64,000 nucleotides of DNA from Naegleria gruberi. Taxonomy: Eukaryota. A model generated the notes under the pieces. It had not been told where the DNA came from. It saw nothing but the letters and a program-made list of their open reading frames with translations, and searched no databases. This document shows, one piece after another, positions 1 through 64,000 of this stretch (within the stretch, counting starts at the first letter, position 1; each line of letters opens with the position of its first letter). A program made the translations under genes and the position numbers. The stretch lies in the NCBI GenBank assembly GCA_000004985.1, contig GG738889.1. The stretch is one strand, 5' to 3'.

Positions 1-2
1 AT

Positions 3-1637
3 TTAATAATTAGTGGAAACACCCAATTTTGTGTTTAAAGCAGCAATGGCAGATTTGACTGCACCAACAGACCATGTACGTTCCAAATGGAATGCTTCAC
101 CAACAAACACAATCTTTTCACCAGTAATCGGATTCAAAGCCCATTGTTGCTTTTGGTCAATTGAGAGAGTAGCACTAGGTTGTTCGAAATACCAAGCATC
201 ATTCCACAATCTGTAGACCAATTCAACTGGAGTAGGAATAGTTGTGTTTGGATAAAGTTCCTTCAAATAATTCATAACAGTTGTTTGAACAAGTGCTGAT
301 CCTCCCATTTCGTATAAATCATTCCATTCCTTAGCACAGTGACCATCAGCATAGGCAGCTCTGAAAGCATTGGTTTCCTTTCCTTGTGGAGAGAGTGGAA
401 TTTCAAGATATTGTAAACAATTTGAATCAGTCCAGATTCTTCTTGCTGGGCTAACTTGTTCCCACCATCTTGAGGCGAATCTCAACAAGATTGTCACAAC
501 TGGAACAGCTTTGGATTGTTTCAAGGCAGGAGAAGCGTTCAAAGCACTACCGAATTGACCAGTTACTTGTTTGAAAGCTTGTGGAGGAATGTTAATAATG
601 ACATTCTTGGCATGAATGAATCTTAATGAAGTTCCAATCAAATATTTCTTGACACTTGAAGTTGAGAATGGAGAAAGATCAATTGACTTGACACTTTCAG
701 ACATGAAGAAAGTAACTCTACCAGTTTGTTGAGCAGCAAGGGTCATCTTTCTAACAAATTCACCCATTCCACCAATTGGATAAAAGTTCAATGGGTCAAC
801 TGAGTCAGCCAAAGCAAATTCAGCATAGGTCTTTCTATCAACTGCTTGGAAATCACCTCTAAATCTAAATGTTGACATGAAATAAGACATTTCCTCAGCA
901 CTTCCCAATCCAGATTGAGTATATGAGAAGGTATCTTGAAGTGGTGAATTTTGGAAAGCAGCGCTTCCAGTATCAAGTAAAACATCCCATCCACTAACAG
1001 CACCACTTGCTAAAGGATAACCTTGAGCTCTGAGAATTTCCTTATCATCAGTTCTGACACCTCTGGAAACCATCAAGACATTACTTGGAATTCCCAAAGC
1101 TTGTGCTTCATATTTATCAACATAGTAACCACTGGTAAAGTTAATATTCAATTCAGCAGCAAGATTCTTCATGACAGTGTGTTGATTATTGACTCTGACA
1201 CCACCAAGGTCATACTTCTTCGAGTTGCCCAATGTGAAAGTTTCCAATCTTCCACCAAGTCTGCTAGTAGCTTCAACAACACAAATATTTTGTTTACCAG
1301 CTTTGGCAAGTTGATAAGCAGTGAACACACCAGCAATACCACCACCCAAAATGGCATAATCACATTGTGTTAAAGTTGCTGATTCGGCAGTTGCAGCAGA
1401 ATCTGTGGATGGAATTTCTGATTCTCTGAGTGAGAATAAAAGTGGAATTTGAGAGGAGAAACCAAGAGTAGTGATGGCTACTGTGGCAAGAATCAAAGAT
1501 GCCAATACCAAACCAAGTATAATGGCTGCTGTAGGCAATACTTTAGTTGTCTTGGTTGACTGTCCATACTCTAATAGATTTGTTAGTGGATCCAAAAGAT
1601 AACATTCAATACGTACCTTTAGATATTGGTTGTTCAA
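3..1637 (-). CDS. Flavin-containing amine oxidase (MAO/L-amino-acid oxidase family) with N-terminal membrane anchor
   Basis: The 544-aa ORF has the Rossmann FAD motif AILGGGIAGVFTAYQLAKAG followed by VVEATSRLGGRL, typical of amine oxidases/LAAO. A hydrophobic N-terminal segment (AAIILGLVLASLILATVAITTLGF) suggests a signal anchor. The stop TAA (plus-strand reverse complement at 3-5) lies inside the window, so the CDS is complete. Confidence 0.75.
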   Translation of the reverse strand: MNNQYLKVRIECYLLDPLTNLLEYGQSTKTTKVLPTAAIILGLVLASLILATVAITTLGFSSQIPLLFSLRESEIPSTDSAATAESATLTQCDYAILGGGIAGVFTAYQLAKAGKQNICVVEATSRLGGRLETFTLGNSKKYDLGGVRVNNQHTVMKNLAAELNINFTSGYYVDKYEAQALGIPSNVLMVSRGVRTDDKEILRAQGYPLASGAVSGWDVLLDTGSAAFQNSPLQDTFSYTQSGLGSAEEMSYFMSTFRFRGDFQAVDRKTYAEFALADSVDPLNFYPIGGMGEFVRKMTLAAQQTGRVTFFMSESVKSIDLSPFSTSSVKKYLIGTSLRFIHAKNVIINIPPQAFKQVTGQFGSALNASPALKQSKAVPVVTILLRFASRWWEQVSPARRIWTDSNCLQYLEIPLSPQGKETNAFRAAYADGHCAKEWNDLYEMGGSALVQTTVMNYLKELYPNTTIPTPVELVYRLWNDAWYFEQPSATLSIDQKQQWALNPITGEKIVFVGEAFHLERTWSVGAVKSAIAALNTKLGVSTNY

Positions 1638-2732
1638 TATCCAGAGTGTTTTCTGGTTTGGAAGTCAAAATGTCCATTATGGCTTGTGTGAAATTTTTTT
1701 AATAAATGATAATATTAGATTTTAGGATGTCAGAATATTAATTGCCTGTTCGCCATGAACCCTTTGTTTGTTGAATGCTATAAATTACCAACAGCTTATT
1801 ATTTTGTGAATTAAATGCCAAAATAGAAAGAGGCTATTTCAATAAGTTACCTTCTATATTTTCATAGTTTACAAAGAATTGGTCTGTAAGATCTGACATT
1901 GAGTCTCATGAAGGAAGATTTCACAAACTGCTGCCGTACGTGTTACTTGAATGCGCTGTAGATGGAATTGTGAACTGATTTGAACTTGGTATTACCTATC
2001 CAATTTCTTTACAGTAAATTTTGCACAAACCTCCTTAACATTTTAAGCTCTCATCTCATTGAGGAAACTCATTGGATATGTTGGAGCAATATCATAAATT
2101 GGACGAACACATATGGGTCTTGGGTATTTGTTGACCTCTCTTATTGAAATACAATTGGTATCATTTAATAAGCTTATTAAGAACTTTGACTACATCAGAA
2201 AAAGGTCGTATGCTTTCATATTGTTTCACAACAGTTGAATTAACTTGATCTCAACATCTACAATATCAGGTCATTTAGTGATCCTATCAGGATCTAAATT
2301 TCCATTTTACCAACATGGTGATATTTTGAAACTAGTTGACCTAATAGAAAGTCCTACTCCATTGTAATGAGTACAAATTGGTCCAAATTGATTGTCTGAA
2401 ACACTTAATTTTTCAAATTCAAAATGTCCATTAGGGATTCTAATAGCACTTGTTCGCAAATCTACGTCCTCTCAATTCTTTCATTAAGTGTCCTCGTCAT
2501 AATGCTCATTCAATCAATCTCCCATTCTTTCGAATCAAATGATAAAGTGAGGAGTAATTTTCTCAAATTGTCCGTCTTTTAATCTCCTTCATCATCTCTG
2601 TAATAATTTCAATCAAAAAAACAAAAATCCAAACACATCATCTGTGCTATACTCTATTGCACAGTAGAAAAAGCTAATAATAACAATACTACAATTATAT
2701 AATTGGATTAGTATTAAATAATTAGAAGAAAA

Positions 2733-4949
2733 ATGTTGAGTAAATTGAGAGTGCTCGGAGTTGGTGCTAACAAACTTTCAAGGAATTTTCTATCGAATAG
2801 AAGTGTTTCCTTGTCTTCATCATCCTATTTATCAGCCAGATATTCACGATTCAGTTGTGCAATTCAAGTAAATAATGCAAAAGTCAATTCTTCACCATCA
2901 TTTAAATTTCCGAATTTAAATTATCAACATAATGAACAGAGAAATTATTCATCATCATCTTTTGATAATAACAATACTAATCAATCATCATCTTCTGGTG
3001 AAAAATCTAAATTCTCCTTCTTTAAATTGGTCAAGAAATTAGCCAAATATCTATTCCTATCAATCAGTGCAGTTTTAACATTGTTGGCAATTTGTATTCC
3101 ACCTGGTTTATTGGTAGATTTTGATGAGGAATCGAGACGTGATAAATCAGCACTATTCTTTTTGATTTTGGATTCCTATAATGATACTTGGAGTATTTTG
3201 AAGAGATTTGTCACTTCATGTATTTCAATTACACAAGTAGCTCAAGCTTATAGAGAAATGAATAAGAGATTTGAACAACAATTGAAGGATATTTCAACCA
3301 ACAAGTATACTGCTGAGGAGGAAGAGAAAATATTGATAGAATATATTAATGCAAGAAGAGAGACTAATTTGAAGGCAGCCAACTTGCTATTGGACTTGTG
3401 TTTGGTTAATGCTGGTGCCTATGTGAAAGCAGGTCAATATCTTGCCTCACTCAATTATGCCATTCCAAAGGAATTTACAGAAACACTTTCTGTTTTACAA
3501 GACAAGTGTCAACAACATGATTTTTCAGTGACTGAAAAGATTTTGAAGGAAGATTTTGATAAGGATTTCGAAGAAATATTTTCCTACTTTGAAAAAGAAC
3601 CAATTGCCAGCGCCAGTATTGCTCAAGTTCACAAGGCAGTATTGAGAGAATCTGGAAAGAAGGTTGCTGTCAAGGTACAACATCCAAACTTGGAGAAAAT
3701 GTTCAAATCTGATTTGAACACTATGAAATTCTTGATGTGGTCCACAAAGAAGTTTTTCGATTTCCCATTTTCATGGTGTTTACCTGAATTTGAAAAGTTT
3801 TTGATCAGTGAATTGGATTTTGTCAATGAAGCAGCCAATTGCACTCATTTCAAAACAATATTCAAGGATTATCCAAATGATCAAATTGATTCACCATATG
3901 TGCATTGGAATTTGACCAGTAAGAGAATTTTAACCATGGATTTTATTGAAGGAGTAAAATTGAACGACTTTGAAGGAATGAAAAAGTTGGGAATTGATGC
4001 TAAGGAAATAAGTCAATTGATTGTGGACAGTTATTCAATTCAGACATTTGTTCATGGATTTATTCACTCTGACATGCACAATGGTAACTTGCTTGTGAGA
4101 AGATCACCAAAAACAAACAGGGCACAAGTTGTCTACCTGGATCATGGATGTTACAAACACTTGGATGAAGAAACTAGAAAGGATTATTGTAATTTGTGGA
4201 AGGCAGCTATTTTCAGAGATCATGAAAATCTCAAACTCTACACTGAAAAGTTTGGAATTGATGGAAAGTACTATCCTCTCTTTGGTCTCTTCTTGACCTT
4301 CTCCAATTATATGGATAAGAGTTCAACAGCAATGGTCGATCAAAGAAAGAACATGTCAAAAGATGAAGTCAAGAAGATGTTCAACAATATTAGAGAAACC
4401 TTCTTCCCAGGCAGCAAACACAAAGCTCAAGATTTATTCAATATCATTGAAGAAATGTTCAAGAATATGAAATTAGATTTAATTCTTCTCATGAGAGCCA
4501 ATATTCAAATTAGATCCATCACCAAAGAATTGGGTAAACCAATCAATAGATTTGCAACAATGGTTGAATACTGTCTCAGAGGTTTGCACTATGAAAGAGA
4601 AAATTATGGAATGTTATGCAAACCACACAGAGAATCCGATTCCAAGACAGTTCTTGTCACTAAGGTTACACCAACTCCATTCTTCCACACTCTCACCTTT
4701 CAATTATTAAGATTCAAATGTGAATTACTAGCTCTGGAAGTTGTCTTTGTTTTGGCCAGAATGTCCATGAGAGTTTTGAACTTTTTCATGCCAGGTAACT
4801 TTGAATCTGAAGAAGCCATGTCTGATGAGAGAAGAGAAACTGAACATGTTAAGGCAAGAATTGAAGGAAGAAGAAAAATGGAACTTGAATCAAAGGAAGA
4901 CATGGAAGAATTATCTACTGAATCAACTACTCCTGCTCCTGCTCAATAA
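2733..4949 (+). CDS. ABC1/ADCK (UbiB-family) atypical protein kinase
   Basis: The 738-aa ORF starts at a real ATG. It carries the ABC1 signature PIASASIAQVHKAVL...GKKVAVKVQHP and the downstream HxDxHxGN-like catalytic block IHSDMHNGNLLV. There is one predicted TM segment (LFLSISAVLTLLAICIPPGLL) and an acidic C-terminal tail. Confidence 0.8.
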   Translation: MLSKLRVLGVGANKLSRNFLSNRSVSLSSSSYLSARYSRFSCAIQVNNAKVNSSPSFKFPNLNYQHNEQRNYSSSSFDNNNTNQSSSSGEKSKFSFFKLVKKLAKYLFLSISAVLTLLAICIPPGLLVDFDEESRRDKSALFFLILDSYNDTWSILKRFVTSCISITQVAQAYREMNKRFEQQLKDISTNKYTAEEEEKILIEYINARRETNLKAANLLLDLCLVNAGAYVKAGQYLASLNYAIPKEFTETLSVLQDKCQQHDFSVTEKILKEDFDKDFEEIFSYFEKEPIASASIAQVHKAVLRESGKKVAVKVQHPNLEKMFKSDLNTMKFLMWSTKKFFDFPFSWCLPEFEKFLISELDFVNEAANCTHFKTIFKDYPNDQIDSPYVHWNLTSKRILTMDFIEGVKLNDFEGMKKLGIDAKEISQLIVDSYSIQTFVHGFIHSDMHNGNLLVRRSPKTNRAQVVYLDHGCYKHLDEETRKDYCNLWKAAIFRDHENLKLYTEKFGIDGKYYPLFGLFLTFSNYMDKSSTAMVDQRKNMSKDEVKKMFNNIRETFFPGSKHKAQDLFNIIEEMFKNMKLDLILLMRANIQIRSITKELGKPINRFATMVEYCLRGLHYERENYGMLCKPHRESDSKTVLVTKVTPTPFFHTLTFQLLRFKCELLALEVVFVLARMSMRVLNFFMPGNFESEEAMSDERRETEHVKARIEGRRKMELESKEDMEELSTESTTPAPAQ

Positions 4950-5231
4950 TTTATAGATTTGGAAAATGGTGAATTGTAAATACAAATTGTAAATATTAAA
5001 TGTAAATGATTCAATATTAAATCAATAGTGTAACATTTATGTCTGTAATTAGCCATCAAATAATATTGTAATAGTGCAATAGATTGAATCATTCACTCCG
5101 TGCCAATCAATTAGACAAGGGCGTACGATTGTATGAGGGAAATAAATGGCGAAAAATTGGGATTACGGCTCAATTATGTTCTATTAATTGTTTTGGATAA
5201 TTTTAATACATAAACAATAAAAAACAAACAA

Positions 5232-5375
5232 AATGAACTCAAACGGTGGATGTGGATGCTCTAATGGTGCTACTTGCAATTGTGGAAGCAATTGTGCATG
5301 CAGCGGATGTGGTAAGGTTGAAGAAAAGCCACAAGAACAATCATGCTGTTCTGGCGGTTCATGCAGCAGAAAGTA
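5232..5375 (+). CDS. Metallothionein-like small Cys-rich protein (47 aa)
   Basis: The CDS runs ATG at 5232 to TAA at 5373-5375 and is absent from the ORF track because it is under 60 aa. It translates to MNSNGGCGCSNGATCNCGSNCACSGCGKVEEKPQEQSCCSGGSCSRK. This has 10 Cys in 47 aa arranged as CxC/CxxC clusters around a charged linker, with no aromatic residues. It sits in an otherwise empty 960-bp intergenic gap with an A-rich leader. Confidence 0.55.
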
Positions 5376-5908
5376 AATGTTGTAAATTTAGTGTATAAAA
5401 TAGAAAAACAACAATTATTGAGTGTTTTGAATAATAAATACAATAGTGTTTATTTAGAAAATTATTATTTATATTTTTATTTTAAATGATTGAAAATTAT
5501 CGTTCCGAACTTGCATCAAACATGTGTCTCTGAAACGAGTCAACGATGAGAAATCATGTTATTTGAATTAATCTTGAAACCAATTAATTTGATGATATAA
5601 AGATATATTGCTTCTCCCTACAATGTTTATTTCTAATCTTCTTCATCTGAACATCATTTATCAAGTGAGGAACAAGTGAAAAGCATTTACAAAAACCAAT
5701 TGCACACTTTACAAAATGTTGATGAACCACCCAGTTGCAAACCAGAAATGAAGGCTTCATGTTGAGAACTTGTCTTATCGCTTGCTGATCAACCAGAAGT
5801 TTGCTGCCAGCAGAAGCAGGAACTTGCCAGCACAATCATTTTAAAAATAAAACACTTTAAAAAAAATTCCTATAACTCTTTTCACCACCACATACAAACA
5901 CAGTCAAA

Positions 5909-8900
5909 ATGTCCAACTTTGATGTGAATTCAATCATTGAAAAGGCTGATTCCAAGGATAAGGATATTCGTCATATGGCCCTCTATGACTTGAGTAACGA
6001 ATTACAAAAGGAAAATTTAAAGTTGNNNNNNNNNNNNNNNNNNNNNNNNNNNNNNNNNNNNNNNNNNNNNNNNNNAATTATTATCATTATTGATCACTTG
6101 AAATATTTTTAACTCTCTCTTCCATCAATTATGTAATATNTGTTTTATCACATTCTATGTGATTAATACAACAAATCTCTACATTGATCATCAACATTGT
6201 GCGATTCACAATTTAATTGTGATTCCTCGTGATGATAACAACAACAACAATAATACTTTTTGATCTTATATAGTTTGCCTCACCTTGTTAACAAGATGAG
6301 CAAGGTTCAAATTGAAAACAGTATTTCATCACTTAGTAGCAATATTCTCAAGGGTGAAGATGAAAAGAGAGACATTGCTGCTATTGCTTTAAAGACTGTC
6401 ATTTCTGAAATTCCAATGGAAAATGCTCAAGCTCCTATCAAGAAATGTATTACACCACTCCTCCAAGGTCTTTCAAGTGATAATCCAGAAATCAAGTTGG
6501 TTGCTCTTGATGTTTTGTCTGATTTATTGGCTCGTTTCGGCGCTATGGTTGCTGATGAACATGAAAAGTTACAAAGTGCCTTCTCTGCCGAATTAAAATC
6601 AAGCAGAGTTTCCGTTCGTAAAAGAGCTATTGCTTGTCTTGCTGCCTTGTCAGTTCATACTAGTGATAAATTATTTGATGCCTTGTTGACAAGTGTTGTC
6701 AATGGTATTGATAATGTTATCAAGACAATGAAGAAGCAAAAGGATAATAGCAAAGTTGAAGAACTTTCTACTTATATTCAATCTTGTAGTGCTATTTCAA
6801 AGACTGCTGGTCACAGATTTGGTAAATATTTGGCTAGAATTATTCCATTGTTCATGGATGCTGCTGAAATTATTGCAGGATCTTTGGATGAAGATGATGA
6901 AGAAATGGTTGATACTAATACTGAAATTAATGATGAAGTTCGTGAATATATTACTCAAGCTTTCGAAGCCTTTGTTACAAGATGTCCAGATGAAGTTGCC
7001 AGATATGTTGATTACGTCATTATTATTTGTAAGGAATACCTCGAATATGATCCAAACTATTCATATGATGATAGTGAAGATGAAGCTGAAGAAGCTGATG
7101 TAATGCAAGATGATGATGATGAAGATGGTTTGGGAGATGATCTTGATGAAGGTGGTTTATCTGAAGATGATGATGTTACATGGAAAGTTCGTAGATCTGC
7201 TGCTAAATGTTTAGGTTCATTGATTAGATCTAGACCAGAATTATTGGCATCTTTCTATACTGAATTGTGTTCTGAAGAAGATATTTCATTGATTCGTCGT
7301 TTCAAGGAAAGAGAAGAACCAGTTAAACTTGATATTTTCAATGTTTTCATTGATTTGTTGCATCAATCATACTCTACAAAGACTTCTCCAAGTGGTGAAG
7401 TTTCATACAAGCAACATGATGAAGTTAAATTTGTTGAACAAACAAAGGATGCTATCATGAAACGTATTAAGAAGCAATTGAAAGAAAAGTCAGAAAAGAC
7501 TAAAGTTGGTGTTTTCCAAATTTTAAAGTCTTTGGTTGTCACTATGCAAGGTGGTTTGTCTAAATATATTAAGGATTTAGTTCCTTCTGTTTGTTCCGCT
7601 TTAGCTGAAAAGGGAGAACAATCTTCATTGAAATTAGAAACTTTATCATTCTTGAAGACTTTCATTCAATTCCACAAGCCAGAAGAATTTAAACCACATT
7701 TGGAAACTTTAATGAAGGCTGTTTTCAATTGTGTTAATGATAAGTATTACAAGATTATCACTCAAGCTTTAAGAGTTTGCGGTGAATTGGTTTTGGTTGT
7801 CAAGACTTGTTCAAGTGATTCTAATTATGGTTCTCTTGTTACTCAATTACAAAATAACGTTTATGAAAAGTTGAAGATTCAAGATATTGATCAAGGTGTT
7901 AAAGAAAGTGCTATTACTACAACTGGTTTAATTGTTTCTCACTTGGCTGACAAGTTACCAAACTTGAAGGATACTTTAAATATTTTAAAGGAAAGATTAC
8001 AAAACGAAATTACTCGTCTCACCACTGTTAGAACTTTCACTGTTATTGCTCAACATAAGGTTGATATTTCATCTGTTTTGGTTGAAACTGTCAAGTTATT
8101 CTCTGATTTCTTGAGAAAGGATAACCGTGCTCTTAGACAAGCTGCTTTGGCTGGTTTGAGTCAATTCTCTGTTTCATACAGTGCTAAGATTGATTCTGGT
8201 TTGTTCAGTACTGTTATTGAAGAAGCTGCTGAAGTTATGAATGAAAAGAAGTCTGACTTGCATTTGGCTCATTTGGCTTTCAAGTTAGTTAAACAAATTG
8301 TTGATGCTAATCCATCAACTTTATCTTTGATTCAAAAGTTCGTTTTGCCAAAGATTTTGGAATTGTTGGCAAGTCCAACTTTGCAAGGTAACTGTTTAGA
8401 ATCTCTCTTGGTTGTTTTGGCTATGTTGGTTTCATCAGTTGGTTTTGATAACATTTTGAAACAAGTTTTGGCTATTCCAAAGGAATCTAAGCAAGTTTTC
8501 ACTAATATTGGTAAGGCTGTTGCTGCCATCTGTTCTGCTGGTTCTCAATCAAATAAGACTTCAACTATTGAAAAGTTTGCTAAGGATTTAAAGTCAAAGG
8601 ATGATTCTGCTAGAATGTTGGCCTTGTTCACTTTGGGTGAAATTGGTCGTACTATTGATTTATCTTCATCTGGTACTGTTAGTCAAGATATTGAAGCTTG
8701 TTTCGAAGAAGAAGGTTCTGAAGAATTGAAGAATGCTGCTTCATATGCTCTTGGTAATATTTCTGTTGGTAATTTGGCCAAGTTCTTACCACAAATCATT
8801 AAGGGTATTAGAGAAAGTCCAAAGAAGAAGTACTTGTTGATCCACTCTTTGAAGGAAGTTATTACTCAAGCTGATGCTAACAAGCTTAAGGAATTCATTC

Positions 8901-9793
8901 CTGAAATTACTCCATTGTTGTTCGATAACTCTCAAGAAGAAGAAGAAGGTGTTAGAAATGTTGTTTCTGAATGTTTGGGTAAGCTTGCTGTCAATGACTA
9001 CAATAATGTTGTTTCTCAACTCAAGGAAAAGTTGAATCAATCAGATGCCACCAAGTCAACTGTTATTGGTGCTATTAAGTATGCTATTACTGATGAAGCT
9101 TCACCAATTGATGACATGTTGAGAGCTGATCTCCCAATCTTCTTACAACAATTGAACAAGCAACAACCAGTTAGTGTTAGACGTGCTGTTGTTCTCTTGT
9201 TGAATAGTGCTGCTCACAATAAGCCAGAAATTTTGAATGATAGTTTAGAAAAGGTCTTACCATCTCTCTATGCTGAATGTGTCTTTGATGCCAATCTTGT
9301 TCGTATTATTCACTTGGGTCCATTCACTCACAAGATTGATGACGGTTTGGATTTGAGAAAGTCTGCTTTCGAATGTATGGATACTGTTTTGGATAACTAT
9401 AGATCAAGAATTGATCCAAACAAATTCATTGCTCAATTACCAGCTGGTTTGGATGATGAAAATGATGATATCAAGATGTTGACTCACTTGATTGTTCAAA
9501 AGTGTTGCGTCCAATTCCCAAGATCATTGTTGACTTCTGCTGATCAACTTGTTGTTCCATTCACTAATACTTTGAAGAAGAAGCTTAAGGAAAATGCTTT
9601 GCAACAAGAAAAGGAAAGATTCGACGAATTGTTGAAGAGTACATTGAAGGCTGTCCACGCTGTCAGATCTATTCCAGGTATTGAAGATTCTGCTCAATTC
9701 ACTGATATGTACAACAAGCAAATCGTTGCTAATGCCAAGTTGAAGCAAACCTATGATGAAATTGCTGAAACTCATGAAGATTTCGAATTTTAA
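5909..9793 (+). CDS. CAND1: CAND1 (cullin-associated NEDD8-dissociated protein 1 / TIP120) homolog; HEAT-repeat protein, interrupted by scaffold gap
   Basis: Exon 1 (5909..~6025, MSNFDVNSIIEKADSKDKDIRHMALYDLSNELQKENLKL) matches the CAND1 N-terminus (…[29 protein letters not shown]). It runs into a 50-N gap. The 1177-aa ORF 6260..9793 continues with HEAT repeats (IAAIALKTVISEIP…) and a TIP120-type C-terminal region. A gap and/or intron lies between 6026 and ~6295. Confidence 0.8.
6026..6075. other. Assembly gap (50 N) inside CAND1 5' region
   Basis: Run of exactly 50 N, plus a single n at 6140. A 50-N run is a conventional unknown-size scaffold gap. Confidence 0.9.
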
Positions 9794-10063
9794 ATGTATC
9801 ATAAATTATTAAAAAAACATTCTCTTTTGTAAATTTATTGAGTTGCTAATATTAATATTTTGAAACATGGCAAATTTTAATTAAATAGAGATTACCATTC
9901 AACAACAAGGAACGTGTACCCCTGCGTCTTCAACTCATCTTCAATTTTTTTACGCTGGTAATAAAAGTCATAATAGCTAAGGGTTAAAGTCAATTGTTTG
10001 AATGAACCTTGTTTACAAAATACTAAGTATGAACTTGTATAAAACAAAAACATCTCAAAAAAA

Positions 10064-11390
10064 ATGTCTCAACTAAAGGATCTTCCAACCGAACTTGTTG
10101 GTACCATTTTGTCCTATTCAACTCTTCAAGATAGTTTTCTATGGAATACAGTCAGTAAACAATGGAATCAATTGCTACGTGAATATGTCTTTTCTCGTGT
10201 CTTTACCTATTGTGAATTGCATGCTAATAATGATTTTTCCTATTCCTCTAAAGAAATCAAGGAAATTACAAACCAGGATGATGCTGGTGATGATGATGAT
10301 GATGAATATGGTGGATATCAATCCTATCAATTGGAAAATATCTTGATGAGAAGAGGACATTCAGCAGTCAGTCTCGATGATGAATCTAAAATTTTGGTAT
10401 TTGGTGGATTTTGTGGAGATAGACATTGTAATGAATTGTTTGTTGTAGATATTGATAAAAAGACAGTTGAAAGAAAGGTTGAGAATAGAACTAGTGATAA
10501 AGATGTTTTAGATGAGAGTATCATGATGGGTAGATCTTTCCATCCAATGGTTTTAATTTCTGAAAACAAGTTTCTTGTAACTGGTGGATATTGTAATTAT
10601 ACTTTGGACAATTGTCCAAATTTGAGAGATACTTGGATTATTGAATTTAGTGAAAATGATTTCAAATTTACCAAACTTAATCAATCGGGAGATGTTCCAC
10701 CTCCAATGGAAAGTCACTCATTGGTTTATTACAATGGTTATTGCATCTCTTATGGTGGAAGTAGCTTTTTTGAAGATGATGATTTGGGAATGAAACATAA
10801 GGATGTCTATGCATTGAATGTTGAGAGTGGATCGTGGACGAAACTGAGAATTAAACAACAGGAAAGAGGACCTCCTGCCCTTACTGGCCATTCATGTCAT
10901 CTCATTGAGGGAACAAACAAGATGATTCTCTATGGTGGTTACGATCAGGAAAATTCCACTCACAATTCATTGTGGATGCTTCACATTGTTCTCCCAGATG
11001 AAACCAAATTCTTCAATGAGTTTAGTTACTGGGAAGAGATTATTCCACAAACCAATTCCTATGTTCCTGAACCAACATTGTATCATCGTTCTCTATTATT
11101 GCAGAATAGATTATTGGTTGTTTATGGAGGTGCATTGGATTGAGAGTTCCATTCACACTGATCAATTCTCTGTCTTTGATTTGGAAACTAGAAAGTGGAC
11201 TAATCTATTGAATGATGAATGTCTTTTGAAGAAAGATCCAGAAGAGGCTCCAATCAGAGTTTATGGACATACATTGACCTATTTACCAAAGAGTGGAAGA
11301 TTTGTGGTTTTGGGTGGATCCAGTTCTGATTCTGATTATTACAAAGGATTCTCTATGAGTGTTGGAATCTTCTCTCCATTTGTAAATTAG
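10064..11390 (+). CDS. F-box/Kelch-repeat protein (apparent +1 frameshift near 11145)
   Basis: An N-terminal F-box (LPTELVGTILSYSTLQDSFLWNTVSKQWNQLL) is followed by Kelch/galactose-oxidase repeats (LVFGGF, LVTGGY, ILYGGYD, LVVYGG, VVLGGS). ORF 10064..11143 ends VYGGALD* and the Kelch repeat continues in the +1 frame (…IHTDQFSVFDLETRKWT…, ORF 10932..11390). No GT..AG intron of length 1 mod 3 fits. A single-base indel in GGATTGAGAG is the simplest explanation. Confidence 0.65.
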
Positions 11391-11512
11391 TAAAATTAGT
11401 GTAAATGTATTGAACATGAAATAATTCCAACCAGTTCCCTTATTACTGGCAGTGAAAGAAGCAAGACGAGTAAAAGAATAAGAATATGTAATAGATAAAA
11501 TTTCATGTTATT

Positions 11513-12875
11513 TTAATCCTCTGATTCTTCATCAGTGTTGGCTTGAGCATTTTCATCTAGCTCATCATAATCAGATTTCATCTCATCAAAGTTAAATAGT
11601 ACCATTGGAAATTCTTCTGATTCCATTCCTTCTCCCACAAACCAGTGGCAAAAAGCTCGTTTGGTATAACTTGGCATGTATGCCTTTTGTATTTCAATAA
11701 AGGTATTCATGATGGCAGTCGTATTATGTGCAACATGAGCAGTATTGGAAAATTTGAAAGGATCATTATTAATGATTGGAGTTTTAGAGAGTGAAGAGCT
11801 GATACTAGTTTGGACATATTTGCTAAATATTGAAGAAGCATCAGGAGATCGGAAATATGAGCTCGTATCAATAATATTTCTCAAAGAGTATCCTGAACCT
11901 CTCCAAGAAACATTTAAGGCAAGTGTTTTACCTGATGCAAGGTCAATATTATTCATTCTATTCGAAGCAGATACTAATTCAGAAGGATTATATTTTCCAA
12001 TTTCTGTGAAATCCGAAAAGTGATTCGAAATAAAGTTGACTCTTTTGAATGGTACCAAATGTTCATAAATTGATTTCATTGATTTTCCACTACGTATTCC
12101 AAATCGTTGACTAGATGTAAGACTGGAAATTGCTTGAGCTATGAGAAAGTTAATATCCTTATATTGTGGATTTTCCAAGCCATGCATTTTGCTTAAATTA
12201 TACAGTGATGTGTTATCAAAGAAAAAGCTTGCATCCACTGCTTCTCTAATTGCAGAAATTGAGAGTAATACATTATAGGAGGCCACTACCTCATTGGCAT
12301 ATTTAGAACATGGCAAGACTGAAAAGGTACTCTTTGAAAATTCAGTAATTTTGCAAATAGTATCAAAAACATACTGTTGAAATTTTCGTTTCATTCGCCA
12401 ATTTTGTACATAATGATTCAGCCCATCCAGATCCTGTTCCTCCAGACAATGAATGTGTCATCATGACTCCCTGTGGCGAATCACATCTCTCCAATAATTT
12501 TCTCAATCTATTCTCGATATCATCACTCTTTTCTTTGTACATCCAATATTTTCCCCTCGAATAAATCGATGCAGCACTTTCCTTTCCTCTTATTAAATTA
12601 TCCTTCTTATGTATTTTTGAATAGGGTGAAGAGGAAACTCCCAATGAATCCAAAACCTCAGGATCCGAATCAACAAACAAACTTCTCGATGAGAAAACAC
12701 CCTCCGAATTTTCATCAAAAACCGATCCAATATTATTATTTTCAATACTATCCACCTCAGAGAGTTGCATCTTTCCATCAGGTCCAACCATGTGCTCTCT
12801 CGCCAACAATTCCCACAATTCCAAACCAATCTGAGAACCAGCGCCACCAACATGAAGGAAAATGAGTTCGTGCAT
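11513..12875 (-). CDS. Highly divergent alpha-like tubulin (2 exons; 43-nt intron at 12332..12374)
   Basis: Exon 1 (12875..12375) reads MHELIFLHVGGAGSQIGLELWELLAREH…PDGKM …IRGKESAASIYSRGKY… SGGTGSGWAESL. These correspond to alpha-tubulin HVGQAGVQIG..CWEL, ITGKEDAANNYARG and the GGGTGSG GTP-binding motif. Exon 2 (12331..11513) has …LPCSKYANEVVASYNVLLSI… and the C-terminal tubulin signature KRAFCHWFVGEGMESEEF followed by an acidic tail. The two ORF-track pieces are joined by a GTATGT…CAAAG intron of 43 nt that restores the frame (167 + 272 codons, about 439 aa). Confidence 0.7.
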
Positions 12876-13006
12876 TTTTTTTGTATTTTTTCGAGTTGTT
12901 GTTGTTCGGTTGCAGGGAACTTAGTTGGAACTTGGTTGTAACAATAGGAACAAGTAATTATTACAGGATAGTATTATGTATTAATTTTGTTAATGTTTAA
13001 CATGAA

Positions 13007-13079
13007 GCCGACATAGCTCAGTTGGGAGAGCGTAAGACTGAAGATCTTAAGGTCCCTGGTTCGATCCCTGGTGTCGGCA
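13007..13079 (+). tRNA. tRNA-Phe (anticodon GAA)
   Basis: GCCGACATAGCTCAGTTGGGAGAGCGTAAGACTGAAGATCTTAAGGTCCCTGGTTCGATCCCTGGTGTCGGCA folds into a 73-nt cloverleaf. It has a 7-bp acceptor stem (GCCGACA/TGTCGGC), a D-loop AGTTGGGAGAGC, anticodon loop CTGAAGA (GAA), a TpsiC arm GGTTCGATCC and discriminator A. It is a near-canonical eukaryotic tRNA-Phe sequence. Confidence 0.85.
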
Positions 13080-13415
13080 AATTTTATAGTTTCCATTTAT
13101 AATTTTCTTCAATCCAATATTTATGAAAATGCTTTTACATGAAACAAATTAGCTTTACTCTGCTCGTTGGCCGTTCAAATAAAATATCATGATTTTTTCC
13201 AAATCTTTTTCTACATGAAATTCATCTCGTTCTATCCAATTAAACATTTTGGCCAAAAAAGCAAACTTTCATCACCAATTTTCAACTTCCATCAACACAA
13301 AAAAAGCCGAAATCCAATAGGCTCTGAACCGTTTTCTTCTTCTACTGCAAGAAATTAGACTAAACTCATACAAAATCAATTCAAACTAAACAACAGTATT
13401 CAATATTGTTGGATA

Positions 13416-15686
13416 ATGAGTTATTCAATTCATCACAATCCGTTGGAAATTCATTCCTCCAACACTCATCATCCTATTAATTCCTCTACATCTTCAACTA
13501 TTCGAAACTCGGAGATTGATAGTATTCATGAAAATAGAAAAACAATTAGTATTGGTGTTAATCATCATTATCCGATTGAAATATTGATGAGTAATAATTC
13601 GAATAATGTTTCGAATAACATGATGATGGTGAATAACAAATTTACAAATTTTCAGGCATTCATGATGAATGGTCAGGCGAGGGCCGATTTGATGCATTAT
13701 TTACGATTGAGGGAGAATGATGAGAATATAGTATTCGTGAATGAAATGTTTCAGATGAGAGAAAGTATTAGAAAGGTTATTCGAATGTTTTTATATGAAT
13801 TAAAATTGACAAATCATGAAAATTTGAGGAAGAGTACTACTACCACTATTGGAACAGCCAATAGTACTGAGAATGAAGAAACAGCTCTCAGTTCACTTGT
13901 TTCTCAACTCATTACAATAATAGATACCATACATAGACATTACTTATTAGGAAATGTTGTAAGTGGTGGAATAATGCTCAATACAACAAGTGCCATCCTA
14001 GAGAAATCAAAGAAGGATTACTCGACCTTCACACGAATATTTAACAAATCTCCACATACAACTGCTACAATGGAAGATCATGAAATTCTGGATACAATTA
14101 ATAGATTTTGTAATTATCTCCTTTTTGAGAAGGATCACAAGATGCATGATAAGGATTTGGAAAAACTGAAAAAGATTTTAATATCAGACGAATGTACTTT
14201 GGAAACGTTGAGCTCACAAATTAATTTCAGTGAGGATTTGGATGAGTTATTGAAACATGAATTATTTGCTCAATTGAAATGGTATCCATTCAGGGATTTG
14301 ATGAATAATATTATGAATCAGATTCGTTTGGAATGTTTTGATTCGTATAAGAATACGGATGATTTTGAAAATTTTGTAAAGAAGAAAATTCAAGAATTGA
14401 CTTCAGAGCAAATGTACAAATTGTTTTGTCAGAATGTGGACATTCTGGAAGGAACTGCTAATGAAAATTTTGTTGGAGATTATGTCATGTCAAAGAAGAA
14501 GAAGAGAAGATCACTTGTGGATGTAATTTTGAGGAGGAGACCAACTGAGGAAAGTGAAGAACAACATTCGCACCATCATCACAGTGATGCAGAGGCCTCT
14601 CAGTTTCTAGGTCTAGATCCGCTGAATACTGATCTAAGAGAATGGTTCTATCCATTACCAATACCCAAATGGACTAGTCGACACGTTATAGTTTTTATAT
14701 CTCATTTCTGTAACTATGAAGATCAGGATTTGGAAATTTATTGTAAACGAATTGAAAAGAAGAATATTGTAGGATTGGATTTGATGTGTCTCCTATCGGT
14801 GAATAGTAGTACGTCTACTTCGATGGGATCAATCCTTTCAAAAGATCCCTCTCAACATTTATTTAAGGAAATGAAAATGAAGAATCACGATCATCAACAA
14901 CGATTCTTTAATAATTTGATCGATTTCAATAGGAAACGAACCTTGATGAAGAGGAGATCGAGTATTAATCTCCTTGCATCAAATCCAATCAATGAAAAGA
15001 TTCTTCCATCGACACTCCAGCACCAACATGTTAGTGTGAAGGATTTGTACATGCCACTTGTGAATGAAGATCATCTCATTATTAAGGTAATTTCCACTGG
15101 CACTGATGAGTCTAGAATTTTCTCAATTGACAGAAATATTCCATTGGAGAGTCTCTATTCTAGGATTGAGGATGAATTTAAAAATTCGAAATTAATTGAA
15201 TTAATGGAAGGTTCTCTCTTTGAATTGAAATCATTGTACACTGAGGATGGACATGCAATACGAGATCAATTTCACTTGGTGGAATATTTGAGTTCCAAAA
15301 GATTGTCATCCACATTAAGCACACCAAGAAAACAATTTCCACAAGAGGAAGTATTGCCGACAGACCCAAATCATTTACTAGTTGGAAGCTATAATAATAG
15401 GATTATTGGAAGTTCCTATTCGAAAGAGGATGAATCAATTCTGGTGGATAGAGCTTCATTTGAAAAATCACTTGGGGATGTATTTGGTATAGAAAATTCT
15501 GTTCATGACGAAAGTGAATGGATAGAAAAAGTGGAGCCATTCACCAATGAAACTATTCTCATTCCACAAGAAGTAGTTACAGAAATGAAACCTGAAACAA
15601 AACCCACAAATGATGATGGTTTTAAAAAGCTTTACATTCAACCTTCGTGTGATAAAAAATTTCAAAGAAGATCAGTCGTCTACTGA
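13416..15686 (+). CDS. Signalling scaffold with RGS-like, SAM and PB1/ubiquitin-like regions
   Basis: The 756-aa ORF starts at a real ATG. An RGS-like block runs from FQAFMMNGQARADLMHYLRLRENDENIVFVNEMFQMRES to DSYKNTDDFENFVKK. A SAM-like block follows (LREWFYPLPIPKWTSRHVIVFISHFCNYEDQDLEIYCKRIEKKNIVGLDLMCLL). A C-terminal beta-grasp-like region (HVSVKDLYMPLVNEDHLIIKVI…) is also present. The His/Asn/Ser-rich N-terminus is low complexity. Confidence 0.5.
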   Translation: MSYSIHHNPLEIHSSNTHHPINSSTSSTIRNSEIDSIHENRKTISIGVNHHYPIEILMSNNSNNVSNNMMMVNNKFTNFQAFMMNGQARADLMHYLRLRENDENIVFVNEMFQMRESIRKVIRMFLYELKLTNHENLRKSTTTTIGTANSTENEETALSSLVSQLITIIDTIHRHYLLGNVVSGGIMLNTTSAILEKSKKDYSTFTRIFNKSPHTTATMEDHEILDTINRFCNYLLFEKDHKMHDKDLEKLKKILISDECTLETLSSQINFSEDLDELLKHELFAQLKWYPFRDLMNNIMNQIRLECFDSYKNTDDFENFVKKKIQELTSEQMYKLFCQNVDILEGTANENFVGDYVMSKKKKRRSLVDVILRRRPTEESEEQHSHHHHSDAEASQFLGLDPLNTDLREWFYPLPIPKWTSRHVIVFISHFCNYEDQDLEIYCKRIEKKNIVGLDLMCLLSVNSSTSTSMGSILSKDPSQHLFKEMKMKNHDHQQRFFNNLIDFNRKRTLMKRRSSINLLASNPINEKILPSTLQHQHVSVKDLYMPLVNEDHLIIKVISTGTDESRIFSIDRNIPLESLYSRIEDEFKNSKLIELMEGSLFELKSLYTEDGHAIRDQFHLVEYLSSKRLSSTLSTPRKQFPQEEVLPTDPNHLLVGSYNNRIIGSSYSKEDESILVDRASFEKSLGDVFGIENSVHDESEWIEKVEPFTNETILIPQEVVTEMKPETKPTNDDGFKKLYIQPSCDKKFQRRSVVY

Positions 15687-15765
15687 ATACTTATAAATAT
15701 AAACAACAAAGATTTCATTTGAATCAACTTTATAGTTTCCTTATTTCACAGTGTTTGCAATTTAA

Positions 15766-17619
15766 TTAAACAGAGGCTTCACTAGCATTAATAGTATCAA
15801 TGCTAGTATTGTTTGGATTATTTACGAGTTCAATGCTATCTCTACTGGTATCTTGATCTTTGGCTGCTTTTTTGCTGCCTTTTGGACCCTTCTTCTTATC
15901 CTTATCCACTGATGCAATAAACACATCCAAGACAAGAAATGCCACTATACACAATAAGAATGTTCCAACCATTAATGATTGAATTGCAATTATTGGTGTA
16001 AAGGTAGGAATAATAAATCCAACTGCTGAACTATTTGCCTGAATAAATCTAAAACCAGAGAAGGCCTCAGAGGTATTTTTCTTCTTGTAGTAATTCTTAC
16101 TACCAAGGATGGAATAAATTGAATTGGTTAAGAAGGCATCACCTGCAGCAAATAATCCCATAGTTACAAAGTGTATCAGCAAGACCTCAAATGGGACTCC
16201 TTCAGTACCATTTGGTTTGTAAATATGACCCCAATAAATCATTTGGAATGAAAGGGCAATGGCTATTGCGTGAATGATCAATCCCATCACCATACTAATT
16301 CGTTTTCCAACCATGTCATTCAATTTTCCTGATAAAAGGGCAGCAATTACTTGAACAATACCAAACAGAATCATAACCCATCCTACCATGAGTTTACCAA
16401 TAATTGGAGGCAAGGTGCCATAGAAAAATCCTTGTGAATATCCAGAATATATACTGATAAAGGAAAAGATGATCATCTTTTTAGAAAATAATACCAATAC
16501 AGTTCCCTTAACAAGTGACAAGAATTCCTTTGCTTGTTCTTTCAACTTTTCAAAACCCTTCAATTCGGATACATTCTCAGTTTCATTGTTTTCGTTGGTG
16601 GAAACCAAGTATTTCTTATCGAGTGGTCTCAATCCAAACAATGTCAAGCAACCTAAAATGCAAATAATTCCCAAAATAATGAATATCAATGAATTTGAAA
16701 TTCCCATATTAAGCAAAATACCAGCCAACAAATTACCACCAATGTAATTTGCCTGGAAAAGGGCAAAGAAAATACCACTGTAGAAACCCAGTAATTCTCC
16801 ACCACTACCACCACTATTACTATTGCCTTCTTCATTTGTCTTGCCTTCTTCTGCTAGCATTGATTTCTTATCAGCCTGACTCTTGGTATCCCTGAGTTCA
16901 ATCTCATTGGATTCTTGTTGCTTTTCCAACTTTCTCCTTCTAACATTTTGTGAATAGGTTGCTGACATGGTTAACATGCTTGCTTGAGCTGTCCACAATA
17001 ATCCAGCACAAAATCCACCATAACCAGAGGCAAGATAGAGTAAGGCAGCACTATTCAAAGCAGCAGAAAACACAAAAAGCACATATCCTGTACTAGCAAT
17101 TAGCAATGAACCTTTTACACCAACAACCTTACAAAAAGATGGAGATAAAAAGCTAGCAAATGCAAACATTGCGTACAATATTGCCAATGCAACAAATCCT
17201 TCCTCCTCTCTAATGGTAGTCAAAAAGTTTTGAGTTGTCTCATAGGAGCAAAACATCAAAAAGAATGAAACTCCAAGATTTGTCACATTAAACAATCCCT
17301 TATCTATAAAATTCATCTTGTTAAATAATTTACCCAAATATTCAAATTTTGAATTTGTCTGTATTTCATTTCGTGTATTATCAAATTCATCAATGGAAGA
17401 AATAGTTCCAGCAGCATCGGAAACAACGTCATCTATGGACGAAACTGGAAACCGTTGAGATGCATTCAGCTGTTCCTCTTTTAAATGGTATTGACTCAGC
17501 TCTACACTAGTGCTAGTGCTACTCATCATACTACCCTCTCCGAGAGCTATACTACCACCCAAAATAAAGTCCTCCTTTCCATCCATTGTTTTATCAACCA
17601 TCATTGTCATGTTATTCAT
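15766..17619 (-). CDS. UNC93-like MFS-type membrane protein
   Basis: The 617-aa polytopic protein has about 11-12 hydrophobic helices. The UNC-93 signature region is GYGGFCAGLLWTAQASMLT (compare GxALLWTxQG.YLT). A large acidic/Gly-rich central loop (EEGKTNEEGNSNSGGSGGE) is typical of the MFS 6+6 architecture. Confidence 0.62.
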   Translation of the reverse strand: MNNMTMMVDKTMDGKEDFILGGSIALGEGSMMSSTSTSVELSQYHLKEEQLNASQRFPVSSIDDVVSDAAGTISSIDEFDNTRNEIQTNSKFEYLGKLFNKMNFIDKGLFNVTNLGVSFFLMFCSYETTQNFLTTIREEEGFVALAILYAMFAFASFLSPSFCKVVGVKGSLLIASTGYVLFVFSAALNSAALLYLASGYGGFCAGLLWTAQASMLTMSATYSQNVRRRKLEKQQESNEIELRDTKSQADKKSMLAEEGKTNEEGNSNSGGSGGELLGFYSGIFFALFQANYIGGNLLAGILLNMGISNSLIFIILGIICILGCLTLFGLRPLDKKYLVSTNENNETENVSELKGFEKLKEQAKEFLSLVKGTVLVLFSKKMIIFSFISIYSGYSQGFFYGTLPPIIGKLMVGWVMILFGIVQVIAALLSGKLNDMVGKRISMVMGLIIHAIAIALSFQMIYWGHIYKPNGTEGVPFEVLLIHFVTMGLFAAGDAFLTNSIYSILGSKNYYKKKNTSEAFSGFRFIQANSSAVGFIIPTFTPIIAIQSLMVGTFLLCIVAFLVLDVFIASVDKDKKKGPKGSKKAAKDQDTSRDSIELVNNPNNTSIDTINASEASV

Positions 17620-18112
17620 TTCTCTTCAAAAAAACCAATTTTCTCTCTCTTCATAAATTTCTCAACCAACTCCCTTTTTCATACTTTTTTCAACAACAAG
17701 CCTTCAAGTTATAAGTTTGTTATTAATTTTCTCTCTCTTCTTTTACTGCGGTATAATAAAGCCTAGAGCGTTCGGTATTTTAAGCTCGTAAGAGTGGTTG
17801 TGTTTTTTTTTTGATTTTTTCAAAATGCACCTTTTATTAATAAATATGCGTTTTTTTTATATTCGGGTATTAGGAGTGCCAAGTTTGGTGGTTAGGTTTT
17901 GCATTTCTTGTGGTGATTGTAAAGTAAGTCAGTGCATGGTGAAAATGAAAGATTTTTTGTGAACTGCTTATGAGATTTTGTTAAGGAGAAATTTACAAGA
18001 TTGCTAAGGAAAAAACGCGAATTTTCCATAAGGAAATCTTGTAATCTGTAATCCAATTGAACTCTTACCAACAGCTGAAAACAACTCCCCAAAACTCCTT
18101 GAATTAATTTTC

Positions 18113-18766
18113 TTGAATCAATTTACAAAAATCTTTTTAAAAAAAATGAGTTTTGTGCAAACTTCATCACTCGACTTGCTTTCCTTGTTGTTTTCCGTCA
18201 GCACTGCCGGATCATCATCAAATATTTTCCATGAACAATTATTACATAGTGAGGTGGATAAAATTTGTGGACATGGTCCTAGCGTTGATTTGAAGCAATA
18301 TTTGTCTTCCGAAGCTCAAGAACAACCATCAGTGGATTTTACAACTGTACAAAAGATTTTAACAGCTGTGGATGCTTTTATATTCCGAGTAATGTCTTTG
18401 GATTTGAGTAGAGAGAGTATTGTTGAGGAACTTTTGGCTTGTAAGCTTACTGCTGAACAAGCTGAAGTTTTTGTTAGAGTATTGGAAGGAAGAAGATCGG
18501 AGCTTGTTAGAGCAATGAAGTATAAATGTATTAGTGAAATTTCACACTCCTATCTTGAAGACTTTGATTGGAAATTAAACTTGGTCGTTGCCAGTGATAA
18601 GTGTTCAAACATTCGTGAACCAATTGTACTTTTGAATTTGTTTGTCAAATCAGAGAATGAACAAAAAGTGAGAGAAGTTTTGGTGGAATTGACAAAGAAG
18701 GATTTGGATAATATTTTGAGCGAATTTGGAAAGATTCAAAATCAATTACAAAAGATTTCAGTGTAA
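18113..18766 (+). CDS. COMM-domain protein (COMMD family)
   Basis: The C-terminal ~70 aa (DFDWKLNLVVASDKCSNIREPIVLLNLFVKSENEQKVREVLVELTKKDLDNILSEFGKIQNQL) fit the COMM-domain pattern DFDW.l..v.sS…..P.v.l.L. The ORF-track start at 18113 is TTG. The first ATG in frame is at 18146 (MSFVQTSS…). Confidence 0.6.
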   Translation: MNQFTKIFLKKMSFVQTSSLDLLSLLFSVSTAGSSSNIFHEQLLHSEVDKICGHGPSVDLKQYLSSEAQEQPSVDFTTVQKILTAVDAFIFRVMSLDLSRESIVEELLACKLTAEQAEVFVRVLEGRRSELVRAMKYKCISEISHSYLEDFDWKLNLVVASDKCSNIREPIVLLNLFVKSENEQKVREVLVELTKKDLDNILSEFGKIQNQLQKISV

Positions 18767-19054
18767 AACAATAATTGTGTAAATATTAAACATATTGAAA
18801 TATTAATAATATTTTCACATACATTATTGTTCGATAACAATTTATTTAATATGTAAAATAGAAAATGATTGTAATAAGACAATTTATTGTTGTGTTTTAA
18901 TGAATTTCAAATTAGAGAAAATATTTACAAAGTTTGTTTTGATTATTTCACAATTGTGTATATTATTTTACAGGAAAAAGGTTCTCATATGGGTAGTGAA
19001 TTGTTACAGTCACAGTGCTCGATTTGGTTAAATTTCATCATCTAAAGTGTGGTG

Positions 19055-20641
19055 TTAAACACAAGTAGAAAGCTTGCTGCCACCATTGGTAGTGATGGTT
19101 GTGGCTCCTATTATTTGTTCTTGTTGTTGTGGAGCTTTCTTAGTTTGTTGTTGTGTAGGTGATGAAGCACTTGTTGATGATGATGAGGCACTTTCTGACA
19201 TTGATTCTCTCTTTGCCAAGACAGCCAAACCAACTTTGCTGTTATTTTCACGATTCAAGTATGTTGAAATGTAATCTCCTGCATCAATAAGTTTGTCCAA
19301 ATCGACTCCAGTATTAATACCCATTCCGTGTAACATATAGACAACATCTTCTGTACTGATATTGCCTGAAGCACCTTTGGCATATGGGCAACCTCCCAAA
19401 CCAGCAACAGATGAGTCTACAGTTTCAACTCCGAACTGTAAAGATGTTAAAATATTCGAGAGAGCTTGTCCATAAGTATTGTGGAAGTGGACTGCAATTT
19501 GTCCTGTTGGAATCTTTTTACACACTTGATGAAGAAGCATTGAAACACTACCTGGTGTTCCGACACCAATGGTATCGCCCAAGCTTACTTCATAACATCC
19601 CATTTTCAATAATCTATAACTGACTTGAGCAACAGTCTCCGGTGACACATACCCAGAGTATGGACAACCTGCAACGCAACTCACATATCCTCTAATTTTC
19701 AAATCATTTTTGATGGCTAGTTCCATAACTTGGTCATATCTTTTGAAGGATTCTTCTACTGTACAGTTAATATTTTTCATACTGAAGGCATCACTGGCTG
19801 CCAAGAAAATGGCAACTTCTTTCACTCCGGCTTCGAGAGCTTGTTCTAGACCTTTTACGTTTGGTGTGAGAACTGGATAGGCAGTACCTTCTCTTCTTTT
19901 AATACCTGTAAAGACATCAAAGTTATCACCCATTTGTGGTACCCATTTCTATTTTATCAAGCAAACAATCACAGTATGAGAATTATGGACATTGAAAAAT
20001 TATTTGATGATAATCAAATGGAGGAGTGCAGCATTTTTGTCACACAATCATCAAGTGAGGATTATCATCCGATAAGAAAGAAATGCAGGTCGTGTAGTGA
20101 ATTGCAATATTTTTGTGATGGTCAAGTTCATAATCGTTAGATTATTGCATAAATACTATCAAATACTTACTGGTGACACAAAACTGGTGACTTCTACTGA
20201 TGGCAAACCAGCTTCTGTTAATTTATCAATTAGGGAAATCTTGACATTGGTTGGGACAAGTTTCTTTTCATTTTGGAGACCATCTCTTGGACCAACCTCA
20301 ACAATTTTAACGAATGATGGCATATTTGACATATTGGAAGAGCCTGTACCAAAGTTTGCAAACATTTCATGATTATTTGAGGAGAAACATCTTGTTTGAT
20401 GCTTATTAAACGATATTAAACTTGCATTGGACTTTTGTGATGCTCCCGAAGAGTGTGAGTTCAATTTAATGGATGAGAATCTCTTGGCATAGCTTGACAC
20501 AACCTTTGCACTTGTCTGAATGCTCAAAACTGCTTGTTGATTCATAGTTGTGTATCTTGTTAATAGTAAAGAGTGTGGCAGTTGTATGTGACTCTGTATT
20601 GAGAAAGAGGACAATGAAGGAGGTAGGTGGTTAGTTATCAA
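19055..20641 (-). CDS. HMGCL: Hydroxymethylglutaryl-CoA lyase (2 exons: 20641..20171 and 19948..19055; intron 19949..20170)
   Basis: Exon 1 ends …[44 protein letters not shown] with a GTAAGT donor. Exon 2 starts [30 protein letters not shown]… and includes [16 protein letters not shown] and [25 protein letters not shown] (HMGL active-site and metal-binding blocks). The acceptor is TATAG. The junction SP|KWVPQM reproduces the conserved SFVSPKWVPQM block. There is a ~95-aa N-terminal extension, probably a targeting presequence, and a Ser/Gln-rich C-terminal tail. Confidence 0.85.
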
Positions 20642-21854
20642 ATATGATTCAAAGTTTCCAGAAGTGACTTTTTTTTCGTTCGATTATTTAAAAAAAGACA
20701 CTGAATAGGAGTTTTTCGACGGATATTGCTCTAGTTTCAATGTCCTTCAATGTGCGGATTTGCGCGTACGTTTTCTAACACGTTGTTTGGTGGTGGAGAT
20801 TGATTTGAGTGGCAAGACACGTCTCTCTCTACGTAGAGTATTATTATTATTTTGTAAGAATTATGATATTGAGGCGATCCTGTTTAAGATTCTCAATAAT
20901 TGTAGTAATGGTTTGCTGGTGGTGGTTGGTGGACTTTGAAAAAAGCAGCAAAATGAATCAGTTAAGAGAAAATGCTTTTCAGTTGTTTGATTGTTTTTTT
21001 GTGAGAGAGATGAAGATCCTTGTGATTCTCTAACTTCTTCAGTCAATGGATTGAATCGAGGCAATTGTTTGTACTTGGGTTTTGCCTCTATTATTAGAAT
21101 GAATGCAAAATTGGATTTTCGCGTTTTTGTATCTTGATCTCAATTGGAATGAATGACCAAAAAGTTCAAAGCCTTGTTGTTTTATAAAATTCAAAATACA
21201 AGAAGATGAAGAAATTGGAGAGAGATGCTTGTGAGATGAACTCGCGCAATGATACTGTTCTTGTTTTTTTTAAATTAGTAATGCATAGAATTGATAGATG
21301 GACTTTGATCAACTCAATGCAGTTTGATGCGGAGGATGGTGGACATTGAAATAACACTGGACATCAACAAAGAACCTAATAATAACCGTAAGAAAGATAA
21401 TACAAAAATCAAAAAAGGTTGATGGAAATAGGTGGTGATGGGTTTCATGGAAGGAGAAAGCCTGTTTAGGTCCTTTTGAATCTCAGGAGAGAATGTTGAG
21501 GAGTTACGCAATGAGGTCATTGAGGTAGTTTCTCAATGCTGAGGACGTCATAATAAACGAAACTATACAACTTACTGTGTTGCAACTTGGGGAAAGTACT
21601 AGCTCTCTTAATTTTCAATATTTTTATTGAATGGGAAAGAGGAGGACAATAAGGACTGATAGGAAAAAAGACCGCGGCTGAAGCGGAGATTGAGCTGAAT
21701 GAAATTGAGTTTACAATAAGTATTACTCCTTCCATGAAACTGCATATTACATCCAAGCATGAATCTATTCTGTACAGAGATTATTGAAATCTACCAACTT
21801 GGCAACATTTTGCAAATAAATTAAATATTTAATAAATTACATTTGAATGTTACA

Positions 21855-23231
21855 TTATTGAATTATGGAAATATCAGAGAGGAGGTTTTTTCTTGAGCAA
21901 TTCAACAAACTCTTGAAAAATCTTTGAACACCCACATTAGCTCTATCCAGATAAAGTACCAAACTATTTGGACCAGTTTTGTAGGTAACTGCTTGTGAGC
22001 TGAATTCCTTTTTCACATCAACAAAAAGGTCATTAACTAAACCTGATGAATTGTATGCATTTCCCTTCAATACTAAAATATCTCCGTCCAATAGGAATGC
22101 CAAATAATCTCTATTCAGTTCCATTGAAATAATTTCTACAGGGAATGGATTGACGATTTGCCTCACATTCAATGATTTGTTTGATGAAGGCAAACCGTAC
22201 TTGTCCTCAATTTCGCTCACTGGAATATTGTTCAGTTTAGGATAATAATCATTACTGGTAGCATATAAATGATAGAATCCATAGATGGATTTTAAGAGTA
22301 AACTATCTGATCCAGCAAATCCAATTGTTGATGCAAAAGCTGGATTGATCCTTCCCATTAATTCCTTTTCTTCAATGCATTGTCCATTAAATGTGCTTCC
22401 TCCTATTATTATTATCATTTGAATAAATATAATATGGTATCAGCAGTATTGACAAGATCATTTCAAATAATTACACTTACCTGTATAAAGAATACCATCC
22501 TGAGTTATTGCACAAACGTGGAAATTACCAGCACACATTTTCATTATTGGAGCATGTGTTCTGACAATGAAATCTGGCCAATTATGTTCGTTACCTCCTT
22601 GAAGCCAATTTTGACCAGTCATGTGTATGTCAGTATTGTTGACAACACAAGTTGAGAAGGAAAATGAACAAGCAATATGAGTGATCTGTCCTCCTGAAGC
22701 CAGTTCAACACCAGGATTGAAGACAGGAATTGGAAAATATGAAAATCTTTCATCTCCACATTCTCTCCGCACTACACTGTTATCAGCCAATTGTCTATAT
22801 TGATTAGTTCCCATTCCATACAATACAGTTTGCTTTTCTTCCACATGTTTAACAAGAAAAATTACTTGTTCAGTGTATGACGATATATCCAACACCTTCT
22901 TTTTAATACCATCAAACTCATCATAGGTTTTCACTAAATATCCAGCATCGGTATTGTTTTGTAGTATTGTGCACTTGTCGTGTCTACTACTATTGGAACC
23001 ATCTTTTTCAATGACAAATACTCTGCCGCTCTCCTCTACAATTCTGATCGTGTTTGGATTGCAATCAACGTGTCTGATCCGAGTAATCTGAGGTATATGA
23101 GCAGTGATCAAATTCAAACGACTAGCAGAGTTGCCAAGAAAATGTGGACCATCAATTGGCTTCTCCTCCTTCGGCGTACTGGCAGAGTAGAAGGCAAATT
23201 TGAGCATTTTTTTTAAAATTTCCAAGTTCAC
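21855..23231 (-). CDS. RCC1-repeat (regulator of chromosome condensation-like) protein, 2 exons (intron 22403..22480)
   Basis: RCC1-type repeats appear in both pieces: LYGMGTNQYRQLA, HIACSFSFSTCVV…IHMTGQNWLQGGNEH, CAGNFHVCAITQDGILYTG and, after the intron, GSTFNGQCIEE. A GTAAGT…AATAG 78-nt intron joins ILYTG|GSTFNGQC in phase 1 and removes the stop of the upstream ORF. The total is about 432 aa. Confidence 0.55.
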
Positions 23232-23369
23232 TTTTCGATTTTTTTGATTTTAAGGAAAATATTGATTTAAGGAAGATATTGTTGTTAAGGAGAAACAGTC
23301 AACAACTGAAGAATTATGTCAGATGCCATACTGATAGCATTGTAAACTTTTATGTGTTAATTTAAAATT

Positions 23370-24692
23370 TTGAAAAAAATGAAAACAATTCAACTTGCGA
23401 GAAGCAAACCATTTTTCGCTTCTAAAACTTGGCAATTAAAAACATCAAATGCTACTAGTATTATTCATCATCACCATCGTCATCATGAAGGAATAAATTC
23501 TTCATGGCGGGAATTTTCATCATCAATTTTATTAAAACAAGAAAAACAAGAGAAATTATCATCAGAAAGTGAAGTTGCTGCGGAAGATGATTCATCATTG
23601 GAATTTATTTCATCATCACAAATGATGAATAATTCCCAACAACAAGTGGTGAATTCTTTTGGTTTTATTACAAGTATGAATATTTTGGAGTTTTCTGATG
23701 ATTCCGAATTGGAGGAATGTAATAGAATTATTTCAACAACAATTTTGAGTGAAAATGGTGCTACTGTCACTGAGGAAAATTTAGTTTTCGGATGTAATGC
23801 ATTGTTGAAGAGAATTTATATTGAAATTTACTTTTTGAGAGATTATGAAAAGGCCAAACAAGATATTGTCTTGGTGAGGAATATAGTCGGAGATAAAATT
23901 ACAGAGGATTTGGATCGATTCCTATCACAATTGAATTCCCATGTCAATATCGAAATTTTGAATGAAAAGATTGCATTGGCCAATACAGAAGGAAATATCA
24001 AATTATTACTTCCACTGGTGGAGAAGAGATGTTTGGAATTGGCTAATGTTGGAAAATATAAACAAAGTTTGGAAGATTTAGATTTTAATATTCAATCCAT
24101 TGAAAAAAGATTGCAGAGTGAAAATGAGGAAGTTACCAAATTGCAAACTCAATTGTTGAACTTGTACAAGCAGAGAATGACTCTATTTGTGAATATTAAA
24201 TTGGAAATGGAAAGATTATTAGTTGTTGGGCAAGAATTATCAACTCTGTCTCATGATTCAAGTCAGGAGTCTGTTCATCTCTATTTCACAACCACCTCTC
24301 TCAATGATTCACGACACAAACTCAATGGTGGCAATATGGATCTCATCAGAGAATTTGAAAATATATTTTTAAAGGAAGAGGAAAAAGCTCGATTGTGGGA
24401 CATTTCACAGGCAAGAACATTCCAGAGAAATCTGTTACCTCTCTCAACAATTGTAGTTGAGAAATGTGTGCGTGAAATTAGGGCCAACCTGAGCAGAGCT
24501 GAACAATTACTCGACAAGACCAACCCATCCTATCACTTTACAGAAATCAAGGAAGCCATCGAGAATGACATTAAGAAACAAAAGACAGAACAAATCAACA
24601 AGTACATTATCTATTTCGGACTTGGTTTGAGTTTAATCTTTCTCATCCTGTCCAGTCCAAGAGTTGGAATTATCAAGATCAAACCACAATAA
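23370..24692 (+). CDS. Hypothetical coiled-coil protein with C-terminal transmembrane anchor (tail-anchored)
   Basis: The 440-aa ORF has a likely true ATG at 23379 and a His-run near the N-terminus. Long heptad-like segments are present (e.g. LQSENEEVTKLQTQLLNLYKQRM). A single hydrophobic segment YIIYFGLGLSLIFLILSS sits at the extreme C-terminus. No recognisable catalytic motifs. Confidence 0.4.
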   Translation: MKKMKTIQLARSKPFFASKTWQLKTSNATSIIHHHHRHHEGINSSWREFSSSILLKQEKQEKLSSESEVAAEDDSSLEFISSSQMMNNSQQQVVNSFGFITSMNILEFSDDSELEECNRIISTTILSENGATVTEENLVFGCNALLKRIYIEIYFLRDYEKAKQDIVLVRNIVGDKITEDLDRFLSQLNSHVNIEILNEKIALANTEGNIKLLLPLVEKRCLELANVGKYKQSLEDLDFNIQSIEKRLQSENEEVTKLQTQLLNLYKQRMTLFVNIKLEMERLLVVGQELSTLSHDSSQESVHLYFTTTSLNDSRHKLNGGNMDLIREFENIFLKEEEKARLWDISQARTFQRNLLPLSTIVVEKCVREIRANLSRAEQLLDKTNPSYHFTEIKEAIENDIKKQKTEQINKYIIYFGLGLSLIFLILSSPRVGIIKIKPQ

Positions 24693-24811
24693 ATCTTAAA
24701 GATTTCTATTGATGTCCTCCATTGGTTTCAGCTGATAATTCCAACTCATTTAATAATTGCCAATTTGGATTCTCATTTCGAACAGATTCCGTTTCAGATG
24801 AACTTTAAAAA

Positions 24812-26455
24812 ATGTCTCGAAAGAAGCAAGCACACAAACGATCATCTCAAAACAAAGAGCAAAAATCAACACACAAACAGCCAAAGAATGAAATTGATCA
24901 GAAGAGAGATTCGACACATAACAATGTGAAGGCACCATATGAGAGAAAAGAAAACAAATTCAATTGTTTACAAGTCCCCGAAGTGGTGATGAATATATTT
25001 TCATTTGCCATTCAACCTGCTGTGTTGTTTAGATATAATTTGGTGTGTCGGGTATGGAATCTAGTGGTAGACAGTGAAAACTTCTATAACAATTATATAA
25101 AGGAGCTGAAACCAGTGGAGGAAATGGATTTGATCGATAGAGTGTTCATGTGGACTGAATATTGCTCAATTTACGAGCCTATTCTGTATGAGCATTATTT
25201 GGATTTTAAGAGAAGAATGATAATAGCGTCTGAGAGTGATAAAAGAGATGTGCATTTAAAGTTAATCTCAAAAGATGAAGTTTTCTCATTCAAACTGAGT
25301 GCTAATAATGATTACACCGTTATTGAAATTGAATCTCTGCAACAACCTTCTTTTAAATTTGTGTCACACAAGTATTCTTATTATAGTCGAGTTGCAGACG
25401 AAATTTTAGAAGATTACTTGACTACCAACGAGAGATACTTGAGCAATTTCAAAGAAGCTCACTTTCCAAATGTTCCCAATAGTGGTTTTTATTCAATTCT
25501 TGAAAGTTTAGTGATGGGTAGATATTGTGAATTATGTTGGTTCTTGAGAGAATTGCAATCCTATACTTCCAGATCCCAAGCTATACAGAGCTATTATAAC
25601 TTCACCAATCCAGATAATAGCATATTGGAAAGAACTTTGGTTTATCAAGACTGGGAACTCACTAGTAAGCTAGTGAATAGAGGCCATTTCATTTCAAAGA
25701 GACAATTGGAAAATATGGTTTGTAGACTTCCGAACTCGAAGCCATTCGTTGCAAGATTTGTTATGACCTATTTGAAATTTAACAAATTGAATATTGAGGA
25801 CTATTTCAAAGCTCCATTAGAAACTCTATTCGATACTGGTACCTTTCATCCTGGAGAATTATGTAAAATTTTCATTGAAGAAGGAGGTGTCAAATGCCCA
25901 GAAGTTCTCATAGATATTGTGGGAGAAATAGGAAGTATGCAAGTCAATTATGAAGCGCTCGACTATCTGAAAAGTGTCTATCCATCACTGATATGTCCAC
26001 TCGATACCAGATCCATTAGAAAACAAAAGAAACCAAATTTACGTTTCATTTTCCAAGATGAACCTCAATATAAGAAAGAATATGATGTTCTATACCTATC
26101 AAAAAATATAGACAATATGTATCAATGTACTTTCCTTCCAAATAGATTTACATCTCTAAATTCTCAAGGACAACATTCCATATTGAAAGAAATGTGCAAT
26201 GGAATATTTGATGCGATTTTGTTTAGACCTGTAACATTTGATAAGGATTTTATAGAGACAATATTGAAAGAAATCAAAGAGGTGGCTCAATCTAAACCAG
26301 TTGCCTTGGTTTGTTTTTATTCGAAGTTGTGTGAACATCGTCAAATGTTGAGAGAATTATTCAAACTATTGAAAGATGTGTATTTAATCATTGAACAAGA
26401 ACCCTATCCAAGCTTTGCCCTTTACAATAACATCTTTCAACAAGACAATTATTGA
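24812..26455 (+). CDS. F-box-like domain protein (hypothetical)
   Basis: The 547-aa ORF starts at a real ATG with a basic N-terminus. It has an F-box-like segment LQVPEVVMNIFSFAIQPAVLFRYNLVCRVWNLVVDSENFYNNYI. The rest is unannotatable from sequence alone. Confidence 0.4.
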   Translation: MSRKKQAHKRSSQNKEQKSTHKQPKNEIDQKRDSTHNNVKAPYERKENKFNCLQVPEVVMNIFSFAIQPAVLFRYNLVCRVWNLVVDSENFYNNYIKELKPVEEMDLIDRVFMWTEYCSIYEPILYEHYLDFKRRMIIASESDKRDVHLKLISKDEVFSFKLSANNDYTVIEIESLQQPSFKFVSHKYSYYSRVADEILEDYLTTNERYLSNFKEAHFPNVPNSGFYSILESLVMGRYCELCWFLRELQSYTSRSQAIQSYYNFTNPDNSILERTLVYQDWELTSKLVNRGHFISKRQLENMVCRLPNSKPFVARFVMTYLKFNKLNIEDYFKAPLETLFDTGTFHPGELCKIFIEEGGVKCPEVLIDIVGEIGSMQVNYEALDYLKSVYPSLICPLDTRSIRKQKKPNLRFIFQDEPQYKKEYDVLYLSKNIDNMYQCTFLPNRFTSLNSQGQHSILKEMCNGIFDAILFRPVTFDKDFIETILKEIKEVAQSKPVALVCFYSKLCEHRQMLRELFKLLKDVYLIIEQEPYPSFALYNNIFQQDNY

Positions 26456-26635
26456 GTGTTCCATTCTTTGTAGCCAATTTGTTCTGAGAAATTAGTACTA
26501 TATTAAGATCTTCCATAAACTTTAATAAATTCAATTCTGAATTGAAATCTATTAAAATTACTTGTTGTAACTCGGTAAATTTCCAATTAGAACCTCCAAA
26601 ACACAATTTCAAAAATTATATATTAATCAAAAAAA

Positions 26636-28213
26636 ATGGCAAACTACAAACGACTGACCCGTGATGTTGAATACTTCATCAGAAAGGAATATCTGGAAAG
26701 ATTGAAGAAGATCGGAGGTGATTTTTCATTGCCCACACGATCACTAAATAATTCCAATAATTCCTTCATGCTAATTGTGAATCCAATGATCATTTCTCAA
26801 CATGTATTTTCTTACTTTGAAGCTTATTCATCTGATTGGACTCGATTCTTGTTGGTTTGTAAAGAATGGTTTGAATGTATTGTCATGCAGGACGATGGAT
26901 TGTTGTGGAGAGAATTGTACAGAAGCATGCTCAACGGAATGACTAAATATTATAAAGTCCTTTCGCCATTCAATTCATTGAATTATCAATTGGAAAGCTT
27001 TGATTCGATTCGCCAACAAGATGTGAATTCATATCGTGTGAATGAGGAAAATTGTAATGATGAGAAATTTAAGGAAATTCCAGACAAGACATGGAAGGAA
27101 AATTATGACGACATTCTGATTCATAGTTTGGGATTGAAGAAACTCGAGACTGAATTCGATTCCAAGACTACGAGATATATTGCCAGATGCTTCCTAGATG
27201 CTGAAGTCAAGTTTAGAAATAGAGGAGAATTAGCAAGTGTCAGAGAACTCTTCCTACACAAATTCCTATTTGATGCCATCTTTCCAATGATTTTAAAGAA
27301 TCGAGTTGAAAGTCAAAAATATGAAAATCCACTATTAAGAAGTGATTTGAAAATTTTGGAAAAGAAATTGTACTTTGTTGAGACATCATGGTGTATTGAT
27401 ACCCTTTTAAATATTATGGAAGTTAAAAAGGGACTCATGTTGAGAATTTCATACTTGTCGAGTGAGGATGGACTGGTTCACCACCAATTCTATGGAACCA
27501 CAGAGAATGATAGAAATTTGAAATTCTTAATTGATGTAGAGGAGAGCTCGATCATTCTAGATGCCATTCCTGTTGACATTCACCAAAATTTGAGACACAG
27601 CACAGAGTTCGAAACTATTCAATTAGCCACTGGAATGGATTCCATCATTCATGAAGAATTCACTCATTATCTTACAACTTTACAAGAATTACTTGAGAAA
27701 AAGTTTGGTAACATTCACTTGGCTGAATTATTCTGTAAATATTGGTACTGTATCAATCGAATTGAAGACCCAGTTTCGGTCTCTTTCTCTGATGAAAATC
27801 CATTCTGGTTCTTGGATATTCTCTCCAAAAAGGCAAAAACCTCAATCGAGAAGAAATTCTTAGATTCACTCTCAGTTTCATGTGTTTCAATTCTTACAAT
27901 GTGCAGACAAACTCAAAAAGATTGGATATCACTTTCATCCTTTCATCTTGGAATTGAAGATAAGAAGAAGAAGAAGAAGAAACAGGAAACCCAACCTGAA
28001 AGTAAGGATCTTACCCAGGTAAATTCGAAACTCGAAACCTTTAATCTCTCGGTGGACGATTGTTGGAATTGGCGAGGAATTTTGATAAGGCAGAAGGATA
28101 GTAGAGTTGTATTAGAAGGATTAATTACCAGTAGAGAGGGAATCCTTCTCTTTGGCTTGGATGTTTATAATGCTGAACAGGGTTGCTTCTTTACATTTAA
28201 AAAATTAAATTAA
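26636..28213 (+). CDS. F-box-like domain protein (hypothetical), tandem to previous
   Basis: The 525-aa ORF starts at a real ATG. It has an F-box-like segment IISQHVFSYFEAYSSDWTRFLLVCKEWFECIVMQDDGLLWRELY and an internal KKKKKKK run encoded by an (AAG)n microsatellite at ~27961-27985. It is in the same orientation as, and immediately downstream of, the other F-box-like gene. Confidence 0.4.
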   Translation: MANYKRLTRDVEYFIRKEYLERLKKIGGDFSLPTRSLNNSNNSFMLIVNPMIISQHVFSYFEAYSSDWTRFLLVCKEWFECIVMQDDGLLWRELYRSMLNGMTKYYKVLSPFNSLNYQLESFDSIRQQDVNSYRVNEENCNDEKFKEIPDKTWKENYDDILIHSLGLKKLETEFDSKTTRYIARCFLDAEVKFRNRGELASVRELFLHKFLFDAIFPMILKNRVESQKYENPLLRSDLKILEKKLYFVETSWCIDTLLNIMEVKKGLMLRISYLSSEDGLVHHQFYGTTENDRNLKFLIDVEESSIILDAIPVDIHQNLRHSTEFETIQLATGMDSIIHEEFTHYLTTLQELLEKKFGNIHLAELFCKYWYCINRIEDPVSVSFSDENPFWFLDILSKKAKTSIEKKFLDSLSVSCVSILTMCRQTQKDWISLSSFHLGIEDKKKKKKKQETQPESKDLTQVNSKLETFNLSVDDCWNWRGILIRQKDSRVVLEGLITSREGILLFGLDVYNAEQGCFFTFKKLN

Positions 28214-28878
28214 AAGAAGTTTAGTCTACTTTCTTCAACTTGATTTTTGAACATTTTGTTGCGAAAATTAATTTTTATCAAATTTTGTTGTCAGGTGAGT
28301 ATTAAATTGATTTGGTTTTCTATTAACCAATTTCGAATAGTGGCCGTCAGAAGTATTCTCTTTCCGATACTCGAGTAGATTTTGTTATCCAACACAACAC
28401 CAAGACGAATCTATTGTAATGTGTGAAAAATCGCACAGTTTGTGTTCAAGTCAACTTTGCACGTTGCCACTTTCAAAATATTCCCTCACCCAAACCGCAA
28501 GCAAGGTTAACACAAAAAAAAACTGTCACTTGCCAGTTGGTCTTTCCCTTGTACATTTTCGCATCCATTATCCAAAAAGGCAAGACACCTTCACACACAT
28601 TATTCTCTCAATAGTGTTGTCGTGCACGCAACAAACACACTCTTGGCTACCACTAAAATACCCAACAGAACAACAACGAGAGTAGAGTAGTATCAAAAGC
28701 GCGCCATAACAACCCATCACTGGACATTAACAATCTATCTTTCACAACACACAGTTTTCAACATCGATATTGTGTTTTTATTTCACTCTCAGATTGATAC
28801 CAACAACAATATTTATATTGAATCTTTTTTATACATCTATTTGCTTTGGAATTTACAAATTGAGAATTTTACCACTTT

Positions 28879-31110
28879 ATGTTGAATATTCACAATTTAC
28901 CAATCACAGCAACAATAACTCTACCTAAACCAACAACACTCAACAATAACTCTAATAACTTTTCAACAACAACTACTCTAAACATGTTACAAGCAGATTT
29001 GAGTATTCTATCCGGTAACAACACTTCCACCACTCAACAAGGAAGAGCTGGAGGTCTTATTCTTGGTAATGGCAATAACAACCTCTCCTCTTCTCCTTCA
29101 CCTTCTGGTGCTGCTACTTCTTCTTTATTGTCTTCCTCTCCACACTTGATGGGAAGTATTCATCATTTGGTATCTGATAATTCTAATATGAACATGAATA
29201 ATAGTAACAATAACAATTTGATGCCTGCTAATAATTTGGTGGGCGTTGGTGCTTCCTATTCATATTTATTGAATAATATGAATAGTAACAACAACAATAA
29301 TAATACTAATAATAATAATATGATTAATAATAATATGAATAATATGAATAATAATAATAATACTATTAATTCATCTACTAATGGTGGAATTAATAGTGGT
29401 AATAATAATAACTCTTATATGGAGTATCAACAATTGTTGTTTGAGAGACAGAGTTTGAGTCCTTTCCAACCAATCATTCCACTCACTATCAAATTATTAG
29501 ATGAACGTATTCAATATTATCAAAATTCATCCATTCTTTCTCAACAACAACAATCGAATACTGTTTCGAATAATCCATCTCCTAACCTAAATGCTCAACC
29601 TCCAAAGAAGAAACTTAACTCTCTCGTTGTTCACCAACCACCCATTCTCTACAATCAACAAACAACATCTCTTACAAGTCCAACTCTATTGAACAGTGGT
29701 ATCAATTCTAATAGCACTCCAACTCCAACTCTTGGTACTGCCTCCTTGTTGAGTGAATTGGTTGCTGCTTCAAATAATAACAGCAGCAGTACTGGTAGTA
29801 CTAATTCTACTGCTAGCACTACTCCAAATGCACAACAACAATTGACTACTTCTTCAAACAATGGTGGAAGTAGTGGAAATGTGAGTGCATCTTCATTGAT
29901 TGATGATGAATCTCCATTCAATTTATCAGCTTCTGCCAATGCTTCCTTTTCTCTATTCAAGAGTCCTAGTAATGCTGGTGGAAACTCAACTATTGGAGCC
30001 AATTTGCAAATTCTCAAGGGAAATTCCCAACAACAATTGAACATTAATAATAATGGAACCATGCCTCCTCCTCAGTCTCCTGCCATGAATATTCCAACCA
30101 ACAATAATAGTATTGCAGTCAATAATTCACAACAATCATCTAATAGTATTGTTGTCAATAACTCTGCCAATAATACTTCTACTACTCCTTCCGGAAATAA
30201 GGCAAGCATTGTTGTTGTGGCAAGTAATAATAATAGCAATAGCACATCAACAGCTCCTGGAGCTAAAAAGTTGCAAGATGGAACTACAAGTAAGATTATT
30301 TCTGCTCTCGATGTTGGTTCTTCAATCATGACTCCAAATAGCACAACTACACCATCCCCAACTGGTTCTACTCAATCATCAACTGCCTCTGATTCAATTG
30401 GTGGTAGTGATGAGTTTACCTTCCTTAGATATGAGAATGTGGACATTAAGCAAAAGATTGTCAATTCCTATACTGTTCTCTTGTTCATTCCTCAAGCAGA
30501 ATTCCCAGAGTACAACTTTATTGGACGTATTTTAGGTCCAAAGGGAAGTTATTTAGATCAAATTAGAAAGAATTCCAATTGTTTTATTAGAATTAGAGGT
30601 AGAGGATTGAACTTGAACAATGGAAGTCCAATTCCACAAATGCCACTCGTACAAAGCAATCCAACCAATGACAGTGATGTCTATGCATCATATCCACTCC
30701 ATGTCTTTATTGAAGGTAAGGGACAAGCAACCAACAAGAGAAAGAACTTGCAAAAGGGAATTCAACTCATGCTTCCTCTTCTTGTTCCAACTGAATATGA
30801 AAAGGACATTTTGAAGAGATGGCAATTACAACAATGGAGAAATGAAAAGAATTCAAATGGAGATAAGATGGTCTCACCTCCTCTCCCTCTTCCAAACTCA
30901 TTTAATTCAAGCAATGCTGACTTGATTTACTCGTCCTCTCCAACTAATATTGGAGGACAACCAGGTGGATACAAAGATTCAGGAAGTTACAGCTCTCTCT
31001 CTTACGATGATGATGAGGGCGATTTTGATAATGAGCTTTCTGAAGATAAATTGAGTCCAAACAGCACCAACTATTTGAACAGATATCACCCATATCGTTC
31101 TCATATTTAA
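28879..31110 (+). CDS. STAR/GSG-family KH-domain RNA-binding protein (Sam68/Quaking-like) with long Asn/Ser/Gln-rich low-complexity arms
   Basis: The KH/GSG core YNFIGRILGPKGSYLDQIRKNSNCFIRIRGRG…YPLHVFIEGKG…LMLPLLVP matches Sam68/QKI ([33 protein letters not shown]…LHVFIEV…FLVP). The N-terminal 500 aa are poly-N, poly-S, poly-Q and poly-T low complexity. Confidence 0.6.
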   Translation: MLNIHNLPITATITLPKPTTLNNNSNNFSTTTTLNMLQADLSILSGNNTSTTQQGRAGGLILGNGNNNLSSSPSPSGAATSSLLSSSPHLMGSIHHLVSDNSNMNMNNSNNNNLMPANNLVGVGASYSYLLNNMNSNNNNNNTNNNNMINNNMNNMNNNNNTINSSTNGGINSGNNNNSYMEYQQLLFERQSLSPFQPIIPLTIKLLDERIQYYQNSSILSQQQQSNTVSNNPSPNLNAQPPKKKLNSLVVHQPPILYNQQTTSLTSPTLLNSGINSNSTPTPTLGTASLLSELVAASNNNSSSTGSTNSTASTTPNAQQQLTTSSNNGGSSGNVSASSLIDDESPFNLSASANASFSLFKSPSNAGGNSTIGANLQILKGNSQQQLNINNNGTMPPPQSPAMNIPTNNNSIAVNNSQQSSNSIVVNNSANNTSTTPSGNKASIVVVASNNNSNSTSTAPGAKKLQDGTTSKIISALDVGSSIMTPNSTTTPSPTGSTQSSTASDSIGGSDEFTFLRYENVDIKQKIVNSYTVLLFIPQAEFPEYNFIGRILGPKGSYLDQIRKNSNCFIRIRGRGLNLNNGSPIPQMPLVQSNPTNDSDVYASYPLHVFIEGKGQATNKRKNLQKGIQLMLPLLVPTEYEKDILKRWQLQQWRNEKNSNGDKMVSPPLPLPNSFNSSNADLIYSSSPTNIGGQPGGYKDSGSYSSLSYDDDEGDFDNELSEDKLSPNSTNYLNRYHPYRSHI

Positions 31111-31831
31111 TTATTAACCATTCACACAATTTTGACTGATACTCACTTTTTCTAAGGTCATTTTCTTTTTAATTGTACTAATTTTTTTCACTCACCACAC
31201 ATTACTTTTTCAAACTCTAAGCACGCTTATAAACACTTGTTATTTGCAAAGAATACATATTCAAATCTTGTGGATTTAGTTTTGTACAAAAATAGTTATC
31301 TTTTCAATAAGTATTCGAAGGAAAATATTAGTATAGAGCATTGTTTGTTTTAAAGCGAAATATTTAGATTTACTAATGCTGATTCACTAGGTTTCGTGAT
31401 GAACATGTTCATTGGTAATGAAACAAGTTTCCAAATCGACATTCAACAATTCAATAGATGTATCTAATTGTAGAGTTTCTTCATATCCAACCACTAAAGC
31501 TAGAAACTGTGCCAAGCATGACTAAAATCATTACAATAACCCTCGCCTTACTTAACATGGATAAAAACAATTTCAGTACGTTATAATGGTGCAAAGATAT
31601 ATATTAAGCCACTCCCACTATCAAGACAAATAAGTTGTCCTTTCCTCAATTCCCTCTCAATCACAAATATCACAAGTGCATCTCAATCGCAAAGTGCCCA
31701 GTTGGACTTCCTGAAATGGCTCATAATTTTATCTACAACAGACCAATTAGATTCGATGGCAATTTCAAGTTCCTTATTTGTGACTAACCCCACTACGCCT
31801 CGTAGTATATTTTCACACCTTAAAAAAAACA

Positions 31832-34800
31832 ATGCAAGTTGCACCTGCAAGAGACCTCAAGCCTTGGAGAACATGTCTAAAACGGCTTGATAATTCTCAA
31901 CTCGAAGCGCTCTATGCTTACTTTTCTGCTTACAAACAACACTCAACAAATACAGCTTCTACCTCTTCTACTCCACCACAACAGGATAATAGTATTGAAG
32001 GAAAGAGAATTGTAATATTGGAAGTCATTGAGAGGAAATTGAGTAGAGGAGAGAGGATTAGTCTCATTGAAGAATTTGTTGATTACTTTGAACAAAATGG
32101 AACGTGGGATTCAATTAAGGATGATGTTATTATTCTAGAAGCGGAGGAGAGAAGATTGAGTGGAGGATTATCTTTTCGAAGTTCTCTTGATGGATTACCA
32201 GCAGGTGCTGGAGGAGGTGCTGCCACTGATGTAACTGGAGGAACACAAGCAACAGCAACCTCATCATCCTCTTCTTCAATGAGTACCTTCACAAAGATAC
32301 AGACAGCAATTTCTAATATCGGAATTGCCTTACAAGAAAAGAGGAGAGTTAAGTCGAAAAAATCCTTCATCTTTTCGATAGTAATGAATATATGGATGAT
32401 GTGGACAAGTATTTTCATGCCCTCGCTGGANNNNNNNNNNNNNNNNNNNNNNNNNNNNNNNNNNNNNNNNNNNNNNNNNNNNNNNNNNNNNNNNNNNNNN
32501 NNNNNNNNNNNNNNNNNNNNNNNNNNNNNNNNNNNNNNNNNNNNNNNNNNNNNNNNNNNNNNNNNNNNNNNNNNNNNNNNNNNNNNNNNNNNNNNNNNNN
32601 NNNNNNNNNNNNNNNNNNNNNNNNNNNNNNNNNNNNNNNNNNNNNNNNNNNNNNNNNNNNNNNNNNNNNNNNNNNNNNNNNNNNNNNNNNNNNNNNNNNN
32701 NNNNNNNNNNNNNNNNNNNNNNNNNNNNNNNNNNNNNNNNNNNNNNNNTGGATATGCCATTCTGTTTACAAGTTTGATTGTTCCCTACTTGATGGCTGGC
32801 TCTTTAGATTGCGACTCTAACAGTAATGTTATCATTGATGAGGTAGCTTATCAGGTTTTGAAAAGATTTCCCACACAGCCATGCTATCTCACTCCAAATG
32901 TCATATTCTATGCTATTTTCATTGCATCGATACCATTGGCAGTGCTTACTGTTGCCATTTCAACCATGTTGGTGGCCAATCTCCATCCAATGAATACTTC
33001 ATGGTTTGCAATGCAACACAGTTTCTTTAAATTATCCTTTAATGTTGTGAATAGTACGAGTATATTCTTCCACTTTCTTATACCAGCTGAATTTGCGTAT
33101 GGAAGAGCTATTGTTCACATTGCTTTTGCTCTTTTGAACATTTACATTTTTTGGAAAATGATACCATACTTTAGAAGAATTGAAAATTCATTCTATTTTG
33201 GAGCTATTACTGGTCGATTGGGTTGTGCTGTTGGTGTTTTAATTTCCTCATTAGTTAATCCAACAGATTCCTCTGAATTGGGTCTTGAAATGATGGGAAT
33301 GACCTTGGGTATTATTCTTTTGTGCTATCTGGTTGGTTTTATTACTATGGAAGTTTACACTCGTTTGGTATTTAGATATGTTAGAGATGTTTTGGCAAGG
33401 AATTCAGAGAGGGAGAAGGAAGCTGTAATGATTTATCACATCTTTGAGGAGAAGGATAGATTGAGGTTTTTACAAATGTTTCTTCGATTTGCATTGAGAG
33501 GTAGTCATGATATTGCAGATTTGGCAACTTCATTTGTCAAGTCAGCTGCTGCCTCAAAATCATTCAATGATCCAGAGTTGTTAATTCTGGGAGCGATGCT
33601 TGCTGCCTATAGATGGGAAGACTATGGCTATTCTTATGCCCAAGTGTTGATTAGAAGAGCCAACAGAGCCAACATTCCATACGCGATTCGTTTCTATTTG
33701 GCCGAAAGATCAAGAGAATTGGAAATTGACCAAACTAAGGATATCAATTCTGGACACAACTTTGTAGAAATCAAACATATTGTTGAGAAGGTTGAAAAAA
33801 AGACAGAAGAGCTCAGATCTCTACACAAACATTTTTGGAAGGAGTTAATTAATGAAGTTCCTAATATGGGCAAGCTGGATCAAGTTAATAGAAGAATGAC
33901 CTCGCTTTCGAGTGATATAGAGACTACCTATTCTAATTTAATGACAAATTACTCAAGGGAGAGACAAGTGCTCAGAGGATACGCCACCTTTCTTGAAAAC
34001 TTCAAATTCGATAAGGATCTAGCTCACGAGCTTGTACAGGAAGTTGCCAAAATTGAAGAGGAGGAATCAATAAGAGTTAAGAGAAAATCCTCTGGTTTGC
34101 ACATTCCCTATAACAGTAAGAGAAAGTTTGAGTCGTACAGCATTAGAAAATCCATTGAAGAACGTCCTATACAACCACAAGCAGATCAAGTTGATGATTC
34201 ATTTTCTGGAGTGGAAACTCAACGTGATGTTTCTAAAAAAGAATCCTTATTCAGAAATGCAATTAGAAATGGTGGAAATTCCAAAGTAATACTTTCTTCA
34301 CTTGTAATATTTGGATTTTTCACACTTACATTTTTCCTCTATTACTTGATTTTTGGTGTATATATTAGTATGAACGCTGGTGAGCATGTTAGTAGTGCTT
34401 ATTATATGTGTAAACCATCAACATCAACCATTGGTTTGCTGAGAGAAATAAGAATGAAACAAAATCTTAATCAGGTGATGACACTATTTCCAGAAGCAAT
34501 AACAATTTCCCCAATTATGGTAAATATTTCATTAGAAGAACACAAGACAAGACTCAGTGAATATGATTCCTTTTTCAAACAAATTACAAAAGAAGCACAA
34601 CAAAATAGATTTACGAGAGAGCTCTACGAGATATTTACCAAACCAGATATTACTATTTTCGTTCCATCTGTTCCAAAAAATAGTGGAACTTTGGATTTTA
34701 CCACAACAGATCAGAAAAATGTTAGTGTATTCGAATTAATTAATATTATTTCTGAATCAGCTACATATTTCAAAAATTGGAAAGGTGCAGATTACAACAA

Positions 34801-37305
34801 CACAATCCAATCGTTTGAGTTTATGTACGTTTGGGATAACAAGTTGATTGCCAGAAATTCTTTTGTAAAATTTTGTGAATCTGCCATTGCTGCCAATTCA
34901 GATGAAACAAACCAATTTTCCTTTATATTGAATGTTTCTTATGGTGCTACTGCTGGTGGTTACTTGATCATTTCTATTATCTATTTGATTGTGACAAGAT
35001 ATCAAATGGCAGAAGTTCCCCATGTTTTGAACATTTTCAAAAATAACCTTTCGAAAAATGTTGTGGGAAAGATCTATCATGAGATGAATGAGAAGAATGA
35101 CGATGATGCCACAACTCACCTTCCAAAAACTTCATTGACCAGACCTAATAATTTATTCTTTCTTTATGGAGTTTTGGTTATAGTATCATTGATACTTGTT
35201 GGTGGTCTTATTCTCATTGAATCGAATGTTAATTGTACTGATTCCATTCAAACTTCACTAAATATCAAACATGGAACATCTGTTCTCAGAGTTATTCACA
35301 GAGCAAGTTTCAGAGTTGGAGAATATTTTGCTTATTTTGGTCTACCAAAAACCCATCTCAACAGTGATTACATGACCACCACAGCAGAGCTTGATGGATT
35401 TTTAACAGATATCAAATCCCTGATGGCTCAATTGTTTACTGATTGGACAGCTTTAGTTTACGGTTCTGGTGGATCTGATGTTAGTGTTGGTAAATATTCA
35501 ACAATTGACAGATTAATTCAAGGAGTATCTTCTTGCAGTGATAATTCCACAATGGATGATACAGAATTAGTGGATTTGTGGAAAAACTGTTATGGATTGG
35601 AAAGAATGATTTCAACCTTTACTACTGACGTTTCCAAACTAAACGAACAGGTATACAATCAAAATTATGTGAAGAATTTTGCAAATTTCTTAAATGGATT
35701 TTTGGATATCTTTGTTCAGACAAATATTCTTTCAGACCACTTGATCAAATTCTTGGATTTATTTGTAGAAAATTCATCTTCACCTAATTTTGAGATTACT
35801 GGTGTATTTGGTGCATTGTTTTGCTTGGTTTGCATCTTTTTGTTCTATTCAATGTTTAATACATTGCAAAATAATCATGCTCAATTGATGTGTTTGAGAA
35901 ATATGTTAAATTATGTTCCAGTTGATGCCTTGGATTCGAATGAAGTGGTTAGAAACTTTATTCTTTACAATGCCATTCCAAGTCCATTCTCCAAGGTCTT
36001 TAAGAGTAAGACCGAGAATCCAACTGATGAAAACTCAAAGGTGAGAAGTGTTTTGAATTCTTCTGTTGAGGGAGCCTTCATTGCAGATGAAAATGGTTTT
36101 GTAGAGCTGATTAATCCAGCAGCTCAAAATATTTTCGGATTCCAACAACAATCTGATGTGGTTGGTACTCCTTTCATTAACATATTCGATACTAAGGATC
36201 ATGAACACATCAAAAAGATTATTCAAACCATGAAGGATAGTATGAAATTGTCAAATCACAAAAATGGAGAAGTTGCTGAGGTGGATTGTGTAAGAAAGAA
36301 TGGAACACAATTCCCAGCTATGGTTAATATGTTTATTGTTATTTTTGATAATTCACCTAACTTGGTTTGTTTCTTGAAAGATGTCACATCAGAAAAGAAG
36401 CATAATGCTATAATTGCAGAAGAGAAGGCAAAATCTGATAGATTATTGAGAAATATTCTACCAGAGTCTGTTGCTGCTCGTTTGAAATCGGGTGATACTT
36501 TTATTGCTGAAAAGTTTGCAGATATTACTTGTTTCTTTAGTGATATGTAAGTATTCAAGTATCAATTTTTATTCGAATGATTTTTAATTATTTTCATAGG
36601 GTTGGATTTACAAATCTATCATCAGGATTGAATCCAAATGAATTGGTAGGCATGTTGAATACAATTGTTAATGGATTTGATGCCTTGACTGATAAATATC
36701 AATTGGAAAAGATTAAGACTATTGGAGATGCCTATTTCGTAAGTAATTTCAATCTCTTCTCATAATTTCTAACACAATATATTTCTATCATAGGCTGTTG
36801 GTGGTATTGGAAATACTCAATCAGATCACCCTGAGAGAACTCTTAGATTTGCAATTTCAACCTTTGATGTGATTAAGGATTTCAATATGAAAAATCCAAA
36901 TACTCAAATTAATATCAGATGTGGAATCAATACTGGTGGTTGTGTTGCTGGTGTAATTGGTACGAAGAAGTTTGCATATGATTTGTGGGGTGTAAGTTGT
37001 CAATTTATTTTACTTTTATTTGAATGATTCAGGATACTATTAATGTTGCTTCAAGAATGGAATCAAATTCAAAACCAGGCCGTATTCAAATATCACGATC
37101 TACTTTTGAAAGAGTTCATGATTTGAAATTTGATTTTGAAGAAAGAAGATTGGATATTAAAGGAAAAGGCCTTTGTGCTTGCTATTTGCTTCACCAAAAA
37201 CATCACGAGAATCCAATAATTGAAAAGAAAGTAGAGGACCCATCCCCTCACATGTCTAGTTCAGTTTCTGCAACTACGATTGCCAGTACAAATGGAACCA
37301 ATTAA
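31832..37305 (+). CDS. Polytopic membrane adenylyl cyclase with PAS domain (class III nucleotidyl cyclase), at least 4 exons, containing scaffold gap
   Basis: The large exon 31832..36546 includes the 32431-32748 N gap. It has two or three TM clusters and a PAS fold (FIADENGFVELINPAAQNIFGFQQQSDVVGTPF…MVNMFIVIFDNSPNLVCFLKDVTSEKKH). The cyclase domain spans exons 36600..36738, 36794..36991 and 37033..37305. Its motifs are FSDM|VGFTNL, KIKTIGDAYF|AVGG and YDLWG|DTINVASRMES. The introns are GTAAGT…CATAG, GTAAGT…CATAG and GTAAGT…TTCAG. The Lys in EKIKTIGD and the Asp in YDLWGDT are the adenine-specifying pair. Confidence 0.8.
32431..32748. other. Assembly gap (318 N) inside the cyclase gene
   Basis: Uninterrupted N run. 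The reading frame shown across it in the ORF track is an artefact of gap length. Confidence 0.9.
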
Positions 37306-37310
37306 ATTAT

Positions 37311-38582
37311 TTACTGGTCTGTCAATTTTTGGATTGCTTGTTTGAGCTCTTTGATTTCGGCATTATTTTCGTTTGTCTTGTTAATCAGAGTCTTGATGGT
37401 TTGCATCAAAGACATTACCAGTTCTTGTTGTTGGCTTAACTGAAATTCTAAAAACTTATTCTCCTGTTTACATTGTTCAATATCTTCTCTCTGCTGTTCA
37501 ATCATGGAAATGAGTGTCAAGTGATCTTCCACTTCTTCTGTTGTGTTGTAATTTCTTGGTTGTTGCTGATTGTATTGTACACTATTTTGTCTTTCTGTGG
37601 TATTAAAAACCGATTCACTCTTATTTACACTATTTGACGAGGAAGAAGGTAAGCCTATCATTAATTCCTCTTGACCTATTTCTTCTAATAGATTTTCCAA
37701 AGCAATTTGGATTCCTCTGGTTGTTCTATAGATGGAGTAGTTCATTATCCTTTCAACATATTTCCTGATATTTTGTTGGTTATTTTCATTGGAACCTGTT
37801 TCTTGTGGCTCAGAAAATAAATAACACTGTTTCGAATCATCCACACTCATTGCATAAGATTTAATCAATTCGAAACATATTTGTGCAGCCAAATCAATAA
37901 GAGCCGAATCTTCACCATCATATTTTTCCAATAATTCCACAAGCCATTCCTTTCTGTACCTATAAATCAATCGCCACTGATCTAAATCTCTTGTCAGATT
38001 TGAACACTCGACCAGAATATCTTCACACAAAGTTAAATCCACAATACTCGAATCAAACGAATGTCTATTTCTTGCAATAATATCAAACAATTGATAAGGT
38101 TTTTGAATTCCAATCAAATACTGTCCATAACAATTCAAAACAGAACCTATCGTTACCTCCTTCAAAATATTAAAAGCAAATAACCAATCCACAATATTGT
38201 AAAAATCCTCATTCTCCTCCGAAGAAGATGCAGAACATTCACTCTTACTTGCTAAAGGTAACAAGTATTGCAAGTAGAGTGCATAATTTTCCAAATTTAC
38301 ATCATTCATAAAACAAGATTCATCATCATCAGCATCTCGTACAATAACACTCTTCAATAATTTCATTCCGAGATTATAAATTTGCTCAACGCTATTTTCC
38401 GAGTCATTATTGTCTTGTTGTTTAATTAAATTGGAAAATTCATTAGAAAATTGATTCCACAACAAATTGGCCAATGCATAATCTTCAGATTCAATAGCTA
38501 ATTTAATTTGATTTTCTAATGAATTTTCAACCGATTGTATTTCTTCTTGTGATGGTGGTTGAATAAGTTCAACTAAAGCCAT
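37311..38582 (-). CDS. Hypothetical acidic protein with C-terminal coiled coil
   Basis: The 423-aa ORF starts at a real ATG. The C-terminal ~70 aa are heptad-rich (EQQREDIEQCKQENKFLEFQLSQQQELVMSLMQTIKTLINKTNENNAEIKELKQAIQKL). No diagnostic motif was recognised. It converges tail-to-tail with the cyclase gene (6 bp apart). Confidence 0.4.
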   Translation of the reverse strand: MALVELIQPPSQEEIQSVENSLENQIKLAIESEDYALANLLWNQFSNEFSNLIKQQDNNDSENSVEQIYNLGMKLLKSVIVRDADDDESCFMNDVNLENYALYLQYLLPLASKSECSASSSEENEDFYNIVDWLFAFNILKEVTIGSVLNCYGQYLIGIQKPYQLFDIIARNRHSFDSSIVDLTLCEDILVECSNLTRDLDQWRLIYRYRKEWLVELLEKYDGEDSALIDLAAQICFELIKSYAMSVDDSKQCYLFSEPQETGSNENNQQNIRKYVERIMNYSIYRTTRGIQIALENLLEEIGQEELMIGLPSSSSNSVNKSESVFNTTERQNSVQYNQQQPRNYNTTEEVEDHLTLISMIEQQREDIEQCKQENKFLEFQLSQQQELVMSLMQTIKTLINKTNENNAEIKELKQAIQKLTDQ

Positions 38583-38618
38583 TTTTTAATTATTATTATT
38601 TATTGAGTAAGCAACAGT

Positions 38619-40069
38619 TTACAACTTGTTCAAGATCTTATCAGCAGCCTTTTGCAAACGGTTAGTCTTGAGGTCTCTCTTTTCCAGCAATTCTCTCTTT
38701 CCTTGCATCTTCATCTTGGCTCTATCTCTACAACAGCAGCAGAAGATACAGAAACCAAGGATACAAGCAAAGACGGCACAAACAACAATGACAAGAATGG
38801 AAACACCAACAGCAATATAAATACCATTTTCAGCAATAACAGTCAAAAGATAGAATGGATCAACACTACACTTTCCAGAATCAGATTCAGCATATGGATT
38901 GTAAACGTAGGCCTTTGGATTTGTACAACCAGTAGCACATTCTTCACCAGTACAGGCGATTCTAGATCTCAAAGTGGCAACATCAGAAGCTGCAGGTGGT
39001 TCGAAAGAAACAGTCTTAAGACTTGGCTAATTTAAAATTAATTGAAAAGTTCAAATCAAAACAACTTACCAAATAGAATGGAACTGGAGTACCAAGTTGA
39101 ACGCTCTTGGCAATGTTGGCCTTCAAAGGATCCTTTGGAATAACATATTGTTCAGTATTTTGGACAACTGGAGCAACAAAGTCCAAAACCTTACTTCTAA
39201 TTTCAGACATGGCAGTTTCAATTGAACGAGCCCCAGATGGACACCAAGCTGGATAAGCAGTAGTGTCAGTACATGTTGAACTTCCTCCAAAGTTATCGAA
39301 TTTGAAACCATCTTCAGAGTAGAATCTACTACAAGTGTACTTGTAACTAGAAGCATCACTGCTACAATCGCAAGTTGAAAGGAGGGTTTGACAGTGGTCA
39401 ATATTCATAAAGTGTTCAGAACAGGATCCGAGCTTAGTGAAAAGATCTGGCAACTTTGGAACAATACATGTAAGCAAACTATAATTTTCAATTGAGAGAG
39501 TCTTTGTTTGACATGATTTTCCGTAACTATCAATAACACACAAGCCAGAGTTTGCACAACAAAAGCCACTACATGACTTTCCAATTTCAGCAAGATAGGA
39601 CAAGTAATTATTAGCAACACAACTAATATAACCATTCTTTGGGAAAGCATTTGCACAATAAGAATACTTCAACTTTTCAATACAGGATGGACAACTTGTA
39701 ACACCCTTTCCAAGCAAATAGGCTTGCATACTGTTGAAGGAATCTATACAGATCATTATATTCATCACATCATCATATTGAAAACCTACCTTCAAGGAAC
39801 TTATCCATATATTCAGCATAGGTAGAGTATGTTCCGTTTCCTGTAACGATTGGTTTTGAGAAGAAAGCCTTATCGGTATATCTTCCGTTCATCATTGAAC
39901 AGAAAGTAAGATTTGAAATTATTGTTTCTCCACAATGCAATTGATCACCCATACTAGCAACCAAATTTTTACATTGACCCTTAACGAGTGGTATATTATT
40001 AATCAAGGCTAATAAAACAATAACCGCAACAGCGAAAATTTTCAATGCCCTCATTGGAATTTGATTCAT
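38619..40069 (-). CDS. Cys-rich type I transmembrane glycoprotein (3 exons: 40069..39790, 39743..39070, 39026..38619)
   Basis: Exon 1 encodes a signal peptide (MNQIPMRALKIFAVAVIVLLALINNIPLVKGQC). The ectodomain has more than 30 Cys in CxxC/CC arrangements and several N-x-S/T sites. A TM segment IYIAVGVSILVIVVCAVFACILGFCIF is followed by CCCC and a basic tail. The introns are 46 nt (GTAGGT…TATAG, phase 1) and 43 nt (GTAAGT…ATTAG, phase 0), and both joins keep the frame. The total is about 453 aa. Confidence 0.55.
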
Positions 40070-40367
40070 TTTTTTAAGGTTCCTTTTTGAATTTTATAAA
40101 AAATAAAAAGTTCTTTCCCGCCTTAATAATGAACCACCCTCGCTCTATTTTGCTTCATCTCTTCTTAGATGGAAGGTTTTCCGAATAGGAACTCAATAAG
40201 AAGAAGAGAATGATTTGTATTTGATATTACTATTATATTTAAAATGATTATAATTACAATTTGCAAAATCTTACTTTTCCTTCTTGCTTCCAAGATGTTA
40301 AGATTCTAAAGATCAATTTGATGGTGATGCTAATCAAAATAATGAAATTTGAATATTATTATTCTTA

Positions 40368-41423
40368 TTACTTCTTCTTATTCAAATAGAATAAGGCACT
40401 TCCTACAGCTGGATCCACTCTTGGTTTTTCAATAATTTGAATCAAGTCTCCAAAACTCTCCTTCAATTTCTCAATTAATCCCTCAGCAACAATTGAATTT
40501 TCATGAGTGAGAATACTTCCACAGAATACCAATGAAAACTTTTCCGATCCATTTGTGAAATTCAATTTAGTTGCAGTGGTTTTCACTAAATGAAACAAAT
40601 CATTGACCATTTGTTGAATAATCTTCTTTGAGACAGCATCATCAGATTCACTAATGGCCTTGAAAGCAAGTGGTGCAAATTGAGCAATTCTACTCCATTC
40701 TGTATTCTTGTAAATATATGGAATTAAATTACTCAAATTCTTTCCATCATATGCATCTCCTAAATGAATTTTCAATTCATCCTTAACCAATTGAGTAAGA
40801 ACAGTTTGTTCTCCATATTCATCCTCACAATCAACTGCACTTAACAAGACTTGAGAGCCAAGCCAGAATCCACTTCCTCTATCACCCAACAATGGTCCCC
40901 ATCCTCCAGTTCTCTTATAATTTTGACCATCATCATTGGTTCCGAGACAAATCGATCCAGTACCTGCAATCAAACATATCACATGATGCAAACTACCCAA
41001 TGTTCCACTACAGATAGCAGCTACAGCATCATTGAATATGTGAATTTCAGGATATTTGTTGTTATTTTCTTCGCAATTTGATGATGATGATGATAAAGGA
41101 ATGTTAAATAATTCACAAATCCATGATCTCACTTCAGCAATATCATCTGGACGATCTACACCACTCAATCCCAAACAGACAGCAGAAACTCTTTCCAATT
41201 GTTGTTCTTGTGCTTCAGATGAACAACACTCTGCCAATACTTGTCTAATACCATCAAGAATGACTTGTTTAGCTTTATCAGCTCCAACACTATTCTTATT
41301 GGAAGATGGACAGTGAGCTGTTGAGAGGATGGCTTGTGTGGAATTGTCGAGAGCTACGATGGTGGTGCCTGTTGATCCGCCATCAATGCCAATGGTGATG
41401 TTTCTTGTTGTTGATGATGACAT
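40368..41423 (-). CDS. N-acetylglucosamine kinase-like ATPase (BadF/BadG/BcrA/BcrD family, ASKHA superfamily)
   Basis: 351 aa. The N-terminal phosphate-1 motif is ITIGIDGGSTGTTIVALD. The central motif is CLIAGTGSICLGTNDDGQNYKRTGGWGPLLGDRGSGFWLG (GTGS…GD.GSG). This is the NAGK/BadF-type fold. Confidence 0.75.
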   Translation of the reverse strand: MSSSTTRNITIGIDGGSTGTTIVALDNSTQAILSTAHCPSSNKNSVGADKAKQVILDGIRQVLAECCSSEAQEQQLERVSAVCLGLSGVDRPDDIAEVRSWICELFNIPLSSSSSNCEENNNKYPEIHIFNDAVAAICSGTLGSLHHVICLIAGTGSICLGTNDDGQNYKRTGGWGPLLGDRGSGFWLGSQVLLSAVDCEDEYGEQTVLTQLVKDELKIHLGDAYDGKNLSNLIPYIYKNTEWSRIAQFAPLAFKAISESDDAVSKKIIQQMVNDLFHLVKTTATKLNFTNGSEKFSLVFCGSILTHENSIVAEGLIEKLKESFGDLIQIIEKPRVDPAVGSALFYLNKKK

Positions 41424-41605
41424 TTTTTTATTGTTTGCTTTCGGAGATTCGGATTAAAACTTTAGGTTGACTGTGTGAAAGATTTTTAATAAGTGATTGT
41501 TTGAAGAAGCAAATTCTATTCTTCAATATTTCTCAAATGTTATTTTCCATTCAATGAATTTCTTTTCATTTCTCTTGATTTTCCTTCCAACTAATGGGAC
41601 GATTG

Positions 41606-44600
41606 TTATTGAAGAAGCAAATCCCATTCTTCAACCTTTTTCAATATCACATCAATAGAAGGTCGTTTACCTGGCTCATGACTCCACATCTGGCGAATCA
41701 CTTTTGTCATTTCAAAAATCAATTCATGGTGAATTACTTGTTCCTTATCAAGAAATTCCTCACACCATTTCTTACACTCTTCACAAGTTGAGAATGGAAT
41801 GATTGGCCTCAAATTCTCCTCACAAACACTCTTATGGAAGTGATACGAACTACTAAATGGTGTTGGTTTGGTGATTTTCAACTTTTTGAGAACGTTTGGA
41901 TCTGAGCTATGGTAAGGTTCAATAATTTCGAATAATAATTGCCACATAATGATGGCCAAACTGTAGATATCAATAGAACGGGCGTCCTCTCTCTCAATTT
42001 CACCAGAGAAAAGCTCCGGAGCCATAAATGAGCTGGTTCCAATCTGACTGGTAATTGCTGAAATTGTGTGAGAACAAAAAGCTCGTCCTAATCCAAAATC
42101 ACACAGTTTGGCAGTTCCACTTTTATCGAGAAGGATATTGGCTGGTTTCAAATCTCTATTCCACAAATGAAAGATTATTTTAGGTGAAATTTAGTATTAA
42201 TACATACCTGTGGACAATGAAATTCGGTTCCAAATGATGCAAATAATAAATTCCACTCACAATGTTCCTCAATATTGCCAATTTTTCATTGAGAGTGCAT
42301 TTGGAATAGCCACGTTGCATGGATGCAATCATTGCCTCTAAACTCTTATCCATGCACTCCATGGCAATGAATCTCTTTGTTGGTGTCGATGAAACACCAT
42401 AGAAATTGATAATATTTGGATGCCTTAATTTGCTTAATAAAATTGCTTCCACTTTGAAATCATTTTCTGAAATACTCAAATTATTCAAATCGAATACCTT
42501 GACTGCAATTGTCATTCCATTGAATTTGGTTGCAAAAACAGAACCCATTCCACCTTCTCCGAGTCTCTTGATTGGTTTGTCCATATTGAGTTGTTCTATT
42601 GGAATGATGAATTTATCTGCCTCTTCCACATAGTAAGAACTAGATCCCATACTTGATTCATAATGGTCCAACAATCTTTCATCTAAAACCAGATCAGTTT
42701 CAGTCAGTTTCTTATTCTTTCGTTTTACAGAAATATACGAAATAAAGATAATGAAACAAATGGCAGTAACGATGAGTAAAACAATGGCAGATGAGAGTCC
42801 CAATCCGAGGGCAATCGTGTTGATACTACAATCCTTTCCAAAGTAGGAAGATTGACAAAGACACTCATCCTGTTTTACACATGTTCCATGTCCTGAGCAA
42901 GCACTTGATCCTGATTGACCAAAACAAATAGCAACCCCACAATCTTTTCCTGTATATCCACTATTACAAACACAATTATCTGGTGCTGTACAAGATCCAT
43001 TTCCATGTGAGCAAACTTCCACAGATGTCTTTGGATAATTAAAGCAAATTGGTAATTGACAGTTATTGCCAAAAAAACCTTGATTGCAAGAACATTGATT
43101 AATATCGAAACAATTTCCGTTTCCACTACACACTGATTCTGAAATATTTGCTGGTATTCCAAAACATATTGGAATACACATTGTCAAATCTCTACTCAAA
43201 AGGTAACCCTCTCTACAAAATGGTGTCAGTTGTCTCACGACATTTTGAGTAGAATCTGATAAGTAAATCGATCCAGAACTAGGGGAAATTGTAAATCCTT
43301 GTGGAGATGCCAAATAATCACTCGTTGCCAAAATTTCATTCAAATCCAATTCTTTCACAGTTGAATTTCCAGCAATTGTGTAAACTAGATTAATTCCATT
43401 TCGTCTACTTATTTTCCTAATCATTGCATTCAGTGAATCAATGAAAATAATATCCACAAAATCAGGAGGTACCAATTTCACTATAGTTGGATAATTAAGC
43501 TCTGCCTGTTCAGCAATTCCATCTATGTATCCAGGATTTCCACTGCCTGCAATGGTGGAAATTGATCCATTCACATGAATCATTCTAATTCTATTATTAT
43601 TCGAATCGGCGAATATAATTTCATTATCCAAATTGATGGCAATTCCGGTTGGCTGAGCCAAAAGTGCAGACTTAGCATCATTTGAATCTCCATTAAAACC
43701 ATATCCCTTTCCTGCAATTGTTGAAATTATTCCATTTCTATCAATCTTTCTAATCTTGTTATTTCCAAAATCGGTCACATAAATTTCTCCATTGAGAGGA
43801 GAAACAGAAACCGCATAAGGTTTAATTGAAGCATAGGATGCCAATCCCTTATCACCTATTCCACCAACTATAGTCTTGACGATACCAGTTTTAAAATTGT
43901 AAAGTTTCACCAAATTACTGTAAGTATCAGCAATTGCCAGATATTGAGTTCCACCACTTGGTAACTGGAGATATCTGACGCTTGAAGGATAGCTGAGCTT
44001 GGATTTGATTCCCAATCCCTCCTCAAATTCTCCACCTCCAATCAATGTATCAGCAATTCCAGTAGAAATCGAGACAGTCCTAATCCTATTATTATTAGTA
44101 TCAGCTATAAACATGGTATTCTGTGAAATGGTTATACTTTTAGGGAGATAGAGTTCCATATTTCTAACAAATCCACCGTCACCTCCATTACCAATTTCAC
44201 CTGTGCCTGCATAGGTATCTGTAACACCATTAATAGTGGCATATCGAATTCTGTGATTACCCGTATCGGCAATGCAAATCATTTGGCTATCTACCACGAC
44301 AACATCCTCAGGAAAGCTCAATTGAGTTTCAGTTGATAAAATATTATCACCATTGAATCCTTCATGTCCAGAACCAGCAACTGTCTTTACCATTTGAGAT
44401 GTACTACTGCCCAAGTAAATTGATCTAATTCTATGATTTCTAGAGTCGGCAACCAGTAAAACTTTATCAGCAGAGTCAATATGAATTCCTTTTGGCTATA
44501 GAGTTTGTAAATATTGCAAATTATCAAAAATTTCAAACTTACACTATTAAATGTTGTGTTCAACAGTGTGTTATCTCCATTAAAACCCTTCACTGTTGGT

Positions 44601-46402
44601 ATTCCAGCAAATAGTTCCAATTTTCTAGTTCTAATATTCACTCGCCACAAACAATGTTTTTCACTATCTGAAAAATAAACATAATTACTTATATAGGCAA
44701 TGCCAACTGGAGTGCCAATACCACTGTCCTTTGAAACCAGTGTTTGGGATATTCCAGTACTAACATCTACCATTAAAACTCTATAATTCTTTGTGTCTGA
44801 AACAAATAGAGTGACATTCTTTTCGAGATTGTAATTCACTACTGCAACACAAACTCCTTGTGGACTGTTGAGAACTTCTGATAAACCATCAACCATTTGT
44901 GTATTGGTTGAATTAAAGAAGAATGATCCAGTCATTGGTTGAGATTCTAGAGTATTCAAATTGAATTTCACAAGAAAATTCGAAGCCCAATAGTTAATAT
45001 TATTAACTACGAGTAAGTTTGATTGGTGATCAGTGGTAATTGATATTGGATCAGTAAATATAGGAATCTTACTGTGTAATCCACGTTTCAAATCTAATAG
45101 AGAAGTGCTAATCCTTTCAGATATTCCACTCATAAATGAATATTTCAGTAAACGAGCTGATTGAGAATCAGAAATCAGCAATTCCTCTTCTCCATTCTTA
45201 TTCTTAATAATGATCAAATCTTTTGGTGATCTGAGACCAGTCATTGTTCCTCTGGTTTTTTCAGCAAAGGGAACCCTACTCGAGTAAATTGTTGAAATTA
45301 ATCCTGACCTTCTATCCACCATTCTCATTTCATCTGAAACATCCACAAAAACAATTGCTCCTCCAATGGAAATTGTGACTGATATTGCATTGGTTATTTG
45401 AGCTTCAATGGCTAGCCCTCCATCGCCCAATGATCCTGTGTTTGTTCCCTTAATGACATGTTCGAAAACTCCCATTTCGAGTGAATTCACACTTTCATCC
45501 TGATTGTAAACAGTTGTAAATTTCTTAGATGTCACTGCTTGAGGTCCAGAAAAATAAAAAGTTTCTTCCACAATCGTATTAAGTCCATTTTGATATGTTT
45601 TCAAAGAGGTAACATCAAAAGCAAAAGACATACTATTCCTACAGTCAAAAACAGTACGTGTTCCATTTCTGAATATTCTTTCACCTTTTGATTGAAGTAA
45701 AACTTGCCATTCATCTCTTTCATTAATGATAATTCCTTGAATTGACTCTGAAAAAGTCCTGTACAGAGATACATAACCATTCCTTAACAAGAATACATTG
45801 TAATCTTGTGTGAAATAAACATCAATTTCATCCATATTCGAATACTTGTTAATTGGAACGGAGATTGTTTGGGGATAAATAGAAATTGATGTGGCATTCA
45901 CTTTTTCTGTGGAATCCAAAAATTTACATTGACCATCTCCAGCCAAAGTTGTGATCATTCCATCTGCAGTGTTTAGTCTCTTCAAAAAACAATCCGAATA
46001 GAAATAAATTAAATCAATTGCTCTAGTTGACGACGATTGAAAGGAAACAACCTGAAACTTGGGCCAAACATTGGACCGAACAAAACTGATATCACCTGTT
46101 TCAATGTTCAATTTTGCAAGTTGATATCCTTCACTACCTGTGTTTGATGTGAAATAAATAATGTTTGGATCAACTTTTGAGAACATTGCCCTCGCAGCAA
46201 CGCCAGACAGCTGGTTCTTCTTCTCCAAATATCCAATAACAGGTTTTGATTTATATTGCACAAGTCTCTTCCGAACTAAACTTTCCGTTGTTGGTATTTC
46301 TTGTTGACAAAAAACTGGTGATGTGAAAAACAATGTCACGATTAAAAAACACATCAAAACAGATGCCTCTTTACTGAAAGATAATGATGACATTTTTTTC
46401 AC
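41606..46402 (-). CDS. NHL-repeat receptor protein kinase (signal peptide, about 14 NHL beta-propeller repeats, Cys-rich EGF-like region, TM, Ser/Thr kinase); 3 exons 46402..44543, 44495..42208, 42155..41606
   Basis: The signal peptide is MKKMSSLSF…CFLIVTLFFTSPVFCQQ. There are many NHL-type blades (GNHRIRYATINGV, ADTNNNRIRTV, ADSNNNRIRMI, SDTKNYRVLMVD…). The EGF-like Cys clusters include CSGNGNCFDINQCSCNQGFFGNNCQ. The TM is AIVLLIVTAICFIIFISYISV. The kinase has GEGGMGSVF, AVKVF, HRDLKPANILLD (split IVHR|DLK by a 52-nt GTATGT…AATAG intron), DFGLG and APE. A second 47-nt intron (GTAAGT…CTATAG) joins TTFNS|PKGIHIDSADKV. Together these merge three ORF-track entries into one protein of about 1565 aa. 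The ORF-track M at 44414 is a TTG inside exon 2. Confidence 0.7.
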
Positions 46403-46413
46403 TCTCTTACAAG

Positions 46414-49400
46414 TTATTTATTATTGGAAGGATTGTTAGGGGTATTCAAGTCTGAAAGTTTTCCAATGAAAGATGAACGAAGTCTACCAGCAGTGTTTGT
46501 CAATTTTCCTGCAATGGTAGCACCTCTTTCTCTGAGTGATGGTGTAGATAATCCATTGTTTGGTTGACCTGTGGTTGGTCGTTGGTTTGGTGGTAAAACT
46601 GGAAGTGTTGGGAGATTCTTTTGTGGGATGGTTGGCAATGGTTTTCTATCATGGTCATCAGTAGGAGAACTAGCTCCATTATTATTGGCTAGGAGTTTGT
46701 CTTTACCAGAAAAGCTCAACACTGTTTCAAGTTTGATTTCACCTGTTTGAGCAGGAGAAACTTCATCTTGAGGTTCGGTAAGTTTGTCTTGCAATAGTTT
46801 GGTTTGCAACTCCAAATTTTGCATTTGAAGGTTTTGGTTTTGTTGTTTTAACTCCGCCAACTGCACATACAAATCAGAAATGATATTCTTCAATTCTGCA
46901 TTGACTAATTGTTGGTCATTAATTTCACCTCTGACGATTTGAGCTGATTCACCCTTCTTTTCCATTTTGAGAGCTCTCTCAGTTTGTTGAATTTGTCTCT
47001 TTACAAGTACATTATACTCCTTCTCAACCTTTCCCTTGTCGATTTGAGTCTTTTGTAAATCTTGTTGTAATTGAATGATATGTTCACGAAGAGTTCTATG
47101 AAGAGCATTTGTTTCCTCTTGAGCCTTCTTGAACTTTTTCTTTTCTTCCTTTAGTTTAAAGTCCAAATCGGTAATCTTTCTATCTCTGAGATCACATTCA
47201 GATTGTAATTGTTTGGTCAAGTGCTTTTGTTGGTTCAGCAATTTACGTGTTTCACTCTCCTGAGTAAGGTAAGTGGAGATACTTTGCTCACGGTTTTCCT
47301 GCTCCTTTCTAAAAGATTGGATATATTCATGGAGTTGACTGAATTCAACTCTGAGAGAAAATTCTTCTTCAGCAGCAACACGAAGAGAATTCTTGATAAT
47401 TTCGAATTGCTTTTGCATGCCTCTCAACTCACGATTTTGATGTTCAATACTTTCATCTGTTAAAACTCTATTAACAATTTCTTCATTCTTCTTATCATCA
47501 ACTTCTTGCTTCCTTGTTTCAAAGAAATCTCTGCCAATATCTGTTTGAACACTCATGTCAATACGCATATTTTTGATACGGAGTTCTTCAATTACTCTAG
47601 CACTTAATCTAATCCAGTCTGCAAGTTGGTTAGGAGTTTCTGGATAGATGAAAAGTCTCTTTTCATTACCATTAATGATGGCCAAAACTTCCTTTGGCAT
47701 TGGTTGATTTTCTTCAATTGGTACTTGTGTCTTGATATACTCTGTTGTATCAGACAAAGCCATATGATAGAACAAGTACTTATCAATGGCATTTGTAGAA
47801 TCCTTTACAAAGCTTTGAGGTGGAAGTTTTTGAGTGAGACACAAAATTTCACAAGTATCTAACAAGACACAGTGAATTCTCTTGAAAGTATTTGAACTGT
47901 GAGTGAGTACTTTACAAGGTCCTTCAATAAGAATATTCTTCTTATTGTCATCAACTTTTGGTGTGTTGGTAACAGCTTGGGGTTGTTTAGAAGGAGTCTT
48001 GATAGATGATTGTTGGTTTTGCATATCGGCCAATACTTCTGTAAGGTGAATCTTACTCTTGATGGCTTCATTCAAAGCTTCTGTCTTATCATTGAGTTCA
48101 GAGTGCATATTATTGAAAAGTCTTGTCAAACTATAATGTTCAATAAGAGTCTTTGTGAAGGATCTTTGTGATTCTGCTATTAAATCTCCCAAATTTTGGA
48201 ATTTTTTGATAATCAAGAGAGTCTTCTTATCAGCAAACATGGCAAAATAACCTTGTAACATATCTGCCCATTGTTTGATATCCTTGAATTGGCTTCTCAA
48301 GAGCTTGGAAATTACATAAACCATCTCTGGTTTGATTTCAATACGCAAAGAGTTCTCTGAATGTCCAAGGGAAGGATCCATAGCTTGGAACCAAATACCT
48401 CTCTTACTCAATGGCTTGGTATAATCATTGATAAGTCCAATCATCCAATCAACTGGTGCCGAGGTGAGTGGAACAACTTCCAAATTGTCAAATGTTGAAG
48501 TCTTTGGAGCACTGTTAATATCATCCAATGACTTGAAAGGAACACCAGTCTTAATCAAACAGTGAACATTTGTACCAGTACCATAGAGCTTGAGTTCATA
48601 TTCATGAGATCTATTACTAAAGCTTTGAACAGGTTGTTTTGATATTCTGTCCAAATGTTCAATACGGTAGAGACTATCAAACATTGGTAGGGTAGCACCC
48701 TCCATGATACTTCTTGTTGGCAAGTGAGTGACCCCCAATGTCTTGATTTCCACACCAACAGCATTTGGTCCTTGACCTTTTCCGATGACATAAACTTCAA
48801 CCTCCTCAAGAGAAATGTCGAACAACATTGGATAGAAAGTTTGGTGAGTGGTGGCCAAGAATTCTTGAACTGTCTTCTTGTCCTCTTCCTCCTCCGTAAG
48901 TTCTTGTTCCTCTGATTGTTCTTTAACAACTTGTGGTTTCTTCTTTGTATCTTTGATCTTTTTAGCAACAGTCTTGATGACTGGAATTAATTCAGTCTTG
49001 ATGGTTGGAATGATTTCTTCCTTAATGACTGGAATAATTTCAGCAGTACTTTCTTTGGTTTTTCTCTCAATTTTGGCAGGTTCTATGGTACGAATTGTTG
49101 GTGTGGAAATGCCTGTTGCTATGGAAATAGGTTCTGGCTTTTTCTCTGACGAATCAACTTCCACAGAAACAAATGAGTCAATTTCTTTCATTGTCAATGT
49201 TAGAGTTGGTGTTTCCTTTGGAGTATCGAAGGCCGATTCTGAAGTAATAATCTCAAATGAGTCATCACCTTCTTCGGTATTCATTTCTTCATCAGTCAAT
49301 GGTTCTTCATCCTCTTCATCCTTTTCTGAAGGTGAAGTAGCAGCCGATTTCGACTCTGCTTCCTGTCCAGCTACTTGTGGTAAAGAAGATTCTTGTTGTT

Positions 49401-52400
49401 GCTGTGTTTGTTCTTCTTGGTTTTCCTCTAAAACTTCAACTGAGTCTTTTGGTGAAAGAGACTCTTCAACCTTTGGTGAAGTAATTCCTGTTTCGCTCTC
49501 CAAAAAGTCAGTAGGCAATTGTGAAACCAATTCCTCTTCTTCCTCTTGAGCCTTCTTCTTTTCAGGCAAGTACTTTTCACGAATCTTACTGTATGTTCTC
49601 TTCACTGTTCTATTCATAATTTCCATAGGTGATACATCAAATGCATTTTCTCTGGAATTTAAGAAATGAAGAACATGGTATGCAGTGTCAGTATTTAAAC
49701 CAATGTGAAGTCCGTTTGCTTTCAAAATAAGTCTTGGATTTCTCAAAAAATTTGAATTTCTGTGAGGTTCCATCTGTGGTTGGTCACTAGGAGTTGCTGG
49801 TGACTTTTTAGTATCAGCATTCAAATCCATTGGATGTTCATATCTGAAAACTATCATGTGACCAGGAGATTTGGTTTTATCATACATTGGGAATACATAT
49901 GGAGACTTTTGTGAAATGCTCGAATGCATATGGCTTACCATGATCGAAGAAGGATTTTCACCATTTTGTGGAGAAGTTATTTCAAAGTGAGCAATCTTAC
50001 TCTTCACCGTTAAAAAGTTGCTAACCTTTGTAGTATTGTTGGTTTCTACTAAAACCTCAGCTCCACTCAAAACCATAGTCAATAATTTTGCATCCAAAGA
50101 AGGGTCATACTGTGAGGAGAAGAATGCCTCCATTGAGGTGGCAGATGAAGCAGTAATTGAAACTTCAAGCTTGGCAATCTTGGACATGAACATGAGAGGG
50201 ATGAGACGAATATCTTCCTTTGGAGCTTCAATAATAGGTTGAGGTTGATTTGGTTTTTTGAAAAGATCAATATTATGGTCATGGAATGATTTGGTACTTT
50301 GAATTAGGAAGGACTTGATCATTGGAGGATCATCAACAAATGTACGTATGAATTCCAACAATAAAATCACTTGAGATTGGTTCATGTGGAAATTCAAATT
50401 TTCAATAAAGGTAAGAAGTACAATTTTTGGTAACTTGGCATGGTAATCTGACAAGGTTTCATCATTGATACCCAAATCAAAAGTCAAGGAAAGAGGTTCC
50501 ATAATTCTCTGTGGTGGTGAGTGAATGGAAGGCATGATTTGAATCAAAAAGTCGGATATTTTGACCTTGAACTTGTTTGGCAAAACTTCCCATAGAGAAG
50601 AATGTAACGAACTGTAATCTGAACCACTTGATGGGAATGTATCAATTGATTTTGGAGCAAAGAGTGAATCCTTATCCTTCTTTCCCCATTCCGATTGTTT
50701 TCTAATTCTAGGATCACTAGTGATGATCAATTCTCTATTATCAATACAAACAATTTCATTCACATCGGTCATTAGATCTGGTGAGTAATTTGAAGGAATA
50801 AAAATTTTTGGACTTCTAATTTCCACAAGGAAGGAGAAGCTCTTCTCATCTCCTCCACTTTCTTCATCTGAATTGTAATCAGAATTTGATGAATTGATAG
50901 AGTTACTGGATGGTGAAACTTTCAACTTTTCTGCACTTTTAGTTGTGGATGCCATAGAGCTGAGTGAACCAGTTGGATTAAGAGGTTTACCAAGTTGTAT
51001 GATACTATCCACAGGAGGTTTGACGGACATGTCTGGTAAACATTCTAGAGAAAATTCCAATAATCTAATAAGTCTACGAACATCGAGCATGATATTGATA
51101 GGATTCACTCTACATTCTAAAATGAATTCCATTCCTTCACCCTTAACAAACTTTAACCTGACCATTTCTTTCCCTTCCTCAAAGAATTTTCTTTTAATGA
51201 CAGAGTTTGGTCGGTATACTCTATCAGTTTTAGTATAGTCAGGATAGTATCTGTGTGTTGATAAAAATTCAGGCCAGACGTCCAAATTGACTGTATAACT
51301 GTGTGATCCTGTAACTGTAGGACTCACTATTTTTGTAGTTTCTGCATGATGACTCACAAAATCATCCTCTTCAAACTCTTCTTTAAATATTTGAGGTTGA
51401 ATAATATAATTTTCATCTTTCAATTCATTATCTGTAGTATTGTGATTTCCAATGAGTTCCAAATCCAAGAAAGAAGCTGCTGTTTCTGATAAATTTCCTT
51501 GTCCCTTGAAACTTGTAGTAATTTCCTTAAATTGGATGAAAGGAATTCCGAGTTGAATATTCTTATCCTCAGGTGTATCCTCTGGCATGACCAAGCCTAA
51601 CTGGAATCCCAACATTTCAAAATAGTACCCAAGTACACGTCTATTTTCTCTTCCAACAACTTGTTTAGGTTGATTATTCTCATCACGACTATACAAAAAT
51701 GTCATTGAAAACTCGTTTAAATTTACAACTATACACTTTCTGACAGTGTCTTGTGGAGTTGAGGATTTCTTAATCATATCATCTGTAATAATTTCCATAT
51801 CATTTAAATCTCCATCCATTTCTGCCAATTCCTCTTCAAGTTTGGCTTCATCATCCGAATCCTCCTCATCACCATTATTATCAACAAAGAATTTAGAAAT
51901 TGCTTTAGATTGTCTAGCTGTTGTTGTTGTGTTGGTCATTGATGTTTTGCTAGATTTTGATGAAAGACTAGATTGACTGCCTGATCTTTTTGTTCTCTTT
52001 ACATATGTTGTTAGTGGATCTTTTGGTTGAATTAAATCCTGTCTTGCTGATGCTGATTTAAAAGCTAACAAGACTCTGATAAGTGCTTTAATATCGTCCT
52101 GTCTTAGTGTTATTGCTATTTTAGGAAGAATAATTTCAGCATTGATACTCAGTAGTGATGATTGTTTACCCACTGTTACTGCTCGCTTTTTCATTGTTAT
52201 AAAGATATTACAAGTTATATCATTTAAAAGCTTGATAGGGTCTGAGTTTGGTAAGAAACTATTTGCTGATGGTGTACTCTTTATACCTGTGCTAGAAAAG
52301 ACTGAACTAGGTATGAGAGAGATGGATATTGATTCAATAGTACCCATACGATGCACCCAAACAAAAGGATTTTTATCAACCTTTGGGATGGCTTGTTTTA

Positions 52401-52977
52401 AATCTGGTACAGGTTTAAATCTATAATCTGTTGTTTGAAGGGTAAATCCCTTGACTAGAATTTGCAATACATGAGGTGTATATGGTCCAATTTGTGTTGA
52501 AGGTATTGGCCCGAGAGTTTTAATATTAATTTCAACTCTATTTACCACAATCTTGAGACCATCAATAATTCTATCCACAAATCCATACTTGCTGGTACCT
52601 GTTTTTGATGAAGAAGAACCTTCATCACCCTGAGATCCTCTGTTCTTTTCCAGAAAATCCTTCAGTGGTGTCTTTTTAACAAAAGGTTTTGTTGGTTCCT
52701 CCAAGTTGATAACCAACTTATCGAGAGTGATGATGAGAGGATCATTTGTTAAACGTGTAAGACCTGGTAAACGTATGGAGAGTTGATTGACGTGAGCATC
52801 CATTACTTGAAGAAAATCAATAGGTAAAACCTCTTGAATAACTTGTTCATTGACGAATAAATTATTCAGAGACCCTGATCCCTTCATAAACGATAGAGAC
52901 AAGGCATCCTTTCCCCAGTTTTTAATAAAGACGGAAAGATATTTTCCCAACACACTAGAAATCAATCTATCAGCCAT
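46414..52977 (-). CDS. Chorein-N bridge-like lipid-transfer protein, BLTP3/SHIP164 (UHRF1BP1)-like, with acidic region, PH-like domain and long C-terminal coiled coil
   Basis: The 2187-aa single exon starts at a real ATG. The N-terminus MADRLISSVLGKYLSVFIKNWGKDALSLSFMKGSGSLNNLFVNEQVIQEVLPIDFLQVMDAHVNQLSIRLP…LDKLVINLEEP aligns closely with the SHIP164/UHRF1BP1 chorein-N domain (…LSTLKGEGELKNLELDEEVLQNML…ASIRIPW…LDKV…EEP). Near residue 1700 there is a PH-like fold (ILIEGPCKVL…KRIHCVLLDTCEILCL…KRLFIYPETPNQLADWIRLSARV). The last ~450 aa are heptad-rich and end in a Pro-rich tail. Confidence 0.6.
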   Translation of the reverse strand: MADRLISSVLGKYLSVFIKNWGKDALSLSFMKGSGSLNNLFVNEQVIQEVLPIDFLQVMDAHVNQLSIRLPGLTRLTNDPLIITLDKLVINLEEPTKPFVKKTPLKDFLEKNRGSQGDEGSSSSKTGTSKYGFVDRIIDGLKIVVNRVEINIKTLGPIPSTQIGPYTPHVLQILVKGFTLQTTDYRFKPVPDLKQAIPKVDKNPFVWVHRMGTIESISISLIPSSVFSSTGIKSTPSANSFLPNSDPIKLLNDITCNIFITMKKRAVTVGKQSSLLSINAEIILPKIAITLRQDDIKALIRVLLAFKSASARQDLIQPKDPLTTYVKRTKRSGSQSSLSSKSSKTSMTNTTTTARQSKAISKFFVDNNGDEEDSDDEAKLEEELAEMDGDLNDMEIITDDMIKKSSTPQDTVRKCIVVNLNEFSMTFLYSRDENNQPKQVVGRENRRVLGYYFEMLGFQLGLVMPEDTPEDKNIQLGIPFIQFKEITTSFKGQGNLSETAASFLDLELIGNHNTTDNELKDENYIIQPQIFKEEFEEDDFVSHHAETTKIVSPTVTGSHSYTVNLDVWPEFLSTHRYYPDYTKTDRVYRPNSVIKRKFFEEGKEMVRLKFVKGEGMEFILECRVNPINIMLDVRRLIRLLEFSLECLPDMSVKPPVDSIIQLGKPLNPTGSLSSMASTTKSAEKLKVSPSSNSINSSNSDYNSDEESGGDEKSFSFLVEIRSPKIFIPSNYSPDLMTDVNEIVCIDNRELIITSDPRIRKQSEWGKKDKDSLFAPKSIDTFPSSGSDYSSLHSSLWEVLPNKFKVKISDFLIQIMPSIHSPPQRIMEPLSLTFDLGINDETLSDYHAKLPKIVLLTFIENLNFHMNQSQVILLLEFIRTFVDDPPMIKSFLIQSTKSFHDHNIDLFKKPNQPQPIIEAPKEDIRLIPLMFMSKIAKLEVSITASSATSMEAFFSSQYDPSLDAKLLTMVLSGAEVLVETNNTTKVSNFLTVKSKIAHFEITSPQNGENPSSIMVSHMHSSISQKSPYVFPMYDKTKSPGHMIVFRYEHPMDLNADTKKSPATPSDQPQMEPHRNSNFLRNPRLILKANGLHIGLNTDTAYHVLHFLNSRENAFDVSPMEIMNRTVKRTYSKIREKYLPEKKKAQEEEEELVSQLPTDFLESETGITSPKVEESLSPKDSVEVLEENQEEQTQQQQESSLPQVAGQEAESKSAATSPSEKDEEDEEPLTDEEMNTEEGDDSFEIITSESAFDTPKETPTLTLTMKEIDSFVSVEVDSSEKKPEPISIATGISTPTIRTIEPAKIERKTKESTAEIIPVIKEEIIPTIKTELIPVIKTVAKKIKDTKKKPQVVKEQSEEQELTEEEEDKKTVQEFLATTHQTFYPMLFDISLEEVEVYVIGKGQGPNAVGVEIKTLGVTHLPTRSIMEGATLPMFDSLYRIEHLDRISKQPVQSFSNRSHEYELKLYGTGTNVHCLIKTGVPFKSLDDINSAPKTSTFDNLEVVPLTSAPVDWMIGLINDYTKPLSKRGIWFQAMDPSLGHSENSLRIEIKPEMVYVISKLLRSQFKDIKQWADMLQGYFAMFADKKTLLIIKKFQNLGDLIAESQRSFTKTLIEHYSLTRLFNNMHSELNDKTEALNEAIKSKIHLTEVLADMQNQQSSIKTPSKQPQAVTNTPKVDDNKKNILIEGPCKVLTHSSNTFKRIHCVLLDTCEILCLTQKLPPQSFVKDSTNAIDKYLFYHMALSDTTEYIKTQVPIEENQPMPKEVLAIINGNEKRLFIYPETPNQLADWIRLSARVIEELRIKNMRIDMSVQTDIGRDFFETRKQEVDDKKNEEIVNRVLTDESIEHQNRELRGMQKQFEIIKNSLRVAAEEEFSLRVEFSQLHEYIQSFRKEQENREQSISTYLTQESETRKLLNQQKHLTKQLQSECDLRDRKITDLDFKLKEEKKKFKKAQEETNALHRTLREHIIQLQQDLQKTQIDKGKVEKEYNVLVKRQIQQTERALKMEKKGESAQIVRGEINDQQLVNAELKNIISDLYVQLAELKQQNQNLQMQNLELQTKLLQDKLTEPQDEVSPAQTGEIKLETVLSFSGKDKLLANNNGASSPTDDHDRKPLPTIPQKNLPTLPVLPPNQRPTTGQPNNGLSTPSLRERGATIAGKLTNTAGRLRSSFIGKLSDLNTPNNPSNNK

Positions 52978-53349
52978 CTTGTTTAAATTTTAATTATCAA
53001 ACGTGGGTCGTGTTGTTGTTGTTGATTTGTAGTGATGATGATGATGATAACGACTCGAAAGAGAATAGTTCTTCCTTTTTATCGGCTGATTCTTCAATTA
53101 TTCCTTTTCTTGTTGTTGGAGTGTTGTGTTGTTTGGTATGGAGTTTTTTTTCTATTGTTTTCTGAACAACAGCAACTCCACCTCATCAATCGAAGGTGCT
53201 TGGAATCGAACACGAATATTTGAGTGTTTGAAAAGAACAGCTTGTTATTTAAGGTTACATCCTTGATGAATGCAAGATAACTCTTTGATAAATTCTTATT
53301 AGTACAATATTTGTCAATATTCCATACTATAAAGTAAGATGATTGATTT

Positions 53350-54330
53350 GTGAAAGAAGAAAAAATGTTTCATCGTGATGAAGAAGAAAAGGTTTGCATT
53401 AGCTTGTGCGATTTCCAGTTTGATGATGATTGTAAAAGAAGATTGCACTCCATGCTGAAAGGAAAACTCTGCTCTTCTTCTATCGAATTAAAACCCTTCT
53501 CCAAACAATTTAATCTTTTAAATACTATTTCATTGTCTCCCTATGCTTCTTCTTCGAATACTTCCTTTTATCAGGATGTTAGAATTGTGTACAAGTACAA
53601 TTTGATCATCATTACACAGGGAAGTGACTTGATTCTCCTGGATTATCAATCTAAACAATATCTAAAATCAATTTCAATTGAAAATGGCATTACTTCCATT
53701 GAAATTGATAATGCCGAAGAGTTTCTCTATTTATTGGTCATTAATTATTCGACAAAATGTTTTTCCTTGCAAAAACATGATTTGAATCAATTGGTTAGTA
53801 GTGGTGGTAATAATTCATTACTATGGAAGAATAGCTATGGTTTTTATTTTAGAGATGACGAGCATATCTCACAAAGAAAGATAGCCCTAAAGGAAGTCAA
53901 TTCAAAACAATATGTTTACCTAATGTACTTTACCGATGGACTGGTTGTTTACAATGGCAGTAATGGTGAATTAGATCATTCATTTGTGGATCTTTACTAT
54001 AATTACTTTATGAAGTTCAATGAAAAAGGCCAGATTTTAACATCAAGTCTTAATGGATTAGGAAAATATACTTTTTGCTTGGAAGAAAACAAATGGAAAG
54101 AAGAGGAAACTGAGCCTCTCTATGCATCAGTGGAGGGAATACACTATGAGAAAAGTTCACAATTGATTTATACTATTGAAGATTCATATTTCATTGCGTG
54201 GTATGATGAACAGTTTAATGTAGAAAATAAGAAATTGGATTTACAGCAGATAACAGCAATGACTATTGATGAGAGAAGAGGAGAAATTTATATAATTTCT
54301 TCAGATAGAAATTTAAATATTTACAATTAA
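53350..54330 (+). CDS. Hypothetical protein (possible beta-propeller)
   Basis: The ORF-track start is GTG. The first ATG is at 53365 (MFHRDEEEKV…). It has repeated hydrophobic/aromatic blocks but no recognisable motif. Confidence 0.35.
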   Translation: MKEEKMFHRDEEEKVCISLCDFQFDDDCKRRLHSMLKGKLCSSSIELKPFSKQFNLLNTISLSPYASSSNTSFYQDVRIVYKYNLIIITQGSDLILLDYQSKQYLKSISIENGITSIEIDNAEEFLYLLVINYSTKCFSLQKHDLNQLVSSGGNNSLLWKNSYGFYFRDDEHISQRKIALKEVNSKQYVYLMYFTDGLVVYNGSNGELDHSFVDLYYNYFMKFNEKGQILTSSLNGLGKYTFCLEENKWKEEETEPLYASVEGIHYEKSSQLIYTIEDSYFIAWYDEQFNVENKKLDLQQITAMTIDERRGEIYIISSDRNLNIYN

Positions 54331-54370
54331 TTTCCCTTTCAGCTCGATAAATAGTGAATGTGTCAATTCA

Positions 54371-55654
54371 TTATTTATATCTCAAGTTTAGTAGCATGTT
54401 TAGATGTCCTAAAAATACAGTGAATTCTGATTCACTTAGAGTTTGAGCTTTGGCCTTTCCACAGCTCTCTACATATTTACATTTTTCAAACGTGTCAATA
54501 TATTCCATCCAAATGTCATACACTTCAGGATTTTTAGTCATGTTGTGGTATTTAGATAAGACAATATCACAAATATATTGTCTTACTGTTACATTTGCTG
54601 GAAAATATAATTCTGGATCCTTTGATGCCACAGATCGTTCAATGAGCAGTGGAGAATACAGTACAAACTCACAAAATGAAAAGTAATTCCTCTGAATAAT
54701 CCTATACAAATCATCCATGTGTAAATTTACAATATTTTGCTCTGCCATAACAACAGTTCCAGTAGAAGAGTTTAAATTTCCCTTTGAAAGAGATGAAAAA
54801 TATTTTCCTCCATTGGCCATATTAAGTTGAGATGTTGATTGGGAGAGAATTTTAGTGGATGATGATTGAACAATACCAGTGGATGGTGGAATTGGTTGAG
54901 TGGATGGTGGTGGAGTAGTGATTGAGATTCCAACATTTGAAGGATTTCTAAATTCAAGTTCAATATTTTCCAAAGATGCTCCAGCAATGGTTGAAGAAGT
55001 TGGCTTCCTTTCCAATAATATACCCTTTCTCAATTCAGTTAAATCTGTAGATTGATGAGCAGCAACTCTTGAACTATTCAAAATTGAAATATTCGAAAGA
55101 GAACTTCCCATTGAATCTCTCACATTATTGTAGAATACATATCCTTCACATTGTGGATGATTGGTTGAACTGCTCACTACATATAAATGAGCAAAGTGAG
55201 GAAGAGCTTTCAATTGGAAAACAGGTGGTTTCCAATTTTGAAAAATTTCATTAGCTTGAATAGAATAGGCCTTTACCGAATTAGAAACTGTCCAATGTGA
55301 TGCTTTTGATTTGAAATATTCCTTATCAAATTCTCGGGGTTGTTTTTCTCTCTTTTGAAATTGATAAAATTTATATTTTCCTATTTAATTTTCGAATATA
55401 TTTAATGATAATATTATTCGAAACCTACTTTTTGAATTTCTCAAGATGGCACACGTAATTAAAATCAACAAGAATAATACAATAAACACCGAACCCATGA
55501 TGAGGATAATAGATGTATAATCGACTTGAGTAGTTGAAATGGCTTGGTTGATGGCCATTACAACTGGTTGTTGTTGGTCGATTAAATTATTCTCGTTATC
55601 ATTCAAATAGTCCGAAATGTATTCGAATGTGTGATGAAGAATATCCGAATCCAT
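54371..55654 (-). CDS. Hypothetical type II (signal-anchor) membrane protein, 2 exons (55654..55429 and 55380..54371; 48-nt intron)
   Basis: Exon 1 encodes MDSDILHH… followed by a single TM (IILIMGSVFIVLFLLILITCAIL). A GTAGGT…AAATAG intron of 48 nt (phase 1) joins it in frame to the 54371..55213 ORF (…AILRNSK|RKYKFYQFQKRE…). That ORF otherwise starts at a TTG. The total is about 411 aa. The luminal part is Ser/Thr/Pro-rich with a conserved-looking C-terminal block. Confidence 0.45.
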
Positions 55655-55834
55655 CCTATTTTTTTTTAAATTTTATTAAAATCCTAATAATAATTACTAC
55701 ATATTTAAATACGTTATACATTAAAGAGCTAATGAAACAATTATTGATAATTTTTGAAACCCACCTATTAAAGGAAATTTTATTACATATTTACAATTCA
55801 TTACAAAACTCAATATTTAAAAACAAATTAAAAA

Positions 55835-56401
55835 ATGCGATGCAAAGCTTCAAGTGAATCCCTAGAAGCGATCCAATCCTTCTTCATATCAAATTCCATC
55901 ATTCATAATAGTAATGAAATTAATCACCAACAACATGAATCAAAAAGTAACAAACAAAAGGAACAAGATTCAAATTCTTCATTGTTTGGAAACTTTTCCT
56001 TGATCGGAAGGGATGTATGGCAAGAGGTGATTATGAAATTTATTAATCCGATAGAATTGATGCATATGAGAAGAGTTTCAAGTGAATTTAATTTTTGGAT
56101 TGAATGTTTGGATGATGAATTGTATTGGAAAGAGTGCCAGATGAAGAATATGAGAGGAATGATCAAGGGAATGATCATTGATCCGATATCGGAAAAGTAT
56201 TTTCTCAGATATTGGAAAATATTGATGGAAAAAACACGGAATAATACTGATGAAAAGTTTTCCTATAGAAAAATTACCTTAGATATTTGCAAAGATTTAC
56301 AAATGGAAAGGAGGATTAATGTAAATTATAGAATTTATTTGAATAAGGGATTAATTGATGAGAAACATTTGAAAATTCCACAAAAGGATGAGTCAATTTA
56401 G
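55835..56401 (+). CDS. F-box protein
   Basis: The ORF starts at a real ATG. The F-box is VWQEVIMKFINPIELMHMRRVSSEFNFWIECLDDELYWKECQ. It ends at a TAG (56399..56401) that is in frame with the next ORF. Confidence 0.5.
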   Translation: MRCKASSESLEAIQSFFISNSIIHNSNEINHQQHESKSNKQKEQDSNSSLFGNFSLIGRDVWQEVIMKFINPIELMHMRRVSSEFNFWIECLDDELYWKECQMKNMRGMIKGMIIDPISEKYFLRYWKILMEKTRNNTDEKFSYRKITLDICKDLQMERRINVNYRIYLNKGLIDEKHLKIPQKDESI

Positions 56402-56404
56402 AAT

Positions 56405-57016
56405 GTGAGAACTGCTATTATTATTGAGGGAAAACTAGCAACAACAAATGCACTCTTGTTCACTTATCATGATGGCATATTTCCATATGATTACATTCCA
56501 ACTATTTTCTCTAATACAGATATTAAGGGATTGGTCCTCAAATCGGAGAGTTCACAAGCCAAGATTACATATTCCAATTTTCCAATGATGTGTTTCGAGA
56601 GTGTGAGTGCACATTTAACATTTTACAATAATGCAGTTGTTTTAATTTTTTTTAACAAGTTATTGAGATCGAGTTGGAATGAAGTTGCCCATTCTATCAT
56701 TCCTTCACTTTCTATAAAACCTGGATGTATTTATATTCTGATAGGACTAAATTGGGGTGCACTATCTCAGAATAGCTCAATGTATAATTTGAAGTATACA
56801 TGCGAGCATTATTCGGATGAATTTGTGGCAAATAGTGAAATTTTGGAATATATTCATGGAAAGAAGTTTCTTGCATATGTTGATTTGAAACCAAGAAGTG
56901 AGAAGGAAATATTTACATTTATGGATTCGATTGTTAAATTGGTCGTTATGAAAGATAAGGGATATAATTTATTTGAAAAGGATTTTCTTGCCAAAGTTGA
57001 CGATATTTCTCGATAG
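56405..57016 (+). CDS. Rho-family-derived pseudo-GTPase domain (no ATG; in frame with upstream F-box ORF across a single TAG)
   Basis: The 203 codons are open in an AT-rich genome. The residue immediately after the TAG is N, and the next codon, GTG (56405), occupies the position of the Rho initiator Met. Then comes [36 protein letters not shown], versus Rho/Rac (M)[38 protein letters not shown]. Later blocks are [17 protein letters not shown] (compare VFLICFSLVSPASFENV) and YILIGLNWG (compare ILVGTKLDL). The P-loop GxxxxGKT, DTAGQE and NKxD are all destroyed, so the domain cannot bind GTP. Confidence 0.5.
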   Translation: [203 protein letters not shown]

Positions 57017-57294
57017 TTTATCTTTTTAGAGACTTATGTTCCTGGCTTGACTCTAAACAAAGTTTATTTGACATGCTTCAGATATTCAAGTTCCCTCAAA
57101 TAAGAAATTAAACAAGATAGGGAATTCGTTTTTAGATATAGTCTTGGCTTCCCGTAAAGAAATCTGGATAAACACTTTGATATATTTCAGAATGAAAAGA
57201 TTCATTTCCTTAATATCACAACTCAGTTTTACAGTAATAAATTTAACAAATAAAGAGTTTGATTGTAAAGTTTTTTTGAATATTTTTGAAAAAA

Positions 57295-59262
57295 ATGGGA
57301 CAATCACTCCAGAGTCAATTAGTGAGCAGTTGCCAATCGGATCAAGTCGAATTGTGCAAAAGTATTCTCAATCAAGATTTAAATCTATTCAATTATGAAG
57401 ATGATAAGGTAAGTATTAGTGCCTGCCTTCGGAATTGGTTATTAATAATTAATACATTAAATAGTCGATGGTTTGTATTGAAACTCTAAATTAACGTTTA
57501 AACTTTGGATGAATATATTGAATAATATTGAATAATTGGAATATGAAGAATATATTATTGATGTGTGCCAAGTATGAATCGGTTGGAATTATCAAAATGT
57601 TATTTTCCGATTTTAAAACACAAGTGATGGCAATTATCGATAAGACTGATGTAGGTTTAACCTCTGTTGAAATTACGATTATATCATCATTATTGATTTT
57701 AATAGTGGCCTTCGAATTATGTAGGTTTATAAAATTGTTGAGGATTATTGGAAATATTGTTGTGATGAATGATGGAATTATTATATGAAATATTGGAAAA
57801 ATTAGACGGCTTTGCATTGGGCTTGTTATAATCAAAATTTGGAGATTGTGAAAATTCTGGTGGAGAATGGAGCCAACACAACACTTGAAAATGTAGGTTA
57901 TTGTTAAAGGTTATTTCAAAAACGAAACTTGAATAGGCGGATGGTCATAAAGCAATTGATTTGTGTGAGAAAAATTCATCAGTTTATTCATATTTAGCAA
58001 GTGATAGAGCTTCATTGTTTGATTGGATGAAAAAGACTCTTCAACCAAACAAGTACAATCATTCGAATTATAAACCATCGGGAAATGAGGACTATGTCAC
58101 AACAGATACTGATGATGGGTTAGTATTTATTTATTCGAATGTATTATTCACACATGTGAAATCTTAGTTTTGTGGAAATTGAAAAGGTGGAGGTTATTGA
58201 AACGGAGAAAACTCAACGAGAGGAATCAAAGCCACTCACAAGCAAATTACAAATTTTGGAAAATATTACAAAGAGCTTTGCCAAAACTTTTAAAATTGAA
58301 TCGACACTTTCACATGACATTACATCGAGTGTTAGATTTTCCAAAGTTAATGACATGGAATTAATGGATCCTATTGCCTCGGGAAGTGAAGGAAAGGTAT
58401 TCTATGGAAGGTGGAAAAAGCAATCAGTTGCCATCAAGGTCATTGAAGTGCCCTACCTCACTGAGGGGCTTGTGGAAAATTTAAATTTAATTCTCAACAT
58501 TTCACACAAGTATTGTGTCTCTCACCATTCATTTTCCTATGATGAGGAAAATTGTAAATTGTACATAATTATGGAACTTATGAATACCAACCTGTTCAAG
58601 TATATTTTCAGACAAAGGAAAGAATTGACTCTAAAAGAAAAGGTTCATGCATTACATAGTATTTCTATTGGAATGTTCTATTTGCACGATATGAATCCTC
58701 CTGGTAGGTTAGGAATTTCATTAGATTGTTAACAATATTATTTTACATAATATTGAAAATAGTTTTAAATTTGGATTTGAAATTGGAAAATATCTTGATT
58801 AATATTGGAAATGATGGAAGACCTTCAGATATCAAAATTTGCGACTTTGGATTGTCAATGTTTAAGAGCAAGGCAGAATTCATTAAATTGACAGATCCAG
58901 TGGGTACTTTGAGAGCCATTGCCCCAGAAATTCTTCATAATTTCACATGTTCTGAAAAATCAGATGTCTACTCATTTGGAATTTTAATGTATGAATTATT
59001 ATTCGGAAGAGTTGCTTATTATGACTATTTGGAAAATGCAAATGAAAATGATGGAGATGACTTGTTGTTGAATATTGTCAATAATCACAAACGACCAACT
59101 ATTCCATCTGACTATACAATGCCAACTCTCAATCAAGAACGAACAAGTGTGGAAACCTTAATAGATATGATGCAGAAATGTTGGGTGGAAGATCCAAAAC
59201 AACGACCAACCTTTGACCAAATTACTACAGAATTGGAAAAGATTGTTTTGCCGTGCAAATAA
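57295..59262 (+). CDS. Ankyrin-repeat protein kinase (TKL-like) with N-terminal MGxxxS myristoylation motif; 6 exons
   Basis: The exons are 57295..57408 (MGQSLQSQLVSS…NYEDDK|GTAAGT), ~57549..57650 (ANK-like NILLMCAKYESVGIIKMLF…; acceptor uncertain), 57806..57892 (TALHWACYNQNLEIVKILVENGANTTLEN), 57937..58118, 58168..58703 (GSEGKVFYG, AIKVI, …YLHDMNPP) and 58763..59262 (VLNLDLKLENILI, DFGLS, APE, stop). The introns are 43-140 nt with GTAAGT, GTAGGT or GTTAGT donors. All joins remove in-frame stops of the ORF-track pieces and preserve frame. The catalytic loop reads NLDLK instead of HRDLK. Confidence 0.62.
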
Positions 59263-59522
59263 TAATTCTATTACTGTGAGTGTGTTGAATGCAAAAAAGA
59301 AAGGTCAGAGGGTAGTGCATGATATGAAACTCATCACATTTTCTTATGAAGGCTTGGGTTGTTAAAGTTTGTCATCATTAAGTTTGGTCCTAAGATCGTC
59401 CTCCCAAAATTTTTCCCAAGCATCAACAAGAATAAACTTATGGTTGTGGCTTTTTTTAAAAATAATAATAAATTAATATTTTTCACACAACACTGTTTCG
59501 CAAAAATTTAAATTCAAGTTAT

Positions 59523-62500
59523 TTATTCTCTTTTAAATGTAATGGTGCCCATTGTTCTATCCAACATTTCAATTCTTTGGTCTTCATAGTCAGCACTACA
59601 CACAGATCTCAATTCATCTCTATGATCCAAAGTTGGCACAATACTCACCATTCTAGTAACATTTTGAACTTTGTATCTTCTAGAAATTATAATTAAGGCA
59701 ATAATGGAACTAACACAGACAAACAAGACGGCAACATAACCACCAATGACAGAACCAACAATAATACCAACCAAGTTGATATACGTAACTGGAATACTAC
59801 AATCCTCTCCAAGATAACCCAAATCGCATTTACAAACACCACTCAAACACTTGCCGTTCAATGAACAGAAGTTTGGACATACCAAAACTGCTGTGCATGA
59901 ACCATTATTGCTGCATGAATCTTGAGCAACGGCTGTAGCAGAAGCCATAGCATATTCAACCAAACCAGTTGACAAGACATCGAACATACATGATTCGTAG
60001 AATGATGCTGTCAATCCCAAACTATTACAAGCCTTTTCAGCCAAAGCTTGTAGAGTAGCATTTTCCGAAGAGGCCTTCATAATAGGCTTAAAGTCAAGAA
60101 CATTAAGGTCTTCATATTGAGATCCAACAGTATAAGTAAAGAAGGATTCATTCTTTGAAATTCTCCAACTTTCACCAAAAACTTGGTGAATTTGTTCAGC
60201 AGTAGGTGAAGGAAGAACAGTACCATCTCTCAATGTAAATTCATTGTCCTTATTTCCATCGAGTGTACCATACAAACCTCCAAGTTCAGTACCAGTAAAG
60301 TTAACATCCTTTGATGGAGCAAATGAAACAGCCAACCATCCAAGTCCATCATTTCTCAATTTGATTTGACCCTTGAAATCACCACTATACTTGACAGTAA
60401 TGGATTTGTAATAAAACTTCAAACCATTAACCATGTAATAACTTGATGTATCATCTTCTTGGGTAATTGTGGCACCTCCATTCAAAACAAGAATTGGGGT
60501 ATCTGGTTCCTTATACACAAGTTGTGATTCTGTGATATTGGCAACTTGGTTAGTGTCTGGATCGACTTGACCCTTAATTTGTTCTACTAACTTTTGAAGA
60601 TCCTTTGGAATTTCAAACTTGGTATCAGCTTCAACAGGTTGAACATTGACTTTTGTTTCATTGAGATAAACTTGAACATCATTGACAAGAACCTTAACAC
60701 CAGTCTTACCATCAGACAAGATTGAAACCTTATCCGATCCGCTCATGAATGAAATACCCTTCATACATGATGTCTTTGAATCTGCTGTACATTTCATCAA
60801 TCTACCTTGTAATCCCAATTCATTAGACTTGTACAAGTAGAATTCACCAATTGAATTGAATGTATATTCTGCAGCATCAACAGTTCTAAGGTGAATATCA
60901 CCAAAGGCCAAAACCTTATTGACCAAATCAAATATGTGAACAAGACTACAATCTGATCCTCCAAAACCTGGGAAACAAGCACAAGTATTTGGACCAACAC
61001 AAGTACCTCTTCCTCCACACCAATTTCTATGGACACAATGGAATGATGAACAGGTTTCAGTGTACCAACCCCATCTACAGACACATTCATTTGGTCCAAC
61101 ACATTTACCTCTCTTAGCACCACCACAACTTGATCTATTAGCACACAAATCAGTATCAATGACAGCAACACAATTAGATCCAGGAGGAACATAGGTAGCC
61201 TCTTCAATATAGACAGTTGCTTCCTTCTTGACTGGAAGAGTGACAATATTATTCTTACAATCATAAGTAGTTAGACCATCTGTGAAATTGGATGGTGAGA
61301 GATTTCTAGTTGGTGAACCATCAGTAAATTCAATCTTAACTTTCAATGGTCCCCATTTGACAAATCCAATGGAAACACTCAAAGTTGTGGAACCTTGCCA
61401 ATCGAGTCTTATCTTTTCAGGTGTACCAACAACACCAAGCCAATCAATGGAATATCTATAGATACCATAATCCATGTAAAGTGCTCTGTACCACCATTCA
61501 CCCCAATATTGCAATCTACCATTCAACTTTTCACTATATCCATTAGTACTATTCACTCTAGCTCTATCAATACCATTGGTAATGGCTGGAGTTGTAATTT
61601 CAAATCTCTTGAAATTCACAGATTCGTCACAAATGAAAGCATTCCATTCCTTAACATAGGCACACAAAATTGGATCGACCATGATCATAGTACTTGGAAT
61701 AATTCTAGCACCAGCTCTTCTGATTTTAGAAGGTACAGTAATATTTCTAGATAAAGTGCCGTCAGTATCAATAATAACTTCATGTCTATAAACATCAGAC
61801 AATGATGATTCCTTAGAAGCCAAACCAGCAAGTAAATACATAACGTTAGCATTGTGGAAATACATTCTATTGGTAACATAATCACCTTGATTCATTGAAG
61901 CCCAATCATCATTTCTAAGATCAATGGATGATAGCTTTCTTTCACAATTATCAACAAAATCAAAGAATTCCAAATCTTGAAGAAGTAAAGTATTACCATC
62001 ACGATGATATAAAACACCGATAAATGGATCATTTCTACTGTATGAAGGAAGTGATCTATAATATGGTGAGGATGGATTCTTGTAATCAGTTCCACATCTA
62101 TAACATTGACCATCATTACAATTATTTGGATTACCCTTATTTTGTGTAAAACCAATAAAGATGGCACCACTAACAACAATTGGACTCATAATGATATTAA
62201 GGACAGTATAACTAACTGGATTGTCTGCAAAGATACTTCCCTTCAAATTGAGTTTTCCTTGAACGTGGGAGTATTGACCATTTTGTCTATTCTTCCAAAT
62301 GTTCATATTCTCAAATACTGGTTCAGACCAAGGATTCTTATCAGTACCACAATTAGTTGAATCATACATTTCCATCTTTGGATTTGTGCATGTGTAAAAG
62401 TTTGGATACAACATCATACCATGTTGATTATTACTGTGGGCAGTGTTGTTAACAAATTGTCCCCAGTACCATCTATTAGGTCTAATATATGGAGTTTGAG

Positions 62501-64000
62501 AAGCACCTGTAGCATAGGAATCCAAATGATACCAGAAACCAAAAGCATCACTTCCAGCTGCACGATTTCCAATGAAAATATTGTTTGGATTGGTAATGTA
62601 GAAGGTGGCTGGATTATTGTCTTGATTGTCTGGAAGCATGACAGATCTTGAATCTGGAATGACCTTTGAAAGTATACCAAGATTATTTTCGAAAATGTTA
62701 TACTGTTCAGCACCATCTTCAAGGAAGAAAGTATGTCCATAAATATTGAAAGCAACAACTCCTTCAACGTGTAAATAATTGGTTCCTTGCAATGCAACAG
62801 CTCTTTGATAGGTATCATAGACTGAAACCTTGTGGACATAGGAAGTATTGGCATCACCAAACAATTGGAAGTAAATTGGATAACGACCTGGAATACCAGC
62901 TTGACCCATTCGTGTGAATTCAACATTATCAAGTCTGACATATTGAGCAGTTCTGAGGAAGGCAGTGTGACCACCAAACATTGAATCTTCACTTGTTGCC
63001 AAATCACCTCTAATCTTAATATTGTGCGATAACAAACCAACTTCACCACGTTCATCAAATGTAACAACAGTTCCATTAGCCTTTTGATAGTATTCTGTAT
63101 TGGCATAGTGACCATAGACGAGTGGTTTAACAAATCCAAAACATGTACTATTGAAACGGACTGAAATTGTTCTTCTTTCAGCTTGATTGTGATAGTAATC
63201 AGTGGAAGCTAGAACAATTTCATCACCAACTTGCCATTCAGTTGGTTGTTTAAGATGAACGGAAGTATCACCAACTTGAGCTGATTTACCCAACAAAGTC
63301 CAAGAAACTTCATGTTTCTTACCATGCAAGCTCAAAGCACCTCCACTGGTTACAATGATATTCTTAACACCAAATCCAATTAAAGTTCTATTGAGATTTC
63401 TTTCACCGTGAAGTGTAATTGTGGCATTGTGTTGATGAGGGCTGGTTTCATTACCTATTTGGAGAGAACCAGTAACAATCATCGATTTAAAGTGCATTTC
63501 CAAATCAAGCTCATCACTGAAAACTAAACAACCAAATACATGAACAACGTCCAATTTTGGAGGAATGACATCCAAAATAACAGTATAGTTTTCTGGAACA
63601 ACCAAAATTCTTTCGGGTTCAAGATAGAGAGAATCATCCTCTTCTTCTTCATCAATATAGTTGTTGGTAGAATTGGTTGTAGAGTTGGTGGAATTGTGTG
63701 AAATGAGAGTATTATTAACAAGAATGAATGTTGAATTATCGCCATAGCAATTTGTAACATTGAAAATGGTTCTATTAAGGGAACAAACTGTTGAGGTATT
63801 TACAGTAATTTGATTACAGACAACACTGGTAACATTCTCTGAAATGTAGGTAGTATTGCTGCAGTTTGAATTAGTTACTGAAATACACATGGCATCTCCA
63901 TTGGAACAAGTTGAACAATTAGCACTATCACAAGTGAATGAATCAATATGAGTGAAGATGACACAATCAGTATGGTTTGTATAGTAGAATCCATCGAATG
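59523..64000 (-). CDS. Large type I membrane glycoprotein with G8 domain / right-handed beta-helix (CEMIP/TMEM2/fibrocystin-like), EGF-like modules and VWD-like domain; 5' end outside window
   Basis: The G8-like block is PERILVVPENYTVILDVIPPKLDVVHVFGCLVFSDELDLEMHFKSMIVTGSLQIGNETSP…ATITLHGE. Behind it are many beta-helix-like repeats rich in N-glycosylation sites. The EGF-like clusters include CGGAKRGKCVGPNECVCRWGWYTETC and CGGRGTCVGPNTCACFPGFGGSDC. The VWD-like block is FGDIHLRTVDAAEYTFNSIGEFYLYKS…LMKC. A C-terminal EGF (CSLNGKCLSGVCKCDLGYLGEDC) is followed by a TM (LVGIIVGSVIGGYVAVLFVCVSSIIALIII) and a short tail. The frame stays open upstream of the first ATG (63890) to the window edge with no signal peptide, so the true start lies beyond 64000. 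Confidence 0.55.
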   Translation of the reverse strand, partial: FDGFYYTNHTDCVIFTHIDSFTCDSANCSTCSNGDAMCISVTNSNCSNTTYISENVTSVVCNQITVNTSTVCSLNRTIFNVTNCYGDNSTFILVNNTLISHNSTNSTTNSTNNYIDEEEEDDSLYLEPERILVVPENYTVILDVIPPKLDVVHVFGCLVFSDELDLEMHFKSMIVTGSLQIGNETSPHQHNATITLHGERNLNRTLIGFGVKNIIVTSGGALSLHGKKHEVSWTLLGKSAQVGDTSVHLKQPTEWQVGDEIVLASTDYYHNQAERRTISVRFNSTCFGFVKPLVYGHYANTEYYQKANGTVVTFDERGEVGLLSHNIKIRGDLATSEDSMFGGHTAFLRTAQYVRLDNVEFTRMGQAGIPGRYPIYFQLFGDANTSYVHKVSVYDTYQRAVALQGTNYLHVEGVVAFNIYGHTFFLEDGAEQYNIFENNLGILSKVIPDSRSVMLPDNQDNNPATFYITNPNNIFIGNRAAGSDAFGFWYHLDSYATGASQTPYIRPNRWYWGQFVNNTAHSNNQHGMMLYPNFYTCTNPKMEMYDSTNCGTDKNPWSEPVFENMNIWKNRQNGQYSHVQGKLNLKGSIFADNPVSYTVLNIIMSPIVVSGAIFIGFTQNKGNPNNCNDGQCYRCGTDYKNPSSPYYRSLPSYSRNDPFIGVLYHRDGNTLLLQDLEFFDFVDNCERKLSSIDLRNDDWASMNQGDYVTNRMYFHNANVMYLLAGLASKESSLSDVYRHEVIIDTDGTLSRNITVPSKIRRAGARIIPSTMIMVDPILCAYVKEWNAFICDESVNFKRFEITTPAITNGIDRARVNSTNGYSEKLNGRLQYWGEWWYRALYMDYGIYRYSIDWLGVVGTPEKIRLDWQGSTTLSVSIGFVKWGPLKVKIEFTDGSPTRNLSPSNFTDGLTTYDCKNNIVTLPVKKEATVYIEEATYVPPGSNCVAVIDTDLCANRSSCGGAKRGKCVGPNECVCRWGWYTETCSSFHCVHRNWCGGRGTCVGPNTCACFPGFGGSDCSLVHIFDLVNKVLAFGDIHLRTVDAAEYTFNSIGEFYLYKSNELGLQGRLMKCTADSKTSCMKGISFMSGSDKVSILSDGKTGVKVLVNDVQVYLNETKVNVQPVEADTKFEIPKDLQKLVEQIKGQVDPDTNQVANITESQLVYKEPDTPILVLNGGATITQEDDTSSYYMVNGLKFYYKSITVKYSGDFKGQIKLRNDGLGWLAVSFAPSKDVNFTGTELGGLYGTLDGNKDNEFTLRDGTVLPSPTAEQIHQVFGESWRISKNESFFTYTVGSQYEDLNVLDFKPIMKASSENATLQALAEKACNSLGLTASFYESCMFDVLSTGLVEYAMASATAVAQDSCSNNGSCTAVLVCPNFCSLNGKCLSGVCKCDLGYLGEDCSIPVTYINLVGIIVGSVIGGYVAVLFVCVSSIIALIIISRRYKVQNVTRMVSIVPTLDHRDELRSVCSADYEDQRIEMLDRTMGTITFKRE

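What the first reader, a model, noticed from the sequence alone, without database searches (positions are those of the whole stretch)
5232..5375. Unannotated 47-aa metallothionein-like gene
A clean ATG…TAA frame encodes MNSNGGCGCSNGATCNCGSNCACSGCGKVEEKPQEQSCCSGGSCSRK. It has 10 Cys and no aromatic residues, with Cys-x-Cys and Cys-Cys pairs flanking a charged linker. This is the metallothionein hallmark. It lies in an otherwise empty gap between the ADCK and CAND1 genes and is too short for the ORF track. Small MTs are routinely missed by gene callers.
Basis: seen in the sequence. Interest (0 to 1): 0.5.

Follow-up and report, generated by a model that had tools for sequence, protein, structure and literature searches.

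The report
Unannotated metallothionein gene in Naegleria
The 47-codon reading frame is a real, conserved but apparently unannotated gene of the amoeba Naegleria (including the brain-eating N. fowleri) that encodes a small cysteine-rich metal-binding protein closely resembling the copper metallothionein of the fungus Neurospora, a component missing from published accounts of how these amoebae handle copper.

Summary
The ORF exists at window 5233..5376 (+), one base off the stated coordinates, and encodes exactly the peptide quoted. The window is Naegleria gruberi. The ORF is not a chance frame. N. lovaniensis and N. fowleri carry an uncalled 45-codon ortholog at the same place, directly downstream of the ABC1/ADCK gene. 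All 10 Cys are conserved. dN/dS is 0.10-0.14, with most substitutions at third codon positions. Only this frame is open in all three species. The ORF is a conservation island: 68-93% DNA identity against 38-47% in the flanks. Residues 7-26 reproduce the published 7-Cys pattern of family-8 (fungi-I) copper metallothioneins, [CXC]-X5-[CXC]-X3-[CXC]-X2-C. The only significant solved-structure match is the N. crassa Cu-MT (z = 6-8 against composition-matched shuffles). A charged linker and a CC-x4-C tail follow. Conserved upstream motifs, an A-rich start context and a downstream AATAAA complete a plausible gene. No homolog is present among about 15 billion called proteins, apart from one N. gruberi-like metagenome ORF. 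The Naegleria copper literature does not mention an endogenous MT. Metal binding, metal preference and expression remain untested.

The parts
5233..5376 (+). Single-exon coding sequence (47 codons plus TAA) of the Naegleria gruberi metallothionein-like protein
   Evidence: Translation. It has the best codon-usage score of the six frames. Orthologous ORFs occur in N. lovaniensis (L002 12680-12817) and N. fowleri (L005 12815-12952), with omega 0.10-0.14.
5251..5310 (+). 7-Cys box (Cys7-Cys26), C-x-C-x5-C-x-C-x3-C-x-C-x2-C, the predicted metal-thiolate cluster core
   Evidence: The pattern is unique in the window and absent from 100 shuffles. It is in register with N. crassa Cu-MT 1T2Y. It equals the family-8 pattern quoted in PMC4755600.
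5314..5343 (+). Cys-free charged linker (KVEEKPQEQS)
   Evidence: Sequence. The KVEEK core is invariant in the three species, while linker length varies by in-frame indels.
5344..5364 (+). C-terminal CCSGGSC tail (3 further Cys), invariant in the three species
   Evidence: Alignment A5. With the preceding residues in N. lovaniensis and N. fowleri, it resembles the Cup1 C-terminus EETKKSCCSGK and the vertebrate MT linker KKSCCS. A metagenomic N. gruberi-like strain has C39Y here (window 5348 G>A).
5103..5111 (+). Conserved upstream CCAAT-type block CCAATCAAT (-130 from the ATG)
   Evidence: Present at -130, -133 and -137 in N. gruberi, N. lovaniensis and N. fowleri, while the surrounding DNA is unalignable. 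As a word it is not rare in the window: 5 copies against 2 expected.
5144..5157 (+). Conserved upstream element AAATGGYGAAWAAT (-89 from the ATG); candidate cis-regulatory site
   Evidence: Found at -89, -93 and -100 in the three species. It is the only exact match in the window. The core AAATGGYGAAW occurs once in each 22-kb N. lovaniensis and N. fowleri locus, at this position.
4964..4974 (+). Second, distal copy of the core element (AAATGGTGAAT) in N. gruberi
   Evidence: This 11-mer is the longest word shared by all three upstream regions. The null maximum was 10 in 3000 simulations.
5176..5181 (+). Conserved proximal block ATGTTC (-57 from the ATG)
   Evidence: Collinear at -57, -70 and -82 in the three species. 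It is short, so weak on its own.
5433..5438 (+). AATAAA, a possible poly(A) signal 57 nt after the stop codon
   Evidence: AATAAA lies 57, 54 and 73 nt after the stop in the three species. This is only suggestive in AT-rich DNA.

Best explanation
Window 5233-5376 (+) is a genuine, intronless, apparently unannotated protein-coding gene of Naegleria gruberi. It is conserved in position and sequence in N. lovaniensis and N. fowleri. It encodes a 45-47 residue cytosolic metallothionein. The N-terminal half is a 7-Cys box of the Neurospora/Agaricus (family 8, fungi-I) type, which also matches the first seven Cys of the vertebrate beta-domain. By analogy, this box should wrap a Cu(I)-thiolate cluster of about 5-6 Cu(I). 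A charged linker connects it to a CC-x4-C tail. The tail's three extra thiolates could enlarge the cluster towards the Cu8Cys10 type seen in yeast Cup1, or could allow binding of about three divalent ions (Zn/Cd). The likely role is buffering or detoxifying copper and possibly other soft metals, alongside the Cu-exporting ATPase already described in N. fowleri. Shown: the ORF, the Cys pattern, purifying selection, synteny, conserved upstream elements and absence from protein databases. Inferred: transcription, metal binding, Cu preference, stoichiometry and physiological role.
For: The ORF and peptide are confirmed. The organism is N. gruberi, because the ABC1 neighbour is 100% identical to an NCBI N. 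gruberi protein. Orthologs lie directly downstream of ABC1 in N. lovaniensis and N. fowleri and are not among the called genes listed for those loci. All 10 Cys are conserved and indels are in-frame. Omega is 0.12, 0.14 and 0.10, with Fisher p of 3e-6, 1e-5 and 1e-3. Substitutions by codon position are 7/6/19. Only this frame is open in all three species. ORF DNA identity is 68%, 70% and 93%, against 38-47% in the flanks. The codon-usage log-likelihood is best of the six frames, and synonymous codon choice matches the window's genes (p about 0.016). The 7-Cys skeleton is unique in the window and is reproduced by 6.6e-5 of composition-preserving shuffles. The only PDB hit is the N. crassa Cu-MT 1T2Y, with 7 of 7 Cys in register (E 0.03). 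It stays the top hit with a Naegleria-only profile (E 0.054). Smith-Waterman z is 6.2-7.9 against shuffles. A profile search reaches only the N. crassa 'copper metallothionein' and Fusarium relatives. The N. lovaniensis and N. fowleri proteins hit Pfam PF00131 Metallothionein at 20.5 and 17.3 bits. The family-8 Cys pattern and its Cu-thionein character come from PMC4755600. The figures of 6 Cu(I) per N. crassa MT and Cu8Cys10 in Cup1 come from PMC13107397. A conserved, collinear upstream element is specific to this locus. A is at -3 and AATAAA follows the stop in all three species.
Against: There is no expression evidence of any kind; RNA-seq and proteomics could not be queried. Database E-values to known MTs are marginal (0.03-0.054 against PDB), and the Pfam scores fall below the curated cutoff. 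The N. gruberi protein itself has no Pfam hit. These limits are expected for 25-residue low-complexity domains, but the family assignment therefore rests on Cys register plus shuffle statistics. No ortholog was seen next to ABC1 in Willaertia magna or Acrasis kona, so conservation is shown only within one genus. Cu(I) preference is inferred by analogy only. A 10-11 Cys peptide could equally be a Zn/Cd-thionein. One N. gruberi-like strain carries C39Y in the tail, so at least that Cys may be dispensable.
Confidence: 0.85

Rival explanations
1. It is a real metallothionein-type gene, but it functions mainly as a Zn/Cd-thionein or a general thiol redox/ROS buffer rather than a copper protein.
For: With 10-11 Cys it is close to the 9-Cys vertebrate beta-domain, which forms M(II)3Cys9 clusters (PMC13107397). 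The N. lovaniensis and N. fowleri proteins align to positions 1-37 of the vertebrate MT Pfam profile. The copper-stress proteomics of N. fowleri pointed to the Cu-ATPase and antioxidant enzymes (PMC7578549).
Against: The closest relatives by a wide margin are the N. crassa-type proteins (z 6-8 against 2.4-3.8 for human MT2). These are described as definite Cu-thioneins (PMC4755600). The proteomic studies searched annotated databases, so they could not have detected this protein.
Confidence: 0.25
2. It is a chance ORF in intergenic DNA that happens to be Cys-rich; there is no gene.
For: ORFs of 40 aa or more are common in the window. The N. gruberi peptide has no Pfam hit. It is not in annotated protein sets.
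Against: The ORF is conserved with start, stop and all Cys in three species whose flanking intergenic DNA is unalignable. Omega is 0.10-0.14, third-position substitutions are in excess, and indels are in-frame. The Cys skeleton is far beyond chance.
Confidence: 0.02
3. The conserved block is a non-coding element (an RNA or a regulatory region of ABC1 or a neighbouring gene), and the open frame is incidental.
For: It lies only 200-290 bp downstream of the ABC1 stop codon in all three species. No transcript data are available.
Against: The substitution pattern is codon-like (7/6/19 by position; pS 0.58-0.64 against pN 0.14-0.15), and gaps come in multiples of three. Conservation begins at the ATG and ends at the stop codon. 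Rfam finds nothing here. Upstream motifs keep their distance to the ATG (-130/-133/-137), not to the ABC1 stop (154/69/152).
Confidence: 0.03
4. It is a secreted disulfide-rich peptide (toxin, antimicrobial or signalling peptide) or a copper chaperone of the Cox17/Atx1 kind, not a metallothionein.
For: It is small and Cys-rich. The Naegleria-only profile gives a very weak hit of the tail to a spider knottin toxin (6GFT, E about 1).
Against: There is no signal peptide or any hydrophobic stretch; the only hydrophobic residues are 1 M, 1 V and 2 A. There are no aromatic residues. C-x-C spacing is typical of thiolate clusters, not of cystine knots. No Pfam chaperone or toxin family hit appears at E <= 10. 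The toxin hit is at noise level.
Confidence: 0.03

Closest known systems
Neurospora crassa copper metallothionein (family 8 / fungi-I; PDB 1T2Y) and Agaricus bisporus Cu-MT
   Same: The 7-Cys skeleton C-x-C-x5-C-x-C-x3-C-x-C-x2-C is identical. The intervening residues are similar: 15 of 24 are identical to the N. gruberi protein, including CGCS...CNCGS...C.CS.CG. Both lack aromatic residues and are small cytosolic peptides.
   Different: The Naegleria protein is nearly twice as long (45-47 aa against 26). It adds a charged linker and a CC-x4-C tail, giving 10-11 Cys instead of 7. The host is a heterolobosean (Discoba), not a fungus. N. lovaniensis and N. fowleri also have an extra Cys (CGCC). 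Whether the similarity reflects common descent, transfer or convergence cannot be resolved from about 25 low-complexity residues.
7-Cys building blocks of Cryptococcus neoformans CnMT1/CnMT2 and Tremella mesenterica TmMT
   Same: All share an N. crassa-like 7-Cys module joined to other Cys segments by Cys-free spacers. In those proteins each module forms a Cu5 cluster, and extra short Cys groups add further Cu(I) (PMC4755600).
   Different: Those proteins contain 3-6 tandem modules (122-257 aa). Naegleria has one module plus a 3-Cys tail. The C. neoformans MTs are reported virulence factors; no such role is known here.
Vertebrate metallothionein beta-domain plus linker (family 1; Pfam PF00131)
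   Same: The first seven Cys are in the same register. The N. lovaniensis and N. fowleri 'KKSCCS' equals the vertebrate interdomain linker and the start of the alpha-domain. The Pfam alignment covers profile positions 1-37.
   Different: Scores are below the Pfam gathering cutoff (20.5 and 17.3 against 23 bits), and the N. gruberi protein has no hit. There is no 11-Cys alpha-domain. Similarity is weak once composition is controlled (z 2.4-3.8).
Saccharomyces cerevisiae Cup1 (family 12; PDB 1AQS/1RJU)
   Same: Both are small Cu-thionein-sized peptides with about 10-12 Cys. The C-terminal motif EE.KKSCCSG is nearly identical to the N. lovaniensis and N. fowleri VEEKKSCCSGG.
   Different: The rest of the Cys pattern does not align. 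Overall z is 1.1-3.0. There is no Pfam Yeast_MT hit.

Membership tests
Metallothionein superfamily (operational definition) | Low molecular mass and high Cys content | tested here: met
   47 aa with 10 Cys (21%) in N. gruberi; 45 aa with 11 Cys (24%) in N. lovaniensis and N. fowleri.
Metallothionein superfamily (operational definition) | No or very few aromatic residues or His; Cys in C-x-C, C-C or C-x-x-C motifs | tested here: met
   No F/W/Y/H. There are three C-x-C pairs, one C-x2-C and one CC.
Metallothionein superfamily (operational definition) | Binds metal ions in metal-thiolate clusters | not testable with these tools
   This needs recombinant protein with ESI-MS, CD and UV spectroscopy. 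Structure prediction was not attempted because apo-MTs are disordered and AlphaFold2 does not model metal clusters.
Metallothionein superfamily (operational definition) | Expressed, often metal-inducible | not testable with these tools
   No transcriptome or proteome data could be queried. The only indirect signs are conserved upstream elements, an A-rich start context and AATAAA.
MT family 8 (fungi-I; N. crassa / A. bisporus type) | Cys pattern [CXC]-X5-[CXC]-X3-[CXC]-X2-C (PMC4755600) | tested here: met
   The match is exact in all three Naegleria proteins. The N. gruberi protein also fits the stricter signature C-G-C-S-x4-C-x-C-x3-C-x-C-S-x-C. I recalled that signature from memory and tested it as a regular expression. 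N. lovaniensis and N. fowleri differ from it at the two Ser positions.
MT family 8 (fungi-I; N. crassa / A. bisporus type) | Sequence similarity beyond the Cys residues | tested here: met
   15 of 24 residues are identical. SW z is 6.2-7.9, with 0 of 2000 composition-preserving shuffles reaching the score. PDB E is 0.03 and 0.054. The database E-values are marginal because the domain is so short.
MT family 8 (fungi-I; N. crassa / A. bisporus type) | About 25-26 residues with exactly 7 Cys (single-cluster peptide) | tested here: not met
   45-47 residues with 10-11 Cys, through an added linker and CC-x4-C tail.
MT family 8 (fungi-I; N. crassa / A. bisporus type) | Fungal origin (the Binz-Kagi families are taxon-based) | tested here: not met
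   The host is Naegleria (Heterolobosea), identified through a 100% identical N. gruberi ABC1 protein and orthologous loci in N. fowleri and N. lovaniensis assemblies.
MT family 8 (fungi-I; N. crassa / A. bisporus type) | Cu(I)-thionein binding about 6 Cu(I) | not testable with these tools
   The literature values for N. crassa and A. bisporus MTs come. There are no data for Naegleria.
MT family 1 (vertebrate; Pfam PF00131 Metallothio) | Score at or above the Pfam gathering cutoff (23 bits) | tested here: not met
   N. lovaniensis 20.5 bits, N. fowleri 17.3 bits, N. gruberi no hit at E <= 10.
MT family 1 (vertebrate; Pfam PF00131 Metallothio) | Two-domain beta (9 Cys) plus alpha (11 Cys) architecture | tested here: not met
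   Only profile positions 1-37 of 64 are covered, and there is no alpha-domain.
MT family 12 (S. cerevisiae Cup1) | Cup1-type Cys arrangement or a Pfam Yeast_MT match | tested here: not met
   No Pfam hit. Only the C-terminal KKSCCSG motif is shared, and overall z is 1.1-3.0.

The most novel reading that the evidence does not exclude
The Naegleria protein may be a surviving single-module form of an ancient eukaryotic metallothionein. It combines, in one 45-residue peptide, three features: the 7-Cys box of fungal family 8 and the vertebrate beta-domain, the KKSCCS junction of vertebrate MTs, and the EE.KKSCCSG tail of yeast Cup1. Its presence in Discoba would mean this module predates the split of the major eukaryotic supergroups rather than arising repeatedly. 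It would also mean MT families now treated as unrelated share a common ancestor. A corollary is that it could be an overlooked copper-resistance determinant of the pathogen N. fowleri, as the 7-Cys-module MTs are in Cryptococcus.
Probability: 0.15. Interest if true: 0.7.

Novelty: new member of a known kind. Interest (0 to 1): 0.5.

Why it matters
Published models of copper handling in N. gruberi and the lethal N. fowleri rest on Ctr importers, a Cu-exporting ATPase and antioxidant enzymes. They do not mention any endogenous metallothionein (PMC7578549, PMC9035749). Their proteomics searched annotated gene sets, which would not contain this gene. A conserved MT with an N. crassa-type copper box supplies a plausible missing sequestration arm. 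It can be tested immediately by re-analysing existing data and with standard yeast complementation. In Cryptococcus, MTs built from the same 7-Cys module are reported as virulence factors (PMC4755600). The N. fowleri ortholog therefore deserves attention. The finding also extends this MT module outside the opisthokonts to Discoba, which bears on whether MT families are homologous or convergent. Finally, it is a concrete case of a conserved small gene missed in three genome annotations.

Tried and rejected
1. Translating the stated coordinates 5232-5375 gave a frame full of stops. The ORF is offset by +1.
2. The bacterial promoter and terminator scan is irrelevant for a eukaryote and was discarded.
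3. Exhaustive HMMER against 1.84 billion representatives returned only the same-species metagenome ORF P0001 and P0002. P0002 is a 568-aa bacterial repeat protein matched through low-complexity composition and was rejected as spurious.
4. The metagenome contig L001 is 99% identical to the window, so it is the same species and useless for selection analysis. It only contributed the C39Y variant.
5. Exact-protein look-ups of the window's own peptide and neighbours returned nothing on record.
The back-translated C-G-C...C-x-C-G pattern also matches (TGYGGN)n microsatellites. Only a few fungal-type small MT ORFs (L036, L123) were usable, and no Naegleria-type tail was found.
7. A stricter pattern found nothing in viral contigs.
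8. Willaertia magna and Acrasis kona ABC1 loci show no MT-like ORF within the fetched flanks. Their whole genomes could not be scanned.
9. I checked whether the top copper-induced N. fowleri protein NF0109980 was this gene. It is not: it is a 101-133 aa His/Cys-Pro protein.
10. A GTAC (CuRE-like) core upstream in N. gruberi is, from reading the upstream sequences, not conserved in N. lovaniensis, so I did not put it forward.
11. Structure prediction was deliberately not run, because apo-MTs are disordered and metal clusters are not modelled.

Full report
**Observation**

The stated coordinates (5232-5375) are out of frame by one base. The ORF is at 5233..5376 on the + strand. It translates to exactly the quoted peptide, MNSNGGCGCSNGATCNCGSNCACSGCGKVEEKPQEQSCCSGGSCSRK*.

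Upstream is an ABC1/ADCK-type atypical kinase at 2733-4949 (PF03109). Downstream is CAND1/TIP120, starting at 5909 with an intron that contains an N-run.

A 47-codon ORF by itself means little here, because dozens of ORFs of 40 aa or more occur in 12 kb. The cysteine arrangement is what matters. The back-translated skeleton C-x-C-x5-C-x-C-x3-C-x-C-x2-C occurs once in the 64-kb window and in none of 100 dinucleotide-preserving shuffles. Only 66 of 1,000,000 shuffles of the peptide's own composition reproduce it. The only other Cys-dense stretches in the window are EGF-type repeats inside large proteins.

**Organism**

The ABC1 protein is 100% identical to an NCBI 'predicted protein [Naegleria gruberi]'. 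Its next-best relatives are from N. fowleri and N. lovaniensis (64% identity each), Willaertia magna (60%) and Acrasis kona (45%). The window is therefore N. gruberi (Heterolobosea, Discoba), not a fungus or an animal.

**Is it a gene?**

I fetched the ABC1 loci of the relatives.

- N. lovaniensis (L002) has an uncalled ORF at 12680-12817, about 200 bp downstream of ABC1: MNSQNCGCCNGGACNCGSNCSCKGCGQEKVEEKKSCCSGGSCQRK.
- N. fowleri (L005) has MNSQGCGCCNGGACNCGSSCSCKGCGQEKVEEKKSCCSGGSCQRK at 12815-12952, also directly after ABC1 and also not among the called genes listed for that locus.

All 10 Cys of the N. gruberi protein are conserved, and the two other species have one more. The start (MNS), the end (RK-stop), the KVEEK linker core and the SCCSGGSC tail are invariant. 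Length differences are in-frame indels.

Nei-Gojobori estimates and related comparisons:

| Pair | omega | Fisher p (syn vs nonsyn) | ORF DNA identity | Flank identity (200 bp each side) |
|---|---|---|---|---|
| N. gruberi - N. lovaniensis | 0.12 | 3e-6 | 68% | 40%, 42% |
| N. gruberi - N. fowleri | 0.14 | 1e-5 | 70% | 39%, 38% |
| N. lovaniensis - N. fowleri | 0.10 | 1.3e-3 | 93% | 47%, 40% |

- Differences fall 7/6/19 on codon positions 1/2/3 for N. gruberi versus N. lovaniensis.
- Shuffled sequences align at about 31% identity, so the flanks are close to background.
- Only the sense frame is open in all three species. Every other frame has a stop in at least one.
- In N. gruberi the frame has the best codon-usage score of the six (+4.1 bits against -3.8 or lower).
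- Its synonymous codon choices resemble those of the window's long genes (p about 0.016).

These data exclude a chance ORF. They also argue strongly against a non-coding conserved element.

**Gene furniture**

- All three orthologs have A at -3 (aaaATG), like most confident genes in the window, and an AATAAA 54-73 nt after the stop.
- The upstream regions are otherwise unalignable but share three collinear blocks at similar distances from the ATG:
  - CCAATCAAT at -130/-133/-137
  - AAATGGYGAAWAAT at -89/-93/-100
  - ATGTTC at -57/-70/-82
- Their distances to the ABC1 stop vary much more (154/69/152 for the first block). They therefore belong with the small gene, not with the ABC1 3' end.
- The longest exact word shared by the three upstream regions is the 11-mer AAATGGTGAAT. 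The longest in 3000 first-order Markov simulations was 10.
- The core AAATGGYGAAW occurs three times in the window, twice upstream of this ORF (4964 and 5144). It occurs exactly once in each 22-kb N. lovaniensis and N. fowleri locus, at the orthologous position.
- This is a candidate cis-regulatory element of unknown factor specificity. I did not recognise a known metal-response element in it.

**What is the protein?**

A phmmer search of all PDB sequences with the N. gruberi peptide returns a single hit. It is 1T2Y, the N. crassa copper metallothionein (E 0.03). Residues 5-28 align to 1-24, 7 of 7 Cys are in register, and 15 of 24 residues are identical.

A profile built from the three Naegleria sequences alone still ranks 1T2Y first (E 0.054). 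These E-values are marginal because the domain is about 24 low-complexity residues, so I controlled for composition directly:

| Naegleria proteins compared with | Smith-Waterman z | Shuffles reaching the score |
|---|---|---|
| N. crassa MT | 6.2-7.9 | 0 of 2000 |
| Human MT2A | 2.4-3.8 | 4-39 of 2000 |
| Yeast Cup1 | 1.1-3.0 | 14-303 of 2000 |

A profile search of the 5.8-billion-protein index with Naegleria plus N. crassa-type sequences reaches only 'copper metallothionein [Neurospora crassa]' and short Fusarium proteins, and no other protist.

Pfam has no model that detects the N. crassa MT. The N. lovaniensis and N. fowleri orthologs do match PF00131 (Metallothionein, vertebrate type) at 20.5 and 17.3 bits, just under the 23-bit cutoff. 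They cover profile positions 1-37, which are the beta-domain, the linker and the start of the alpha-domain. The N. gruberi protein gives no Pfam hit.

The literature defines family 8 (fungi-I) by the N. crassa and A. bisporus proteins. These have 26 residues and 7 Cys in the pattern X2-[CXC]-X5-[CXC]-X3-[CXC]-X2-C-X3, with definite Cu-thionein character. The same paper notes that MT genes are often mis-annotated or missed by automatic annotation (PMC4755600). The Naegleria N-terminal half fits that pattern exactly.

**Architecture and likely mechanism**

The protein is one 7-Cys box (Cys7-Cys26), a charged Cys-free linker, and an invariant CC-x4-C tail.

From the literature:

- The N. crassa MT binds 6 Cu(I).
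- The A. bisporus MT binds about 5.8 Cu.
- The homologous 7-Cys boxes of Cryptococcus MTs form Cu5 clusters.
- Extra short Cys groups in Tremella MT add further Cu(I).
- Cup1 forms a Cu8Cys10 cluster.

By inference, the Naegleria protein would bind about 5-6 Cu(I) in the box. The tail thiolates could either extend the cluster towards Cu7-8 or sit loosely. The tail resembles the Cup1 C-terminus: EETKKSCCSGK against VEEKKSCCSGG. My typed Cup1 sequence is an exact match to 1AQS. The tail also resembles the vertebrate interdomain KKSCCS. This may be coincidence, since whole-sequence z is at most 3.8.

A metagenome contig from an N. gruberi-like strain is 99% identical over 2.6 kb. Its ABC1 gene has 12 synonymous and 2 non-synonymous differences. 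Its one difference in the MT ORF is C39Y, in the CC doublet. This hints that this thiol is less critical, or it may be an assembly error.

The absence of any hydrophobic segment argues for a cytosolic protein and against a secreted disulfide-rich peptide. Metal preference (Cu against Zn/Cd), stoichiometry, inducibility and physiological role are all inferred, not shown.

**Comparison with what is known, and novelty**

The protein works like a family-8 Cu-thionein, and I would call it a metallothionein. It fails two defining features of family 8: length with Cys number, and fungal origin. It also does not reach the Pfam threshold for the vertebrate family. It is best described as a new member of the MT kind, with an N. 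crassa-type box plus a tail.

Neither the peptide nor its orthologs are present among about 15 billion called proteins, apart from the metagenome ORF P0001. That collection does contain the NCBI N. gruberi, N. fowleri and N. lovaniensis proteomes.

The N. fowleri copper-detoxification paper discusses MTs only for fungi, and it attributes tolerance to a Cu-ATPase and antioxidant proteins (PMC7578549). Its most copper-induced protein, NF0109980, is a different His/Cys-Pro protein of 101-133 aa. The 2022 paper on copper metabolism in N. gruberi and N. fowleri never mentions a thionein, and its N. fowleri proteomics searched an AmoebaDB database (PMC9035749). A review counted two GenBank entries labelled 'metallothionein' in Naegleria without details (PMC7216689). 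Whatever these are, they are not homologs detectable with this peptide or profile.

**Limits**

- There are no expression data.
- Conservation is shown only within one genus. No syntenic copy lies next to ABC1 in Willaertia or Acrasis, and their genomes could not be scanned.
- My single metagenome scan was swamped by microsatellites.
- Deep homology cannot be separated from convergence with a 25-residue Cys/Gly/Ser/Asn-rich module.

**Verdict**

This is a conserved, apparently unannotated Naegleria metallothionein with a Neurospora-type 7-Cys copper box.
- Confidence that it is a real MT-type gene is about 0.85.
- My estimate that it is primarily a Cu(I)-thionein is about 0.55.
- Interest is 0.5.

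Noticed in passing
L002 12680-12817 (+) = PYSW02000052.1:129726-129863; L005 12815-12952 (+) = VFQX01000052.1:512503-512640: The N. lovaniensis and N. fowleri orthologs of the small ORF are absent from the called genes listed for those GenBank assemblies. The same gene therefore appears to have been missed in three Naegleria genome annotations.
   Followed up: yes
L001 (ENA ERZ929261 / ERR1078381 contig k127_70293), aligned to window 2822-5450: A metagenome contig is 99% identical to N. gruberi over ABC1 and the MT gene. It carries C39Y in the MT tail (window 5348 G>A) and an 8-bp deletion at window 5070-5077 in the intergenic region. I could not identify the sample's origin; no paper in the library cites PRJEB11402.
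   Followed up: partly
window 5377-5908 versus L002 12818-17392 and L005 12953-15981: ABC1-MT adjacency is conserved, but the MT-CAND1 interval is not. N. gruberi has 532 bp. N. fowleri has a 438-aa gene on the + strand plus a tRNA-Gly(GCC) at L005 13173-13243. N. lovaniensis has a 217-aa gene and a 438-aa gene on the opposite strand. This suggests local insertion or inversion since the species split.
   Followed up: partly
window 13007-13079 (+): A tRNA-Phe(GAA) gene. It is the only Rfam or ARAGORN hit in the window.
   Followed up: yes
window 6026-6075, 6140, 32431-32748: Runs of N (assembly gaps). The first lies in the apparent first intron of CAND1. The largest interrupts the 1572-aa ORF at 31832-36550.
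   Followed up: no
window 42180-44414 (-) and 59523-63890 (-): Two large animal-like multidomain proteins. One is an NHL-repeat / teneurin-type EGF / protein kinase receptor-like protein. The other is a G8 + CEMIP beta-helix + EGF + VWD protein. They account for the other Cys-dense stretches in the window.
   Followed up: partly
L015 (JAEEGL015639401.1, 27% GC), minus strand; match at L015 2812-2873: A 7-Cys box of the same type (...DECGCASGGECTCGDNCKCESCGCDK*) sits at the C-terminal end of a long stop-free frame in an AT-rich metagenome contig. It may be an MT exon or an MT-like C-terminal domain in another AT-rich eukaryote.
   Followed up: no
L077 10067-10128 (+) and L082 2874-2935 (+): Two metagenome contigs encode an identical 86-aa ORF. 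It has a Cys-rich N-terminal half (MSKHGTCGCGCENESKQCHCDETCTCGCQEGKPCTCGYECDCGCCG...) and a Cys-poor C-terminal half. The protein is MT-like and unidentified.
   Followed up: no
L036 (-, ORF start 224) and L123 (-, ORF start 2721): Small N. crassa-type MT ORFs in metagenome contigs (MPDSGCGCSGTSTCSCGSSCTCTACG..., MGDCGCSGASTCNCGADCSCSSCG...). They probably continue across an intron after the final CG. I used them only to widen the search profile.
   Followed up: partly

What the first reader, a model, noticed from the sequence alone, without database searches (positions are those of the whole stretch)
11513..12875. Highly divergent alpha-like tubulin rescued by a 43-nt intron
The two ORF-track fragments join through a GTATGT…CAAAG intron of 43 nt (12332..12374). 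This gives a 439-aa tubulin-fold protein. The GTP-binding loop SGGTGSG is intact. An IRGKESAASIYSRGKY block, a KRAFCHWFVGEGMESEEF block and an acidic tail are present. Identity to canonical alpha/beta tubulin is low across most of the sequence. The N-terminal pattern HVGxAGxQIG…WEL…EH…PDG is alpha-like. This does not look like delta, epsilon, gamma or FtsZ. It could be a lineage-specific divergent tubulin paralogue, or a fast-evolving copy. Either would be worth placing phylogenetically.
Basis: partly seen in the sequence, partly recalled or inferred. Interest (0 to 1): 0.6.

Follow-up and report, generated by a model that had tools for sequence, protein, structure and literature searches.

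The report
Known divergent Naegleria alpha-like tubulin gene
This is a real two-exon gene for a very divergent alpha-like tubulin of the amoeba Naegleria gruberi, but it is already annotated in GenBank and included in published tubulin trees, so only its function remains unknown.

Summary
On the minus strand, exon 1 (12875..12375), a 43-nt GTATGT…AAAG intron (12374..12332) and exon 2 (12331..11513) encode a 439-aa tubulin.

It is already known. The spliced protein is residue-for-residue identical to GenBank EFC40969.1 / XP_002673713.1 (UniProt D2VQL5), annotated "alpha-tubulin [Naegleria gruberi]". By position it is JGI model 71268. It belongs to the highly divergent "bonus" tubulins reported with the 2010 genome, and it sits in the published 2022 tubulin tree.

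- **Divergence:** 31% identity to human alpha, 28% to beta and 24% to gamma.
- **Alpha affinity:** it scores 43.6 bits better on an alpha profile than on a beta profile. My NJ tree puts it on the alpha side, sister to other N. gruberi-only divergent copies.
- **Relatives:** its closest relative among 1.84 billion cluster-representative proteins (15 billion underlying) is an N. gruberi paralogue at 32-35% identity. No orthologue turned up in any other species.
- **Structure:** the predicted model is a complete tubulin fold (pLDDT 87, TM about 0.9).
- **What is kept:** the G-box and the base-contacting residues.
- **What is lost:** the T7 loop including the catalytic Glu254 (now Ser), the M-loop, H10 and H12.

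It is therefore unlikely to act as a canonical polymerising alpha subunit. Expression and splicing remain untested.

The parts
12375..12875 (-). Exon 1: ATG at 12875..12873, codons 1-167. Covers the N-terminal nucleotide-binding half (S1 to the start of S5).
   Evidence: tblastn of human TUBA1B residues 1-158 gives 39% identity. It forms the first part of the exact match to XP_002673713.1.
12332..12374 (-). 43-nt spliceosomal intron, phase 0: GTATGT donor, TACTGAA branch-like site, AAG acceptor.
   Evidence: Removing it is needed to reproduce the GenBank protein exactly. It is identical in a second N. gruberi-like haplotype, L001. Splicing has not been shown experimentally.
11513..12331 (-). 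Exon 2: codons 168-439 plus the TAA stop (11515..11513). Covers S5 through H12 and the acidic tail.
   Evidence: tblastn of TUBA1B residues 165-450 gives 26% identity. Matches XP_002673713.1.
12837..12848 (-). T1 loop, GGAG (alpha has GQAG). The phosphate-contacting Gln11 is replaced by Gly.
   Evidence: Alignments.
12552..12587 (-). T3 loop region, GKESAASIYSRG (alpha has GKEDAANNYARG). The alpha-type GKE is kept. Alpha Asp98, Asn101 and Asn102 become Ser, Ser and Ile.
   Evidence: The S3-T3 element is 62% identical to the alpha consensus and 23% to the beta consensus.
12426..12446 (-). T4 G-box, SGGTGSG (tubulin signature GGGTGSG, with the first Gly replaced by Ser).
12059..12100 (-). Degenerate T7 loop and H8, GIRSGKSMKSIYEH (alpha has DGALNVDLTEFQTN). 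Asn249 becomes Gly, Asp251 becomes Ser, the catalytic Glu254 becomes Ser, and Asn258 becomes His.
   Evidence: Only 3 of 11 alpha-invariant positions in this element are kept.
11609..11662 (-). Conserved H11 / H11-H12 block, KRAFCHWFVGEGMESEEF.
   Evidence: 11 of 18 alpha-invariant positions in H11 and the H11-H12 loop are kept.
11516..11575 (-). Acidic C-terminal tail, SDYDELDENAQANTDEESED, with no terminal Tyr.

Best explanation
**Shown.** The window is Naegleria gruberi NEG-M nuclear DNA. The feature is the already annotated two-exon gene for XP_002673713.1 / EFC40969.1 / D2VQL5 ('alpha-tubulin'), which by position is JGI model 71268. Its product is a complete tubulin-fold protein on the alpha side of the family. 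It belongs to a group of very long-branch alpha-like paralogues found so far only in N. gruberi. These are the 'bonus' tubulins of Fulton 2022, first listed in the 2010 genome paper.

**Inferred mechanism.** The protein keeps the fold core. It also keeps the parts of the nucleotide pocket that hold the base and the G-box (Asn206, Tyr224, Asn228, GGTGSG), the alpha-type T3 region, and H11. It therefore probably still folds and binds a guanine nucleotide on its plus-end face.

It has lost the whole T7 NxDxxE motif, including the catalytic Glu254. It has also lost most conserved residues of H8, H10, the M-loop (which is shortened), the S9-S10 loop and H12. It therefore most likely cannot act as a canonical alpha subunit: it could not stimulate GTP hydrolysis in a beta subunit below it, nor make standard longitudinal and lateral lattice contacts.

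The most likely role is a non-canonical, low-abundance or stage-specific tubulin. It might pair through its plus-end face with a beta or beta-like partner, perhaps one of the divergent N. gruberi beta-likes. In that case it would act as a non-propagating (terminal or sequestering) subunit, or it would build a specialised non-microtubule assembly, rather than contributing to bulk flagellar or spindle microtubules.
For: - **Identity:** exact sequence look-up. JGI numbering of the neighbours is sequential: 71270 at 15769-17619 and 71275 at 24812-26452, with four ORFs between them. That makes 71268 the tubulin.
- **Published context:**
  - Velle 2022 mentions 13 alpha and 9 beta genes, 'some highly divergent'.
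  - Its trees place Ngru_71268 with N. gruberi-only sequences at 97.9/1/99 support on a branch of 1.37.
  - Fulton 2022 describes seven alpha and five beta 'bonus' tubulins that are 'unlikely to assemble typical microtubules'.
- **Family and fold:** PF00091 at 3.2e-43; PDB alpha-tubulins about 1e-62; AF2 pLDDT 87.2 and pTM 0.90; Foldseek TM about 0.9.
- **Alpha affinity:**
- **Orphan status:** an exhaustive phmmer search of 1.84 billion representatives found nothing above about 39% identity. The only hit that matches this protein better than it matches human tubulin is the N. gruberi paralogue XP_002679827.1.
- **Retained versus lost surfaces:**

| Element | Identity to alpha consensus |
|---|---|
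| S3-T3 | 62% |
| H7 | 60% |
| S1-H1 | 50% |
| H11 | 48% |
| T7-H8 | 18% |
| M-loop | 7% (4 gaps) |
| H10 | 0% |
| S9-S10 | 16% |
| H12 | 22% |

- **Key residues:** Q11G, E71D, N101S and E183A are changed. D69, N206, Y224 and N228 are kept.
- **Paralogues:** T7 is also deleted or changed in the two paralogues.
- **ORF maintenance:** 439 sense codons stay open in a 34% G+C genome. A second haplotype has an intact ORF and an identical intron.
Against: - There is no transcript, EST, proteomic or localisation evidence for this gene in anything I could read. The JGI model name (fgeneshNG_pg) marks an ab initio prediction; that reading rests on my knowledge of JGI naming.
- The two available haplotypes differ by 3 replacement codons and 1 synonymous change. 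This does not demonstrate purifying selection.
- Several phosphate- and Mg-contacting residues are changed, so nucleotide binding itself is not assured.
- The pairing and capping idea is inferred from conservation patterns alone. No complex was modelled.
- The AF2 model used an alignment of canonical alpha-tubulins, so its confidence partly reflects the family rather than this sequence.
Confidence: 0.6

Rival explanations
1. Relic gene: an unexpressed or barely expressed duplicate of an alpha-tubulin that is drifting towards pseudogenisation. On this view the loss of T7, the M-loop and H10 is decay, not specialisation.
For: - About half of the alpha-invariant positions are lost: 81 of 174 are kept.
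- The closest paralogue is flagged 'LOW QUALITY PROTEIN' in RefSeq.
- The strain comparison gives 3 replacement changes to 1 synonymous change, compatible with neutrality.
- No orthologue was seen outside N. gruberi.
- The gene model is ab initio only.
Against: - A 439-codon ORF remains open in AT-rich DNA despite about 65-70% amino-acid divergence from every relative. That requires long-term selection against stops and frameshifts.
- Divergence is strongly patterned: the fold core, G-box, base-binding residues and H11 are kept, while surface interfaces are lost. It is not uniform.
- The splice signals are intact and identical in a second haplotype.
- The model folds confidently.
Confidence: 0.2
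2. A working alpha isotype that co-assembles with a beta-tubulin into genuine microtubule structures, for example basal-body triplets, rootlet-associated or cortical microtubules of the flagellate. Fulton (2022) asks whether this is the case.
For: - It has alpha-side affinity.
- It keeps an acidic tail and the H11 to H11-H12 block.
- The alpha-type T3 region is conserved.
- Naegleria is known to use distinct tubulin sets for distinct arrays.
Against: - The catalytic Glu254 and the N249/D251 T7 motif are absent.
- The M-loop is shortened with 0 of 3 invariant residues kept, H10 has 0 of 2, and H12 has 4 of 11.
- The protein scores lower against an alpha profile (265.6 bits) than human gamma-tubulin does (312.9 bits).
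Confidence: 0.12
3. An ancient, separate tubulin class that is sister to all alpha-tubulins, retained in Naegleria and lost elsewhere. On this view it is not a recent fast-evolving duplicate.
For: - In the published ML tree the 71268 group attaches outside the crown alpha clade. It joins at the node linking alpha to gamma plus beta.
- In my NJ tree its position inside the alpha side is unresolved, with 0-13% support at deeper nodes.
Against: - All members are from one species, although N. fowleri and Acrasis kona were in the same tree.
- Branches are extremely long (1.2-2.6 substitutions per site), and the bootstrap around the attachment is low (UFBoot 11-20). This is the expected signature of long-branch attraction.
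- Findeisen 2014 found only six eukaryotic classes and folded comparable ciliate and Naegleria oddities into alpha or beta.
Confidence: 0.05

Closest known systems
N. gruberi divergent alpha-like paralogues XP_002679827.1 (D2V7X5) and XP_002679287.1 (D2V982): the 'bonus' tubulins of Fritz-Laylin 2010 / Fulton 2022
   Same: - Same species and similar length (437-446 aa).
- All carry the 'alpha-tubulin' annotation.
- They share GGAG/GNCG in T1, the CDS motif before S4, Asp at alpha position 71, a degenerate or deleted T7, and a conserved KRAFxHWxVGEG block.
- They are sister in my NJ tree at 88% and 62% bootstrap.
- XP_002679827.1 is the only database protein that matches this one better than it matches human tubulin.
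   Different: - Only 31-35% identical to each other.
- Each has its own insertions and deletions. XP_002679827.1 has an insertion of about 13 residues after H4 and a T7 deletion.
- Only this one has an acidic tail.
Canonical alpha-tubulin (for example human TUBA1B; PDB 1JFF, 3RYH chain A)
   Same: - Same fold (TM about 0.9) and colinear over 1-438.
- It shares the G-box, Asn206/Tyr224/Asn228, the alpha-type GKE…Y.RG T3 region, NTTAI, and most of the alpha-specific S9-S10 insertion (41 residues against 44 in alpha and 36 in beta, by my count on the alignment).
- It has an acidic tail.
   Different: - 31% identity.
- No Glu254/Asn249/Asp251, no Lys40 and no terminal Tyr.
- Gln11, Glu71, Asn101 and Glu183 are substituted.
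- The M-loop region is shorter.
- No Pfam Tubulin_C hit at E<=0.01.
Naegleria mitotic alpha-tubulins (alpha6 type; JGI 58607 and 55745; Chung 2002, Velle 2022)
   Same: They are Naegleria-lineage alpha paralogues that diverged from the flagellar set, and are an example of the multi-tubulin hypothesis.
   Different: - Mitotic alphas are 57-58% identical to human alpha.
- They have orthologues in N. fowleri and Acrasis.
- They are shown to be expressed in dividing amoebae.
- This protein is 31% identical to human alpha, has no known orthologue and has no expression data.
Divergent ciliate tubulins (Paramecium 'theta', 'iota', 'kappa'; Stentor, Oxytricha and Stylonychia long-branch alpha/beta-likes)
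   Same: They are species- or lineage-restricted, very long-branch alpha- or beta-affiliated tubulins. Some have lost nucleotide-loop motifs and have been proposed to be structural rather than polymerising (Findeisen 2014). They cluster near the N. gruberi divergents in the ML tree.
   Different: There is no specific relationship. The proximity in trees has low support and is probably long-branch attraction. This protein keeps its G-box.

Membership tests
Tubulin/FtsZ superfamily, eukaryotic tubulin | Tubulin GTPase domain (Pfam PF00091) above the gathering score | tested here: met
   148.7 bits against a cut-off of 33, E=3.2e-43, residues 3-214.
Tubulin/FtsZ superfamily, eukaryotic tubulin | G-box signature (G)GGTGSG in loop T4 | tested here: met
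   SGGTGSG at residues 144-150; only the first Gly is changed.
Tubulin/FtsZ superfamily, eukaryotic tubulin | Intermediate / C-terminal domain (Pfam PF03953) and the complete three-domain fold | tested here: inconclusive
   No PF03953 hit at E<=0.01. However, the AF2 model has the full fold (pLDDT 87, pTM 0.90) and superposes on alpha-tubulin over about 438 columns with TM about 0.9.
Alpha-tubulin | Scores better against an alpha profile than against a beta profile, and matches alpha at class-discriminating positions | tested here: met
   265.6 bits against 222.0 bits, a difference of +43.6. Gamma, delta and epsilon controls give negative differences. It matches alpha at 8 and beta at 3 of 30 discriminating sites. 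All named hits of the paralogue profile are alpha.
Alpha-tubulin | Phylogenetic placement inside the alpha clade | tested here: inconclusive
   NJ places it within an alpha-side clade at 86% bootstrap, but with no resolution inside that clade. In the published ML tree its group joins as sister to the alpha clade, not inside the crown, with weak UFBoot.
Alpha-tubulin | T7 loop with Asn249/Asp251 and the catalytic Glu254 that activates GTP hydrolysis in the adjacent beta subunit | tested here: not met
   The three positions are Gly, Ser and Ser. Only 3 of 11 invariant T7-H8 positions are kept.
Alpha-tubulin | Alpha-specific insertion in the S9-S10 loop | tested here: inconclusive
   The loop region is 41 residues against 44 in alpha and 36 in beta, so most of the length is present. 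Only 16% of the residues match the alpha consensus.
Alpha-tubulin | Forms a heterodimer with beta-tubulin holding non-exchangeable GTP, and polymerises into microtubules | not testable with these tools
   This needs biochemistry or complex modelling. The lattice-contact elements (M-loop, H10, H12) are poorly conserved.
Naegleria mitotic alpha-tubulin clade | About 57-58% identity to human alpha, with orthologues in N. fowleri and Acrasis kona | tested here: not met
   31% identity to human alpha. It sits in a different, N. gruberi-only clade in the published tree.
Gamma / delta / epsilon tubulins | Closer to those classes than to alpha or beta | tested here: not met
   118 bits to human gamma against 197 to alpha. 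It is separated from the gamma, delta and epsilon references in the NJ tree. The gamma reference was validated against the PDB.
N. gruberi 'bonus' highly divergent tubulins (Fritz-Laylin 2010 Fig. S4B as described by Fulton 2022) | Encoded in the NEG-M genome, clearly tubulin, far below about 60% identity to flagellar tubulins, and with gaps and additions | tested here: met
   Inclusion of model 71268 in the Velle 2022 tree is shown. The equation of 71268 with this gene rests on sequential JGI numbering of neighbours.

The most novel reading that the evidence does not exclude
The N. gruberi-only divergent alpha-likes, including this gene, could be expressed, selected proteins with a new job. 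One possibility is an alpha-like subunit whose nucleotide face can still dock a beta or beta-like partner, but whose opposite face is dead. Such a subunit would cap, terminate or sequester rather than propagate a protofilament. Another possibility is that it builds a non-microtubule tubulin assembly in a particular life stage (flagellate basal apparatus, cyst or meiosis).
Probability: 0.15. Interest if true: 0.6.

Novelty: already known. Interest (0 to 1): 0.22.

Why it matters
As a discovery it does not matter much. The gene, its intron-containing model, its 'alpha-tubulin' label and its long-branch position are already public.

Its residual interest is functional. Naegleria is the organism behind the multi-tubulin hypothesis. 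Besides its flagellar and mitotic sets it carries about a dozen very divergent alpha- and beta-like genes that nobody has characterised. Fulton (2022) lists them explicitly as an open question.

The residue-level picture given here (nucleotide face partly kept; T7, M-loop, H10 and H12 lost) makes a concrete, testable prediction that this copy is not a lattice-competent alpha subunit.

Tried and rejected
- **Accession search.** A full-text search for XP_002673713, EFC40969 and D2VQL5, and for '71268' with Naegleria, found no paper. The only trace is in the tree files of Velle 2022.
- **Missing sources.**
  - The 2024 transcriptome preprint has no supplementary tables held, and its text says nothing about the divergent tubulins.
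  - The 2010 genome paper and the 2010 differentiation microarray paper are not in the library.
  - I therefore obtained no expression data.
- **Truncated alignment.** The Velle 2022 alignment (Data S1) is cut off before the N. gruberi rows. I could not confirm 71268 by sequence, so I used the gene-order numbering instead.
- **First homology search.** The word-indexed search missed the N. gruberi paralogues entirely. They appeared only in the exhaustive search.
- **Strain dN/dS.** With only 4 changed codons, and about 10 in the neighbouring Kelch gene for comparison, the comparison has no power.
- **First intron scan.** My first regular-expression scan failed to list the tubulin intron itself because of a lazy-match flaw. 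I replaced it with an explicit enumeration of GT..AG pairs.
- **Tree method.** No maximum-likelihood tree software was available, so my own tree is neighbour-joining on Kimura distances. It should be read only for the well-supported nodes.
- **Tubulin cluster.** I considered and rejected a tubulin gene cluster. tblastn finds only this locus in the window. The neighbours are unrelated: ABC1 kinase, CAND1, F-box/Kelch and an UNC93-like transporter.
- **Reference sequences.** I then checked them against database proteins at 100% and 98% identity and against PDB gamma-tubulin at 1033 bits.
Full report
**1. What is in the sequence.**
The feature lies on the minus strand. Exon 1 runs from the ATG at 12875 down to 12375 (167 codons). 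A 43-nt segment follows at 12374..12332 (GTATGTTTTTGATACTATTTGCAAAATTACTGAATTTTCAAAG). Exon 2 runs from 12331 to the TAA at 11515..11513.

Read without splicing, the frame stops three codons into the 43-nt segment. The mechanical ORF list accordingly shows two ORFs of 170 and 293 aa.

I enumerated all GT..AG pairs near the junction that restore an open frame. There are eleven. Only the proposed pair has a consensus donor and keeps the protein colinear with alpha-tubulin across the junction. The others delete the G-box or strand S5.

The intron is 23% G+C against 34-39% for the exons. It has a TACTGAA branch-like site just upstream of the first AG.

A second short intron of the same style is at 42156..42207 on the minus strand (52 nt, GTATGT…TACTAAA…TAG). 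Removing it restores a complete protein-kinase catalytic domain. A 43-nt GTATGT intron is therefore ordinary for this genome.

**2. Where the window comes from and whether the gene is known.**
I looked up the exact spliced protein and several neighbouring ORFs in the 15-billion-protein collection. All came back as Naegleria gruberi proteins on one 348,446-bp scaffold.

The 439-aa product is identical from first to last residue to EFC40969.1 / XP_002673713.1 / UniProt D2VQL5, named 'alpha-tubulin [Naegleria gruberi]'.

The neighbours carry locus tags NAEGRDRAFT_71270 (15769-17619) and 71275 (24812-26452). Exactly four ORF-bearing genes lie between them. Counting backwards makes the tubulin JGI model 71268.

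[quoted passage not shown] 2022 (PMC9036621). The mapping is positional inference, not a sequence match, because the held copy of their alignment is truncated.

**3. What the literature says.**
[quoted passage not shown] They go on to study only the flagellar and mitotic sets.
- Fulton (2022, PMC9081340) recounts that the 2010 genome paper (Fig. S4B) reported 'bonus' tubulins: seven alpha and five beta. [quoted passage not shown] He lists their role as an open question.
- Findeisen et al. 2014 folded comparable Naegleria and ciliate oddities into the alpha or beta classes rather than creating new classes.
- No paper in the library mentions this gene by accession. I found no expression data for it.

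**4. How divergent it is, and which class it belongs to.**

| Comparison | Result |
|---|---|
| BLASTP vs human TUBA1B | 31% identity, 197 bits |
| BLASTP vs human TUBB | 28% identity, 187 bits |
| BLASTP vs human TUBG1 | 24% identity, 118 bits |
| Profile of 59 canonical alphas + human TUBA1B | 265.6 bits |
| Profile of 17 betas + human TUBB | 222.0 bits |
| Human gamma-tubulin on the alpha profile | 312.9 bits |

The human references were checked.

Gamma, delta and epsilon controls all prefer the beta profile, so the +43.6-bit alpha preference is informative. Human gamma-tubulin scores higher on the alpha profile than this protein does, which shows how far the protein has drifted.

At 30 positions that discriminate alpha from beta, it matches alpha at 8 and beta at 3.

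I built a neighbour-joining tree of 63 sequences with 200 bootstraps.
- The protein falls in the alpha-side clade (86%).
- It is sister to N. gruberi XP_002679827.1 (88%).
- XP_002679287.1 joins next (62%).
- Deeper positions inside the alpha side are unresolved.

In the published ML tree, 71268 groups with four other N. gruberi sequences at 97.9/1/99 support. The wider N. gruberi long-branch group joins as sister to the alpha clade, near the alpha/gamma/beta junction, with weak ultrafast bootstrap. No N. fowleri or Acrasis sequence is in that group, although both species were sampled.

**5. Relatives elsewhere.**
An exhaustive phmmer search of 1.84 billion cluster representatives found 5,657 tubulin-family hits. 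Nothing was above about 39% identity, apart from the ORF-fragment copy of this gene from an ENA assembly.

The only hit that resembles this protein more than it resembles human tubulin is XP_002679827.1 of N. gruberi (203 against 140 bits).

A profile of the three N. gruberi divergents retrieved only ordinary alpha-tubulins among the named hits. It found no protein from another Naegleria species.

The group is therefore N. gruberi-restricted as far as these databases show. A direct search of other heterolobosean genome assemblies was not possible with the tools.

**6. A second haplotype.**
An ENA 'metagenome' contig (L001, ERZ929261) is 99.0% identical over 3 kb. In the tubulin gene it has an intact ORF, an identical intron, three replacement codons and one synonymous change. 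All three replacements lie in or just after the variable H1-S2 loop (M36I, S43T, D71S).

This shows that the ORF and the splice signals are maintained in two lineages. It is far too little variation to measure selection. The neighbouring Kelch gene shows about ten substitutions.

**7. Structure and residues.**
AlphaFold2, with a 32-sequence alignment, gives a complete tubulin fold (pLDDT 87.2, pTM 0.90). The best PDB matches are alpha-tubulin chains at TM 0.87-0.91 and about 31% identity.

*Residues kept or lost* (alignment to 59 alphas and 17 betas):
- **Kept:**
  - the G-box (SGGTGSG)
  - Asp69, Asn206, Tyr224, Asn228 and Asn186
  - the alpha-type GKE…Y.RG T3 frame
  - NTTAI
  - KRAFxHWxVGEGM
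- **Changed in the nucleotide pocket:** Gln11 to Gly, Glu71 to Asp, Asp98 to Ser, Asn101 to Ser, Asn102 to Ile, Glu183 to Ala.
- **Lost in T7-H8:** Asn249 to Gly, Asp251 to Ser, the catalytic Glu254 to Ser, and Asn258 to His.

*Identity to the alpha consensus, by structural element:*

| Element | Identity | Note |
|---|---|---|
| S3-T3 | 62% | |
| H7 | 60% | |
| S1-H1 | 50% | |
| H11 | 48% | |
| H12 | 22% | |
| T7-H8 | 18% | |
| S9-S10 | 16% | |
| M-loop | 7% | four gaps |
| H10 | 0% | |

Overall, 81 of 174 alpha-invariant positions survive. The two paralogues also have a deleted or altered T7.

Pfam detects the N-terminal tubulin domain but not Tubulin_C. That fits the concentration of change in the intermediate domain.

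**8. Interpretation.**
*Shown:*
- The locus is an intact, correctly modelled, already annotated gene.
- It encodes a full tubulin fold of alpha affinity.
- It belongs to an N. gruberi-only set of very divergent paralogues.

*Inferred:*
- The pattern of conservation is non-random. The core and the nucleotide-bearing (plus-end) face are partly kept. The opposite longitudinal face, the lateral M-loop and the outer H12 surface are largely lost.
- The protein was therefore under selection to fold and probably to bind nucleotide. It was not under selection to occupy a normal position in a microtubule lattice or to trigger GTP hydrolysis in a neighbour.
- I commit to 'non-canonical, non-propagating alpha-like tubulin of specialised or minor use' as the most likely mechanism, with moderate confidence.
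- The main rival is that it is a relic on the way to becoming a pseudogene.
- The long open frame despite about 70% divergence, together with the patterned conservation, argues against pure decay. Without expression data that rival cannot be dismissed.

**9. Verdict.**
The finding is not new: the gene model, its name and its phylogenetic oddity are public. Interest is low. What remains open is the function of the whole 'bonus' tubulin set, which only transcript, localisation and biochemical data can settle.

Noticed in passing
window 10064..11390 (+), around 11143: The neighbouring F-box/Kelch gene is split into two overlapping ORFs in different frames in this window. The cause is a 2-nt difference: GATTGAGAG here against GATTGGGAGAG in the ENA contig L001. 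In L001 the same gene is a single intact 442-aa ORF. This is either a frameshift or assembly error in the NEG-M reference, or a strain-specific lesion that the reference gene model may paper over with an intron.
   Followed up: partly
window 13007..13079 (+): A tRNA-Phe(GAA) gene lies only 131 nt upstream of the tubulin ATG and is divergently oriented from it. The tubulin's whole 5' flank and promoter must therefore fit in that gap (ARAGORN, and Rfam at 67.9 bits).
   Followed up: no
window 42156..42207 (-): A 52-nt GTATGT…TACTAAA…AATAG intron interrupts the protein-kinase domain of an NHL/EGF-repeat receptor-kinase-like gene (ORFs 42180..44414 and 41606..42166). Splicing restores HRDLKPxN and DFG in frame, giving a 918-aa product. 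It is useful as a local, homology-supported example of a short yeast-like intron.
   Followed up: partly
L001 (ENA ERZ929261 / ERR1078381, project PRJEB11402), 1..3007 = window 12987..9984: An assembly deposited as a metagenome contains N. gruberi-like DNA that is 99.0% identical to the reference over 3 kb, indels included. It could serve as a second strain for population comparisons across the genome.
   Followed up: partly
window 26636..31110 (+): The RefSeq model XP_002673641.1 (1188 aa) joins the 525-aa ORF at 26636..28213 to the ORF at 28879..31110. It does so through a predicted intron of about 900 nt (about 28001..28908). That is far longer than the short introns seen elsewhere in the window, and the model drops the last about 70 codons of the first ORF. 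It may be a mis-fusion of two genes.
   Followed up: no
window 39027..39069 (-) and 22340..22480 (-): Two further candidate introns (43 nt GTAAGT…TTAG, and 141 nt GTAAGT…CCAG) would each join long open frames on both sides. I did not check them against annotated proteins.
   Followed up: no

What the first reader, a model, noticed from the sequence alone, without database searches (positions are those of the whole stretch)
41606..46402. Three ORF-track pieces form one 1565-aa NHL-propeller receptor Ser/Thr kinase
A signal peptide, many NHL blades, EGF-like Cys knots, a single TM and a complete kinase (HRDLKPANILLD, DFG, APE) assemble through two short introns: 47 nt at 44496..44542 and 52 nt at 42156..42207. 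Both have near-consensus donors and both join in frame. The IVHR|DLK catalytic loop is split by the second intron. NHL-repeat ectodomains coupled directly to a cytoplasmic kinase form an uncommon receptor type, best known from protist kinomes. The ligand is unknown. The apparent M at 44414 in the ORF track is a TTG and is not a start.
Basis: partly seen in the sequence, partly recalled or inferred. Interest (0 to 1): 0.55.

Follow-up and report, generated by a model that had tools for sequence, protein, structure and literature searches.

The report
Naegleria NHL-propeller/EGF receptor Ser/Thr kinase gene
The three reading-frame pieces are one intact, two-intron gene of the amoeba Naegleria gruberi. 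It encodes a single-pass membrane receptor with stacked NHL beta-propellers and EGF-like modules outside and a Raf/MLK-like Ser/Thr kinase inside, and it is one of several similar, unstudied genes in that genome.

Summary
On the minus strand, ATG 46393 to TAA 41606 reads as one gene with exons 46393-44543, 44495-42208 and 42155-41606. The introns are 47 nt (44542-44496, GTAAGT..TATAG) and 52 nt (42207-42156, GTATGT..AATAG).

The window is Naegleria gruberi NEG-M. Both splice junctions are confirmed by homology. The annotated N. gruberi paralogue EFC45236.1 (1555 aa) aligns colinearly over aa 321-1547 with no gap at either junction. Four other relatives read HRDLKP without interruption.

The architecture, from N- to C-terminus:
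- signal peptide
- about 18-19 NHL-type blades, enough for roughly three propellers
- three teneurin-type EGF modules
- one TM helix
- a complete RD kinase closest to CTR1, ZAK and TAK1 (TKL group)

At least four further N. gruberi genes share NHL and/or EGF modules with a related kinase, so this is a lineage-specific family and not a one-off. The closest studied analogue, bacterial PknD, has the opposite membrane topology. There is no transcript, ligand or functional evidence. My verdict is a correct gene model for a new member of a known kind (protist TKL receptor kinases), of modest interest.

The parts
44543..46393 (-). Exon 1 (aa 1-617). Starts at ATG 46393 and covers the signal peptide plus the N-terminal 10-11 propeller blades.
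46307..46393 (-). Signal peptide, aa 1-29 (MSSLSFSKEASVLMCFLIVTLFFTSPVFC|QQ). The cleavage site is inferred.
   Evidence: Hydropathy peak at aa 9-29. Paralogues also start with hydrophobic leaders.
44496..44542 (-). Intron 1: 47 nt, phase 0, GTAAGT...TATAG, GC 21%.
   Evidence: The junction FNS|PKG aligns without a gap to LNSPTY in the paralogue EFC45236.1 and to LNSPTG in the near-identical contig L001.
42208..44495 (-). Exon 2 (aa 618-1379 plus 2 nt of the Arg1380 codon). It carries 8 NHL blades, 3 EGF modules, the TM helix, the juxtamembrane segment, and the kinase N-lobe up to His1379, with Arg1380 of HRD completed in exon 3.
43203..45418 (-). The sequence-recognisable NHL blades, aa 326-1048: 13 blades with cores near aa 347, 405, ~460, 529, 572, 630, 690, 745, 803, 855, 910, 966 and 1027. 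The region spans intron 1.
42828..43178 (-). Three six-Cys teneurin-type EGF-like modules (aa 1057-1173).
   Evidence: Pfam EGF_2 x3, EGF_TEN and EGF_Teneurin. Cys spacing.
42726..42818 (-). The single transmembrane helix (aa 1177-1207), followed by KRKNKK on the cytoplasmic side.
42156..42207 (-). Intron 2: 52 nt, phase 2, inside the Arg codon of HRD. GTATGT...AATAG, GC 23%.
   Evidence: HRDLKP is contiguous in five relatives.
41606..42155 (-). Exon 3 (the last nt of codon 1380 through aa 1562, plus TAA 41608-41606). It carries the rest of the catalytic loop, DFG, APE, the C-lobe and the family-specific insert.
41639..42572 (-). Protein kinase domain, aa 1259-1552: GEGGMG, K1283, HRD 1379-1381, DFG 1399-1401, APE 1425-1427. 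The region spans intron 2.

Best explanation
This is one protein-coding gene of Naegleria gruberi with three exons and two short GT-AG introns. It encodes a 1562-aa type-I, single-pass receptor Ser/Thr kinase.

A cleavable signal peptide sends about 1150 residues outside the cell. That part is roughly three tandem NHL-type beta-propellers (about 18-19 blades, the N-terminal 5-6 highly diverged) carried on a stalk of three teneurin-type EGF-like modules. One TM helix and a juxtamembrane segment of about 50 aa lead to a catalytically complete RD kinase of the TKL group, closest to CTR1/Raf-like and MLK/TAK1 kinases.

The inferred mechanism is that an unknown extracellular ligand or surface binds the propellers and clusters the receptor. 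The kinase domains then trans-phosphorylate the Ser/Thr-rich activation loop (SHTISAITSQIGTSS) and signal to cytoplasmic targets.

What is shown: the gene structure, the domain order, the membrane-topology signals and the intact catalytic motifs. What is inferred: expression, ligand binding, activation by clustering and the downstream pathway.
For: Gene model. The spliced CDS is open for 1562 codons. The introns are short, AT-rich (21-23% GC against about 35% for the surrounding DNA) and have GTA[AT]GT donors and ATAG acceptors. Six other ORF-joining candidate introns in the same window look alike. GTAAGT and GTATGT are otherwise depleted in the window, at 34 observed against about 85 expected.

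Junctions. The paralogue EFC45236.1 aligns over aa 321-1547 (33% identity, E=0) with no gap at residues 617/618 or 1380/1381. IVHRDLKPANIL is uninterrupted in L001, and HRDLKP in P0219, P0220, P0221 and P0223.

Organism. The flanking ORFs are exact matches to N. gruberi EFC40975.1 and EFC40977.1.

Domains. From Pfam.

Topology. Only two hydrophobic segments exist, and basic residues follow the TM helix.

Kinase group. The single sequence best matches CTR1 at 4.7e-32, then IRAK4 and TAK1. The family profile matches CTR1 at 9e-42, ZAK at 4e-37, TNNI3K, TAK1 and SOBIR1.

Family. EFC45236.1 has the same full architecture. EFC41150.1 (signal peptide, many NHL repeats, EGF, TM, kinase), EFC35529.1 and EFC46875.1 share parts of it.
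Against: No transcript or protein evidence was available, so splicing and expression rest on sequence logic and paralogue homology only.

Neither the exact 1562-aa product nor any near-identical protein is in the 15-billion-protein collection. I therefore could not compare my model with the public annotation.

The first ~300 ectodomain residues have no detectable sequence homologues and are modelled with low confidence. The EGF stalk is also poorly modelled, and the partition of the blades into propellers is not resolved.

The ATG lies only 20 nt downstream of the upstream gene's stop codon, which leaves no obvious promoter space.

The TKL assignment rests on best hits, not on a phylogeny.
Confidence: 0.85

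Rival explanations
1. The pieces are two or three separate genes: a secreted NHL protein from the first ORF, and a separate membrane kinase starting near 44414 or at a downstream ATG.
For: The ORF track shows three separate ORFs. Prokaryote-style gene callers split the paralogous loci in the same way.
Against: The 'start' at 44414 is a TTG. The second ORF would begin mid-blade and would lack a signal peptide. The third would begin inside the catalytic loop. The annotated paralogue EFC45236.1 is one 1555-aa protein that aligns without a gap across both junctions.
Confidence: 0.03
2. The locus is a silent or decaying paralogue (pseudogene) of the family. It looks intact but is not expressed or functional.
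For: It belongs to a multi-copy family. There are only 20 nt of upstream intergenic DNA. No expression data exist, and the product is absent from the protein collections.
Against: There are 1562 codons without a stop or frameshift, against a chance expectation of about 7% stops per codon. All catalytic motifs, every Cys of the EGF modules and the family-specific C-lobe insert are conserved. The splice sites are canonical.
Confidence: 0.07
3. Regulated intron retention gives alternative products. Keeping intron 1 would yield a secreted 668-aa propeller-only protein, a soluble decoy. Keeping intron 2 would yield a membrane receptor with a truncated, dead kinase. This could coexist with the main model.
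For: Both retained introns run into early in-frame stops that fall at domain boundaries. Intron 2 sits exactly in the catalytic loop.
Against: This is purely hypothetical. Intron positions are not conserved among the paralogues, which argues against a conserved regulatory role. No transcript data exist.
Confidence: 0.1

Closest known systems
Naegleria gruberi paralogue EFC45236.1 / XP_002677980.1 / D2VDH5 (NAEGRDRAFT_66846, 1555 aa, 'predicted protein'). Also EFC35529.1, EFC46875.1, and more distantly EFC41150.1.
   Same: Same domain order: signal peptide, NHL blades, teneurin-type EGF modules, TM, kinase. The alignment is colinear at 33% identity over about 1230 residues, and 46-56% in the kinase region across the close relatives. 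The same C-lobe insert is present (CE.N.RP.IPF...EC..WC.EF).
   Different: The N-terminal ~300 aa are not alignable. There are three EGF modules here against four in EFC45236.1. Intron positions differ. None of these proteins has been studied.
Mycobacterium tuberculosis PknD and other bacterial NHL-sensor Hanks kinases (e.g. Frankia WP_322755685.1).
   Different: The topology is opposite: in bacteria the kinase is N-terminal and the propeller C-terminal. PknD has one propeller and no EGF stalk. The kinase here is a eukaryotic TKL type. This is an analogue, not a family member.
Teneurins and the teneurin-like protein 9ifo.
   Same: They combine teneurin-type EGF modules with an NHL propeller. 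Pfam TEN_NHL, EGF_TEN and EGF_Teneurin all hit. The best Foldseek hit is 9ifo, at 5e-22 and 28% identity.
   Different: Teneurins are type-II proteins with a YD/RHS shell, FN-plug, TTR and toxin-like domains, and they have no kinase. None of those domains is found here.
Protist and plant TKL-group receptor kinases: Dictyostelium GDT/DRK (PMC1420674), Entamoeba TMKs (PMC2880585), plant CRINKLY4 (propeller plus Cys-rich domain).
   Same: The layout is signal peptide, lineage-specific ectodomain, one TM helix and a C-terminal TKL-like Ser/Thr kinase. CRINKLY4 also pairs a propeller with a Cys-rich module.
   Different: The ectodomains are unrelated: GDT/DRK domains, CXXC repeats, or a WD40-type propeller. 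No NHL propeller is reported in those families.

Membership tests
Eukaryotic (Hanks-type) protein kinase superfamily | Pfam PF00069 above the gathering score, plus the Gly-rich loop, VAIK Lys, HRD, DFG and APE motifs. | tested here: met
   Pkinase scores 148.9 bits against a cut-off of 31.7. GEGGMG, K1283, HRD 1379-1381, DFG 1399-1401 and APE 1425-1427 are all present.
TKL group (Raf/CTR1, MLK, TAK1, IRAK-like) | The kinase domain is more similar to TKL members than to other groups. | tested here: met
   Single sequence: CTR1 at 4.7e-32, IRAK4 and TAK1 at ~1e-23, and the best non-TKL kinases at ~1e-21. Family profile: the top 16 distinct sequences are all TKL (CTR1, ZAK, TNNI3K, TAK1, SOBIR1).
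TKL group (Raf/CTR1, MLK, TAK1, IRAK-like) | Placement inside the TKL clade in a kinome-wide phylogeny or with kinome HMMs. | not tested
   No kinome HMM library or reference kinome was available in the tools.
NHL-repeat six-bladed beta-propeller | Repeated NHL motif and a closed propeller fold. | tested here: met
Naegleria NHL-EGF-TM-kinase paralogue family (EFC45236.1-like) | Colinear full-length similarity with the same domain order and the family-specific C-lobe insert. | tested here: met
   BLASTP E=0 over aa 321-1547. Same Pfam set. The insert is conserved in the alignment.
Bacterial PknD-type receptor kinase | N-terminal cytoplasmic kinase, one TM helix, C-terminal extracellular NHL propeller. 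| tested here: not met
   The order here is reversed: the signal peptide and propellers are N-terminal and the kinase is C-terminal. Only the sensor fold is shared.
Teneurin | Type-II orientation, with a YD/RHS shell, FN-plug and toxin-like C-terminus in addition to the EGF and NHL modules. | tested here: not met
   No RHS/YD or Tox-GHH Pfam hits, and an N-terminal signal peptide with a C-terminal kinase.
Spliceosomal GT-AG introns of the local short class | GT...AG ends, 40-80 nt, AT-rich, restoring a homology-supported frame. | tested here: met
Spliceosomal GT-AG introns of the local short class | Removal observed in mRNA. | not testable with these tools
   No transcript data were reachable. 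The exact spliced product is absent from the protein collection.

The most novel reading that the evidence does not exclude
Naegleria has independently built an expanded family of 'teneurin-like' receptor kinases: tandem NHL propellers on EGF stalks wired directly to a Raf/MLK-like kinase. The amoeba would use them to recognise bacterial prey surfaces, or other Naegleria cells, and to trigger feeding, adhesion or differentiation. This would be a eukaryotic, topology-inverted counterpart of bacterial PknD sensing. It could also offer a route into the unknown ligands of NHL-propeller receptors.
Probability: 0.2. Interest if true: 0.5.

Novelty: new member of a known kind. Interest (0 to 1): 0.27.

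Why it matters
The result fixes the structure of a large receptor gene that ORF-based callers split into pieces. The same splitting was seen for its paralogues: a 303-aa kinase-only model and a model truncated within the kinase domain. It also shows that N. gruberi carries a small family of receptor Ser/Thr kinases whose ectodomain combination, NHL propellers plus teneurin-type EGF modules, I could not find described in the kinome literature I could search.

That is useful for annotating heterolobosean kinomes, including the pathogen N. fowleri, and for comparative work on how receptor kinases were assembled repeatedly from lineage-specific ectodomains. It does not overturn any expectation. 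Protists are already known to have lineage-specific TKL receptor kinases, and nothing functional is known here.

Tried and rejected
The top 150 hits were dominated by giant NHL+EGF repeat proteins, and only two carried a kinase.
- The look-up of encoding contigs had no record for the N. gruberi proteins P0061 and P0220. The genomic context of the kinase-only paralogue could therefore not be inspected.
It gave no new family members.
- A blade HMM built from the 12 clear blades did not detect the N-terminal blades. Exon 1 alone found only weak bacterial NHL hits that covered about half of it.
- The afdb50 fold library was unavailable.
- Literature searches for Naegleria NHL or receptor kinases found nothing relevant. 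The 2023 cross-kingdom TMK survey does not mention Naegleria or NHL. The N. gruberi genome paper is not held.
- No tandem DNA repeats of note and no Rfam families lie in the locus.
- Alternative in-frame splice choices exist, for example acceptors at 44385, 44307 and 42120 and a donor at 42260. I rejected them because they would delete conserved blade residues or the catalytic loop, which the paralogues keep.
Full report
**1. Source of the window**

The two intron-less ORFs that flank the finding are exact matches to Naegleria gruberi proteins. ORF 40368-41423(-) is EFC40975.1 / XP_002673719.1, an N-acetylglucosamine-kinase-like protein. ORF 46414-52977(-) is EFC40977.1 / XP_002673721.1. The window is therefore N. 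gruberi NEG-M nuclear DNA at about 34% GC.

The GenBank, RefSeq, UniProt and EukProt numbers of the two neighbours each skip exactly one value. This implies that a single annotated gene lies between them (EFC40976.1 / D2VQM8, my inference). I could not retrieve it. The exact 1562-aa product is not in the 15-billion-protein collection. Neither the word-indexed search nor the exhaustive HMMER search returned anything above 43% identity.

**2. Check of the observation**

One search lists the three minus-strand ORFs. Reading the DNA gives the following:
- The first ATG is at 46393, in the context aaaaaaATG.
- There is a GTAAGT donor at 44542 and a TATAG acceptor ending at 44496.
- There is a GTATGT donor at 42207 and an AATAG acceptor ending at 42156.
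- The stop is TAA at 41608-41606.

Joining 46393-44543, 44495-42208 and 42155-41606 gives 4689 nt and 1562 codons with no internal stop. Intron 1 is phase 0. Intron 2 is phase 2 and splits the Arg codon of HRD. The 'M' at 44414 is a TTG.

Retaining intron 1 leads to a stop 51 codons later. Retaining intron 2 leads to a stop about 9 codons later. With about 7.1% stop probability per codon on this strand, open frames of 617 and 762 codons have chance probabilities of about 2e-20 and 4e-25. No plus-strand ORF of 80 aa or more overlaps the gene. The locus has no significant tandem repeats and no Rfam hits.

**3. Are the introns real?**

Three lines of evidence support them.

(a) Local class. A mechanical scan for GT[AG]NGT donors that join two long frames found six other short candidate introns in the window. 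They are 43-78 nt, have GTA[AGT]GT donors and mostly ATAG acceptors, and are 19-28% GC. Both introns here fit that class at 21% and 23% GC. GTAAGT and GTATGT are depleted overall, at 34 observed against about 85 expected, so their presence at frame breaks is informative.

(b) Homology across the junctions. The annotated N. gruberi paralogue EFC45236.1 (1555 aa) aligns to the spliced product from aa 321 to 1547 at 33% identity with E=0. There is no gap at 617/618 (FNS|PKGIHID against LNSPTYLQVN) or at 1380/1381 (IVHR|DLKPANIL against IVHRDLKPANIL). In the near-identical contig L001 both stretches are contiguous DNA. HRDLKP is also uninterrupted in P0219, P0220, P0221 and P0223.

(c) Alternatives. 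The other in-frame splice choices would remove conserved blade residues or the catalytic loop.

Transcript evidence is missing.

**4. Anatomy of the protein**

Hydropathy shows only two hydrophobic segments. One is an N-terminal leader at aa 9-29. The other is the TM helix at aa 1177-1207, followed by KRKNKK, which matches the positive-inside rule. All nine N-glycosylation sequons found lie in the ectodomain, which is the only part I scanned.

Pfam detects NHL and teneurin-NHL repeats, three EGF_2/teneurin-type EGF modules and a complete kinase domain at aa 1259-1552. Thirteen blades are recognisable by sequence between aa 326 and 1048, with a period of about 55 aa. The first ~300 residues have no sequence homologues.

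The two AF2 models are of moderate confidence:
- Exon 1 part: mean pLDDT 60.5, all-beta in four-strand sets, about 10-11 blades.
- Exon 2 ectodomain: mean pLDDT 63.8, eight blades, most at pLDDT 75-97, with a poorly modelled EGF stalk.

The total is therefore about 18-19 blades, enough for three propellers and not one or two. How they partition is unresolved, because a spliced sequence could not be submitted for modelling.

**5. The kinase**

All catalytic motifs are intact: GEGGMG, K1283, HRD 1379-1381, DFG 1399-1401 and APE 1425-1427. It is an RD kinase with HRDLKPAN, which is the Ser/Thr type. This reading comes from general kinase knowledge.

The closest solved kinases to the single sequence are CTR1 (4.7e-32), IRAK4 and TAK1. 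With a profile of the family they are CTR1 (9e-42), ZAK/MLT, TNNI3K, TAK1 and SOBIR1, all of the TKL group. Named database hits include 'TKL-CTR1-DRK-2 family' proteins. A conserved Cys-containing insert in the C-lobe (…CE.N.RP.IPF…EC..WC.EF…) is specific to the Naegleria relatives.

**6. A family, not a singleton**

The closest kinase-region relatives are these:
- EFC46875.1: a 303-aa kinase-only model that starts at MDKPIKRLG, 56% identity.
- EFC45236.1: 1555 aa with the full architecture.
- EFC35529.1: 546 aa, EGF plus kinase, on a 5.1-kb scaffold.
- Metagenomic fragments P0219/P0364 and P0223.

Contigs L001, L082 and L083 all carry NHL/EGF coding sequence directly upstream of the kinase, broken by short introns at positions different from those here.

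A more distant N. gruberi protein, EFC41150.1 (2807 aa), has a signal peptide, many NHL repeats, EGF modules, a TM helix and a kinase whose model ends before the APE motif. N. gruberi and N. lovaniensis also encode kinase-less EGF-rich proteins related to this ectodomain, such as EFC49472.1 (teneurin-type EGF modules only) and KAG2389232.1.

**7. Most likely mechanism**

The gene encodes a type-I receptor Ser/Thr kinase. Its propeller stack on an EGF stalk would bind an extracellular ligand or surface. Clustering would then drive trans-autophosphorylation of the Ser/Thr-rich activation loop and cytoplasmic signalling.

The architecture, the topology signals and the catalytic competence (at motif level) are shown. 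Everything downstream is inferred by analogy with other single-pass receptor kinases. The ligand is unknown. Bacterial prey or cell-cell recognition is speculation.

**8. Comparison with known systems**

The nearest studied analogue for an NHL propeller acting as a kinase sensor is M. tuberculosis PknD (PMC1847690; the structure matches). Its topology is inverted and its kinase is bacterial, so this gene is not a member of that family.

The EGF plus NHL pairing recalls teneurins, but the teneurin hallmarks are absent: there is no type-II orientation and no YD shell.

As a class it fits the lineage-specific TKL receptor kinases of protists, for example Dictyostelium GDT/DRK (PMC1420674). I found no paper that describes NHL-type receptor kinases in Naegleria or any other protist.

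**9. Verdict**

The gene lies in a published genome, and at least one full-length paralogue is already in public annotation as a 'predicted protein'. It is a new member of a known kind, with modest interest (0.27). The main value is in annotation and comparative work.

Noticed in passing
window 46393-46416 (-): Only 20 nt separate the TAA of the upstream same-strand gene from the receptor kinase's ATG. That gene (46414-52977, EFC40977.1, 2187 aa) has an N-terminal BLTP3A/B bridge-like lipid-transfer domain. The kinase's promoter and 5'UTR must overlap the upstream gene's 3' end, or the two genes are co-transcribed.
   Followed up: partly
window 58172-59262 (+): A second, small kinase gene with a 59-nt intron (58704-58762, GTAGGT..AATAG) a few codons upstream of its catalytic loop. 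That loop reads LNLDLKLENIL, so HRD is replaced by NLD. It may be an atypical or pseudo-kinase.
   Followed up: partly
window 59523-63890 (-): A 1455-aa ORF that combines G8, a CEMIP-type beta-helix, teneurin-type EGF modules, VWD and an RGM_C/C8-like segment. It is another large extracellular protein using the same EGF type as the receptor.
   Followed up: no
whole window, both strands: The donor-like hexamers GTAAGT and GTATGT are depleted: 34 observed against about 85 expected from base composition. Six further short (43-78 nt), AT-rich candidate introns join long ORFs at 12332-12374, 22403-22480, 39027-39069, 39744-39789, 55381-55428 and 58704-58762.
   Followed up: partly
P0220 (EFC46875.1) and P0081 (EFC41150.1), N. 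gruberi proteins outside the window: Public gene models of paralogues look truncated at introns. EFC46875.1 starts exactly at MDKPIKRLG, where the related locus L082 has an intron. The EFC41150.1 kinase runs into non-kinase sequence after ...GTPIFM, just before the APE motif.
   Followed up: partly
L001 and L082 (ENA ERZ929261 metagenome contigs): These 'metagenome' contigs encode proteins in the same 90%-identity clusters as N. gruberi EFC45236.1 and EFC35529.1. The sample therefore contains a Naegleria very close to N. gruberi.
   Followed up: no

What the first reader, a model, noticed from the sequence alone, without database searches (positions are those of the whole stretch)
46414..52977. 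BLTP3/SHIP164-like chorein-N protein extended by a PH-like domain and about 450 aa of coiled coil
The first ~100 aa align convincingly with the chorein-N lipid-transfer domain of UHRF1BP1/SHIP164 rather than with VPS13 or ATG2. At 2187 aa the protein is about 700 aa longer than metazoan BLTP3. It has a large acidic, Ser-rich disordered insert. It also has a PH-like module (…KRIHCVLLDTCEILCL…KRLFIYPETPNQLADWIRLSARV) and a kinesin-stalk-like coiled coil ending in a Pro-rich tail. The gene is a single 6.5-kb exon. The C-terminal add-ons suggest a different tethering mechanism for the lipid bridge.
Basis: partly seen in the sequence, partly recalled or inferred. Interest (0 to 1): 0.5.

Follow-up and report, generated by a model that had tools for sequence, protein, structure and literature searches.

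The report
Protist BLTP3 lipid bridge with PH
This is a real Naegleria gruberi gene for a BLTP3/SHIP164-type lipid-transfer "bridge" protein that has a true PH domain and a long coiled coil at its tail; many other protist relatives also have the PH domain, which the animal-centred literature does not describe.

Summary
The ORF at 46414-52977 (minus strand, 2187 aa) is real. It is identical to the N. gruberi hypothetical protein NAEGRDRAFT_80886.

**Family.** Residues 4-369 are homologous to BLTP3/SHIP164 (Pfam PF24917, E 6e-15; hhalign 99.5%, E 1e-22). No VPS13 or ATG2 model is matched.

**Standard BLTP3 features.** The acidic disordered insert (aa 1140-1372), the 177-aa rod segment after it and the helix that follows all match the layout published for human BLTP3A.

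**Coiled coil.** It spans about 250 aa (1817-2066), not 450.

**Main correction.** The PH plus coiled-coil tail is not specific to Naegleria. A helix-PH-coiled-coil tail also occurs in chorein-N/BLTP3-type proteins of jakobids (coiled coil scored only crudely), Cyanophora, an amoebozoan and many metagenomic protists. Animal, Dictyostelium, Balamuthia and Chara members lack it.

**Specific to Heterolobosea.** These are the lengthened coiled coil, a conserved [V/I/T]QT motif in front of it and tandem PxxP motifs in the tail.

The lipid-transfer and tethering functions are inferred, not shown. This is a new variant of a known kind, of moderate interest.

The parts
46414..52977 (-). Complete intronless CDS, 2187 aa plus stop. 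It is N. gruberi NAEGRDRAFT_80886.
   Evidence: ORF list and translation. 100% identity and coverage to the NCBI protein. Collinear orthologues in N. lovaniensis, N. fowleri, Willaertia magna and an ENA sequence.
51871..52968 (-). aa 4-369: chorein-N plus the first RBG repeats. This is the region with demonstrable BLTP3 homology.
   Evidence: Pfam PF24917, E 5.9e-15. hhalign of the Naegleria-clade alignment against a 19-sequence metazoan-type BLTP3 alignment: probability 99.5%, E 1e-22, aa 4-369 against BLTP3B 3-314. Homology to the jakobid-type group runs on to aa 669.
49561..51870 (-). aa 370-1139: conserved body, presumed to be the continuation of the RBG rod. It is interrupted by polar loops at about 330-415 and 660-722.
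   Evidence: 48-57% invariant columns among 5 orthologues, strand-biased propensity, no transmembrane segment (max KD19 1.35). The RBG fold here is inferred, not shown.
48862..49560 (-). aa 1140-1372: acidic intrinsically disordered loop.
   Evidence: E 21%, net charge -33, 3% invariant columns. It sits at the same position as the 'large disordered outpocketing' of human BLTP3A, aa 885-1188 (PMC12583604).
49237..49272 (-). aa 1236-1247, EGDDSFEIITSE: the only conserved island in the disordered loop. It is a LIR-like F-x-x-I after an acidic run.
   Evidence: Conserved in 5 Naegleria/Willaertia orthologues (F changed to L in Willaertia); absent in P0008 and P0009. Human BLTP3A has a functional LIR in the equivalent loop. 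Function here is speculative.
48331..48861 (-). aa 1373-1549: conserved last rod segment after the loop.
   Evidence: 51% invariant columns for aa 1373-1585, the block that contains this segment. Found in P0008 and P0009 by local hmmsearch. It is 177 aa, against about 176 aa (1189-1364) in human BLTP3A. The AF2 model here was poor (pLDDT 27-36).
48016..48330 (-). aa 1550-1654: two long helices between the rod and the PH domain. They sit where the BLTP3 'C-terminal helix' would be.
   Evidence: AF2 helices 1550-1579 and 1584-1654, pLDDT 50-67. Conserved in P0008 and P0009 (E 1.9e-16 and 3.1e-15). The hhalign match to the BLTP3B C-terminal helix is not significant (E 0.31).
47554..47934 (-). aa 1682-1808: PH domain, 7 strands plus a C-terminal helix with Trp1788.
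47536..47559 (-). aa 1807-1814, DMSVQTDI: conserved [V/I/T]QT[D/G] motif between the PH domain and the coiled coil. Candidate LC8/DYNLL-binding site.
   Evidence: Q1811, T1812, D1813 and I1814 are invariant in 5 orthologues. P0008 has IATQTDF and P0009 has VGTQTGA at the corresponding place. Vertebrate BLTP3B has KATQTQT before its C-terminal helix and binds DYNLL1/2. Binding here is inferred only.
46780..47529 (-). aa 1817-2066: proline-free, helix-rich coiled-coil region of about 250 aa.
   Evidence: AF2 helices 1817-1834, 1844-1977, 1981-2007 and 2014-2066, pLDDT up to 89. No Pro, with E+K+R+Q at 44%. Crude heptad score is positive for 1838-1909 and 1922-1991. 44% invariant columns for aa 1807-2066.
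46417..46779 (-). aa 2067-2187: Pro/Ser/Thr/Asn-rich disordered tail with a short conserved terminal helix (about 2150-2171).
   Evidence: Composition. AF2 helix 2150-2171, low confidence. 13% invariant columns.
46600..46644 (-). aa 2112-2126, KPLPTIPQKNLPTLP: tandem K-x-x-P-x-x-P motifs of the class I SH3-ligand type.
   Evidence: Both motifs are conserved in the five Naegleria/Willaertia orthologues. P0009 has KPLPPIP plus RSLPPPP, and P0008 a single KALPPPP. The binding partner is unknown.

Best explanation
The gene encodes the Naegleria gruberi member of the BLTP3/SHIP164 family of bridge-like (repeating beta-groove) lipid-transfer proteins, in a protist-type architecture.

**Architecture.** The N-terminal chorein-N domain and following groove repeats (aa 1 to about 1140, resuming at 1373-1549 after a disordered acidic loop) would form the hydrophobic rod along which lipids slide between two closely apposed membranes. 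The C-terminal end carries a targeting and tethering module:
- two long helices;
- a divergent PH domain (aa 1682-1808);
- a [V/I/T]QT motif;
- about 250 aa of coiled coil;
- a disordered tail with tandem PxxP motifs.

**Most likely mode of action.** The coiled coil dimerises the protein or pairs it with a coiled-coil partner on vesicles or the cytoskeleton, as proposed for the short C-terminal helix of animal SHIP164. The PH domain docks the same end onto a membrane lipid or protein. The linear motifs recruit adaptors: an LC8-type light chain, SH3 proteins and possibly ATG8 through the loop motif.

**Shown here:** gene integrity; BLTP3 homology of aa 4-369; disorder-type composition and conservation of the loop; the PH fold; the helical, proline-free nature of the coiled-coil region; conservation of the whole layout in seven Heterolobosea-type orthologues; and the same helix-PH-coiled-coil order in distant protists.

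**Inferred:** the RBG fold of the middle of the protein, lipid transfer itself, coiled-coil oligomerisation, PH ligands and every motif-partner assignment.
For: - ORF and identity to NAEGRDRAFT_80886.
- Pfam BLTP3A_B is the only family hit, at E 5.9e-15.
- hhalign to metazoan BLTP3: 99.5%, E 1e-22, over 311 columns. hhalign to the protist groups: 99.4-99.9%.
- The rod / disordered loop / 177-aa rod / helix layout parallels human BLTP3A.
- No transmembrane segment and no VAB or ATG_C hits.
- Long confident helices with no proline in 1817-2066.
- The C-terminal body, helix, PH and coiled coil are all detected in P0008 and P0009.
- PH passes Pfam's threshold in the Andalucia, Cyanophora, MMETSP and JGI homologues.
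- Crude heptad scoring finds coiled-coil-like stretches after the PH domain in all 26 PH-bearing relatives scored, though a few only just exceed the 28-residue minimum.
- A C-terminal coiled coil is a published hallmark of SHIP164.
Against: - Beyond about aa 370 (aa 669 against the jakobid group) no significant similarity to any BLTP3 was found.
- The RBG fold of the middle and C-terminal body was not demonstrated. The only model covering 1375-1560 had pLDDT 27-36.
- Pfam PH does not hit the N. gruberi sequence at all and is below threshold in its orthologues.
- The PH model used an alignment that included canonical PH domains, which favours that fold.
- The canonical K-Xn-(K/R)-X-R lipid-binding signature is incomplete (K1689...K1699-R1700-I1701), so lipid binding is uncertain.
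- My heptad score is poorly calibrated: its threshold lies near the 99th percentile of shuffles.
- No functional data exist for any protist member.
Confidence: 0.72

Rival explanations
1. The PH-bearing proteins, including this one, are an ancient paralogous subfamily ('BLTP3-PH') distinct from the lineage that gave animal BLTP3A/B. This gene would then be a BLTP3-like relative rather than the orthologue of SHIP164, and a separate PH-less BLTP3 might exist or have been lost in Naegleria.
For: - PH-bearing and PH-less forms both occur within Amoebozoa (Sappinia against Balamuthia, Dictyostelium and Protostelium) and within Discoba (Naegleria and the jakobids against Entosiphon).
- Gefionella has two paralogues.
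- Some PH-bearers score higher against VPS13_N than against BLTP3A_B, although below the VPS13_N cut-off.
Against: - In a crude NJ tree of the N-terminal 260 aa, the PH-bearers do not form one clade separate from PH-less protist forms.
- All groups link to metazoan BLTP3 at 99.4-99.9%.
- No species was shown to hold both forms.
- The tree has no support values and no outgroup.
Confidence: 0.25
2. One reading: the PH domain and coiled coil are secondary additions, gained in Heterolobosea or several times independently, on an originally metazoan-like, unspecialised BLTP3.
For: - The Naegleria-clade PH is very divergent from the canonical PH domains of the other protist homologues: hhalign probability is only 56% and identity is 8-15%.
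- The coiled coil is much longer than elsewhere, about 250 aa against 30-110 aa.
- Domain shuffling of PH domains is common (general knowledge).
Against: - The same order, helix-PH-coiled coil, at the same position after the rod recurs in Discoba, Glaucophyta, Amoebozoa and several unnamed lineages.
- hhalign finds the collinear pre-PH helix plus PH in the jakobid group (1627-1804 against 1096-1283, E 0.016) and in the glaucophyte group (E 0.007).
- A C-terminal coiled coil is universal in the family.
Confidence: 0.2
3. It is an artefact: two adjacent genes (a chorein-N protein and a PH/coiled-coil protein) read through or fused by mis-assembly or mis-annotation.
For: Nothing specific. Only the modular layout with long disordered linkers.
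Against: - There is one open frame of 6561 nt with no stop in a 35% GC genome.
- The same continuous architecture is found in N. lovaniensis, N. fowleri, Willaertia, an ENA sequence and two Logan assemblies.
- It also occurs as single ORFs or transcripts in unrelated protists.
Confidence: 0.02
4. It is a shortened VPS13 or ATG2 relative (VPS13 also ends in helices plus a PH domain) rather than a BLTP3.
For: - The best solved-structure sequence hit is the VPS13 N-terminus, 6cbc, at E 0.003.
- The C-terminal 'helices then PH' order resembles ATG_C-PH of VPS13 (Levine 2022).
Against: - There are no Pfam VPS13_N, VAB, ATG_C or ATG2 hits at E<=1, whereas BLTP3A_B scores 54 bits.
- hhalign to BLTP3 gives 99.5% over 311 columns.
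- The rod, at about 1100 structured residues, is BLTP3-sized.
- The PH domains of relatives resemble generic lipid-binding PH domains such as MyoX, cytohesin and TAPP1.
Confidence: 0.03

Closest known systems
Human BLTP3B/SHIP164 (UHRF1BP1L) and BLTP3A (UHRF1BP1)
   Same: - N-terminal chorein-N plus RBG1-3 homology (hhalign 99.5%).
- No transmembrane segment and no VAB or ATG_C.
[quoted passage not shown]
- Short linear motifs in the loop or C-terminal region: a LIR in BLTP3A and an LC8 motif in BLTP3B, with possible counterparts here.
   Different: - The animal proteins have no PH domain and only a helix of about 45 aa at the C-terminus. Reviews describe BLTP3 as lacking specialised C-terminal domains (PMC12066543).
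- The Naegleria protein has a PH domain, about 250 aa of coiled coil and a PxxP tail.
- No sequence similarity is detectable beyond about aa 370.
Uncharacterised protist chorein-N/PH proteins: Andalucia godoyi ANDGO_06393, Stygiella incarcerata, Cyanophora paradoxa tig00021537_g22289, Sappinia pedata, an MMETSP transcript and metagenomic proteins such as P0006, P0079 and P0086
   Same: - BLTP3-type N-terminus. Five of the seven non-heterolobosean N-termini scanned pass the Pfam BLTP3A_B cut-off, and none passes VPS13_N.
- The same C-terminal order, helix-PH-coiled coil.
- The jakobid-type group (Stygiella plus one metagenomic protein) is homologous to Naegleria over 522 columns.
   Different: - Their PH domains are canonical. 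They pass Pfam's threshold and carry the W-K/R-x-R signature.
- Their coiled coils are mostly shorter, 30-110 aa.
- They lack the heptapeptide PxxP tandem.
- Andalucia has an extra C2 hit.
VPS13 C-terminal module (ATG_C amphipathic helices followed by a PH domain)
   Same: A bridge-like lipid transporter whose distal end carries helices and then a PH domain used for partner or membrane recognition (Levine 2022; PfVPS13L1).
   Different: - There are no VAB repeats.
- The helices here are long and coiled-coil-like rather than an ATG_C bundle.
- The PH domain is followed by a coiled coil rather than ending the protein.
- The N-terminus is BLTP3-type.
Plant SHIP164 homologue ('amino-terminal region of chorein', AT3G20720) and Chara braunii CBR_g39891
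   Same: - Family membership through the N-terminal repeats only.
- Levine reports animal-plant homology confined to RBG1-3. This is the same pattern seen here between Naegleria and animals.
   Different: - No PH domain was found in the Chara C-terminus.
- Levine describes no accessory folded domain in SHIP164 homologues.

Membership tests
BLTP3/SHIP164 (Pfam PF24917 BLTP3A_B) | N-terminal chorein-N sequence that scores above the family's curated threshold and better than VPS13 or ATG2 models | tested here: met
   54.1 bits against a cut-off of 24, E 5.9e-15, aa 7-154. No other family appears at E<=1. Orthologue P0002 scores 63 bits.
BLTP3/SHIP164 | Homology extending through RBG1-RBG3, the only region conserved between animal and plant members according to Levine 2022 | tested here: met
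   hhalign probability 99.5%, E 1e-22, aa 4-369 against BLTP3B 3-314. Nothing significant beyond that, as in the published animal-plant comparison.
BLTP3/SHIP164 | Rod of about six RBG repeats with a continuous hydrophobic groove | tested here: inconclusive
   The only model covering part of the rod (aa 1375-1560) had pLDDT 27-36. aa 1-1140 was not modelled. Rod size (about 1100 structured residues) and strand-biased propensity are compatible.
BLTP3/SHIP164 | No N-terminal transmembrane helix and no VAB or ATG_C accessory modules | tested here: met
   The maximum 19-residue Kyte-Doolittle mean is 1.35. Pfam finds no such domains.
BLTP3/SHIP164 | Large disordered loop projecting from the C-terminal part of the rod | tested here: met
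   aa 1140-1372: net charge -33, 3% invariant columns, followed by a conserved 177-aa segment. Compare human BLTP3A 885-1188 followed by about 176 aa.
BLTP3/SHIP164 | C-terminus ends in a coiled coil rather than an amphipathic capping helix | tested here: met
   Long helices at 1550-1654 and 1817-2066. Coiled-coil C-termini are also present in the PH-less relatives. The significance of the match to the BLTP3B helix itself is nil (E 0.31).
BLTP3/SHIP164 | Binds and transfers glycerophospholipids | not testable with these tools
   Needs purified protein and liposome assays.
PH domain (Pfam PF00169 / PH superfold) | Seven-stranded antiparallel beta-sandwich closed by a C-terminal alpha-helix | tested here: met
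PH domain (Pfam PF00169) | Sequence scores above Pfam's gathering threshold (25.1 bits) | tested here: not met
   There is no hit for N. gruberi. Orthologues score 15-18.6 bits (E 0.0027-0.033) and P0008 scores 21.6 bits. Profile-profile comparison to canonical PH domains of relatives gives E 1.1e-4, probability 56%.
PH domain | Invariant Trp in the C-terminal helix | tested here: met
   W1788 (W117 of the segment) is the only invariant column across all 22 aligned PH segments.
PH domain, phosphoinositide-binding subclass | Basic K-Xn-(K/R)-X-R signature in the beta1-beta2 region | tested here: not met
   N. gruberi has K1689...F-K1699-R1700-I1701-H. The third basic position is I or V in the Naegleria/Willaertia orthologues, T in P0009 and V in P0008 (W-R-D-V), whereas relatives have W-K/R-x-R. 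This was read from alignments, not from a structural superposition.
Coiled coil | Long uninterrupted helices with heptad hydrophobic pattern and no proline | tested here: met
   The helix 1844-1977 has block-mean pLDDT of about 50-89 (above 70 for about 1875-1975). There is no Pro in 1800-2062. The heptad score is positive for 1838-1909 and 1922-1991. The heptad score is crude.
Coiled coil | Forms a dimer or higher oligomer | not testable with these tools
   No multimer prediction or biophysics was available.
VPS13 (Pfam PF12624 VPS13_N and accessory domains) | N-terminal region above the VPS13_N threshold (80 bits), plus VAB, ATG_C and a C-terminal PH | tested here: not met
   No VPS13_N hit at E<=1 and no VAB or ATG_C. 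There is only a weak phmmer hit to the VPS13 N-terminus 6cbc, E 0.003.

The most novel reading that the evidence does not exclude
The ancestral eukaryotic BLTP3 carried a C-terminal helix-PH-coiled-coil targeting module, reminiscent of the ATG_C-PH end of VPS13. The 'unspecialised' C-terminus of animal, plant and most amoebozoan BLTP3 would then be a secondary reduction that kept only the coiled-coil helix. In Heterolobosea the module was further elaborated (250-aa coiled coil, LC8-type [V/T]QT motif, SH3-ligand tandem, LIR-like loop motif). That elaboration would make a lipid bridge that is physically coupled to motor, cytoskeletal and ATG8 machinery.
Probability: 0.3. Interest if true: 0.55.

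Novelty: new variant of a known kind. Interest (0 to 1): 0.4.

Why it matters
BLTP3/SHIP164 is the least understood of the bridge-like lipid transporters. It is not known how its C-terminal end engages a membrane or vesicle. Reviews describe it as lacking specialised terminal domains (PMC12066543), and Levine (2022) found folded accessory domains only in VPS13.

A recognisable PH domain sits exactly at that end in Naegleria. It is also present in jakobids, a glaucophyte, an amoebozoan and many uncultured protists. This points to a concrete and probably old way of docking the distal end of the bridge. It also offers tractable fragments (PH, coiled coil, TQT and PxxP peptides) with which to test how the family is targeted.

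N. fowleri, the brain-eating amoeba, has the same protein at 68% identity. The gene itself is already in public databases as a hypothetical protein. The advance is therefore one of annotation and evolutionary interpretation, not a new kind of system.

Tried and rejected
1. The search for homologous proteins with the N-terminal alignment A3 returned only 2 hits, and with the 12-sequence alignment A8 returned none. The word prefilter is too weak for this family, so the census rests on the exhaustive HMMER search.
2. The first AF2 run, on aa 1375-2187 with 5 orthologues, gave pLDDT 47. It was usable only for the helices and as a weak check of the PH strand pattern.
3. PDB sequence-profile searches found nothing significant, either with the Naegleria PH alignment (MyoX PH, E 0.15) or with the N-terminal profile (no hits).
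4. The AFDB Foldseek library was unavailable, so I could not look for annotated structural neighbours of the PH model or of the rod.
5. I considered a FFAT motif for the conserved DDSFEIITS island and rejected it, because the residues do not fit E-F-F-D-A-x-E. A LIR-like reading fits better but is weakened by F-to-L in Willaertia and by absence in P0008 and P0009.
6. 'Kinesin-stalk-like': no kinesin or other named coiled-coil family is matched. The best is a myosin-7 coiled coil at E 0.34.
7. The literature searches found no paper describing Naegleria SHIP164 or a PH domain in BLTP3. The library covers only open-access papers and bioRxiv preprints, so absence there is not proof.
8. The NJ tree has no support values and no outgroup. 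I use it only to say that PH-bearers are not one tight clade.

Full report
**What is in the window**

The interval 46414-52977 holds one uninterrupted minus-strand ORF of 2187 codons starting with ATG. The window is about 35% G+C, so an open frame of 6.5 kb cannot arise by chance. The translation is 100% identical over its full length to the NCBI protein 'hypothetical protein NAEGRDRAFT_80886 [Naegleria gruberi]'. The window is therefore Naegleria gruberi nuclear DNA, and the public gene model is also intronless.

Collinear orthologues exist in N. lovaniensis (69% identity), N. fowleri (68%), an ENA sequence (66%) and Willaertia magna (57%). Two more divergent full-length orthologues turned up in the exhaustive search: P0008 (1989 aa) and P0009 (2330 aa), both from Logan assemblies.

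**N-terminus and family**

Pfam reports a single family for the whole protein. This is BLTP3A_B (PF24917) at E 5.9e-15 and 54 bits (cut-off 24), over aa 7-154. No VPS13_N or ATG2 model is reported even at E<=1.

I compared the seven-sequence Naegleria-clade alignment with a 19-sequence alignment of metazoan-type BLTP3 by profile-profile search. The result was probability 99.5% and E 1e-22 over 311 columns, aa 4-369 against BLTP3B 3-314. Beyond that point only insignificant matches appear. This is the pattern Levine (2022) reported for animal against plant SHIP164, where homology is confined to RBG1-3 (PMC7613979). The best solved-structure sequence match is the VPS13 N-terminus at E 0.003, which is much weaker.

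**Body, loop and last rod segment**

- Residues 370-1139 and 1373-1549 are well conserved, with about half the columns invariant among five orthologues. They are hydrophobic (35-39%), lean towards strand in a crude propensity score, and contain no transmembrane segment.
- Between them lies aa 1140-1372, with 21% Glu, net charge -33 and only 3% invariant columns. It is a disordered acidic loop.
- Human BLTP3A is described as six RBG motifs with 'a large disordered outpocketing' (aa 885-1188), then the last part of the rod and a C-terminal helix at 1394-1440 (PMC12583604). The Naegleria layout is collinear with this. The post-loop rod segment is 177 aa, against about 176 aa in human.
- The 'large acidic insert' is therefore a standard BLTP3 feature.
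- I could not show that the body folds as a beta-groove. The only model that covered part of it had pLDDT 27-36.

**The PH-like segment**

Sequence evidence alone is marginal. Pfam PH gives no hit for N. gruberi, E 0.0027-0.033 for three orthologues and E 3e-4 for P0008. A PDB profile search was not significant.

The decisive evidence came from relatives and from structure:
- An exhaustive profile search with the N-terminal 1145 aa found 256 proteins at E<=0.001.
- Many of the long hits end in a canonical PH domain that passes Pfam's threshold. Examples are Andalucia godoyi (66 bits), a JGI protein annotated 'VPS13-like, N-terminal/PH domain' (44 bits), Cyanophora paradoxa (35 bits) and an MMETSP-related protein (33 bits).
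- An alignment of ten such domains hits solved PH domains at E down to 2.7e-23.
- That alignment matches the Naegleria-clade segment end to end at E 1.1e-4, hhalign probability 56%.
- AF2 on aa 1672-1809 with a 22-sequence alignment gave pLDDT 91.1 and pTM 0.84, with seven strands and a C-terminal helix.

One caveat applies: the alignment contained canonical PH domains, which favours that fold. However, the orthologue-only model showed the same strand-and-helix pattern at low confidence.

The hallmark Trp (W1788) is invariant. The basic beta1-beta2 signature is incomplete in the Naegleria clade (K...K-R-I/V instead of K...K/R-x-R) although it is intact in the relatives. Phosphoinositide binding is therefore uncertain for this copy.

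**Coiled coil and tail**

After the PH domain, the AF2 model has helices at 1817-1834, 1844-1977, 1981-2007 and 2014-2066, with pLDDT up to 89. The span contains no proline. That is about 250 aa, not 450. Adding the two pre-PH helices (1550-1654) brings the helical total to about 330-350 aa.

A C-terminal coiled coil is the published peculiarity of SHIP164 among RBG proteins. It is also present in the PH-less relatives I inspected. What is unusual here is its length.

The tail (2067-2187) is 12% Pro. It carries a tandem KPLPxIP / KxLPxLP, with both copies conserved in the five Naegleria/Willaertia orthologues, KPLPPIP plus RSLPPPP in P0009, and a single KALPPPP in P0008.

**Distribution of the architecture**

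- An iterated local PH profile marks 29 of the 80 proteins of >=900 aa in my set as PH-bearing. In almost all of them a helix precedes the PH domain and a coiled-coil-like stretch follows it.
- Named sources are Jakobida (Andalucia, Stygiella), Glaucophyta (Cyanophora) and Amoebozoa (Sappinia), plus MMETSP and metagenomic sequences.
- The N-termini of most of these pass the BLTP3A_B threshold, and none passes the VPS13_N threshold.
- Every group links to metazoan BLTP3 or to Naegleria at 99.4-99.9%. The jakobid-type group is homologous to Naegleria over 522 columns.
- Members from Balamuthia, Dictyostelium, Protostelium, Chara, Entosiphon and Gefionella have no PH domain in their C-terminal 380 aa. 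The iterated PH profile also found none in Salpingoeca or in the metazoan-type members.
- In a crude NJ tree the PH-bearers are not one tight clade.

The PH-plus-coiled-coil end is thus a widespread form of the family and possibly the ancestral one. It is not a Naegleria add-on. I found no paper that describes it. One review states that BLTP3 has no specialised C-terminal domains (PMC12066543), and Levine found folded accessory domains only in VPS13.

**Candidate linear motifs (inference only)**

1. [V/I/T]QT[D/G] lies immediately between the PH domain and the coiled coil in all seven orthologues (SVQTDI, IATQTDF, VGTQTGA). Fish BLTP3B has KATQTQT just before its C-terminal helix, and human SHIP164 binds DYNLL1/2 through a motif near its C-terminus (PMC9067936). 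An LC8 site next to a coiled coil is the classical arrangement for LC8-assisted dimerisation; this last point rests on my own knowledge.
2. DDSFEIITS is the only conserved island in the disordered loop and looks like a LIR. Human BLTP3A uses a LIR in the equivalent loop. The motif is L-E-I-I in Willaertia and is absent from P0008 and P0009, so confidence is low.
3. The PxxP tandem suggests SH3 partners.

**Verdict**

The family assignment and the PH call are confirmed. The interpretation needs reframing: this is the heterolobosean version of a PH-bearing protist form of BLTP3, not a metazoan-type BLTP3 with private extensions.

Lipid transfer, dimerisation and partner binding are inferred from the family and the anatomy. 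I rate it a new variant of a known kind, with interest 0.4.

Noticed in passing
window 47536-47559 (-), aa 1807-1814; also P0008 aa 1673 and P0009 aa 1852: A conserved [V/I/T]QT[D/G] motif lies exactly between the PH domain and the coiled coil in all seven Heterolobosea-type orthologues. It resembles the LC8/DYNLL 'TQT' motif. Fish BLTP3B has KATQTQT just before its C-terminal helix, and human SHIP164 is a published DYNLL1/2 binder.
   Followed up: partly
window 49237-49272 (-), aa 1236-1247: EGDDSFEIITSE is the only conserved island in the otherwise unconserved acidic loop. It is LIR-like (F-x-x-I after acidic residues) and echoes the functional LIR in the equivalent loop of human BLTP3A. It is L-E-I-I in Willaertia and missing in P0008 and P0009.
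   Followed up: partly
window 46600-46644 (-), aa 2112-2126: Tandem KPLPTIP / KNLPTLP, of the class I SH3-ligand type K-x-x-P-x-x-P. Both copies are conserved in the five Naegleria/Willaertia orthologues. P0009 has KPLPPIP plus RSLPPPP, and P0008 a single KALPPPP.
   Followed up: partly
window 47554-47934 (-), PH beta1-beta2 region, aa 1689-1702: The Naegleria-clade PH domain has lost the third basic residue of the canonical phosphoinositide signature (F/W-K-R/K-I/V-H). The PH domains of the jakobid, glaucophyte and other relatives keep W-K/R-x-R. This suggests a change of ligand in Heterolobosea.
   Followed up: partly
window 42180-46402 (-): Immediately downstream on the same strand are two overlapping ORFs of 671 and 744 aa with NHL/teneurin-NHL repeats, EGF-like domains and the N-terminal half of a protein kinase domain. 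This is probably one receptor-kinase-like gene split by an intron or frameshift. The first possible start lies only 12 nt after the BLTP3 stop codon.
   Followed up: partly
window 59523-63890 (-): A 1455-aa ORF with G8, CEMIP beta-helix, EGF-like and VWD domains. It is a CEMIP/TMEM2-like extracellular protein in an amoeboflagellate.
   Followed up: no
window 31832-36550 (+): A 1572-aa ORF with TmcB-type TPR repeats and a C-terminal PAS domain.
   Followed up: no
P0038 (Andalucia godoyi ANDGO_06393), aa about 256-287: The jakobid homologue has a weak C2-domain hit (E 3e-4) right after the chorein-N region, in addition to a strong C-terminal PH domain. The source annotates it as 'BAG-associated GRAM protein 1', which looks like a misannotation.
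   Followed up: no
L001 (ENA ERZ27280272 contig k141_1506708) 2940-8711: A metagenomic protist contig encodes a 1923-aa single-ORF homologue (P0006) with the same chorein-N ... PH ... coiled-coil order. Its neighbours include Tctex-1 and a fatty-acid hydroxylase. The organism is unknown.
   Followed up: partly
C-terminal coiled coils of Balamuthia P0040 and JGI protein P0079: There are weak Pfam hits to the Rab11-FIP3-like domain (E 3.3e-5 and 1.3e-3), which is the coiled coil of a dynein adaptor and Rab-binding protein. This is compatible with motor or Rab coupling of the family's C-terminus, but both hits are below threshold.
   Followed up: no
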